Shown one piece after another: positions 1 through 64,000 of a stretch of DNA of 64,000 nucleotides. The stretch covers positions 1-64,000 of the forward strand of contig NW_026938926.1 of assembly GCF_032062105.1 (NCBI RefSeq). The letters are read 5' to 3'. This DNA comes from Saccostrea cucullata. Lineage: Eukaryota. Both the position numbers and the translations under genes were made by a program. Within the stretch, counting starts at the first letter, position 1; the number at the start of each line of letters is the position of its first letter. The notes under the pieces are model-generated. The model was not told the origin of the DNA and did not search any database. It saw nothing but the letters and a program-made list of their open reading frames with translations.

Positions 1-1832
1 CTCCTGTTAAATTGCATGTGCATCACGATGAAACAGCTGGACATTAAATTTAAAAAACTTTCTTTAAAAACTTGTTTGTTTGTCCTTTTAAAAATGAACC
101 GATGCAAATCTTTTTAAAACTTCCAAATTATTAATTCCGGCAATTTCCCATCCTATCAACAACTTTTTTTATTTCAGAAAGTATGCCTTCAATCTTTTTC
201 AACACTGAAAATTTCCGACAAAAAAAATCGACCTACCTACCATGTAATTTTTTTTTAACCCGAATAGGGGAGGCAAAAATAATTTCATTTTAAACGGCCT
301 TACGGGAAGTTTCAGCCACCACTGGAAATCTTTAAAAAATACACCGTAATTGTGAAAATAAGATTAAGATAACATTATGGGAGATGGAAGTTTTTAATGA
401 ATAAAAAACCACATCAAATTACACCCAAGAATTGCTTGAGCATATAAATAAAACAACATCCCCTTGTTCTACTGGGATCGAGAGTTTCTCTGAAGGAGAC
501 GTTTTTACGTCGCATTTACTTTGTTGACTTTTGACGCGTCTTCTGACGTTACGTCATAATAGAGATAAGGGAGGTTTTTGCTTGGCGCGTCACATATGTG
601 TATTTTTGTTTATCATGATACTGCCCTGTTTGCTTCATCATTCAGCATTCGTTGGAGATGCACTAGAAACACAGCCGTCATCCGTCAACGTCGCGGTGCA
701 GTTACAGATGTCTTTCTATCAGGATTGTGCCATGAAGATGATGTTAGTTCGTCATTGTCAACCCCACCTCACAGAACCATGCTTGTCTTGTTACGCATGA
801 CATACCGCGGCGTTAATTCCTGCATTCAGCTTCGACATGGAGATATGACATGGAATACTATTTTAATGGATATTGGTCCATTGAATAATTGATTTCGCGT
901 GGCGTTGTGCATTTGCGCAATTTACCCAGTGCACAATATTTAGCCGATTTGGGGTCGCCACATTTGTTGTTGATTGTTTCGGAGATGACCCTGCGGCCGC
1001 TCCCAAATTTGTCATATGTCACCGCGACCAGATACGCCAAACTTCAAATAAATCCTTTAAATGAATGAAGCGTTATTTTATAGTAACACTGAGATAATAA
1101 ATGCTAATACTGCCATTCTCAGCATGTTGTCACTTTTAATAAATACCTAATACTGTATCAAACGAAGAAAACATTAACAGTTTATAAACAAATAAGATGA
1201 ATCAATTGAGAAAATAAATAGGCTGCAGAGAAAATCATAATCTTTAACAAAGTAACTTAGTAAACATGAAGAAAAACACGAAAGGCCATTTATGGCACTT
1301 CGGATTTGCAAAGAAATGTGTTGAATCCAAAAATAAATCGTGAAAAAGGCAAACCACAGACCCTTGGAAATCAATATCAAAGAAAGGATCAGGTAAAGAA
1401 AGGAAGTAAAGCATTCCCTGCATGTCACCAGTCAAACCCGTCGTGGACCTTTTCACTTGATTCGGTATCTTTAAAGAGGCTGGGGTGGCAACCATTTTCA
1501 GACTATTTCAATCTCCCTTAAGAGAAGAGCTCCATATAATGATATACAAAAATGATCAAATTTTAAAACTAAAATGTATGAATTTTTTCTTTGCCAAATG
1601 ATAGTTGACAGGTGAAGATACCGTATCTAAAAAATAAGTTAAATGTGGTGGTTAATTTGTGGTTAATTTGTTGCCTACCAGCCTCCTTAATGGATGAGTG
1701 TTTTAAAGAGTAATGCATATTTTTCCTGGTAAAATTTCAATACGTATTTGCAAATCAATTAAATAACAAGGTGCAATGAAAATATCGATCAACCATTTGT
1801 TGTCTTTTATAATCTAATAGATAATGCATTCA

Positions 1833-3363
1833 GCCTTGTCTACAACAAAGTCTTGACTGTATCTGTCTATGTCATCTGTGTTTATTTGCCTGCTTGCTCC
1901 TCATTTTTGGAATAACTTGCAGGTAAAATAGATATTTATTTTTCCTAAGTAACAAACCAGTCATTAAACCAAAAGCATAAAATATTCTACTGATTGTATA
2001 AATAAATGTATTATAAACATTCATTATAAAGAAGAAGAAGGACACTAAGCTAATGATGAAATATTATTTTATCACCAATTCTTAGCAAGAAAATGTAAAC
2101 CAATAACAGTGTAGCTTATTACTTCTAGATGAGATTCTACATGTCCATGTCATTGATTTTTTTTTCACTTATAAAATTTTTCCATAATCGTGCAAACTTG
2201 TCTCATGTGGATTAAAATTATGAAATAGGTAAAGACTTCAAAATATTCAAGTTAAAAAATCAATTTCATTTTGTTTCCTATGTAGAATTATAAATATCAG
2301 AATGTAATCATTTCTCAAATAAGAGTAATAACGTACGTGATTTTAATGAAAAAAATTCAAATTATTATTTTCATACTTTGAGACAAGTTTAGGAGTGATC
2401 AACATCTTCAAAAAGAAAAGAAATATATAGATAAATTCAAATTAGTCTAGTTGAGTGCTGAAGAGAATACAATGTTAGAAGCTCACCAGAACCAAAGTCC
2501 ATTGTACCGTCCACTAATCACAAAAAATTACATGTTTAATATGTTGAAAGAAATAAAAGCAAGTTGGTTATTAAAAACCTACTGAATCGTAAGTGTGTCA
2601 TATGGAATTCAAAATTGTTTTTATGAAGATATATACAATCATTATTGTTTTCAATGGAGATGAAAGAACATAACAAAACTTGCATTTTAAAATCAATATT
2701 AATTTCAGAACCAAAATTCCTTTAAATAAAATGCTTATTAACTAGAGGTCTCATTCGGGATCATTTAATTGAATTTATTGCACTGTAGAAAAGAAAAAGA
2801 TGAAAATTATAATAAGAAACTTGTTACTTGATATTTCCAAATGATATTTTATTTCTTTTTATTTTTTAAGATGGTTTTCATAATGTGCTTAATATATATA
2901 AAACCAAGAAGGAAACAGAGAAAGCAGGGTTTAAGCAGAGAAGATACGTCTGGAGATCCACTTTATGGATCCTGTGAGGACCCTTGTTATAGTACATTAA
3001 CACTATCTAGTTAGCACCCGATGTAATCAAAACGGATCTTCTGAAGATTTGAATCCCTATGGCTATACGTATGAGGGAGGGAAATGTGGCTGGAGTACAA
3101 GGAACGAACGACAATAATATTTATTTGGTGGATAAAGAAAGTGTACGAATGCATATAATCTCAACTCAAGGACAGTATGAAGACCCGTGGAGAAACGATT
3201 GTGATAACTCCCTTCTGCGTCACTCTTCACAAGTAGGTTTGACCTTATGCCAGTAGATGAATCTAACAGTGCTTTACGGGAAAAGAATATGGACCGTACG
3301 AACTGGCATCTAGAAAGTAAATGTGAAAGTCTTGATCAGGAGAAGTAACACGAAGATCCTATA
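1833..3363 (+). pseudogene. 3' exons of a MEGF/ced-1-like membrane receptor paralog (gene A): hydrophobic TM-like exon and Tyr-motif cytoplasmic-tail exon, frameshifted
   Basis: The exon at ~1833-1922 ends ...FACLLLIFGITCR|gt. The terminal exon (ag|2871 to ~3363: EDPCYSTL, NPYGY, NSLLRHSSQ) is homologous to the exon at 31414-31893 that lies downstream of the EGF-type exons of gene B. Stops and frameshifts are present. Confidence 0.55.
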
Positions 3364-4618
3364 AACGATGACACATGTAGGTCGTCTTATTAGTATATTA
3401 ACATAAGTAAATATTAAGCAAATCAATGAGTGTCCTCTCAATAGAAATCTATAAAATGATTTTTTTTTAAGTGAAGTATCTGCCTCACAGCAAAATTTAT
3501 GATGTTCCACTCGTATTTGCATAACTCTAAGAATTAAACTTAAAGCTACTTATATGGTGTCGCCGTTTTGTAGGCGTTAAAAGTTGTTTGAGTGGGTATA
3601 AAGAAAAATGATTCCCAGGACCTATCATAAATTTACTTTCAGGTAGGTCTACTTCATGCTATCAGATATGCTATATTTTCCGGAAAATGCAGCATTACAC
3701 ATATTAAATATAAAAGTTTAAGAATCACGCAATTAATACAGTATATATGTACATGTATTTCATGTTTATATCTATTTCAGAAAACCATATTCCAGTTTGC
3801 TAAATATTCAGACAATGAATAGATTGGCTCATATGTTAAAAATTGTAAGGTGTCAACTACGATACATACATGTACATATTGAAGTCAGTATTCAGTCATT
3901 TATTTAGACCTATGTTAGGAAATATCAGTAAGAGGAAGAAAAAACTAAATATACTTCAGTTATTCAACTTCCCCATCTAGATTTTTATAGCTGATAAGTG
4001 TGTCTGGTGGCGCAAATGTTTTGATATATGATTTATTATATAACGAATAAAGTCAAGTAGAACACTCAACGTTTTTTTGTTATCAAAAAATTGATGATAT
4101 CAAATGCAAAAGCAAGATAACGCCTTTATTTAAACAAATGATAAATTATAAAATTCCAAAGATGTGTTTATAAAAGTGAAAGTCTTCAAACAATCTTTAT
4201 TTTAATTGTCTATTTTCATTGTTTCTTAAATTAATATTAAAAATGTGGTCATTTGATAAAGTCAATCCAAGGATATATCGACTTCAAAGAAAAGGATCGA
4301 CTTTGTCTCCAGTCTATATGCTCTGCTATAAAGTTTATACTGTAGAAGTCTTAAATTTCAAGTGTCTAAAATTTCACGGTTTGTTAGAAAGTTACCTTTC
4401 ACGGTAGTTTCAATTTCGCAGAGAATCATTCATAAATATTCAGGTGCTATGCCTGTTTTTAGGAAGATATGAAGTGAAGTAATAAAAACGATGGTTTAAA
4501 GTTCGCGGAAAATTCTTAAATCGTGAACATAGTGAAATTAAAATTTCCGTAATGTTTTTCACTTCTACAGTATGTAGATCTACCTCATAACAGAGAGGGA
4601 GAGAATGAGAAATAATAA

Positions 4619-5653
4619 TGAAAACAAGCCGTAGTTAATTATAACTTTGACTTGTAAAACTTAACACAAGCTTTACTGTATTAAACAGGTAGCTTGTTAA
4701 ACTCCTAAACACTTGATTAAAACGGGACACAAGTCGTGGTCATTTATAACACTGACTTGTTAAACCTACGCAAGCTTTACTGTATTAAACGGATTCAGCT
4801 TGTAAATACTACGGGCCAAATACGATAAGTCCGGTAATCTTTATTAAGTTAAAAGTAAAGTGAAATTAAATTCCGAAATTCTCTAATGAAAAATTCTATG
4901 AAAAATTCGAAAGAAAAATTTACGTATCTAGAAAAATAAAATTACTGAATCTAAACAAAATAAAAATTGACATTCGTTGAATTAATCAACTTTAGTCATC
5001 ATAAAAGAGAAAGATAGCAAACGTATAACTTTTGTTACGTAGTTTGCCGTAAAATAAAAATTAAATAAATGTAGAGTAAAATTGTAAAATAAAATAATCC
5101 TAGAAAAATAAATTAATGAAAAGAACTACTCAGTCATAGACTGTTAAGTTCTAAAAATTACCGATCACGGACAATAGTATTTTACTATTTAATGTCCTTC
5201 ACGGTTAAATCCTATCCTAACTAAATAAATGAAAAATTAAATAAATTCCTAATTTAAATAAAAGATAGACAAAAATAAAAGTTAAAATAAAATCCTAACA
5301 AAAATCTACAAGCTCCGTAATACGGACCTACCAAATCAAAATAAGCAGAAGAGTGACTAGAATTTCTCAGCGTCTAAATTTTATATGACTCAAAGACAGA
5401 AAATGACGGAAAAAGACGGAATTATTAATTATGAAATTTCATTGGATTAGTAACTAATGATCAATTATATTGAACAATCTGATTGGTCAATAGTAAAACA
5501 TCACGACCTTTCACGTGAACAAGTGTTACCAAACATTCTATACAAATGCAAAATAATAATTTCTCACATATTATCAATTAAAACAAAATATGTTTCACAA
5601 CAAATAATTTAAACAAAACATATTAAACTCAAAACAATATTTAGTTTGTAACA
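4619..5653 (-). mobile_element. Probable solo LTR
   Basis: On the minus strand it starts TGTTACA and ends TTTTCA, with CCAAT boxes, a TATA box and AATAAA in LTR order, plus a short internal duplication. The flanking 4-mers (TGAT/TTAT) are only an imperfect TSD. Confidence 0.5.
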
Positions 5654-6553
5654 ATCACTATTGCACTTGTAATATAATTTGTATTTCCCGCGTTTTGTCC
5701 CTATGCTTATTATACCCATAAGTCCTTGCAAAATAGCTTAGCCGACCAGAACAATTGAGGCCTGGTCATTCCCGGCAGAGAAGCGTAGCTGCAGACACGT
5801 TTCTGATTCGAAGCAGCTAGTATATGTACATAGCAGCAGTGCATGCAATATTTTACTGGCACGGAGACAGGTCCGTGATAAGTATTACTTATGATATTAT
5901 TTGCTTTGTATATAGTTTTTTTTATGCAAATTTATTATTGATATACTTCTAGTTTTCTATTTCTGAACTTGGCCAGCTTGACCATTTACTCGTTGTTCAC
6001 TCAGGTGTGACGGTTAGCGAGAGTGTTCGAGTGGCTGTTGTATTATATCGATAACGTTTAAAGTTCTCATTGTTAAATGTTCGCTATTTTCTTGTACTCA
6101 GTTTTGTTACTTTGTGTAGAATATTTTGTCCATTTAAAATTTTGGTTTAAATGTCTGGACGGAAGTGAATGACCGGAAGTTGAAAGTAAGGTGTGGATAT
6201 TGGCAGTAATTGTTTTTGACTTGCTTAAACTGGTTACCATTATACTTAATACTTTTTGATTATTTTTATATTGACCATGAATAGCCAAACAAACATAGTG
6301 GTATTGCCAAACATATGTAGTGAAACATGTGACTTATTAATATGCATCATTGTAGCGTCGAAGATATTGGTACTGGATATTGGGTACATGCACTAAGCTG
6401 AGGGGATCGTCTGATCGTGGTGACACAGCGAAAGGTTCCTGGACTAAAGCCCGGAAGGAGGCTGTGTGTGTGATCAAGACTCGGTGATGGTGGACAGACA
6501 CAGAATAACAAGTCAAACCACGTAACGTGATAGTTCGTTAGATGAACACTAGT

Positions 6554-6644
6554 CAGGTTGGGCACACCCCCCCCCATTTGGTTGATCCACTCCCGTTTAG
6601 TGGTCTATAGCCTAAATGGTATACATACATAACTGACCAAATGG
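6554..6644 (+). repeat. Left TIR (~90 bp) of the Academ-like element
   Basis: Imperfect reverse complement of 13735-13823; the outer ~50 bp are nearly identical. Confidence 0.92.
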
Positions 6645-6735
6645 TGGTCTTTTTTCTTCGCGCCAATATTGCATTAAATTAAGAGAAAGGCGCATTTGCA
6701 CGAGCATCAGGAGATGATCTCGAACTCACCCTTGG

Positions 6736-6812
6736 ACTTATATAAGGCGATTCGCCCAACATTTCATGCGGCAATTTCGATAGCGGAGGGAGAGAAAAGT
6801 ACGTAGAAGTAA
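6736..6812 (+). promoter_or_regulatory. Putative TATA promoter and non-coding first exon of the transposase gene
   Basis: TATATAA at ~6739, a GTAAGT donor at ~6809, and an acceptor tttag at 7126 just before the ATG at 7129. Confidence 0.45.
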
Positions 6813-7128
6813 GTAGTACTGTTATTTTGACAACTTAATGCTATATAATTTAAATATACCTCTTAAATGTTGAAAAATTTTCCTGTGAGCTCTTTCTACA
6901 ACTTTCATACTTTACAAATCAAAGCTTCTTATTGATCATGATCATTCAGAACCAATGAAAAGTCCCGTTATAATTAATTACAGCAGCTAAACGTTTGTAC
7001 GGCACATCATTAGAGTACAAAATACATAGATTTTTTTTCTTGGCCATTACAGTATAATGTATATATAGAGAGATTTTAATCAGAGAATTTTTACAAATAT
7101 TCTCTATTGTTGTATAATTTTTTTAGAT

Positions 7129-10100
7129 ATGCCATTTCCCAAGAAATGTAGCATTAAAACCCATGCAACAATTTGCAAGGACTCTGAACAAGGGACCCTT
7201 TTTAGAGTTAGGAAAAAAAGTGAGAAGTGAGCTTATTGAAAAATTAAAGCAAGAGGGGGAACTTAGCCCCAAAGGAACCTACATCTGTGAAAGATGTATT
7301 AAGCATGCTGAGGTAAATTATAAATTAATTTTCCATATTGTATCACTCACACAGGAATGAAAAGGGATAAAAGGAGAGGGGGGGGGGTATTGTTATTTTC
7401 AAATGATTTTCATCCATGCATATATAGTAAAATGTTACATGAAAACGAATTCATGTGAATTAAAAAACAAATTATATACATAAACATCCAGAAATTAAAA
7501 GATACGCCCTCCTTTGCTGTTTTCCTTAAACGATTTGTTTTGTTTGAAAAAAGACTACGACCATGCAATTTTCTCACAGGCAAGAATTGTCCCTAAAAGA
7601 AAAAAAAACACCATTGTTGCAGAGATGGTACAAAATATTGAGAATGGTGTCATCGAAGAAGATGAATTGGAGATGATTATGTGTGCAATTGGTTCGTTTA
7701 TTAATTTTTTTAATCATGTAAAAAAAAAAATGATTACGTTCAGGCACGTAGCATCGTTTTTGAAAGTGGGGGGGGGGGGGGGGGGCAACCTTAGAAAATT
7801 TTTTTACTTGCCGGTAGCCCCCCCCCCCCCCCAAAAAGAAGGAAAATTACTCAAACTCGAAAATCCTATTTCGTGTGTGTGTGTGGGGGGGGGGGGGGGG
7901 GGGTAGTGACCAAATTTTTTCAAGGCAAACTTCCTTTCACTGCCAATTTTTTCCTAAATTTACTTGCTATGTATATACTGTGGTAACAAGTGGGGGGCAA
8001 ACCACCTTTTCAATATACATTTTCTATATTAATCTATAGTAAAGGTAATGCTATCGGAAAAAATGGGGGGCAGCCCCCCCCCCCCCCCCCCGATACTACG
8101 TGCCTGACGTTTGGGTCGGCTGTACATCGTACCTTTCATTGAAATAATTACAGGGAAGGCATATTAATAAATTAATTGCATGAAGTCGCGCCATTTTTTT
8201 CTTTTTCACAGGAAGAAGAGAATCTTTAAAAGTTTTTGATGACAGTTTAGTTGCCGGTTCAATTTATAAAAAAGATGACATGTTAAAACATTTTGATCCA
8301 GCTCGTAAGATTTTTATGCATTTCTAATATTTTTTTTTTAAATTAAATTCATAAATAATATTAAAGTTTTCAAAAATAATTTTAATTAATTATTTTTTGG
8401 AACCTCTTCGTTTTATTTTCATAGGCTACATGTCTGAGAGGAATGGTCCTCTTCTTGCCTTTTTTAAAGGCTTGATGCAGGAGGGGGATTTTTATCAGAA
8501 GGAAAAAGCAGTAGTAATTAGCAGTGCAGTGGACAGCGTTTACTACCTGGTAAACACCAAATTCGTTGCTCCACTTGCATTTGCTAAATCCCTTCTTATA
8601 TACACTAAGACAGGTGGGTTTTTTTTATTATTAATTTTACAATCACGCAATTAAATATTTTCTTAATAAATTTTTAAACATTTTGTTATGATTTTATTAA
8701 ATAAAAAATATTTTTTTATATCCATCTGTATTTATAATTTATATTTATTTATTTACTAATATTGAATTGTTTATGTTATTAGGAAGCAAAGAAGGAGTAA
8801 ATGTTGCTAGTGCTGCATCACCAAGCGGAAGTTATACATCTATACTAAACTGGCTAAAAGCCAACAGCCAAGAGAAAATAAAGATCCCCGATAATTCGGA
8901 TGTTATATCTTTTTTTGATAACAACCAGGTCTTTAAAAATTTCTTTTACTTCAATTTAATTTTTTCAAATTATTTTTTTTTACACGTGTCATTATTTTTA
9001 TTGCGACTTTTAAATTTTATCTTTAAAAAGGTGATTGGTAGAAAATGGCGGGTCAAGAACGATTTCAAGGCGGAGTCATCCGTTATCACTTCTGTGGCTC
9101 ATATGCAGCCCAGAAGTGATATTCAGAGAAACATAGAGCTTGCGCCTTCAAAGTGGCAGAGTTTCCATGTACAGGCGAAGAAGGACTCTCTTGAAAAGTT
9201 GAAAGCGCAAGAAATATTATTTGAAAAAGAGTTCAGTAAATTAAGGTAAAAACTGAAGAGAGAGAGAGAGAGAGATTTTCAAAATTTACTCGTTTATAAT
9301 TTCAAACTTTTATTTCAGACATGGATTTATTTCTAAGAGAATCAATGAGATAAATCAAACAACAATCCGAAGAAGATGGATGGAAGGATCATGTTGACAA
9401 GAAAAAAGACCATCCACGGGAAATAGATCCCCCAAACGAGAGGTTAACGAGGATATATATTTGAAACACAATCGATTGTAAAAGAAATTATATTTTCAAT
9501 AAATGTTTTTATTATTATTATTCAGTTCACTTTCCAGGTGCGAATCCAGAATTTTTTTTCCACTCAAATAAAATACAACCCAGGAATTTCTTGACAAGCA
9601 AAAAAGAAAATAAAACTTAACTCGTTTAAACTTCAAAAACCCATTTCGAAGGGGGGTGGGACTTCTTATACTTAAAAAATTTGACCTTTCATACCAATTT
9701 AAGACAAATTTTCGTTAGCCATGGGGTCTGCGTTTTGCCGAGGGGGTCCATGGTATTTTTTCTTGCTTTAGTGTATAAATTTAATAACCTTGCCAATTCC
9801 TGGGGGGTCAGGTTCAGGGTTCATGCCTTCCATTTACCACCACCCCACCCATTCACCTCCAATCTACAAAATGTAAAACAGACTAAGATTGACACAAGTT
9901 ATATAAATCTAAAGATCAATTTCATTATTTTTAGATACACGTTCATTCCTAGCTGCCATGAAGCAGGGCCAAGCAAGGTTTTTGCTGGAGAACCCATTTT
10001 TGAGAACCCTTGTTCGTATGAGGCTGTAGAGAAGGTTGTATAGTATTCCTTAATTCATATAAATACAAAAAATAATAAATAAATAAATAAAAAAAAATTA

Positions 10101-12171
10101 TATGATGCATAAAATGTTCTATCTGGGAACAGGTGCTTGACCATCTCCTGGAGGAGGCAGAGGTCGGTACGACACGACATTGGACGGCAGTAGGATGTGA
10201 CGGCCTCCCCTACGTTCTCGCCTCGAGGATCATGGAGGAGTTGTATATTTGCCCTACTTGTCGTATCCAATATGACCAAGATGAGTTCATTAACCATATT
10301 GAGACTTCAAAACATGCGAATGATTTGGAGGAAGGAAGGAAATATAGGGATATTTTAATGCTAGCAGGTGTTACACTAATTTCAATTATAATGTGCAAAA
10401 ATCATCATCAATTTTGTTTAATAAAATCAAAATTTGTGCAAATTCTACATTTTTTTTAGGACATGGCCACTTTGAAATTAATATGACGAAGGCCCTTTTC
10501 AAACTCCTTTGGGACGTGTGCTTAATGGAGCTCGCAAAAATGCTGGGCTTCAAGAGTCCGAAGGCCCTTGCAGCATGCCAGGCTGCCCATGGTATAGAAT
10601 TTATAAACTAAAAAAATTTAAAATTGTATCATATTTTTTGTAAAAAAAAATACATAAATTAAAATGCTCCATAAGCGTCGGAATCAAATTGAAAGTGGGG
10701 TTTGGGGGCTAAACCAACAAAAAAAGTAAACCCTTATTTTCATGCCTATATTATGTATATATTTGTAAAAAAAAAAAAAAAAAAAAGGTGGGGAGAGGCT
10801 TAGCCCCCCCCCCCCCTCTTCCGACGCCTATGTGCTCTTCGCAAAACATAGATTTATTTTATATTGCAGATCACCATAAAAGCTGGCAAATTCTGGAAAT
10901 ATTCCTTTTTGCTATGTCTGGTGAGCTCCTTGTGCCCTATGTTCGTCAGGCATTGGAAAAAAAAGAAACGCCTTCCGTTGAAGGGTTTTTAGCCAGCAAC
11001 AAGACCCCTAATGCAGCTTTGATGGCGAAGATTGTTTTTGACCACAGTCTAGCACTTCATGTGTTTAGAGCAGGGGTACGACGCAACAACACAGAGGTCA
11101 TTCTTTGTAGCAGGTCTAAATTTTCCCCATTATTTTTTGGCTTAAACATGCCATTTTACATGGAGGCTTTCGTCAGAGACTCTTTAATTCGGATACAGTG
11201 TCCTCCTGCAGTCAACGAATTTATGAGAAAAAACGAGACGTACACTGTAACTGGGAACGAGAGCAAAGGCGAAGGGGGGGACTTTGTTCTGGAGAACCTC
11301 AACCGCAAAAGCAAAAGCTTCATGCCCCCCGGCCTGCCAACCGACGAGAAATGGCTCACCATAAGCAGAAACATCGACAAATTAGACGAGGTAAAAAATA
11401 TTTATATACACATCATGCACATAAATCGTAATGACGTAGGATTGTTTTAGAAGGGGGCAGATGCAGAGAACAAAATTAAAAGGGAGGGGGTGCCCTAACT
11501 CAGAAATCTTTTTTCTAATGTACATTTTCTATAACAAAAGGTTATGTATCATGGAAAAAAAGTATCCCCCCATTCAACATGCATAAATCCATTGCATCTA
11601 AGATTAAATGAATTTATTTAGAAACAGTTTAAATATACTTTATACTGTATATAGTAATTTTGTTCATATTTTTCAGATCAGACTGAACATGCAGACAATT
11701 ATGGGGCTGACAGATAAAGACTCAGAATATACATACGCATACGACATTAGTGAAGAAATCTCAGCATTTAGACACATAATTAGGGAACGTAAATATTTAC
11801 AAAAACAATCACTCACTACACTCTCAAATAAACCTTTAGACAGTGCATTCTTACATTTTGCAGAACATGCACAAGAAAACAAAGACTCGCATTACACACA
11901 CATACAAACACACGCACTCTCATCTAGACTTAAACACACACCTATATTTATTTTTCAAGAACACAGAGAAAAGCACACCAACATCGCAAACAAAACAAAA
12001 GCTGAAATATCTACACACATTGAGACACAGTTGGACACATTGAAATCACATACACTAAGCCAGAAATGGAAAAAAGTGAAAAACTTGAAAAAATCTGTTC
12101 TTTTAGAATTTCTTAAAGAACTAAATGAAATTAAGGATGCTGAAAGCCAGAGCGAGTCAGATGTAGAATAA
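7129..12171 (+). CDS. Academ-superfamily-like DDE transposase, 12 coding exons, roughly 850 aa, a few frameshifts in this copy
   Basis: Approximate GT-AG exons: 7129-7312, 7580-7691, 8212-8304, 8425-8613, 8783-8928, 9031-9245, 9319-9442, 9935-10033, 10133-10367, 10460-10591, 10869-11390, 11677-12171. Motifs in order: ISFFDNNQ (D1), EPIFENPCS, AVGCDGLPY (D2), CPTC-x11-H-x5-H, GHGHFEINM, FRAGVRRNN...PLFFG...Y, GDFVLENLNRKSK (E). This matches the Academ pattern D..D..GxxH..RxxN..DxxxExxNxxxK. Confidence 0.8.
7741..8106. mobile_element. MITE (366 bp) in transposase intron 2, left arm only
   Basis: 16-bp TIRs CAGGCACGTAGCATCG / CGATACTACGTGCCTG. TSD ACGTT at 7736-7740 and 8107-8111. Empty site with a single ACGTT at ~54345 in the right arm. 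Confidence 0.92.
10670..10832. mobile_element. MITE in transposase intron 10
   Basis: TIRs CATAAGCGTCGGAA / TTCCGACGCCTATG and 5-bp TSD TGCTC. Same family as 63609-63961; mirrored at ~51556-51711. Confidence 0.85.
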
Positions 12172-12235
12172 AGGTATGAATATCTATAATTTTTGCAAAT
12201 TACTCGCTTGAGAAAAAAAATTAATTAGCAAGCAT

Positions 12236-13307
12236 TTATTTCTTAACACCTAAATGTTTAGGACAAAAAAATTTTAAATTTTTCAGAGCATTTTTTCGGA
12301 AGGCAGTAACCCCCATGCACCAGGCATGCCTCCAGAAGGAGCAATCCTTTACTTCACAACCCACCCACAGCTTGCTCTCCGATAGAGACTCTCCACAGAT
12401 CCGACAGCAAGACTCGTCAGCCGAATCTCCTCCGAAGGTTGATTCTGTCGTTTGGGTGCTGGCCTCTTTAAAAGTTGGCGATGAAGCCGATGTAAGATGT
12501 GCAGAAGACGTAGAGGGAGAAGATGGCAAAGTAGGCGATGCAGGGGCAGATGGAGAAGCAGAGGATGACGCACAGGACATTGATGTTTCAATAGTCGCGA
12601 CCTTGTGTACATAATTATGTTATATTATTATTAATTTGCATTGTTGTACATGTATATAAATTTAATATTTATTTAAATCAAATGTATAGATGACAGAGTT
12701 TTTCACAGTTGTACCTTTTTGAAATTTGGACTGGAATATTCATACACTATTCCTGAAGCAGGTGCCCTCATTGTCAGTGAAACCTCTGCTGAAGTTGCTG
12801 TATATATATCTTGAACCTGTGCCATGTTAAAAATCTTTTAAAACTATGACACCTTTTAAGAATGTACATATTTGTTTTTTAATGATATGATTTTTTAAAC
12901 TTTGATATAACTCTTTAAAAACTTTGAATGCATGTTCATAAATATATGCTTTTTTTTGTTTTTTGTTTGTTTGTTTGTTTGTTTTTTTTTTACATTTTCA
13001 ATGATTTTTATGATTCCATTACCATGATTATTAAAGAGTTATTAATCAAAATTTCGGTGCGTTTTTTTAATTAGGCGGTTAGTAACAAAGCTGGAATTAA
13101 AACAAAAAGTGTTTCTGATCGTGTAATTATGTAATATAAGATGTCTTGAACATGCTTTTGAATGAATACACACCTTTTCAAGAAGTGTATCCTTTCGTTT
13201 GTTGAAGGAGCGTATCATCTTTTTCTGGTCTGTTAATATTTTGGTGGGGTCCTTCTTTTTTTAATTTGTCTTAAAATGGTTACTTTGCCACCTCTTGTAG
13301 TTTTTTT
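12236..13307 (-). CDS. Transposon accessory gene: MADS-box-like domain, Ser/Pro-rich linker, PHD finger (3 exons)
   Basis: Exons 13307-13174, 12816-12715 and 12601-12236 have GT-AG ends and phase-0 joins. Product: KKTTRGGKVTILRQIK...MIRSFNKRKDTLLEK|VQDIYTATSAEVSLTMRAPASGIVYEYSSPNFKK|VATIETSMSC...CCRICGESLSESKLWVGCEVKDCSFWRHAWCMGV...FFCPKH. This copy has a 1-nt deletion in the A-run at ~13256-13262. The start codon is not resolved. Confidence 0.8.
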
Positions 13308-13397
13308 CTACACAATATGAAAAAAATGAATAGAGAATGCATTTATTGAAAATTTACACAAACGGCGCTCCGTATTAAAGTTTGAGCTTTCGACCGA

Positions 13398-13428
13398 AGT
13401 TTATATAGATCAAGAGATTTGATTGGCT
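13398..13428 (-). promoter_or_regulatory. Putative CCAAT and TATA promoter of the MADS-PHD gene
   Basis: Minus-strand AGCCAAT is followed ~20 bp later by CTATATAAAC, ~95 bp upstream of the first coding exon, firing inward from the right end of the element. Confidence 0.5.
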
Positions 13429-13734
13429 ACAATTGTTTTGAAGTAACCCGGATAATTGGAATCGAAAGTAGAATGTTTGGAGAAGGGGCTCCTCATGTGA
13501 ATTTTGAAGCATTTGGATTAATTGTAAGGTAATATTATGCAAAAATAATGGCCATAATCAGGATTTTACTTAGCATACCTGAAATTTGCACACCCAGGCG
13601 CACAAATTTCCACATGCAATGTTCCATTTTTTTATGTTTAAAGACACGAGGAACCTAAATTACTTACCACTCCTGTCATCTTAGTGCGCCGAGTTAAAAA
13701 GCAGGTGTAAATCGAAAAACACGAAAAGTAACTC

Positions 13735-13823
13735 CCATTTGGTCAGTTAACAATGTATACGATTTGGTTGATTGACCACCAAACGGGAGTGGATCAACCA
13801 AATGGGGGCGTGTGCCCAACCTG
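13735..13823 (-). repeat. Right TIR (~90 bp) of the Academ-like element
   Basis: Ends ...GTGCCCAACCTG and is followed by the CTAGT TSD. Confidence 0.92.
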
Positions 13824-14679
13824 CTAGTGGCAAACCTGACATGCATGGTTTTATGTATATGATGATCATGATGATGATGGTGATGATGACGATGAGGATG
13901 ATGATCGATGATACGGAGACGATCACTACATTGGGAAACGTTTGGCATTAATTCAAAAATTGAGACATTGATTGATAACTGAGATATATACCCGGGGTAG
14001 ATGTGTCGTTGATTGTTAATTGGTTACCAAGATAATTGTTTTTTTTTGGTTAACTTTTTAATAGTGAGCAAGGGGTGTGGATCAGAGTGCGGTAGATGGT
14101 GTGAGGTTTTTGCTATTATTATTATTTTTTTTTGTAAATAAATTTATTAAACTTATTGAACTTGTGTGATTCTTGGAGAAAGCCAGCTTGACCACGTGAC
14201 ATAATTCATCTCAAAATACATTCATTCGTAACCATTTATACTGAATAAATTTATCGACTATACAATCAATAGGAGAACAATTTATCGAATAGATTAACAC
14301 GTTTCTAAACCGGAAGTACATCGTATAGAAGAGTTCCAAAACTGTCAAACATGTGCCAAAAGAAGTTTAGACTGTTTACAGGTACCAAATCAATTAAGTA
14401 ACACTAAACAAACAACAATCACATACTTTTACGCACAGTAATAAGTTGCTATATATACGTAAGTTATAATCTACAAATGACCCACTTTACAAATCTCCTG
14501 TCAAACTCTAATTCAGTTCGAATTATCTCTGTCATGTTTACATTGCCAACATACTATGATACTACAATTTACTCTTGATTTCAAGTATTTATAAATACAA
14601 TTACATAACTTAGGTACAACTTTGCGAACAGCACATTCATAGTAAAACAAAATAAAACTTCTTGAATAAACAAACTTCA

Positions 14680-14923
14680 TCAACCCGCTCCAAATCACTA
14701 TAAAGCATGATAGCATATTACAGACATTGACTCTATTTGATAGAAAAATCAACCCGCTCCAAGCTCACACAATTACAGTAAAGTATTACAGTCATTGACT
14801 CAGCATGAATAAACACTATATTGTGGATTAAATAATCAACCCGCTCCAAGCTCACACAATTACAGTAAAATATTACAGTCATTGACTCAGCATGAATAAA
14901 CACTATATTGTGGATTAAATAAT
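14680..14923. repeat. Short tandem duplication (88-bp unit x2 plus a diverged partial unit)
   Basis: CAACCCGCTCCAA at 14681, 14750 and 14838; the last two units are nearly identical. Mirrored at ~47490-47731. Confidence 0.85.
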
Positions 14924-15635
14924 GAATGTCATATACCCTAACTACATGACATAAAAATTAAAAGGGGGGGGGGGGGTCACATACACTACAATTGGATAAT
15001 TTTATAAACCACATCTATTAAAAATCTTTTGTACAAATGATATCCATGAGTTTTTCATTTCTCTTTATCATGTTGTTTATGTAAATACATATATACTATT
15101 CTAGACAATTTTGTTTTCTTTTTCATTCACAAGTTTTGCCCAATATTTTTATCATTCTTGAGTAAATATTTATGTGTAATGGAAACCTTCCCAGTTTCTT
15201 TATAAATCATATAACTTGGGAGTGCTACTTTTCAAATTCATATATGTTTTAAATAATTAAAATGTACTCGTTCAATAATATCGATATGTGACTCGCCATG
15301 AGATTTTTGGCCCAAATGCGGCAAAACGTAATAATGAAAAAAACGTCACAATCAACGTTTACAAAAAAGCGTGAATTTCGCGCACTTGTTAAAATAATTG
15401 CAGGATGAATTTAAATTGTGTAATGTTTAAAGACTTTTTTATATAAACAAAAATAATAAGAAAATCGATCTTATTTTGATTTAAGTATTATTGAAAGTTT
15501 TCGAGGGAAAAAAATCGAGATTATTTAGAGTTATTCCCCGTAAGACTAACTCTTCTTTAGTTTCCGAGTTGTTGGTGTAAACAATCATGGCGTCTCGAGA
15601 AATGAGGGAGATTTAAACTGAATAGAATCGCCGGA

Positions 15636-18600
15636 ATGGAAAGCTGCAGCCAACTAAGCCAGTCAAGTGCAGTTTCTAATGCAAGTACAATCCCCCCGGA
15701 AATAGTAGAAAACGAAGATGAAGAATTTGTAAACGAAATAAATCGAGTGAATGACCTATATTTGGAACTTGTCAAACACATCGGATGTCGACCCGGAATA
15801 TCACTCTGATAACGCAGAGAGCTCTGACGAAAATGAAAGCGATGGAGAAATAGGAGATCGAGAAAATTTAGTACCAATAAGAGCAGAGTGAGGTAGATAG
15901 AATGAAATTGACCAATTTCAAAAGTTTAATTCTAAAACATGCGGTTGTTCTCGACTCTACGGAAAACCATGTAGTGAGGTCGTCGATTTAGAATCTTTGC
16001 TTGAATACAGAAACACGTGCCTGGAAATGAACAAGGAGGAACTAGATATGATGATCAAAGTGCAATTATTTCACCATCGGCGAAATGACAAAGTTACTAG
16101 TGCAAAGAAACATAGATCAAAAGAAAGGGAGAGAATCAGACAAGAATATTTTTTTAATGGACATCAAGTGTGTAGAGAAACATTTGCGTTTTGCCATGGA
16201 GTTTATAGGAAGACGGTGGACGCGCTTGCTCGTTCCCTTGATAAGGATGGACTCGCTCCTAGAATTCATGGAAACATTGGTAAACATCCAAAGCATGCCC
16301 TCACTGTAAATGATGTTCAATCTGTAAAAGATTTTCTAACATCTTATGGAAACAAGTTAGGTTTACCGTTACCAGGAAGACTGCCAAACTAAAGAGATAG
16401 TAGAGCTAAAGTGTTGCACTCTGATAAGACCAAGGCTGATATACATCAGGACTATTTGTTAGCTGCAGAGAGTCTACATTTGAGAAAGATATGTTTGTCA
16501 GAATTTAAAAGAGTTTGGCTGAATATATGTCCACATGTTCTAATTAGCAAGCCTTCAACAGACCTATGTTATAAATGCCAATCCTATGCGAATATCCTGG
16601 TTCATGGTGGCATGATGACAGAAGAGGAAAAGGAGCAACATCTTGAGAAATACACAGCTCATGTTGAAAAATCAAAGATGCAGAGGGATTATTACAGAAG
16701 GCAATGTGAAGTTTCTAAAACTAGCTTTTCTGCTCTTCCAAATGAGAGAAAAACCAGAGGTAACAATTTATTATATGATTCAAGTAATATTGTTTGAAAT
16801 TAGTTAATCATTTATGCATTAGTTCTGTTAAATTAGTGATTTTTCTTAATCAATTGGCTATTGATATTTTCCCTAGGTCAGCCCATCTGTTCTTTGGAGG
16901 GAACTCAACATTACAGTTTTGATTATGCCCAGCAAATACATTATCCACATTATGCGCAACAGGTTGGTCCTTTGTTCTTCAAAACCCCACGGAAATGCCA
17001 GTGTTTTGGAATCGGTTCAGAGGGTTCAGGTAATTTTTTAGAACGTCAAACACAAGACTACAATAGTCTAATTGATTTTTTAGCATTACTCTTTTAGTTC
17101 AATGATAGAAAATAAAATTTATAGATTCATGTACAAGTTTACTACTACTAGTCTAACAAATTTAATTTATAAAACAGACTAGGCAGTGCATTTAATTGGC
17201 TAATACATGCAACCTGTAAATTTAGAATTATATTTTAGAAATGCACCTTTTCATAAAAAAAAATTGAAGTAAAAGAATAATTAACTTTTTCAGTGCAAAC
17301 ATTTTTTTGTGAACTTTTATCCAGGATCACAGATATTTTACTTGATTGATGAGTCTCAGCATTCTGGAAAGGGGGCCAACTCTGTTGCCAGTATGATTCA
17401 CCACCATTTTCAACATAAAGGTTATGGAGAAATGAATTTACAACTCCATATGGACAACTGCACTGGTCAAAATAAAAACAACACTGTTATTGGGTATGTA
17501 TTTCCAATCCAACTGTCTATATTTTAACTACCATTTGTGTGGATGGTATTTTTGCAAAATTAATACAATAGGTGTCTTCATGTCAAATACATCCATGTTT
17601 ACATGTGGTACATGTAATGAAATACACTGGCAAAATTATTTTCAATTCATTTGTTCTCTTTGATTAGTTTAGTTCTGATAATGAAGTTCTTTAGAAGTGC
17701 ATTTAGAGATCTTGTCTCTTTTGAATTTTATTTTAAAAGAATGTCTTGTAGATATGGGATGTGGCGAGTTATGACCGGCAGACATATGACCATTGAGTTT
17801 TCTCTGATGGAGGCAGGCCACACAAAGTTTCATCCCGACTGGCATTTTGGGCTCTGGAAGGTGAAATGGCGAGGAACAACTGCAGAGAATCTTGAGGAAG
17901 TGGCCAAATCCGTTGCTCATTCATCTAGGAATAACCATAAATTCCCCACTTGATAGGATCCCCAGTATCCAGTCATTTTCTATGACTGGAGCACGTTTCT
18001 CAAGCAGTACTTCAAGCCAATACCTCAACTCAAGCAGTATCATCATTTTCGGTATGCATTATATTGCCTGTGTTTTTTAGCAATTAATTTATTGGAGGTT
18101 GAGTTATCACAGAACAACAAATGCACAGAGAGGCATAGATAAGATCTTCAAGTATACTGTAGACATACTTTTTTCCACGCTGTCATAATTCTGTGGAATC
18201 TTGATTTTTGTTTAATCTGCAGGTAGAAAATCATGTGGATTTCTTAACTGTCCCTATATATACCTTACATGTTTATTAAGTATGCTTGGACAAATTTCCG
18301 TGAAAAATTTGTGACCGCGTACATACCGTAAATTAATACCATACGAAAAAAGTACTTCTATGGTATTATATTTTTTTTTCATTTTATCTAATTTGGTCTG
18401 AATTTCATGACTTTAGTAAAACCAGCAAATTTCAGACCAAAACATCAAAATTAATTTAGTATTTTTCTTTATACCTGATCATCTTATTAAATATATATAT
18501 TTGGTGTTTGTTTGTCATATATTCTTTTATTTTCTTATGCTTGTATAATTTATCCCTCAATTAAAAATCTTTATGTTGTCAAATTAAAAAAAATTACATG

Positions 18601-19217
18601 AACATGTATACAAAAAAAAAAAAAAATCCCCAAAAGCAAACACCAAATACATCAGATTTAAGCCCATGTTGACAAATGCAAATTTTAAGTATAAGCATGA
18701 TAAGGTTATGAATTCTGTTAGCATTGAATTTTGAAAATTTTTGTATACATGTATGCTGCTAAAAACAGAACTGAAAAGAAATTCTTAACTAATTCTAACT
18801 GCCATGACTGTGCTCCTTCAATATCTTTTGCATTAAGCTGTCGATAAATATATTTTAAAAAAAACAATATATGTTGGAAGATCTAACATCTTTGACTTTT
18901 GCAGCATGACACATGAACATCCTGGAGTAGTCCATCTACGAAAGTATGCTGGAGATGAAGAAATTACTGTCAACATCCTGAAACACAAAGATTTCAGGTT
19001 TCCAAACATGGATGCCTCTCTTCCAACTGTTATTAAAGCATGTGGCCTTGACGCACAGCGACAGTGGTATTTATACGACGAGGTGGCCCCATACTGTGCC
19101 AGTCATGAGGCATGTCCCCGCCCAAGTGTACCAAAACCATCAGCCATAAAAGTTGAACAGAAAGTGAAATTAGGAAAGAGAAAATGTGCAAATGAACATT
19201 GTAACAAATCAATGTAA
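15636..19217 (+). pseudogene. Sola transposase, 5 exons, disrupted in this copy
   Basis: Approximate exons 15636-16759, 16877-17029, 17325-17493, 17752-18051, 18905-19217. Motifs HYSFDYAQQ, DNCTGQNKN and GHTKFHPD. Frameshifts near 15765, 15880 and 17945 and a stop at 16390, relative to the right-arm copy. Confidence 0.85.
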
Positions 19218-19399
19218 TTTACATGCTGTCATGGATGTTAAGAGTTTGATTTTATCTAGTTCTTAAAACTGTTATATTCTGTTGTATTAATTTGATCAAA
19301 CAATATGTGTTTCAGAATGAAATGACATCTATTTCAAATTGTGTTACTTCATTGCTTTTATGTAACTTTAAAGTCGCAGAAATCACCAATATCAGATAA

Positions 19400-19809
19400 A
19401 GCAAGATGTGTTCATGAAACACTATGTACCCAGTGGTCCCTAAGTTTGAAAAAACTATTTTTAGTATATAGGTCACAATCAAGGTGACAAGGTCATTAAC
19501 CTTGGTGTCATTTGAAAAAACTTAATTTAGTGGAGTACGCATAGAAAGTATGAAGTTTCTATCTCGTATTGTTAAAGATGTATTGCAAAGGTTAAAAAAG
19601 ACTATTTTTAGCAAATACAAGTAGGTCACAGTCAAGGTCACAAGGTCATTGGCCTTGGTGTCATTTGAAAGAGCTTGGTTACTGGAATATGCATACCAAA
19701 TATGAGGTTTCTATCTCTCATGGTTCAAAAGTTATGGCAAAGGTTAACATTTAAAGATAGACAGGACAAAAACAGTATGCGCTCCTGATCTACCGATCCG
19801 GGCGCATAA
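19400..19809. mobile_element. Small Helentron/HINE-like non-autonomous element inside the Sola 3' region
   Basis: Two ~150-bp units containing ggtcacaaggtcattgaccttggtgtcatttgaaa and a terminal hairpin-like gatc...gatc. Related sequence lies at ~33890-34125; mirrored at ~42603-43012. Confidence 0.5.
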
Positions 19810-20598
19810 CAACCAATTAGTAAAGTCCAATTTTCTTGACAATGAATAGGGATATCAAAGAAAAAACAACAGATAGTTGTTACTGGGGGTCATCTCTACT
19901 AGATAGTATAAAAATCTCATTTTCTCTCAGGTACCTCATTTGGGCCAAAATTCTCATGGCTTGTCATATTTTCATAACCCTATTTTTCACAGCCATATAA
20001 CAATACTGGTAAAACTACTTTATCAAACAAATTCAATTGACATTCGAAGGGGAGATTATATGCTTAATTTTACTATCACACCATACATCGCCTTTGGTGC
20101 TTGTTCGCTTAGGTGTTTTCTTGCTTTACACAACTAGCCTGTACGAGAAAATAAAATCCTCAAATAATTCAAATCCTTGACTACTTCTATGACACTGTAT
20201 CTTGTTTCTTTATATTCACACATAATTTTCATTTTTCACAATATTTGCAAAATTCATTTAATGCTCTCTAAAGATCTTCAGCAGTTTCCTCAAGAATTAC
20301 AGTATCATCGGCATAAAATAAAACAAACAGTTTCATTTTGAAGCCAAAACGCATTGCAGCTCGTTTCAGTTTTTTTTTCTTTTCATTTCGACATTTCCTT
20401 TGTTCAATACAGCATATTAAAACAATGTTTTTATTTTGTTTTATAAAAAACAATGACATCATTTTATGTTCAACTTAAGATTAGAAAATGTAAAATTTTG
20501 CATTCTAAAATATTGATCGATTAGACGCTTTTTAGGTGCTTTTTAATGTGTTTGTCTTTTTCCATTCTAACAATATACACTTTAAAACGTGACGTTTA

Positions 20599-21376
20599 AA
20601 CCTCAGTCACATTTCCAAAAACGACTAACGGCCGACGGGTTTTGAAGCAAAAATGGCAGTCGTCAGTTCATCGGCCGTTGTCTTGGCCGATTTTGACCTA
20701 TTTTTTTGTCGGCCGACCAATATCGTGTCCATCGGTCCAAGTTATAATTTTTCATGCGTCGGTGGCCGATTTCTTCAAGTGCAGTTATCCGTCGACCAAA
20801 CTTCGATCATCGTCCAACCATCGGCTGTCAGTTTATTAAGTCGGTCGTCCGTCGTTGGACAATAAAGGTGTTGAAAATTTCGACCGACGGTTAAAATCAA
20901 ACTGTAGCTCAGAGCTCGATGATTGTGAATATTTAACCTATTAATGATACATAACACAAACAAAATTTTGATGCATGGATTGATATAATTTTTTTGAAAG
21001 GAAATAACATAAATAATTAATCCGTAAGATATAGAGAAAAATCTTAAGCAGTCTTTGCTGCTTAGATATGCACCATTTGTCGTTTTTATGCAATTCCATA
21101 CAAATTTTGCATTGAGTCACAATTTTATAAGTTTCTGCCACTTTGCCTTGCTAACATAACTCACGTCACCTATCTGAATATAGATCTGTGAAAAATATTG
21201 CTGATTTCTAAAGAAAAAAAAGTTTTTGTGTTATTTATCCAAGTCATCCCTGTTCCTAGGAAATAATGTGACTGCTCCGTGTCGCCCGATACTGTGTCGG
21301 CCGATCCTGTTCTTTCAGCTGACAAGACCAGAAAAATTTAAGTCGCGCGACCATCGGCTTAAATGTGACCTAGGCA
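20599..21376. mobile_element. PIF/Harbinger-like non-autonomous element
   Basis: Imperfect TIRs (CCTCAGTCACATTT / AAATGTGACCTAGG), TTA on both flanks, and repeated CGGCCGA/TCGG subterminal motifs. Confidence 0.55.
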
Positions 21377-21424
21377 TTAGTTGTGACGCGGAGACACCCT
21401 TTATGTTTGAATCCAATTAAACAG

Positions 21425-21425
<1 letters not shown>

Positions 21426-21470
<45 letters not shown>

Positions 21471-21552
21471 CATTTTGTCCGTCGTCCGTCCGTCTGTCCG
21501 TCCGTCTGTCTGTCTGTCTGTCTGTCCGTCCGTCCGTCTGTAAACTTTTCAC

Positions 21553-21589
<37 letters not shown>

Positions 21590-22706
21590 TGACCAAACTT
21601 GGTACGAAGCATCCTTGGTTGAAGGGGATTTTAAATTGTGAAAATGAAGGGCCAAGTCCCCTCACAAGGGGAGATAATCAAGAAAAGACAAAAATAGGGT
21701 GGGGTCATTAAAAAATCTTCTTCTCAAGAACCACTGGGCCAATAAAGCTGAAACTTATGTGGAAGCATCCTGGGGTAGTGTAGATTTTAAATCGTTCAAA
21801 CCATGACCCCCGGGGGTTGGGCGGGGCCACAATGGGGAATCAAAGTTTTACATAGAAATATATAGGAAAAATCTTTAAAAATCTTCTTCTCAAGAACCAC
21901 TGGGCCAGAAAAGCTGAAACTTATATGGAAGCACCCTGGGTAGTGTTAGGTTCTAAATTGTACAAATCATGACCCCCGGGGATAGGGCGGGGCCACAATG
22001 GGGAATCAAAGTTTTACATAGAAATATATAGGAAAAATCTTTAAAAATCTTCTTCTCAAGAACCACTGGTCCAGAAAAGCTGAAACTTATGTAGAAGCAC
22101 CCTGGGGTAGTGTAGATTGTAAATTGTTCAAATCATGACCCCCGGGGGAAGGGCGGGGCCACAATGGGGAATCATAGAAATATATAAGAAAAAATCTTTG
22201 AAAATCTTCTTGTCAAGAACCACTGGGCCAGGAAAGATGAAACTCATGTGGAATCATCCTCAGGTAGTGTAGATTCAAGTTTGTTCAAATCATGACCCCC
22301 GGGGGTAGGGCGGGGCCACAATGGGAAATCAAAGTACTACATAGAAATATATAGGGAAAAATCTTTGAAAATCCTCTTCTCATGAATCACTGGGCCAGAA
22401 AAACTGAAACTTATGTTGAAGCACCCTGGGATAGTGTAGATTGTAAATTTTTCAAATCATGACCACCGGGGGTAGGGTGGGGTCACAATGGGGAATCAAA
22501 GTTTTATATAGAAATATATAAGAAAAATCTTTTAAAATCTTCTTCTCAAAAACCACTGGGCCAGAAAAGCTGAAACTTATGTGGAAGCTTCCTGGGGTAG
22601 TGTAGATATCAAATTGTTTAAATTATTATCATTGTGGTAGGGTGGGGTCACAATATGTATTACAAGGGGGAAATCTGGTTAAAAAAAAAAACAGAATGGT
22701 CAAAGA

Positions 22707-22743
<37 letters not shown>
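21426..22743 (+). mobile_element. Helentron-associated element (HINE/Helitron-N type) carrying about six ~166-bp satellite monomers (Cg170-like)
   Basis: 5' TTTTAGCTCACCTGAG with subterminal inverted repeat, (GTCC/GTCT)n microsatellite, monomers starting aaaatcttcttctcaagaaccactgggcc at ~166-bp spacing, and 3' CAGGTGAGCGATGTGGCCCATGGGCCTCTTGTT hairpin, inserted in a T-run. Confidence 0.9.
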
Positions 22744-22744
<1 letters not shown>

Positions 22745-36543: not shown

Positions 36544-37500
36544 CATTGTCTTTTTCAGCTGTGTTGATCCCTATTTCGGTGATATAAACTGTAGAAGATA
36601 CATATCATTTTGACATTGTTCAATCTCTTGCATCTTATCTCAAGATTCCGAGCGTAATAGTTTGAAATTAGGAGGCTTCTACATATGATTTAAATTTTGT
36701 TAAAAAAAACCAACAAAATTAATACATAATGTACTTATTGAACGCCAATTTAAGATGTAGCTAAATAATGTTTCTTTCCAGAATAAAATAACTGATTTTT
36801 CTTACGTTTCACTTAATACAGAATATTGTTATACTACCATTGTTTTTTCCAACGTTGTTGACCGTTCTTTCGATGGATTGTTTTATCAAAGATAGACACG
36901 ATTCTATCGAAAGGTTTTGCTCAATATCTGTGATGTTAACGAAAGGTTTGGTCAGATTTGAAATACATCCACATATATGATGACAGTACTCATGTACGTT
37001 ACTACAACTGCAAAGCATACGACAAAGCGGACCATAATGAGGTTCTGGACATGTCAAGTTGCATTTATATCCCCAAAATCCAGGTCTGCACTCTATATAT
37101 CACAATGGGTAAGAAAAATTATTCAACAAACGTCTGAAATATCTTGAAACGCAATTAAATGTATTTTTTTTTAATCAATTTCTTTAAGTTTCATCGAAAT
37201 ATCTACACAAAAGGTTTCCTTTAGTATAATAGTCAAATCTTACCAACACACATGTCATTTTTTTCTTCATAGTCTTTACAACAGAAACTTTCATTCCCTC
37301 TATAAAGAAAGGTTATCAATATAAAATGAGATTTGTTTTGTCTCGTATTTGCAGTGAACATTTGTTCAGAGTATATATTACCTGTAACATATGTTTTCCC
37401 CAATCAATGCAACTGCTGAAATGGCTGAGCAGAGGAAAATGAAGAAAATTTGCCAAAATCCATAAAATGTCACCGTTAATTTTGCAGGACGGCACATCAT
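36544..37500 (-). CDS. 5' four exons of MEGF/ced-1-like gene B' (open frame, truncated by the duplication breakpoint)
   Basis: Exons 37500-37382, 37299-37244, 37092-36838 and 36588-36544 splice in frame without stops: signal peptide, CC-containing module, EGF-like Cys repeats, stalk. Confidence 0.75.
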
Positions 37501-38104
37501 CCTTATAATATGGATTTACACTGTGACTGTTTAGTGAATACTGGCACTGAAAGTACTCCGATGTATTGCGGAAGTTGCAAACCCATTTTGTAATTTTCAT
37601 GTAGTCGCCCATGTGACAGAAAACAACAAAGTATACCATGATTACGGACTGACTCTTAAAAATATGAAGATTAAATAATATATCAGTAATACATCAATTC
37701 AAATATAAAGTTGAATATTTGTTTCTTTCTTTATACTTATAAGAATTCCAAACACACGTTCCTAATGATGATAGTTAAATGTAATTGTAGTCAATTAAAA
37801 GGTTTCAGATAAGAAGAAGAAAATCCCAATGATACAATTTAGGGGTATATGTAATTTGCATTCTATACTTATAAACATTTTACGGTAAATCATACAGTTA
37901 TGTTATATGAAATACATGTAATATATTTTCATTCAATGCATTTTATTTTCAAACATATACAAACAAGTGGGTTTTTTTTCTAATTCTGTTACCCCATGCA
38001 CAAAAATAGGTAATTTTAATGAGGAATATTTTTTTTTTAAGTTTAAAGTTTTTTTTTATTGTGGATTATAAATTTAAGCAAAAAAAAAAGTTTTATATTA
38101 TCTT

Positions 38105-38423
38105 TATTTATTTATTTATTTTTGTATGTGGCATGGGACCTCAGTTTATACGGTCTGATCTGAAGCTTCGATCTCGACGTCCGCCTAGAAGGGAGCAAGA
38201 TGTAAGTTGCTCTATGGTCACTTACCGTGGCGTCTATTGTTTGAGTGCCCGATTTGTTGTAAATTTGTTGTAAAGTTCTGCGACACATTTGCGCAGAGAG
38301 CTCTGCGCTAGCCCCCCGCTCCGGAGACGACCCCGCATCTGGATTCTAATGCGCGACCTAAGAGAGCTTTTTACATGCCACTCTAGCTTAGCACAAACTG
38401 TCTAACCACTGCGCCACGCGGGC
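38105..38423 (-). mobile_element. tRNA-derived SINE (mirror copy)
   Basis: Reverse complement of 23988-24305. Confidence 0.7.
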
Positions 38424-39638
38424 GATAGGTGAGTTATGGAAATAGTCTGTACATGAAGACAGTACTGGAAAGTTAGTCATGGAAACATATCACTGAGTTT
38501 TCTAGCCATCAGTTTCTGTCTCTTGAAAACAAAATTCTTGATCAAAACGCCTCAGGATATACTTACCGAACTATTGCCTAATTAGGCATTATATAACTGA
38601 ATTGTAAGAATTTATTTTTTTTTCAAATTTAACATTGAGAGCCATATTCACATATAATTTCTAAATATGCATCGGTGATTTAGAACTAAAGAGATATAAG
38701 GGTATTTTCTTTCAAATATGATCCATAAAAAGATCCATTATTTATGTAATAGAGGGAAAAAAGTTAAGAGAAAACGTATCAAAAATATAGAAAACAATGC
38801 ACCATTTTCAGAAAAAAATATAAGGAAATAAAAAAACTTTTATAGGGTTGAATAATTATTGGCTGAGATCTAATATTGCAGTAATTTATGCTCATCTGCA
38901 CAAGCCTTTCAGGCTCGGTGAATATTGTCTTCCTTACATGTATATAGCTTAATCATCATATTGACCACAAAAAGAGTAATGATTGATAAATGTTTTCCTT
39001 GATATTGAATTTCAACATTAGCCACATAAATTACACGTGTAATCGTTTTAATTATTGATTGATTGATTGTATATTGTTTAACGCCCCTCTCCAGAATATT
39101 TAACTGATATGGAGACGTCTCGTTTTAATTAAAAATTAAAACTTCAATTAAGAAAAAGAAAGATTTTGAGGTAATAAGTTTCGTATATTTAAAATTAAAA
39201 TTTATAATTTATTTTTCTAGTGAAATTCATTTAATGCCTAACGTTACCATATACTTTTATTATGAGAATTGCTTGCCAAATGGACTGACGTACGCACAGC
39301 TGCAAAAAACGAAATTATCGGAAGGGGGGGCATGTAGTGCATTTTGTTTGCTTCTGTGTTTACAGGTGACATGTTGCTGTTCCTTCTCCTCCCCATCCAG
39401 TAGATATAAACGACTTGAAGATTGAAAACGCAACAGTTTACTTGTTATATTTTCTCTATAATTAATAACCTTTTTGTACCTTTTTCTTTATTGAATCAAA
39501 TAAAATGTATAAGGACTGATCCAAAAATCATGTAAAATGTACGGTCAATATCTGAAATATTTTGCGTCATATTATCAAATATAATGTACTAAAAGATGCA
39601 TAAAGATGTATGAATTTTATCAAAATTGAAAATTTCAA

Positions 39639-39675
<37 letters not shown>

Positions 39676-40796
39676 GTCTTTGACCATTCTGTTTTTTTTT
39701 TCAGATTTCCCCCTTGTAATACATATTGTGACCCCGCCCTACCCCAATGATCATAATCTAAACAATTTGAAATCTACACTACCTCAGGATGCTTCCACAT
39801 AAGTTTTAGCTTTTCTGGCCCATGGTTATTGAGAAGATTTTTAAAGATTTTTCCTATATATTTCTATATATAAAATTTTGATTCCCCATTTTGACCCCGC
39901 CCTACCTCCTGGGGTCATGATTTGAAAAATTTACAATCTACACTATCCCAGGGTGCTTCAACATAAGTTTCAGTTTTTCTGGCCCAGTGATTCATGAGAA
40001 GAGGATTTTCAAAGATTTTTCCCTATATATTTCTATGTAGTACTTTGATTTCCCATTGTGGCCCCGCCCTACCCCCGGGGGTCATGATTTGAACAATTTA
40101 CAATCTACACTACCCAAGGGTGCTTCCATATAAGTTTCAGCTTTTCTGGCCCTGTGGTTCTTGAGAAGAAGATTTTCAAAGATTTTTCCTATATATTTCT
40201 ATGTAAAACTTTGATTCCCAATTGTGGCCCCGCCCTTCCCCCAAGGGTCATGATTTGAAGAATTCAGAATCTACATTATACCAGGATGCTTCTACATAAG
40301 TTTCAGCTTTTCTGGACCAGTGGTTCTTGAGAAGAAGATTTTTAAAGATTTTTCCTATATATTTCTATGTAAAACTTTGATTCCCCATTGTGGCCCCGCC
40401 CTATCCCCGGGGGTCATGATTTGTACAATTTAGAACCTACACTACCCCAGGGTGCTTCCATATAAGTTTCAGCTTTTCTGGCCCAGTGGTTCTTGAGAAG
40501 AAGATTTTTAAAGATTTTTCCTATATATTTCTATGTAAAACTTTGATTCCCCATTGTGGCCCCGCCCAACCCCCGGGGGTCATGGTTTGAACAATTTAAA
40601 ATCTACACTACCCCAGGATGCTTCCACATAAGTTTCAGCTTTATTGGCCCAGTGGTTCTTGAGAAGAAGATTTTTTAATGACCCCACTCTATTTTTGTCT
40701 TTTCTTGATTATCTCCCCTTGTGAGGGGACTTGGCCCTTCATTTTCACAATTTAAAATCCCCTTCAACCAAGGATGCTTCGTACCAAGTTTGGTCA

Positions 40797-40833
<37 letters not shown>

Positions 40834-40915
40834 GTGAAAAGTTTACAGACGGACGGACGGACAGACAGACAGACAGACAGACGGACGGACAGACGGACGG
40901 ACGACGGACAAAATG

Positions 40916-40960
<45 letters not shown>
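39639..40960 (-). mobile_element. HINE/Helentron element with ~166-bp satellite array (mirror copy)
   Basis: Reverse complement of 21426-22743; some monomers differ. Confidence 0.9.
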
Positions 40961-40961
<1 letters not shown>

Positions 40962-41009
40962 CTGTTTAATTGGATTCAAACATAAAGGGTGTCTCCGCGT
41001 CACAACTAA

Positions 41010-41812
41010 TGCCTAGGTCACATTTAAGCCGATGGTCGCGCGACTAAATTTTTCTGGTCTTGTCGGCTGAAAGAACAGGATCGGCCGACACAGTATCGGG
41101 CGACACGGAGCAGTCACATTATTTCCTAGGGACACCGATGACTTGGATGAATAACACAAAAAATCTTTTTTCTTTAGAAATCAGCAATATTTTTTCATAG
41201 ATATATATTCAGATAGGTGACGTGAGTAATGTTTGCAAGGCAAAGTGGCAGAATCTTATAAAATTGTGACTCAATGTTGAAAATGTGTGTAAAATTTGTA
41301 TGGAATTGCATAAAAACGACAAATGGTGCATATCAATGCAGCAAAGAATACTTCAGATTTCTTTATATCTTACGGATTAATTATTTATGTTATCTCCGTT
41401 CAAAAAATTTATATCAATCCATGCATCAAAATTTTGTTTGTGTTATGTATCATTAATAGGTTAAATATTCACAATCATCGAGCTCTGAGCTACAGTTTGA
41501 TTTTAACCGTCGGTCGAAATTTTCAACACCTTTATTGTCCAACGACGGACGACCGACTTAATAAACTGACAGCCGATGGTTGGACGATGATCGAAGTTTG
41601 GTCGACGGATAACTGCACTTGAAGAAATCGGCCACCGACGCATGAAAAATTATAACTTGGACCGATGGACACGATATTGGTCGGCCGACAAAAAAATAGG
41701 TCAAAATCGGCCAAGACAACGGCCGATGAACTGACGACTGTCATCCGAAGAATCCCATTTTTGCTTCAAAACCCGTCGGCCGTTAGTCGTTTTTGGAAAT
41801 GTGACTGAGGTT
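41010..41812. mobile_element. PIF/Harbinger-like non-autonomous element (mirror copy)
   Basis: Reverse complement of 20599-21376 with small insertions; TAA flanks. Confidence 0.55.
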
Positions 41813-42446
41813 TAAACGTCACGTTTTAAAGTGTATATTGTTAGAATGGAAAAAGACAAACACATTAAAAAGCACCTAAAAAGCGTCTAATCGATCAATA
41901 TTTTAGAATGCAAAATTTTACATTTTCTAATCTTAAGTTGAACATAAAATGATGTCATTGTTTTTTATAAAACAAAATAAAAACATTGTTTTAATATGCT
42001 GTATTGAACAAAGGAAATGTCGAAATGAAAAGAAAAAAAAACTGAAACGAGCTGCAATGCGTTTTGGCTTCAAAATGAAACTGTTTGTTTTATTTTATGC
42101 CGATGATACTGTAATTCTTGAGGAAACTGCTGAAGATCTTTAGAGAGCATTAAATGAATTTTGCAAATATTGTGAAAAATGAAAATTATGTGTGAATATA
42201 AAGAAAACAAGATACAGTGTCATAGAAGTAGTCAAGGATTTGAATTATTTGAGGATTTTATTTTCTCGTACAGGCTAGTTGTGTAAAGCAAGAAAACACC
42301 TAAGCGAACAAGCACCAAAGGCGATGTATGGTGTGATAGTAAAATTAAGCATATAATCTCCCCTTCGAATGTCAATTGAATTTGTTTGATAAAGTAGTTT
42401 TACCAGTATTGTTATATGGCTGTGAAAAATAGGGTTATGAAAATAT

Positions 42447-45400
42447 GACAAGCCATGAGAATTTTGGCCCAAATGAGGTACCTGAGAGAAAATGAGATTT
42501 TTATACTATCTAGTAGAGATGACCCCCAGTAACAACTATCTGTTGTTTTTTCTTTGATATCCCTATTCATTGTCAAGAAAATTGGACTTTACTAATTGGT
42601 TGTTATGCGCCCGGATCGGTAGATCAGGAGCGCATACTGTTTTTGTCCTGTCTATCTTTAAATGTTAACCTTTGCCATAACTTTTGAACCATGAGAGATA
42701 GAAACCTCATATTTGGTATGCATATTCCAGTAACCAAGCTCTTTCAAATGACACCAAGGCCAATGACCTTGTGACCTTGACTGTGACCTACTTGTATTTG
42801 CTAAAAATAGTCTTTTTTAACCTTTGCAATACATCTTTAACAATACGAGATAGAAACTTCATACTTTCTATGCGTACTCCACTAAATTAAGTTTTTTCAA
42901 ATGACACCAAGGTTAATGACCTTGTCACCTTGATTGTGACCTATATACTAAAAATAGTTTTTTCAAACTTAGGGACCACTGGGTATATAGTGTTTCATGA
43001 ACACATCTTGCTTTATCTGATATTGGTGATTTCTGCGACTTTAAAGTTACATAAAAGCAATGAAGTAACACAATTTGAAATATATGTTATTTCATTCTGA
43101 AACACATATTGTTTGATCAAATTAATACAACAGAATATAACAGTTTTAAGAACTGGATAAAATCAAACTCTTAACATCCATGACAGCATGTAAATTACAT
43201 TGATTTGTTACAATGTTCATTTGCACATTTTCTCTTTCCTAATTTCACTTTCTGTTCAACTTTTATGGCTGATGGTTTTGGTACACTTGGGCGGGGACAT
43301 GCCTCATGACTGGCACAGTATGGGGCCACCTCGTCGTATAAATACCACTGTCGCTGTGCGTCAAGGCCACATGCTTTAATAACAGTTGGAAGAGAGGCAT
43401 CCATGTTTGGAAACCTGAAATCTTTGTGTTTCAGGATGTTGACAGTAATTTCTTCATCTCCAGCATACTTTCGTAGATGGACTACTCCAGGATGTTCATG
43501 TGTCATGCTGCAAAAGTCAAAGATGTTAGATCTTCCAACATATATTGTTTTTTTTAAATATATTTATCGACAGCTTAATGCAAAAGATATTGAAGGAGCA
43601 CAGTCATGGCAGTTAGAATTAGTTAAGAATTTCTTTTCAGTTCTGTTTTTAGCAGCATACATGTATACAAAAATTTTCAAAATTCAATGCTAACAGAATT
43701 CTTCATAACCTTATCATGCTTATACTTAAAATTTGCATTTGTCAACATGGGCTTAAATCTGATGTATTTGGTGTTTGCTTTTGGGGATTTTTTTTTTTTT
43801 TGTATACATGTTCATGTAATTTTTTTAATTTGACAACATAAAGATTTTTAATTGAGGGATAAATTATACAAGCATAAGAAAATAAAAGAATATATGACAA
43901 ACAAACACCAAATATATATATTTAATAAGATGATCAGGTATAAAGAAAAATACTAAATTAATTTTGATGTTTTGGTCTGAAATTTGCTGGTTTTACTAAA
44001 GTCATGAAATTCAGACCAAATTAGATAAAATGAAAAAAAATATAATACCATAGAAGTACTTTTTTCGTATGGTATTAATTTACGGTATGTACGCGGTCAC
44101 AAATTTTTTGCGGAAATTTGTCCAAGCATACTTAATAAACATGTAAGGTATATATAGGGACAGTTAAGAAATCCACATGATTTTCTACCTGCAGATTAAA
44201 CAAAAATCAAGATTCCACAGAATTATGACAGCGTGGAAAAAAGTATGTCTACAGTATACTTGAAGATCTTATCTATGCCTCTCTGTGCATTTGTTGTTCT
44301 GTGATAACTCAACCTCCAATAAATTAATTGCTAAAAAACACAGGCAATATAATGCATACCGAAAATGATGATACTGCTTGAGTTGAGGTATTGGCTTGAA
44401 GTACTGCTTGAGAAACGTGCTCCAGTCATAGAAAATGACTGGATACTGGGGATCCTCTACAAGCTGGGGAATATTATGGTTATTCCTAGATGAATGAGCA
44501 ACGGATTTGGCCACTTCCTCAAGATTCTCTGCAGTTGTTCCTCGCCATTTCACCTTCCAGAGCCCAAAATGCCAGTCGGGATGAAACTTTGTGTGGCCTG
44601 CCTCCATCAGAGAAAACTCAATGGTCATATGTCTGCCGGTCATAACTCGCCACATCCCTATATCTACAAGACATTCTTTTAAAATAAAATTCAAAAGAGA
44701 CAAGATCTCTAAATGCACTTCTAAAAGAACTTCATTATGAAACTAAACTAATCAAAGAGAACAAATGAATTGAAAATAATTTTGCCAGTGTATTTCATTA
44801 CATGTACCACATGTAAACATGGATGTATTTGACATGAAGACACCTATTGTATTAATTTTGCAAAAATACCATCCACACAAATGGTAGTTAAAATATAGAC
44901 AGTTGGATTGGAAATACATACCCAATAACAGTGTTGTTTTTATTTTGACCAGTGCAGTTGTCCATATGGAGTTGTAAATTCATTTCTCCATAACCTTTAT
45001 GTTGAAAATGGTGGTGAATCATACTGGCAACAGAGTTTGCCCCCTTTCCAGAATGCTGAGACTCATCAATCAAGTAAAATATCTGTGATCCTGGATAAAA
45101 GTTCACAAAAAAATGTTTGCACTGAAAAAGTTAATTATTCTTTTACTTCAATTTTTTTTATGAAAGGGTGCATTTCTAAAAATGTAATTCTAAATTTACA
45201 GGTTGCATGTATTAGCCAATTAAATGCACTGCCTAGTCTGTTTTATAAATTAAATTTGTTAGACTAGTAGTAGTAAACTTGTACATGAATCTATAAATTT
45301 TATTTTCTATCATTGAACTAAAAGAGTAATGCTAAAAAATCAATTAGACTATTGTAGTCTTGTGTTTGACGTTCTAAAAATTACCTGAACCCTCTGAACC

Positions 45401-47127
45401 GATTCCAAAACACTGGCATTTCCGTGGGGTTTTGAAGAACAAAGGACCAACCTGTTGCGCATAATGTGGATAATGTATTTGCTGGGCATAATCAAAACTG
45501 TAATGTTGAGTTCCCTCCAAAGAGCAGATGGGCTGACCTAGGGAAAATATCAGTAGCCAATTGATTAAGAAAAATCACTAATTTAACAGAACTAATGCAT
45601 AAATGATTAACTAATTTCAAACAATATTACTTGAATCATATAATAAATTGTTACCTCTGGTTTTTCTCTCATTTGGAAGAGCAGAAAAGCTAGTTTTAGA
45701 AACTTCACATTGCCTTCTGTAATAATCCCTCTGCATCTTTGATTTTTCAACATGAGCTGTGTATTTCTCAAGATGTTGCTCCTTTTCCTCTTCTGTCATC
45801 ATGCCACCATGAACCAGGATATTCGCATAGGATTGGCATTTATAACATAGGTCTGTTGAAGGCTTGCTAATTAGAACATGTGGACATATATTCAGCCAAA
45901 CTCTTTTAAATTCTGACAAACATATCTTTCTCAAATGTAGACTCTCTGCAGCTAACAAATAGTCCTGATGTATATCAGCCTTGGTCTTATCAGAGGGCAA
46001 CACTATAGCTCTACAATCTCTGTAGTTTGGCAGTCTTCCTGGTAACGGTAAACCAAACTTGTTTCCATAAGATGTTAGAAAATCTTTTACAGATTGAACA
46101 TCATTTACAGTGAGGGCATGCTTTGGATGTTTACCAATGTTTCCATGAATTCTAGGAGCGAGTCCATCCTTATCAAGGGAACGAGCAAGCGCGTCCACCG
46201 TCTTCCTATAAACTCCATGGCAAAACGCAAATGTTTCTCTACACACTTGATGTCCATTAAAAAAATATTCTTGTCTAATTCTCTCCCTTTCTTTTGATCT
46301 ATGTTTCTTTGCACTAGTAACTTTGTCATTTCGCCGATGGTGAAATAATTGCACTTTGATCATCATATCTAGTTCCTCCTTGTTCATTTCCAGGCACGTG
46401 TTTCTGTATTCAAGCAAAGATTCTAAATCGACGACCTCACTACATGGTTTTCCGTAGAGTCGAGAACAACCGCATGTTTTAGAATTAAACTTTTGAAATT
46501 GGTCAATTTCATTCTTATCTACCTCACTCTGCTCTATTGGTACTAAATTTTCTCGATCTCCTATTTCTCCATCGCTTTCATTTTCGTCAGAGCTCTCTGC
46601 GTTATCAGAGTGATATTCTGGGTCGACATCCGATGTGTTTGACAAGTTTCCAAAATATAGGTCATTCACTCGATTTATTTCGTTTACAAATTCTTCATCT
46701 TCGTTTTCTACTATTTCCGGGGGGATTGTACTTGCATTAGAAACTGCACTTGACTGGCTTAGTTGGCTGCAGCTTTCCATTCCGGCGATTCTATTCAGTT
46801 TAAATCTCCCTCATTTCTCGAGACGCCATGATTGTTTACACCAACAACTCGGAAACTAAAGAAGAGTTAGTCTTACGGGGAATAACTCTAAATAATCTCG
46901 ATTTTTTCCCTCGAAAACTTTCAATAATATTTAAATCAAAATAAGATCGATTTTCTTATTATTTTTATTTATATAAAAAAGTCTTTAAACATTACACAAT
47001 TTAAATTCATCCTGCAATTATTTTAACAAGTGCGCGAAATTCACGCTTTTTTGTAAACGTTGATTGTGACGTTTTTTTCATTATTACGTTTTGCCGCATT
47101 TGGGCCAAAAATCTCATGGCGAGTCAC
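42447..47127 (-). mobile_element. Sola DNA transposon (mirror copy)
   Basis: Same TIRs and ATAT flanks as 15288-19965. Confidence 0.88.
43195..46780 (-). CDS. Sola DDD transposase, near-intact copy
   Basis: Exon 1 (46780-45655) is fully open (acidic N-terminus, CGC, CRETF, CYKC). Later exons carry SFDYAQQ, DNCTGQNKN and GHTKFHPD. One apparent 1-nt insertion at the start of exon 4 (~44659). Confidence 0.85.
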
Positions 47128-49101
47128 ATATCGATATTATTGAACGAGTACATTTTAATTATTTAAAACATATGTTGAATTTGAAAAGTAGCACTCCAAG
47201 TTATATGATTAATGAAGAAACTGGACGGTTTCCATTACACATAAATATTTACTCAAGAATGATAAAATATTAGGCAAAACTTTTGAATGAAAAAGAAAAC
47301 AAATTGTCTAGAATAGTATATATGTATTTACATAAACAACATGATAAAGAGGAAATGAAAAACTCATGGATATCATTTGTACAAAAGATTTTTAATAGAT
47401 GTGGTTTATAAAATTATCCAATTGTAGTGTATGTGACCCCCCCCCCCCTTTTAATTTTTATGTCATGTAGTTAGGGTATATGACATTCATTATTTAATCC
47501 GCAATATAGTGTTTATTCATGCTGAGTCAATGACTGTAATATTTTACTGTAATTGTGTGAGCTTGGAGCGGGTTGATTATTTAATCCACAATATAGTGTT
47601 TATTCATGCTGAGTCAATGACTGTAATACTTTACTGTAATTGTGTGAGCTTGGAGCGGGTTGATTTTTCTATCAAATAGAGTCAATGTCTGTAATATGCT
47701 ATCATGCTTTATAGTGATTTGGAGCGGGTTGATGAAGTTTGTTTATTCAAGAAGTTTTATTTTGTTTTACTATGAATGTGCTGTTCGCAAAGTTGTACCT
47801 AAGTTATGTAATTGTATTTATAAATACTTGAAATCAAGAGTAAATTGTAGTATCATAGTATGTTGGCAATGTAAACATGACAGAGATAATTCGAACTGAA
47901 TTAGAGTTTGACAGGAGATTTGTAAAGTGGGTCATTTGTAGATTATAACTTACGTATATATAGCAACTTATTACTGTGCGTAAAAGTATGTGATTGTTGT
48001 TTATTTAGTGTTACTTAATTAATTTGATACCTGTAAACAGTCTAAACTTCGTTTGGCACATGTTTGACAGTTTTGGAACTCTTCTGTACGATGTACTTCC
48101 GGTTTAAGAAAAACGTGTTAATCTATTCGATAAATTGTTCTCCTATTGATTGTATAGTCGATAAATTTATTGAGTATAAATGGTTACGAATGAATGTATT
48201 TTGAGATGAATTATGTCACGTGGTCAAGCTGGCTTTCTCCAAGAATCACAAAAGTTCAATAAATTTGATAAATTTATTTACAAAACGAATAATAATAATA
48301 ACAAAAACCTCACACCATCTACCACACTCTGATCCACACCCCGTACTCACTATTAAACAGTTAATAAAAAAAAAACAATTATCTTGGTAACCAATTAACA
48401 ATCAACCAATCTACCCCGGGTATATATCTCAGTTATCAATCAATGTTTCAATTATTGAATTAATGCCAAACGTTTTCCAACGTAGTGATCGTCTCCGTAT
48501 CATCGATCATCATCCACATCGTCATCATAACCATCATCATGATCATCATATACATAAAACCATGCATGTCAGGTTTGCCACTAGCAGGTTGGGCACACAC
48601 CCCCATTTGGTTGATCCACTCCCGTTTGGTGGTCAATCAACCAAATCGTATACATTGTTAACTGACCAAATGGGAGTTACTTTTCGTGTTTTTCGATTTA
48701 CACCTGCTTTTTAACTCGGCGCACTAAGATGACAGGAGTGGTAAGTAATTTAGGTTCCCTCGTGTCTTTAAACATAAAAATATGGAACATTGCATGTGGA
48801 AATTTGTGCGCCTGGGTGTGCAAATTTCAGGTATGCTAAGTAAAATCCTGATTATGGCCATTATTTTTGCATAATATTACCTTACAATTAATCCAAATGC
48901 TTCAAAATTCACATGAGGAGCCCCTTCTCCAAACATTCTACTTTCGATTCCAATTATCCGGGTTACTTCAAAACAATTGTAGCCAATGAAATCTCTTGAT
49001 CTATATAAACTTCGGTCGAAAGCTCAAACTTTAATACGGAGCGTCGTTTGTGTAAATTTTCAATAAATGCATTCTCTATTCATTTTTTTCATATTGTGTA
49101 G

Positions 49102-50175
49102 AAAAAAACTACAAGAGGTGGCAAAGTAACCATTTTAAGACAAATTAAAAAGAAGAAGGACCCCACCAAAGTCTTAACAGACCAGAAAAAGATGATACGC
49201 TCCTTCAACAAACGAAAGGATACACTTCTTGAAAAGGTGTGTATTCATTCAAAAGCATGTTCAAGACATCTTATATTACATAATTACACGATCAGAAACA
49301 CTTGTTTTAATTCCAGCTTTGTTACTAACCGCCTAATTAAAAAAACGCACCGAAATTTTGATTAATAACTCTTTAATAATCATGGTAATGGAATCATAAA
49401 AATCATTGAAAATGTAAAAAAAAAACAAACAAACAAACAAACAAAAAACAAAAAAAAGCATATATTTATGAACATGCATTCAAAGTTTTTAAAGAGTTAT
49501 ATCAAATTTTTAAAAAAAATATCATTAAAGTAACAAATATGTACATTCTTAAAGATGTCATAGTTTTAAAAGATTTTTAACATGGCACAGGTTCAAGATA
49601 TATATACAGCAACTTCAGCACAGGTTTCACTCACAGTGAGGGCACCTGCTTCAGGAATTGTGTATGAATATTCCAGTCCAAATTTCAAAAAGGTACAAAT
49701 GTGAAAAACCCTGTCATCTATCCGTTTAATTTAAGTAAATCTTAAATTTATATACATGTACAATAAAAAATACAAATTAATAATAATATAACATAATTAT
49801 GTACACAAGGTCCCGACTATTGAAACTTCAATGTCCTGTGCGTCACCCTCTGCTTCTTCATCTGCCCCTGCATCACCTACTTTGCCATCTTCTCCCTCTA
49901 CTTCTTCTGCACATCCTACATCGGCTTCATCGCCCACTTTCAAAGAGGTCAGCACCCAAACGACAGAATCAACCCTCGGAGGAGATTCGGCTGACGAGTC
50001 TTGCTGTCGGATCTGTGGAGAATCTCTATCGGAGAGCAAGCTGTGGGTGGGTTGTGAAGTAAAGGATTGCTCTTTCTGGAGGCATGCCTGGTGCATGGGG
50101 GTTACTGCGTTCCGAAAAAATGCTCTGAAAAATTAAAAAAATTTTTGTCCTAAACATTTAGGTGTAAAGAAATAA
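49102..50175 (+). CDS. MADS-box-like plus PHD finger gene (mirror copy)
   Basis: Exons 49102-49236 (45 codons, open), 49591-49692 (34 codons) and 49810-50175, all joined in phase 0. In-frame TAA at 50134-50136 lies just before the last PHD ligands (TTA in the left copy). Confidence 0.8.
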
Positions 50176-50239
50176 ATGCTCGGTAGTTAATTTTTTTTTT
50201 CAAGCGAGTAATTTGCAAAAATTATGAATATTCATACCT

Positions 50240-64000: not shown

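Follow-up and report, generated by a model that had tools for sequence, protein, structure and literature searches.

Structure of the element

Positions 6554 to 13823 of the window (the whole stretch of 64,000 nucleotides of Saccostrea cucullata DNA analysed here) hold an element of 7,270 bp with exact ends CAGG...CCTG, most likely an autonomous-type cut-and-paste DNA transposon. It carries two convergent, spliced genes with 64 bp between their stop codons and an AATAAA on each strand. Its features, together with a second copy in the window, are as follows.

6549-6553, unstranded: left target-site duplication CTAGT
6554-6644, plus strand: left terminal inverted repeat, first letters CAGGTTGGGCAC
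6739-6745, plus strand: TATA-like box TATATAA toward gene 1, putative promoter
7127-7312, plus strand: gene 1 exon 1, with ATG at 7129 and an N-terminal Cys/His zinc-binding motif
7580-7691, plus strand: gene 1 exon 2
7741-8106, unstranded: nested 366-bp MITE in intron 2 of gene 1, with CAGG...CCTG ends
8212-8304, plus strand: gene 1 exon 3
8425-8613, plus strand: gene 1 exon 4
8783-8928, plus strand: gene 1 exon 5, with the first catalytic Asp (FFDNNQ) at 8917-8919
9031-9245, plus strand: gene 1 exon 6
9319-9442, plus strand: gene 1 exon 7
9935-10034, plus strand: gene 1 exon 8
10133-10367, plus strand: gene 1 exon 9, which holds the second catalytic Asp (GCDG) at 10199-10201 and, after it, an optional C2H2 finger
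10460-10591, plus strand: gene 1 exon 10, with the conserved GxGH histidine at 10468-10470
10870-11390, plus strand: gene 1 exon 11, with the catalytic Glu (DFxxExxN) at 11292-11294
11677-12171, plus strand: gene 1 exon 12 with the stop codon; AATAAA at 12167
12236-12601, minus strand: gene 2 coding exon 3, with a Ser/Pro-rich linker and the PHD finger; AATAAA at 12240
12715-12816, minus strand: gene 2 coding exon 2, which holds the second half of the MADS domain
13174-13307, minus strand: gene 2 coding exon 1, which holds the basic first half of the MADS domain
13401-13407, minus strand: TATA-like box TATATAA toward gene 2, putative promoter
13735-13823, minus strand: right terminal inverted repeat
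13824-13828, unstranded: right target-site duplication CTAGT
48585-55533, minus strand: second copy, 92-94% identical, with frame breaks and stops of its own

The original prediction of ~90-bp terminal inverted repeats (TIRs) and a CTAGT target-site duplication (TSD) was borne out, as the two TIRs align at 86% identity over 91 bp (E 2e-23; ungapped arm 92 nt) and the duplication is perfect on both flanks. The inward-facing promoters that it had placed at both ends are present as TATATAA boxes at 6739 and 13407, each pointing inward near one element end, and their promoter function is putative. A GTAAGT donor after ~6808 marks the end of a probable non-coding first exon of gene 1; the Tegillarca element described below shows the same arrangement.

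As assembled, the window copy is broken by three frame breaks, two in gene 1 (near 7213 in exon 1 and near 9352 in exon 7) and one in the first exon of gene 2 (near 13257). The breaks near 7213 and 13257 lie inside A-runs, and at all three corresponding places the frame is open in the second copy. The nested MITE has its own 5-bp TSD, ACGTT, and is missing from the duplicate. The second copy was ruled out as an independent insertion because its flanks are identical, and it lies within a 26-kb inverted duplication in which positions 1-26130 duplicate 62115-36294 in opposite orientation.

The transposase and its MADS partner

Gene 1 comprises 12 coding exons, and every junction has AG/GT sites; the junctions of exons 8-12 recur in two RefSeq models (P0191 and P0197). 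Its product is a DDE-type transposase of ~850 aa, distantly related to DUF6589. Searches were run exon by exon, with database proteins standing in for the full-length products, and exon 11 has 655 homologous 50%-clusters. In the homolog alignment (A1) the catalytic residues are conserved in 37 of 38 (first D), 63 of 63 (second D) and 78 of 78 sequences (E), the GxGH histidine motif in 67 of 68, and the D-D-E codons are intact in the window copy. AlphaFold models (pLDDT 90 and 95) place these residues in the order strand-D, strand-D, helix-E, a secondary-structure order that fits an RNase H-like topology. In a Foldseek search with the core-only model, 21 of the 46 PDB rows listed were Hermes, P, RAG1 or ISCth4 transposases. 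No single match was significant: the lowest E was 0.17, and the highest probability for a transposase was 0.44 (TM ~0.35). The full-length model gave no significant match in the PDB or viral libraries.

Gene 2 has three coding exons with AG/GT splice sites and encodes a MADS domain and a PHD finger, as the original prediction had called them. The PHD exon scores 24.6-26.6 bits in Pfam (PF00628), above the cut-off of 24. The MADS domain is divided between two exons, neither of which scores in Pfam in the exon-by-exon search, and its assignment in the window rests on 60-76% identity to P0202, a spliced homolog from C. virginica that passes the SRF-TF cut-off (PF00319, 29.9 bits vs 26) and matches the three exons at 60%, 76% and 66%, with the second copy supplying the first exon. 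The Lytechinus partner is also above the SRF-TF cut-off (26.5-29.2 bits vs 26). The best PDB matches of the PHD are those of ALFIN-like and BPTF proteins, and both cage Trp are retained in the window element's PHD and in all eight aligned PHDs. The module that follows the MADS domain is a PHD in bivalves and a CBX/Polycomb-type chromodomain in Lytechinus (E 2e-16), and there is none in Branchiostoma. The PHD and the chromodomain are two unrelated methyl-lysine readers in one C-terminal slot; the MADS part of the predicted protein is constant, and the PHD is just one of several interchangeable modules.

Relatives were fetched by transposase similarity alone and comprise nine TIR-bounded loci, which represent seven families from bivalves (clams, oysters), sea urchin and lancelet. 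A convergent MADS gene is present in all nine, which answers the original question whether both genes co-occur between TIRs and supports the claim of a distinct two-gene lineage without XPG nuclease or helicase. The tail-to-tail arrangement stands for the window element and is not invariant in the lineage, as the genes are interdigitated in the Tegillarca element and in a second Saccostrea element (L004), and at a further locus (L015), in which no TIR was found, the MADS gene is in tandem with the transposase. The antisense PHD exon also occurs in four metagenome fragments. A quick, unrooted transposase tree, in which the window row fills 39% of the columns, was used for rough grouping only.

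All nine loci have termini of the CAG...CTG type, with left ends CAGG or CAGT, and the TIR sequences diverge between families past the first 4-6 bases. Perfect 5-bp TSDs, mostly differing in sequence, flank six loci; they include TTGAA and TTAAC at two Tegillarca copies that are 99.6% identical and lie on different chromosomes, ATAAA at Saccostrea L004 (82-bp TIR at 100%), TTGAA in Pinctada (L014) and CCATA in Branchiostoma (L013). The flanks of L002 (Mercenaria), L003 (Branchiostoma) and L012 are unmatched. We regard it as shown or closely supported that the element moves as one unit with both genes and that new insertions of the lineage leave a 5-bp duplication. The lineage is recently active, and the near-identical Tegillarca copies at different target sites offer young natural templates for an assay.

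A 1-kb contig with a relative was observed in the MAG of a clam symbiont and is probably host contamination; viral contigs contained no relative, and a viral or prokaryotic origin was rejected on these grounds.

Possible roles of the MADS protein

A partner that assists or targets the transposase, as originally proposed by analogy with other two-gene systems, is plausible. We infer, with confidence evenly balanced, that the MADS protein serves the element as a dedicated cofactor and connects the transpososome to chromatin that carries marks. With its triad D 8917, D 10199 and E 11292, the transposase would bind the TIRs, excise the element and insert it into target DNA with a stagger of 5 nt, while the MADS protein would dimerise, bind or bend DNA and serve it as an accessory subunit. 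The C-terminal slot, whether PHD or chromodomain, may read methylated histone H3 and bias the complex toward marked chromatin, which would parallel the PHD of RAG2 acting for RAG1. No reader domain is seen in the Branchiostoma and L015 partners, and therefore the lineage does not require chromatin reading.

Gene capture is frequent among transposons, the domain behind the MADS is variable, and the window copies, Mercenaria L002 and Branchiostoma L003 all have a broken gene 2, as would suit a fragment captured from the host that rides along as a passenger without function for the element. We consider this very improbable, because gene 2 is retained in 9/9 TIR-bounded loci from three phyla, across transposase clades that are 25-60% identical. 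Codon positions also argue against a passenger: third positions are more divergent than second in all five between-family comparisons of gene-2 exons, clearly so in four (0.57-0.72 vs 0.33-0.43), a sequence pattern that indicates purifying selection. In addition, the MADS domain has diverged along with the element, P0202 matching SRF in the PDB at only E 0.006, so the gene is not a recent host capture.

All partners share the MADS domain, and MADS dimers bend DNA, so the protein might instead be a sequence-specific end-binder required for synapsis and excision, comparable to the Myb protein of Harbinger or TnpA of CACTA, with readers added later. However, the terminal 300 bp of the seven families are not enriched in canonical CArG (1 observed vs 0.4 expected) or MEF2 sites (1 vs 1.3), nor in CArG sites with one mismatch (6 vs 8.1), which leaves direct TIR binding by the MADS domain unsupported. 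Relaxed CC(W)4-6GG motifs do exceed expectation (7 vs 2.2), an excess contributed largely by the two TIRs of the window element (5 of 7); the CC(A/T)4-5GG motifs of the window TIRs favour an end-binder, but they are not common to other families, and the transposase's own N-terminal zinc module could bind the ends. Overall, we judge this reading improbable.

The main rival to a cofactor is a regulator that acts at the element's promoters or chromatin, activating transcription or countering silencing. MURB of MuDR and VANC of Vandal, which are element-encoded activators or anti-silencers, are analogues. MADS is a transcription-factor domain, the Ser/Pro-rich or acidic linkers of the partners resemble activation domains, the TATA boxes of both genes lie near the ends, and a chromodomain or PHD might equally recruit the protein to the chromatin of the element itself. 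The absence of a common MADS-site motif near the ends of the seven families speaks against a regulator, and we hold this role to be rather unlikely. Regulator and cofactor roles are compatible with each other.

To our knowledge, animal MADS domains are confined to very few host genes (SRF, MEF2), and no report of a MADS domain as a standing transposon component was found in the searched literature. Kept across molluscs, echinoderms and chordates, it adds a new transposase-partner pairing to Harbinger-Myb and RAG1-RAG2. As PHD and chromodomain replace each other in one slot, it becomes testable whether transposon-borne histone readers steer insertion; on the tentative reading of a superfamily-level lineage given below, PHD families would aim at H3K4me3 and chromodomain families at H3K27/K9me. 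The lineage also accounts for many bivalve gene models annotated as 'uncharacterized' or 'ALFIN-like PHD', and it is a candidate source of non-autonomous CAGG...CCTG elements with 5-bp duplications.

Comparison with Academ and other two-gene transposons

The element had been labelled Academ-type. Like Academ, it has a large DDE transposase, long TIRs and a marine invertebrate host. DUF6589, which we take to be the fungal AcademH transposase, was matched in Pfam by 27 of 79 homologs (best E 2.7e-12), with one (P0017) above the cut-off, and the motif order GxxH ... N(H/Y)xxY ... DxxxExxN agrees with what is presumably the Academ order. A profile search meant to reach true Academ proteins returned members of the present family only. 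The predicted lack of XPG nuclease and helicase proved correct: the window element has no reading frame or convincing motif for either, one element from each of the seven families contains no XPG motif, spare long frame or DExH motif (three Walker-A-like matches lack a DExH partner or a helicase-sized frame), and XPG has no Pfam match among the 79 homologs.

Bivalves are rich in Academ elements (PMC10294476), whose TSDs are 3-4 bp in AcademX and 9-10 bp in AcademH (PMC10045372). The 5-bp TSD falls outside both ranges and fits neither described lineage. AcademX was ruled out by the absence of an XPG nuclease and by the 5-bp TSD at six loci, and AcademH/AcademHP by the absence of a superfamily-2 helicase and by the same TSD. 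The element also differs from Academ in carrying a separate MADS gene and neither XPG nor helicase, and its PHD, a domain that some AcademH/HP elements have within the transposase, is on a second protein. The Academ label is therefore not established, DUF6589 being its sole tested link. The lineage is apparently undescribed so far; a literature search, which covered papers rather than Repbase or Dfam, turned up no description of an element with transposase and MADS gene. Tentatively, it is possible, though less likely than not, that this is a superfamily-level lineage, sister to Academ and bilaterian-wide, with a transposase dependent on a MADS subunit whose swappable histone-reader slot aims families at different chromatin.

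PIF/Harbinger likewise pairs a DDE transposase with a dedicated, transcription-factor-type DNA-binding partner (Myb/SANT). A Chapa-type N-terminal zinc finger (RAG1_imp_bd) occurs in 8 of 79 homologs and recalls Chapaev, but the window protein and most homologs have no such match. Chapaev has 4-bp TSDs and CAC ends, and the searched literature reports no second gene found in it. KolobokP resembles the present lineage in its dedicated second gene in convergent orientation, an HNH gene (PMC9587614). Yet the TSD of Kolobok is TTAA and that of PHIS 0-4 bp, vs 5 bp here, termini and partner domains differ as well, and in Pfam none of the 79 homologs matched PIF/Harbinger or Kolobok transposase families.

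A similar architecture is that of RAG-like, TransibSU and ProtoRAG elements (CMCT clade), which are two-gene TIR elements with a 5-bp TSD, CA...TG ends and a PHD ending the second protein (PMC4411706, PMC8355894, PMC12730594). All of these features recur here, and the termini and TSD agree with the CA...TG and 2-5-bp pattern (PMC12730594). RAG1 structures return weakly in the core fold search, and the RAG1_imp_bd region of the 8 homologs is a further point in common. The 5-bp TSD, the PHD and the convergent genes had suggested a RAG-like/Transib identity, which was ruled out by termini, core sequence and partner fold. The ends are CAG rather than CAC; PDB profile searches found only C2H2 fingers and no similarity to the RAG1/Transib core; the C(2)C and H(4)H motifs form a single local C2H2 finger after the second Asp, absent in P0008, P0014, P0199 and others, and the homolog alignment has no H(3-4)H ahead of the catalytic Glu; and the partner is a MADS protein, unlike the Kelch propeller of RAG2. 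The resemblance is best read as convergent architecture, and the lineage lets one ask whether a RAG2-like role arose repeatedly. On the tentative superfamily-level reading above, these elements would be a RAG1-RAG2-like system that evolved independently, and would provide natural transposases that can be retargeted.

Structure of the element and its two genes

The element begins with CAGG, finishes with CCTG and is flanked flush at both ends by CTAGT, and its TIRs align over 91 bp at 86%, far longer than any other inverted repeat of the region. These results bear out the original prediction of ~90-bp TIRs with a CTAGT duplication, of inward-facing TATA boxes at both ends (TATATAA at 6739 and 13407) and of two spliced genes meeting tail to tail, whose stop codons are separated by 64 bp, both strands carrying an AATAAA.

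Features of the window
6554-13823: two-gene element (copy 1)
7127 to 12171 (+): gene 1, transposase; 12 coding exons, AG/GT sites throughout, ~848 codons
13307-13174, 12816-12715, 12601-12236 (-): gene 2; 3 coding exons, ~200 codons over these exons
7741-8106: nested MITE, 366 bp, in gene 1 intron 2; CAGG...CCTG ends, 5-bp ACGTT duplication; copy 1 only
15279-19976 (+): unrelated TIR-bounded element; 43-bp arms at 81%, fragmented transposase-like gene
21711-22623 and 39725-40675: 166-bp tandem array, copy number unequal between duplicate arms
14747-14923: 87-bp tandem array
42665-42943: 152-bp tandem array
34654-34865: 27-bp tandem array

The window contains no N bases. As assembled, copy 1 has its gene 1 frame broken near 7213 and 9352 and its gene 2 frame near 13257, and the two of these three breaks that fall in A-runs could be assembly errors. 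Further GC-tract inserts within gene 1 introns (~9555-9870, ~10670-10835 and ~11450-11600), found in both copies, look like small non-autonomous elements. The unrelated element, which we take to be Sola-like, has a duplicate near 43300-46800 (-), and one piece of its gene matches DUF7869 (E 5e-5).

Searched exon by exon, gene 1 matched no Pfam transposase family, and a search with exon 11 gave 655 homologous clusters, the named homologs coming from bivalves, sea urchins and lancelets. Among 79 aligned homologs, 27 matched DUF6589 in Pfam (best E 2.7e-12), 8 matched RAG1_imp_bd at the N-terminus and none matched XPG or helicase; a scan of seven families showed no frame for either enzyme, in agreement with their predicted absence. 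The residues conserved in the alignment are D (37/38), D (63/63), GxGH (67/68) and E (78/78), and the window codons for them are intact (D 8917, D 10199, GxGH 10468, E 11292). In confident AlphaFold models of two natural homologs (pLDDT 90 and 95), the first D sits on strand 1, the second past a later strand and the E on a helix beyond a large helical insertion. Foldseek returned no significant match for the transposase models; with the core, 21 of the 46 matches listed were Hermes, P-element, RAG1 or ISCth4 transposases, none significant, with a best transposase probability of 0.44 (TM ~0.35 to P). We interpret the gene 1 product as a putative DDE transposase, divergent, with an RNase H fold and belonging to the insertion-domain type. 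The N-termini of four homologous proteins (P0111, P0042, P0063, P0066) define a transposase subgroup bearing the Chapa/RAG1 zinc finger, which an earlier account restricted to Chapaev, TransibSU and RAG1 (PMC4411706) and which thus has a wider range than in that account.

Both domains predicted for gene 2, MADS and PHD, were recovered. Its last exon exceeds the Pfam cut-off for PHD; an intron interrupts the MADS domain and window gene 2 was searched exon by exon, with a spliced C. virginica homolog (P0202, 188 aa) standing in for the full domain. P0202 scores 29.9 bits against SRF-TF (cut-off 26), matches SRF, MCM1 and MEF2 in PDB, and is 60%, 76% and 66% identical to the three window exons, the first taken from copy 2, where it is in frame.

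Second copy and related loci

Copy 2 (48585-55533, opposite strand) is 92-94% identical to copy 1, open at the three copy 1 break sites, and carries frameshifts and stops of its own elsewhere. An independent insertion is ruled out, since the flanks are identical and 1-26130 is duplicated in inverse at 62115-36294 (3.6% substitutions overall, 0.3-8% per 2-kb bin), with a 10-kb spacer between the arms. This 26-kb duplication is either genuine and segmental or a haplotype that was left uncollapsed. The Saccostrea cucullata RefSeq models P0191 and P0197, both on one contig and labelled 'uncharacterized', correspond to copy 1 and copy 2, respectively, with copy-specific residues in agreement. The MITE site is empty in copy 2; therefore, an enzyme with the CAGG...CCTG and 5-bp signature was probably active after the duplication. 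As the MITE's TIR is unlike that of the surrounding element, it may come from a sister family.

Related loci (L-numbers) were chosen by transposase similarity alone.

TIR-bounded relatives
Tegillarca L001 and L005: two 6.6-kb copies, 99.6% identical, on different chromosomes; CAGG TIRs of 41 bp; TSDs TTGAA and TTAAC; MADS+PHD
Saccostrea L004: 8.7 kb; 82-bp perfect TIR; TSD ATAAA; MADS+PHD
Pinctada L014: 6.1 kb; 68-bp TIR; TSD TTGAA; MADS+PHD
Mercenaria L002: 261-bp TIR at 99%; flanks unmatched; MADS+PHD
Lytechinus L012: 34-bp CAGT TIR; flanks unmatched; MADS domain at 26.5-29.2 bits, then an acidic linker and a chromodomain at 55 bits, closest to CBX2 (E 2e-16)
Branchiostoma L003 and L013: common CAGT ends; TSD CCATA in L013; MADS then Gly/Arg tail, no reader domain after MADS

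Gene 2 had been expected between the TIRs of relatives, and a convergent MADS gene is present in all nine TIR-bounded loci, window included (seven families, three phyla), six of them with a perfect 5-bp TSD. The proposal of a separate MADS/PHD protein thus stands for MADS in every locus and fails for PHD in Lytechinus and Branchiostoma. Gene 2 has its final two exons within the last transposase intron in Tegillarca and in Saccostrea L004. L015 has no detectable TIR; directly downstream of its transposase, in the same orientation, lies a MADS-like frame (E 1e-3), and four short metagenome contigs carry an antisense PHD exon directly past the catalytic exon. The contigs of L007, L011 and L016 stop short of the partner region and stand outside the partner counts.

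Of the six element TSDs, five have T as second base and A or G as third and fourth; CCATA and the MITE's ACGTT depart from this pattern, and the number is too small to infer a target preference. The Branchiostoma element has a third annotated gene (174-195 aa; L013:18355-19357 (+), L003:17998-18980 (+)), upstream of the MADS gene and divergent to it, and a ~1-kb unit repeated five times in tandem directly inside the left TIR (L003:4394-9430) has swollen that copy to 17.6 kb. An EnSpm/CACTA-like element with a 682-aa frame matching DUF4218 and a partner gene adjoins the transposase-MADS pair at L015:16000-20281 (-). The family member at L016:403-930, from a 1-kb contig binned with a Candidatus Thiodiazotropha MAG (isolate CTENA6), is probably DNA of the host clam that ended up in the symbiont bin.

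Possible role of the MADS protein

The two genes move as one unit bounded by the TIRs, and a new insertion leaves a 5-bp duplication. By established DDE chemistry, the D-D-E triad would cut the element ends and join them to target DNA with a 5-nt stagger. Between families, gene 2 varies more at third than at second codon positions, as does the transposase, one of five comparisons being weak; that gene 2 is a passenger is very unlikely. We give an even chance to the MADS protein being an accessory subunit that would dimerise and bind or bend DNA, its C-terminal reader tethering the complex to methylated H3. In favour of this, above all, two methyl-lysine readers of unrelated kinds share one slot with their cages intact: both cage Trp are retained in all eight aligned PHDs, whose nearest solved structures are the ALFIN-like and BPTF PHDs, readers of H3K4me3. 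RAG2 employs a PHD in the same way (PMC8355894). The main alternative, less likely, is that the protein regulates the element's own promoters or protects them from silencing. Since some partners have no reader, chromatin reading is dispensable. That the partner is an end-binding protein to which readers are optional additions is improbable, as no MADS sites are common to the element ends.

Comparison with known families

The lineage is real, recently active and widespread, its gene content is new, and it possibly stands at superfamily level. No transposon with a MADS partner was found in the literature searched; Repbase and Dfam lay outside that search and, because oyster repeats are heavily curated there, there is a modest but real chance of an existing entry for the family, perhaps listed as Academ. 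The link through DUF6589, which we take to be the AcademH transposase, points to a possible place within Academ in the wide sense. AcademX and AcademH are both ruled out, because their XPG and helicase, respectively, are absent and the 5-bp TSD differs from their 3-4 bp and 9-10 bp (PMC10045372). CA...TG ends and a 5-bp TSD are common to the element and the CMCT clade (PMC12730594), and some members of this lineage have the Chapa-type N-terminus (PMC4411706), but the element is without CAC ends, RAG1 core sequence or the C(2)C/H(3-4)H arrangement. With Harbinger and RAG-like transposons, it shares the organization of a two-component DDE element.

What the first reader, a model, noticed from the sequence alone, without database searches (positions are those of the whole stretch)
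7050..13300. The two copies share one insertion site, yet their interiors differ mainly at synonymous sites
The element ends, TSD, flanks and the neighbouring Sola copies are nearly identical between arms, but the transposon interior is clearly more diverged. In 11941-12060 versus its mirror I count 6 substitutions in 120 bp, 5 of them synonymous. Neutral drift after duplication would not give that bias. Inference: one interior was overwritten from another functional family member (gene conversion or gap repair). This implies a diverse family under purifying selection elsewhere in the genome.
Basis: partly seen in the sequence, partly recalled or inferred. Interest (0 to 1): 0.7.

Follow-up and report, generated by a model that had tools for sequence, protein, structure and literature searches.

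The report
Transposon interior swapped from distant copy
Two mirror-image copies of one jumping-gene insertion in an oyster-type genome share their ends, but one carries the inside of a related copy that sits elsewhere, likely copied in by DNA repair (an assembly error is almost as likely), and the element has an unusual second gene with a PHD finger and a likely MADS transcription-factor domain.

Summary
Copies A (6554-13823) and B share one site and 5-bp duplication. They differ by 6.3% inside, 0.65% at the right end and 0.5% in the neighbouring Sola-like element. The donor-type copy asked for exists: insertion D at another site, present as two contig ends. Where D overlaps, A matches D inside 6735-12901 (61 vs 11 informative sites, plus a shared 366-bp MITE) and B at the ends (57 vs 6). 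Spliced A-type contigs occur in three other samples, so the interior is a real lineage. Whether A is a real recombinant is open: D's interior is missing from the assembly and both switch points lie about a read length from an assembly landmark. Odds: ectopic conversion or gap repair 0.5, assembly chimera 0.4. Such replacement is known (Alu). The element is the more unusual part: a DDE transposon with CAG ends, 5-bp duplications and a convergent MADS-like/PHD gene. It fails Academ, hAT5 and RAG-like tests and my searches found no paper on it, but this scan had already noted it in other genomes.

The parts
6554..13823 (+). DNA transposon, copy A (7270 bp), CAGG...CCTG ends
   Evidence: inverted repeat and 5-bp duplication; a contig of run X4 joins 6504 to 13824, the empty site
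6549..6553 (.). left target duplication CTAGT
   Evidence: same in B and C
13824..13828 (.). right target duplication CTAGT
   Evidence: same in B and C
6554..6644 (+). left terminal inverted repeat, about 90 bp
   Evidence: 86% to the right repeat
13735..13823 (-). right terminal inverted repeat
6735..12901 (.). tract of D-type sequence in copy A; shown against D only at 6735-8118 and 12784-12901, inferred between
   Evidence: no gap over 118 bp between A-specific sites outside the MITE
7129..12171 (+). transposase gene, 12 exons, about 850 codons, DDE fold; single frame breaks in A near 7209 and 9352
   Evidence: GT-AG exon model and indel list; homologue model matches integrase, Hermes and P-element folds; spliced contigs
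12236..13307 (-). second gene, convergent: MADS-like exons 13174-13307 and 12715-12816, PHD exon 12236-12601; 1-bp break near 13258; start not located
   Evidence: PHD 24.7 bits, cut-off 24; exon 1 is the top hit of 2141 frames to a profile of this genome's SRF-TF hits, E 8e-4
7741..8106 (.). intronic MITE with CAGG ends and a 5-bp duplication ACGTT, present in A and D, absent in B and C
48585..55533 (-). copy B in the mirror arm; stop near the end of the PHD and 19-bp deletion in the last transposase exon (both shared with copy C)
1..26130 (+). arm A of the inverted duplication
36294..62115 (-). arm B of the inverted duplication
31973..33094 (.). internally deleted TTAA-flanked transposon at the centre of the duplication; possible misjoin at 32276/32277

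Best explanation
Copy A is a mosaic with B-type ends and the interior of a second lineage (D) of the same transposon, likely made in the animal by ectopic gene conversion or gap repair. Shown: A, B and a third copy C share one insertion site; D is a separate insertion; B and D differ by 5-8% along their length outside the terminal repeat; A switches from B-like to D-like near 6730 and back near 12900. Inferred: after one insertion was duplicated with its flanks, a break or gap inside copy A was repaired by synthesis from D or a close relative, copying about 6.2 kb and keeping about 180 bp and 920 bp of the old ends. The synonymous bias was then inherited, not made at this locus: it records purifying selection on two transposing lineages before they met here, likely in separate host populations or at low copy number.
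For: D's two ends (C19686:1-1569, C9639:1-999) carry the same duplication ATGAT, and its flanks are contiguous in 7 of 7 other copies of the host repeat. Informative sites: inside the tract 61 side with D and 11 with B; at the ends 6 and 57 (Fisher p 8e-20, boundaries chosen after seeing the data). A and D are identical over 520 of 520 sites at 7215-7735, where B differs at 39, and share the MITE. A is not a plain copy of D: 8 D-only sites at 6735-7214 alternate with A=D sites within 5-17 bp, which a vote among B-type and D-type reads would not give. A 366-bp insertion only 1.2 kb from the B-type flank is not something short-read polishing adds (inference). Spliced contigs from 3 samples of 2 studies differ from A by 0-6 letters per 150-430 bases. 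Both branches have synonymous excess against outgroup copies: 26 vs 9 and 11 vs 5. The Sola-like neighbour in arm A is not replaced by its dispersed copies. Replacement of one element by another subfamily at the same site is documented for Alu (PMC6598467, parts 1-2 of 4 read).
Against: D's interior (8118-12784) is in no contig that the searches found, and both D contigs begin inside the element. The right switch lies 117 bp from the start of C9639 and the left switch about 180 bp from the flank, both near a short-read length. Arm A starts at a contig end and has clustered differences that look like consensus errors, 6.5 per kb in 1-3700. The window's centre joins pieces that match two other contigs, one at 100% over 1584 bp. 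Three copies of one site is more than a diploid holds without a real duplication. Four dispersed copies of a sister family show no such mosaic. No contig from another sample spans either switch.
Confidence: 0.5

Rival explanations
1. Assembly chimera: the assembler routed reads of D's interior between the flanks of the A/B/C site and left D broken; polishing then set the switch points. Both lineages are real, the recombinant is not.
For: D's interior is unassembled and its contigs break inside the element; switch points 117 bp from a D contig start and about 180 bp from the flank; error-like clusters in arm A; suspect join at 32276/32277; the last 520 non-MITE sites of C19686 are identical to A.
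Against: 8 D-only sites interleaved with A=D sites need a second D allele; A stays D-type over 1.4 kb where D has its own contig; the neighbour is not swapped; a real identical 6-kb repeat would also break D's contigs (inference).
Confidence: 0.4
2. The B/C ancestor, not A, was overwritten from an unsampled third lineage, and D's right end is a separate exchange.
For: In 12902-13823 five sites are B-only and one is A-only; run X2 holds a further version about 5-8% from A.
Against: Needs two events; B-D distance is even along the element (4.9, 7.5, 8.5, 6.7%), as expected of two unbroken lineages; no B-type donor was found.
Confidence: 0.06
3. A and B are old alleles or paralogues of a domesticated gene pair under purifying selection, with flanks homogenised later.
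For: Introns, splicing and dN/dS of 0.14 fit a working gene.
Against: Intact terminal repeats and duplication, an empty site in X4, a near-identical copy at another site, stops and deletions in B and C.
Confidence: 0.04

Closest known systems
Nonallelic gene conversion between transposable elements; Alu replacement at an orthologous site (PMC6598467, parts 1-2 of 4 read)
   Same: One site holds sequence of a different subfamily; mosaic of diagnostic sites; donor elsewhere
   Different: Here a 6.2-kb tract in a two-gene DNA transposon, between copies about 6% apart; not confirmed on single molecules
P-element gap repair and replacement in Drosophila
   Same: Repair of a break at one element from an ectopic element
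   Different: Here about 180 and 920 bp of the old ends are kept, more than an excision leaves (recalled)
Academ superfamily (PMC10045372 passages; link to DUF6589 recalled and in earlier scan notes; PMC7165386 not held)
   Same: Weak DUF6589 similarity, DDE fold with a helical insertion, terminal repeats
   Different: 5-bp duplication instead of 3-4 or 9-10; no nuclease or helicase found; MADS-like/PHD second gene
RAG-like and Transib transposons (search listings only; features recalled)
   Same: 5-bp duplication, two convergent genes, PHD in the second; RAG1 among weak fold matches
   Different: CAG ends, no RAG1 core Pfam match, no kelch repeats, MADS-like domain instead
hAT5 (PMC12730594 passages)
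   Same: 5-bp duplication
   Different: hAT5 lies inside the Blackjack lineage of hAT; no hAT family matched 24 homologues

Membership tests
Nonallelic conversion / element replacement | Recipient and its sister share the insertion site | tested here: met
   same CTAGT duplication and flanks in A, B, C
Nonallelic conversion / element replacement | A copy at another site is closer to the tract than the sister is | tested here: met
   A-D 1.9, 0, 2.6% vs A-B 3.4, 7.5, 6.0% in the three tract blocks that D covers, 1110 sites of about 6170
Nonallelic conversion / element replacement | Nearest neighbour switches back outside the tract | tested here: met
   A-B 0.6 and 0.7% vs A-D 2.2 and 6.2% at the ends
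Nonallelic conversion / element replacement | Mosaic exists on single molecules | not testable with these tools
   no listed run holds half of the words; no contig spans a switch
DDE cut-and-paste transposon | Terminal repeats, target duplication, empty site, RNase H-like core | tested here: met
   homologue P0010 model pLDDT 85, Hermes Z 10.1, rmsd 7.4, 293 aligned; P element Z 9.8, rmsd 5.1, 305 aligned; SIV integrase Z 10.5, rmsd 3.8, 130 aligned
Academ | 3-4 bp (AcademX) or 9-10 bp (AcademH) duplication | tested here: not met
   5 bp at A/B/C, at D, and at 6 of 21 contig stretches scanned that showed both ends with a duplication; lengths from PMC10045372
Academ | Accessory nuclease or helicase | tested here: not met
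   no such Pfam match in 102 of 109 listed frames from 4 elements; short exons could be missed, but copy A leaves little room
Academ | Academ-type transposase | tested here: inconclusive
   11 of 24 homologues match DUF6589 at E up to 0.1, best 2.8e-6; the scores printed (19.3, 22.9 bits) are under the cut-off of 27; no Academ reference sequences on hand
hAT5 | 5-bp duplication | tested here: met
hAT5 | hAT-type transposase | tested here: inconclusive
   no hAT family among matches of 24 homologues; Hermes is a fold match only; no hAT5 sequences on hand
RAG-like / Transib | CAC termini (recalled) | tested here: not met
   CAGG in 6 of 7 elements printed, CAGT in 1
RAG-like / Transib | RAG2-like kelch plus PHD partner (recalled) | tested here: not met
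   PHD yes, kelch no; SRF-TF instead
MADS-box (SRF-TF, PF00319) | Pfam score over the cut-off | tested here: inconclusive
   window exons of 29 and 34 residues give no Pfam match; relatives pass: 30.2 bits in one 525-residue frame with a PHD at 20.8 bits; own profile E 8e-4

The most novel reading that the evidence does not exclude
An unnamed lineage of animal DDE transposons, distinct from Academ, hAT5 and RAG-like elements, carries a MADS-box gene captured from genomic SRF (same intron position) and fused to a PHD finger; its low-copy lineages stay under purifying selection and can refill decayed copies at old sites by long ectopic repair.
Probability: 0.3. Interest if true: 0.7.

Novelty: new variant of a known kind. 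Interest (0 to 1): 0.5.

Why it matters
If real, the swap is a clean case of a 6-kb replacement between DNA transposon lineages: a decayed copy gains the expressed type without a new insertion, and dating by copy divergence misleads. In vertebrates DNA transposons were reported to evolve neutrally within genomes (PMC7070016, passages), so a ratio of 0.14 between lineages 6% apart points to separate host histories or low copy number. If it is an artefact, it shows that haplotype-rich assemblies can fake conversion. Independently, a transposon that carries a MADS-like/PHD gene facing its transposase offers a testable parallel to the RAG1-RAG2 layout.

Tried and rejected
Uniform divergence and dN/dS near 1: rejected. 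A-type interior as polishing noise: rejected, spliced contigs of other samples match it. Pure short-read conversion of a B-type backbone: unlikely because of the MITE and the 1.4 kb where D has its own contig. C8110 as donor: rejected, it shares the flanks and is 99% like B. No RNA holder on record was listed; X1, X4 are guessed RNA and X7 is unlabelled. No contig covered 12901-13484 in the four runs, so no switch and no second-gene transcript could be tested. Terminal-repeat pattern in metagenome contigs: 0 matches. Foldseek against PDB: no match at E 0.001; RAG1 and P element lead the weak rows. SRF-type CC(A/T)6GG boxes in the first 200 bp of the ends: 1 of 7 elements; copy A has four shorter CC(A/T)4GG boxes (shuffle mean 0.10); inconclusive. 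Mosaicism in 4 sister-family copies: none, 7 of 9 informative sites give one grouping. Sister-family dN/dS: 13 close pairs, 12 with a value, 0.15-1.08, noisy through frame breaks. Papers: DUF6589 with transposase, 0 papers; searches for a MADS-bearing animal transposon gave no such title in the listings (listings only). The AcademH paper was not held; Repbase Reports and supplements were not seen, so an entry there cannot be excluded. PMC6004678 gave no passage; PMC10799480 and PMC10294476 passages did not mention DUF6589 or this layout. No complex was predicted.

Full report
Setting. The window is the start of an 87,878-base contig in a 1.17-Gb assembly of 23,869 contigs. A homologue search labelled the window's own protein as from an oyster, Saccostrea cucullata. 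Bases 1-26130 and 62115-36294 form an inverted duplication of about 95% identity. A third copy of the arm, C, lies on contig C8110 with the same flanks; of 25,525 ungapped columns 677 are A-only, 114 B-only and 95 C-only.

The element. It runs from 6554 to 13823, has terminal repeats of about 90 bp beginning CAGG and a 5-bp duplication CTAGT. A contig of run X4 joins 6504 to 13824, the empty site in the host repeat. A 12-exon gene on the plus strand encodes about 850 residues. A model of homologue P0010 (mean pLDDT 85) aligns with integrases, Hermes (Z 10.1, rmsd 7.4, 293 aligned) and P-element transposase (Z 9.8, rmsd 5.1, 305 aligned). A convergent gene on the minus strand ends in a PHD finger (24.7 bits, cut-off 24).

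The observation. Over whole genes dN/dS is 0.14 (834 codons, p 1e-24) and 0.31 (195 codons, p 0.009). The interior differs by 6.3%, the right end by 0.65%, the Sola-like neighbour region by 0.5%. Some flank blocks differ by 3-6%, but mostly as clusters with indels; isolated substitutions are about three times denser inside the tract. Introns carry more differences than exons (170 vs 121).

The donor-type copy. A search with the right end found C9639 and C19686. C19686:1-1569 is a left end and C9639:1-999 a right end; both carry the duplication ATGAT, and their flanks are contiguous in 7 of 7 other copies of the repeat they interrupt. This insertion D shares A's intronic MITE, which B and C lack. 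B and D differ by 2.8% in the first 180 bp and 4.9-8.5% elsewhere. A is B-like at 6554-6734 and 12902-13823 and D-like between: 61 vs 11 informative sites inside, 6 vs 57 outside (boundaries set after seeing the data). D covers only 1110 sites of the tract; for the rest, A-specific sites are never more than 118 bp apart outside the MITE. One event, A receiving a D-type interior, explains this most simply.

Both lineages are real. Spliced contigs from X1, X4 (one study) and X7 (another) differ from A by 0-6 letters per piece and include the 19 bases that B and C lack. At 11946, 12462 and 12495 they carry B's letter, so those sites are private to A or D. Run X2 holds a further version about 5-8% from A, right end included. 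Against outgroup copies both branches show synonymous excess, 26 vs 9 and 11 vs 5. In second-gene exon 1, where A is B-like, D-only codon changes are 4 synonymous and 2 conservative. The bias therefore belongs to the two lineages. PMC7070016 (passages) reports neutral evolution of vertebrate DNA transposons within genomes and purifying selection across transfers, so separate host histories or low copy number are likely here (inference).

Real or assembled. For real: 8 D-only sites alternate with A=D sites within a few bases, so A is not simply D's reads; the MITE sits 1.2 kb from a B-type flank; the neighbour is not swapped. For artefact: D's interior was found in no contig; the switches lie 117 bp from the start of C9639 and about 180 bp from the flank; arm A looks thinly supported near the contig end; the window's centre joins a piece like C8110 to a piece 100% identical to the end of C10319 over 1584 bp. 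No contig spans a switch. I put real conversion at 0.5 and chimera at 0.4.

The family. The largest exon has 146 matches in the genome among 150 candidates scored. Six of 21 fetched stretches show CAG ends with a 5-bp duplication. Of 16 SRF-TF matches in the genome, 11 pass the cut-off; 4 of these, and 2 below it, lie 1-4 kb from a convergent transposase match. On C13325 one 525-residue frame holds SRF-TF (30.2 bits) and a PHD (20.8 bits) inside a bounded element. The window's exon 1 and its mirror are the two best of 2141 frames against a profile of five such hits (E 8e-4, 2e-3), exon 2 is weak (E 0.33), and the intron falls where it does in the genome's SRF-like gene. The role of this protein is untested; a helper that binds element ends or chromatin is a guess.

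Comparison. The swap works like known nonallelic conversion between elements (PMC6598467, parts 1-2 of 4). The element fails two Academ features and two RAG-like features and shares only the duplication length with hAT5. My five paper searches listed nothing on it; Repbase was not searchable. This scan had already noted the MADS-PHD element in other genomes; I reached that reading before looking.

Verdict. Observation confirmed, donor-type copy found, cause undecided between biology and assembly. Interest 0.5, carried about equally by the well-marked mosaic and by the unusual element.

Noticed in passing
window 12171-12853: A contig of X1 splices 12171 to 12285 (GT-AG on the plus strand) and runs on to 12712, so the transposase 3' UTR likely reads antisense through the PHD exon and an intron of the second gene.
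   Followed up: partly
window 13174 / L211, L213 (C4807): The intron in the second gene's MADS-like region is at the same codon as in the genome's SRF-like gene, which suggests capture from genomic DNA.
   Followed up: partly
window 31973-33094; C8110:61694-68705; C10319:765-7801: A TTAA-flanked, Kolobok-like element (name recalled) is 7 kb on two other contigs and 1.1 kb here; the window joins flanks that belong to different contigs.
   Followed up: partly
window 7741-8106: Very abundant MITE with CAGG ends and a 5-bp duplication (depth 24,361 in X2); it may be moved by this transposase family.
   Followed up: no
L230:3948-7220 (C16634), C18125, C3299: Intronless relatives of 940-1140 residues have an N-terminal cysteine-rich region with a weak RAG1_imp_bd match (E 5e-4), like Chapaev and RAG1 N-termini (recalled).
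   Followed up: no
window 15448, 15765, 17675, 17949-17953: In the Sola-like neighbour, B and C share clustered changes where A matches the dispersed copies, so not all clusters are errors in A.
   Followed up: partly
window 21700-22650 and 39725-40680: Tandem array of about 165 bp in both arms, with copies on other contigs.
   Followed up: no
L215 (C19744:54097-54243): A divergent SRF-TF match over the cut-off with no transposase match listed nearby.
   Followed up: no

What the first reader, a model, noticed from the sequence alone, without database searches (positions are those of the whole stretch)
12715..13307. Hidden two-exon MADS-box-like domain missed by the ORF track
Two short exons splice in phase 0 to KKTTRGGKVTILRQIKKKKDPTKVLTDQKKMIRSFNKRKDTLLEK|VQDIYTATSA(E/Q)VSLT(M/V)RAPASGIVYEYSSP. 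This follows the MADS consensus GRxKIxIxxI..R..TFxKRxxGLxKKAxELxxLxxAEVALIVxSPxGKLYEYSS, with the KKTRG-like N-terminal arm of SRF and an insertion of ~10 aa before the recognition helix. Animals normally have only the SRF and MEF2 MADS genes, so a divergent, transposon-borne MADS domain fused to a PHD finger is unexpected. It could be an old capture or a mobile MADS lineage.
Basis: partly seen in the sequence, partly recalled or inferred. Interest (0 to 1): 0.9.

Follow-up and report, generated by a model that had tools for sequence, protein, structure and literature searches.

The report
Transposon gene with MADS and PHD
A 7.3-kb DNA transposon in what looks like a bivalve genome carries a small spliced gene joining a divergent SRF-type MADS-box core to a PHD finger; related genes occur in oysters, clams, scallops and starfish, which matters because animals were thought to have only the SRF and MEF2 MADS genes.

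Summary
The feature is real. At the stated coordinates it lies on the minus strand. There, exon 1 as quoted needs two reading frames. The quoted peptide reads exactly only in the mirror copy (49102-49236 and 49591-49692, + strand), because the window is a large inverted duplication.

Searched alone, the two short exons match no Pfam or PDB family. The adjoining PHD exon found a family of small proteins, which settled the question. The closest full-length member, P0113 from Crassostrea virginica (188 aa), is tiled by the three exons, with the exon 1/2 junction at residues 42|43. P0113 passes Pfam's SRF-TF threshold (29.9 bits against a cut-off of 26). It also has a PHD finger.

Starfish, clam and scallop members also score on SRF-TF, three starfish members and the clam above the cut-off. 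A family profile hits SRF at 7e-9 and MCM1 at 3e-8 in the PDB.

The gene lies tail-to-tail with a large unclassified gene, between roughly 100-bp terminal inverted repeats with identical 5-bp flanks. The same gene pairing recurs in a metagenome contig and in a Tegillarca gene model.

Caveats:
- The SRF-like N-terminal arm is unproven.
- A near-invariant arginine is replaced.
- Each copy carries one defect.
- The transposase family is unidentified.

The parts
12236..13307 (-). Copy A of the small MADS-PHD gene, the copy at the finding's coordinates. Exon bounds as modelled: 13307-13174, 12816-12715 and 12598-12236, the last including the stop codon. Under the long gene model it has one frameshift. 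Under a model that starts at the internal Met of exon 1 it is open throughout.
   Evidence: Translations. PHD ORF 12236-12580. Pfam PHD 24.8 bits against a cut-off of 24. BLASTP to P0113: exon 2 at 76%, E=5e-16; PHD exon at 66%, E=2e-43.
49102..50175 (+). Copy B, the mirror copy of the same gene. Exon bounds: 49102-49236, 49591-49692 and 49810-50175. The PHD exon holds one in-frame stop.
   Evidence: Pfam PHD on the part before the stop scores 19.3 bits. BLASTP to P0113. tblastn of P0113 finds only these two loci in the window.
6554..13823 (.). Element copy A, about 7.3 kb. It is bounded by terminal inverted repeats and holds the large + strand gene and the small minus-strand gene tail to tail.
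   Evidence: Identical 5-bp CTAGT lies directly outside both ends.
6554..6656 (+). Left terminal inverted repeat of element copy A. It starts CAGGTTGGG and holds an inverted pair of CCATTTGG / CCAAATGG motifs 63 bp apart.
   Evidence: D8; I1, I23.
13723..13823 (-). Right terminal inverted repeat of element copy A. It is 82% complementary to the left one over 92 nt, and the outermost 20 nt are 95% complementary.
   Evidence: (D9).
8701..12171 (+). Large multi-exon gene convergent with the small gene. It is presumed to be the transposase, but its family is unidentified. It contains a C2H2-type zinc finger. Further 5' exons may lie between 7069 and 8700.
   Evidence: ORF pieces. All six pieces are collinear and 48-79% identical in protein with the minus strand of L001. 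No Pfam or PDB family was found; the best are zf-Di19 at E=0.004 and DUF6589 at E=0.088.
48585..55533 (.). Element copy B, the mirror image of copy A in the other palindrome arm. It has the same flanks, so it is the same insertion duplicated with the arm.

Best explanation
The locus is the small accessory gene of a ~7.3-kb TIR DNA transposon. It is present twice because the whole region is an inverted duplication.

The gene has at least three exons and encodes a protein of roughly 170-200 residues with three parts:
- a divergent SRF/MCM1-type MADS-box core (one long basic helix followed by two beta strands), split by a phase-0 intron;
- a serine-rich linker;
- a C-terminal PHD finger of the type that reads the histone H3 tail.

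Shown here: the exons, their splice-compatible phases, their contiguity in a natural relative, the MADS and PHD assignments of that relative and of the wider family, the TIRs, and the conserved pairing with the large gene.

Inferred, not shown: the protein acts as a dimeric DNA-binding adaptor for the element. It would bind repeated motifs in the element's ends or promoter through the MADS core and bind chromatin through the PHD finger. That would couple the element's transposase or its transcription to a chromatin state. This is the role played by the second, DNA-binding ORF of other two-gene transposons.

The two copies in this window each carry one defect and diverge without any sign of constraint, so they are probably decaying copies of a family whose intact members lie elsewhere.

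Confidence is about 0.8 for what the gene is and only about 0.3 for the adaptor mechanism.
For: Exon-by-exon BLASTP to P0113 tiles that protein at residues 13-42, 43-75 and 106-188, with E=4e-8, 5e-16 and 2e-43.

Pfam SRF-TF above or near its cut-off of 26 bits:
- P0113, 29.9 bits
- P0027, Acanthaster, 44.3 bits
- P0111, Patiria, 37.7 bits, and P0112, Asterias, 39.4 bits
- P0021, Mercenaria, 27.9 bits
- P0011 at 23.9 and P0054 at 21.3 bits are just below.
All of these also carry a C-terminal PHD finger.

Other domain evidence:
- Family profile A2 against the PDB: SRF 7e-9, MCM1 3e-8, MEF2 3e-4, SEPALLATA3 3e-3, plus PHD readers KDM7, TAF3 and BPTF.
- hhalign of A2 against P0113: probability 99.4%, E=3.5e-21, across both domains.
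- MAFFT places exon 1 and exon 2 end to end over the family's MADS block without guidance.
- AlphaFold2 of P0113: helix 20-50, strands 55-59 and 65-69, pLDDT about 90.
- Foldseek returns H3K4me-reading PHD fingers and MEF2/SRF MADS structures.

Transposon evidence:
- TIRs and 5-bp flanks.
- The same tail-to-tail gene pair in L001.
- The Tegillarca model P0016 runs from the PHD exon into the antisense of the large gene.
- CCAAATGG occurs 11 times against 2.9 expected, and 8 of the 11 lie in the four TIRs.
Against: - Alone, the window's exons reach no significance against Pfam, the PDB or the family profile. The assignment therefore rests on homology to P0113.
- P0113 is a predicted gene model. 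No transcript data were available here.
- Pfam covers only profile positions 11-48 in P0113, so the N-terminal arm of a canonical MADS box is not detectable.
- The family's near-invariant arginine is replaced in P0113 and in the window.
- No canonical CC(A/T)6GG site lies inside the element.
- The large gene matches no known transposase family.
- Exons are no better conserved between the two copies than introns.
- The only extra locus recovered, L001, lacks the MADS exons upstream of its PHD exon and is itself degenerate.
- The mechanism is wholly inferred.
Confidence: 0.8

Rival explanations
1. This is a host gene family rather than a transposon gene. On this view MADS-PHD proteins are ordinary cellular regulators of lophotrochozoans and echinoderms. 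The window would show a host gene lying next to, or picked up by, a mobile element.
For: Three starfish genera keep 70-72% identical proteins, each annotated as a single locus. The Acanthaster locus has several isoforms. All three pass SRF-TF with scores of 37-44 bits.
Against: - In the window the gene lies inside the TIRs.
- The same tail-to-tail pairing with the same large gene recurs in L001 and in Tegillarca.
- Many relatives are short, degenerate or have lost zinc ligands, as decaying repeats do.
The two views can both hold: mobile in bivalves and domesticated in starfish.
Confidence: 0.15
2. The MADS-like core has lost DNA binding. It would survive only as a dimerisation or protein-contact module attached to a chromatin-reading PHD finger.
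For: - Only profile positions 11-48 of 48 are matched in P0113.
- The near-invariant arginine of the family is replaced in the oyster subfamily.
- The N-terminal stretch is not conserved between the window, P0113 and P0016 beyond a few residues.
Against: The basic KRK stretch of the helix and the strand residues are well kept. The helix is modelled with high confidence.
Confidence: 0.3
3. Both copies here are dead relics, and the apparent reading frame is residual signal from a decayed element, so nothing is expressed from this locus.
For: There is one frameshift in copy A under the long model and one in-frame stop in copy B. Exons and introns diverge alike between the copies.
Against: Copy A is fully open if translation starts at the internal Met of exon 1. 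The copies are only 2-6% apart in the exons, too little to judge constraint.
This rival concerns these two copies only. It does not touch the family assignment.
Confidence: 0.5
4. The match is a chance resemblance and the exons are not coding.
For: There are no hits for either exon alone in Pfam or the PDB.
Against: Exon 2 matches P0113 at E=5e-16 and exon 1 at E=4e-8. The junction falls exactly between residues 42 and 43.
Confidence: 0.01

Closest known systems
SRF / MCM1 (SRF-type MADS-box, Pfam PF00319)
   Same: These are the best PDB matches of the family profile (SRF 7e-9, MCM1 3e-8) and of P0113 alone (SRF 0.006). They share the basic helix followed by two strands and the F-x-KRK stretch with the strand pattern.
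   Different: - There is no SAM-type C-terminal extension; a serine-rich linker and a PHD finger follow instead.
- The N-terminal arm is not detectable in the oyster subfamily.
- A near-invariant arginine is replaced.
- The gene lies inside a transposon.
- The domain is interrupted by a phase-0 intron.
MEF2 (MEF2-type MADS-box)
   Same: Same core fold. Foldseek returns several MEF2 structures, for example 6wc5_A at rmsd 2.1 A over 49 columns. The family profile hits MEF2 at E=3e-4.
   Different: The sequence match is weaker than to SRF/MCM1, and there is no MEF2 domain after the MADS core.
H3K4me-reading PHD fingers (Alfin-like, ING, BPTF, TAF3, Pygo)
   Same: They are the top Foldseek and PDB hits for the C-terminal domain. 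All eight zinc ligands and the tryptophan before the third cysteine are kept.
   Different: The last ligand pair reads C-x2-H rather than C-x2-C. Histone binding was not tested, and the rest of an aromatic cage was not established.
Second, DNA-binding ORFs of two-gene DNA transposons (Myb-like protein of PIF/Harbinger; TNPA of En/Spm). Named from general knowledge, not tested here.
   Same: A small DNA-binding-type protein is encoded beside a large gene within one TIR element. Repeated short motifs lie in the element's ends.
   Different: The DNA-binding fold is different (MADS rather than Myb). The large gene matches neither DDE_Tnp_4 nor Transposase_21 in Pfam. No binding has been shown.
RAG2 / ProtoRAG RAG2-like. 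Named from general knowledge as an analogy.
   Same: The two genes are convergent inside TIRs with 5-bp flanking repeats. The accessory protein ends in a PHD finger. Pfam RAG2_PHD gives weak hits: E=0.04 for the window, and a best of 2.3e-5 among relatives.
   Different: There is no Kelch propeller. The large gene gives no RAG1 or Transib match in Pfam or the PDB. The termini are not heptamer-like.

Membership tests
MADS-box (SRF-TF, PF00319) | Profile match above Pfam's gathering score, tested on the window's own exons searched separately | tested here: not met
No family at E<=10 for exon 1 (29 or 45 aa) or exon 2 (34-36 aa). The pieces are short and the intron splits the domain.
MADS-box (SRF-TF, PF00319) | Profile match above the gathering score in the closest natural protein that carries the same exons contiguously | tested here: met
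   P0113 scores 29.9 bits against a cut-off of 26, E=3.8e-7, residues 31-68. The window's exons are 60-76% identical to P0113 residues 13-75.
MADS-box (SRF-TF, PF00319) | Core fold: a long helix followed by a two-stranded antiparallel sheet | tested here: met
   AlphaFold2 of P0113 gives helix 20-50 and strands 55-59 and 65-69, with pLDDT about 90. Foldseek returns MEF2 and SRF chains at probability 0.99-1.0, but the E-values are only 0.08-0.14.
MADS-box (SRF-TF, PF00319) | Conserved basic residues of the DNA-contacting helix, including the family's near-invariant arginine | tested here: not met
   The KRK stretch is kept. The near-invariant Arg column (P0027 R65) holds I in P0113 and M in the window.
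MADS-box (SRF-TF, PF00319) | N-terminal arm (profile positions 1-10) | tested here: inconclusive
   The arm is not aligned in P0113. The first 15 residues of exon 1 have a weak counterpart only in Tegillarca P0016: 37% identity over the whole exon, E=0.019 in a tiny database.
MADS-box (SRF-TF, PF00319) | Dimerisation and binding to CArG-type DNA | not testable with these tools
   No CC(A/T)6GG site lies inside the element. Pairs of CC(A/T)4GG motifs lie in each TIR, which is a lead only.
PHD finger (PF00628) | Profile match above the gathering score | tested here: met
   Copy A scores 24.8 bits against a cut-off of 24. Copy B, cut at its stop, scores 19.3 bits.
PHD finger (PF00628) | Eight zinc ligands in the PHD order | tested here: met
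   All eight are present in copy A. The same columns are nearly invariant across 101 relatives.
TIR DNA transposon | Terminal inverted repeats | tested here: met
   6554-6656 pairs with 13723-13823. The 14-nt terminus occurs four times in the window against 0.02 expected.
TIR DNA transposon | Target-site duplication | tested here: inconclusive
   Identical CTAGT lies directly outside both ends. CTAG is palindromic, so it could equally be an extension of the TIR to a CACTAG terminus. Only one insertion was available.
TIR DNA transposon | Transposase of a recognised catalytic family | tested here: not met
   No Pfam or PDB family was found for any ORF piece of the large gene. The superfamily is unknown.
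TIR DNA transposon | Repeated in genomes as one unit | tested here: met
   L001 carries the same gene pair, collinear, at 73-75% DNA identity. The Tegillarca model P0016 spans the PHD exon and the antisense of the large gene. TIRs could not be checked at those loci.
RAG / Transib-like element (considered) | RAG1/Transib-type transposase and a Kelch-PHD partner | tested here: not met
   There is no RAG1 match. The partner protein has a MADS core, not a Kelch propeller.

The most novel reading that the evidence does not exclude
A third, mobile lineage of animal MADS-box genes exists. It is an SRF-type MADS core fused to a histone-reading PHD finger, carried as the accessory gene of an unclassified family of DNA transposons in bivalves, and possibly domesticated as a host gene in starfish. 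The protein would tie the element's ends to a chromatin mark. That would add MADS to the list of transcription-factor DNA-binding domains spread by transposons.
Probability: 0.35. Interest if true: 0.8.

Novelty: new variant of a known kind. Interest (0 to 1): 0.62.

Why it matters
By established knowledge, animals have two MADS-box lineages, SRF and MEF2. Recent eukaryote-wide surveys of the family that I could read discuss only those two for animals (PMC10484287, PMC13281830).

Here a further group appears in bivalves and echinoderms, with a MADS plus PHD architecture not described in the papers searched. In bivalves it sits inside a transposon. Databases already tag a few members automatically as 'MADS-box domain-containing protein', or misname them 'ALFIN-LIKE 4-like' or 'BPTF-like'. 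No paper in the library describes the family.

If the family is truly mobile, it offers three things:
- a case of a transposon spreading a MADS DNA-binding domain;
- a possible source of new host regulators;
- a new kind of two-gene transposon whose accessory protein reads chromatin.

Tried and rejected
Searches that gave nothing or too little:
- Exon-alone searches against Pfam and the PDB found nothing relevant.
- The search for homologous proteins with exon 1 found no candidate, because its length window is 25-79 aa.
- A family N-terminal profile built in the sandbox was run against all 2877 stop-to-stop pieces of the window. The exon-2 pieces ranked 2nd and 7th but at E=1.4 and 4.4, and exon 1 was not found.
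- hhalign of the family against single exons: exon 2 landed at the right place but at P=0.027, and exon 1 aligned spuriously to a C-terminal TRGG tail.

Tools and scans:
The genomic loci of P0113, P0016, P0021 and the starfish genes could not be fetched, so I could not check whether relatives share the intron or TIRs.
- With the oyster subfamily it returned one degenerate contig lacking the MADS exons.
- Scans of viral contigs were left out, so as not to fetch an animal virus by accident.

Classifying the large gene failed:
- No Pfam or PDB family was found.
- Its resemblance to CACTA-type elements (a possible CACTAG terminus and an H-x-E-x-N stretch) rests on memory only and is not claimed.
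- The RAG-like reading was rejected (see the membership test).

Other:
- Canonical CArG boxes in the element: none.
- Exon versus intron conservation between the two copies was uninformative.
- The joined-exon peptide was never built or searched.
Full report
**1. What is at the coordinates**

The stretch 12715-13307 reads in the coding sense on the minus strand. The window has no N.

The window is a large inverted duplication. Arm 1-26131 pairs with 62115-36294 at about 95-96% identity, around a spacer of about 10 kb. I call the copy at the finding's coordinates A and the mirror copy B.

- **Copy B.** Both exons translate exactly as quoted.
- **Copy A.** Exon 2 reads as quoted with the E and M variants. 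The 45-codon exon 1 is not open in one frame. It differs from copy B by one frameshift.
- **PHD exon.** It is open in copy A (ORF 12236-12580) and holds one in-frame stop in copy B.

Each copy therefore carries one defect under the long gene model. If translation starts at the internal Met of exon 1, copy A is open throughout.

Both introns have GT...AG ends, and all junctions are phase 0 as read in copy B.

**2. Exons searched one by one**

I did not build or search the joined peptide.

- Alone, exon 1 and exon 2 hit no Pfam family at E<=10.
- In the PDB they hit only ribosomal-protein noise, or nothing.
- The third exon is a PHD finger: Pfam PHD, 24.8 bits against a cut-off of 24.

**3. The family found through the PHD exon**

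I ran phmmer with the copy-A PHD exon against 1.84 billion representative proteins. It gave 97 hits at E<=0.001. Most are small proteins with the PHD finger at the C-terminus.

The longer ones carry an N-terminal block that Pfam calls SRF-TF (cut-off 26 bits):

| Protein | Species | SRF-TF bits |
|---|---|---|
| P0027 | Acanthaster planci | 44.3 (E=1.2e-11) |
| P0112 | Asterias amurensis | 39.4 |
| P0111 | Patiria miniata | 37.7 |
| P0113 | Crassostrea virginica | 29.9 (E=3.8e-7) |
| P0021 | Mercenaria mercenaria | 27.9 |
| P0011 | Mizuhopecten yessoensis | 23.9 (below cut-off) |
| P0054 | Patiria miniata | 21.3 (below cut-off) |

- Of 101 relatives scanned, 79 match PHD and 7 match SRF-TF at E<=0.01. 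Most of the rest are PHD-exon fragments.
- An in-session iterative profile found the N-terminal block in 20 of 110 proteins. That database is tiny, so its E-values are only indicative.
- A profile of eleven full-length members (A2), without the window or P0113, hits SRF (7e-9), MCM1 (3e-8), MEF2 (3e-4) and SEPALLATA3 (3e-3) in the PDB.
- With its C-terminal part, A2 hits the PHD fingers of KDM7, SIZ1, TAF3 and BPTF.
- The family is thus a MADS plus PHD architecture, nearer to SRF/MCM1 than to MEF2.

**4. The link to the window's own exons**

A second search with the PHD-exon ORF found P0113. It is a 188-aa C. virginica protein named 'PHD finger protein ALFIN-LIKE 4-like' by its source, with SRF-TF precomputed.

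BLASTP, exon by exon:

| Query | Query residues | P0113 residues | Identity | E-value |
|---|---|---|---|---|
| Exon 1, copy B | 16-45 | 13-42 | 60% | 4e-8 |
| Exon 2, both copies | 1-34 | 43-75 | 74-76% | 5e-16 |
| PHD exon, copy A | 35-120 | 106-188 | 66% | 2e-43 |

- The exons tile the natural protein. The first junction falls exactly between residues 42 and 43.
- tblastn of P0113 finds only the two gene copies in the window.
- P0113 passes SRF-TF over residues 31-68 (profile positions 11-48). That stretch corresponds to the last twelve residues of exon 1 plus the first 26 of exon 2.
- By plain phmmer P0113 hits SRF (0.006), MCM1 (0.012) and MEF2A (0.014), ungapped against SRF.
- hhalign of A2 against P0113 gives 99.4% probability across both domains.
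- MAFFT, unguided, laid exon 1 and exon 2 end to end over the family's MADS block.
- AlphaFold2 of P0113 (15-row alignment, mean pLDDT 69.6) models helix 20-50 and strands 55-59 and 65-69 at pLDDT about 90. The PHD domain is at about 88-92, and the linker is disordered.
- Foldseek against the PDB returns H3K4me-reading PHD fingers and MEF2/SRF MADS structures. No hit has E<=0.001; the MADS hits are at 0.08-0.14.

**5. What stays open about the domain**

- **Where homology starts.** Detectable homology begins at the RSFNKRK stretch.
- **The N-terminal 15 residues of exon 1.** It has no counterpart in P0113. It has only a weak one in Tegillarca P0016: 37% identity over the whole exon, E=0.019 in a tiny database.
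- **The proposed insertion.** The ungapped P0113-SRF alignment needs no 10-residue insertion. The arm-plus-insertion reading is therefore unproven.
- **The arginine.** The family's near-invariant arginine is replaced in P0113 and in the window.
- **The start codon.** It is not settled. A stop lies directly before exon 1, so the gene starts either in an upstream exon or at the internal Met.

**6. The transposon**

- **Ends.** The gene lies inside a 7.3-kb unit bounded by ~100-bp inverted repeats, 6554-6656 and 13723-13823. They are 82% complementary over 92 nt, and the outer 20 nt are 95% complementary. The 14-nt terminus occurs four times in the window against 0.02 expected.
- **Flanks.** CTAGT lies directly outside both ends. 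Because CTAG is palindromic, this is either a 5-bp target-site duplication or an extension of the repeat.
- **Copy B.** It has the same flanks, so the two copies are one insertion duplicated with the palindrome arm.
- **The large gene.** A multi-exon + strand gene (8701-12171, perhaps starting nearer 7069) converges on the small gene. It has a C2H2-type zinc finger but matches no Pfam or PDB family. The best hit is DUF6589 at E=0.088. Its role as transposase is inferred.
- **The pairing elsewhere.** It is conserved. Metagenome contig L001 has the PHD exon followed by all six ORF pieces of the large gene on the opposite strand. They are collinear and 48-79% identical in protein.
- **Tegillarca.** The gene model P0016 runs from the PHD exon into the antisense of the large gene.
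- **L001.** It is itself degenerate. It lacks the MADS exons within the ~1.1 kb upstream of its PHD exon, where another sequence lies.
- **TIR motifs.** Each TIR holds an inverted pair of CCATTTGG/CCAAATGG motifs 63 bp apart, plus degenerate copies between them. Of 11 such 8-mers in the window (2.9 expected), 8 lie in the four TIRs. No canonical CC(A/T)6GG site lies in the element. These motifs are a lead for binding sites and nothing more.

**7. Mechanism**

Shown: gene structure, domain identities by homology, and the transposon setting.

Inferred: a dimeric adaptor that binds element DNA through the MADS core and chromatin through the PHD finger. This would be analogous to the second ORFs of PIF/Harbinger and En/Spm, and to the PHD of RAG2 (general knowledge, not tested here).

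Rivals:
- A host gene family, which is plausible for starfish.
- A MADS core that no longer binds DNA.
- These two copies being dead relics. Exons diverge like introns between the copies.

**8. Novelty**

Full-text searches found no paper on an animal MADS-PHD family or a transposon-borne MADS domain. Two recent surveys of MADS evolution mention only SRF and MEF2 for animals. Databases tag some members automatically. I rate it a new variant of a known kind.

Noticed in passing
window 1-26131 and 36294-62115: The whole window is a palindrome: two ~26-kb arms in inverted orientation around a ~10-kb spacer, about 95-96% identical overall. It could be a real inverted duplication, or an assembly that folded two haplotypes together.
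   Followed up: partly
window arm-1 bins 7001-13000 versus 3001-5000 and 13001-21000: Identity between the arms is patchy. It is 91.7-95.7% inside the MADS-PHD element and 98-100% in neighbouring stretches. One duplication followed by uniform decay does not explain this. Patchy gene conversion or a haplotype mosaic would.
   Followed up: partly
window 15997-19217 (+) and its mirror at about 43200-46500 (-): A second transposase-like gene in several ORF pieces. One piece weakly matches Pfam DUF7869 (E=1.8e-4, 21.6 bits, below the cut-off of 26). Between the arms it is 99-100% identical.
   Followed up: no
window 21561-22647 and 39742-40814: A satellite of ~166-bp units, several copies per arm, 63-91% alike (families D1, D2, D4, D5).
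   Followed up: no
window 34628-34889: A 27-bp minisatellite of eight or more units in the central spacer (family D3).
   Followed up: no
window 14739-14912 and 47486-47659: A tandem pair of 87-bp units just outside the element, mirrored in the other arm (families D6 and D7).
   Followed up: no
window 7771-8096: Long G and C homopolymer runs forming short inverted repeats inside the element, upstream of the large gene's conserved exons (I3, I4, I25).
   Followed up: no
L001 257-834 (-): Upstream of the PHD exon in the metagenome contig, where the MADS exons would be expected, lies an unrelated minus-strand ORF pair (125 and 62 aa) rich in coiled-coil-like sequence. It is probably another insertion or a rearranged copy.
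   Followed up: no
P0040, P0084, P0085, P0039 (C-termini) versus window exon 1 (N-terminus): Several distant family members end in a basic R-T-R-G-G-like tail, while the window's exon 1 begins with a similar T-R-G-G stretch. hhalign aligned the two. It may be chance or a moved motif.
   Followed up: no
P0016 (Tegillarca granosa KAJ8309743.1): This annotated protein is a chimera. It joins a TNF domain (Pfam, 65.6 bits), an exon-1-like stretch, a truncated PHD finger, and then a translation of the antisense strand of the transposon's large gene. The gene model probably runs through a transposon copy.
   Followed up: partly
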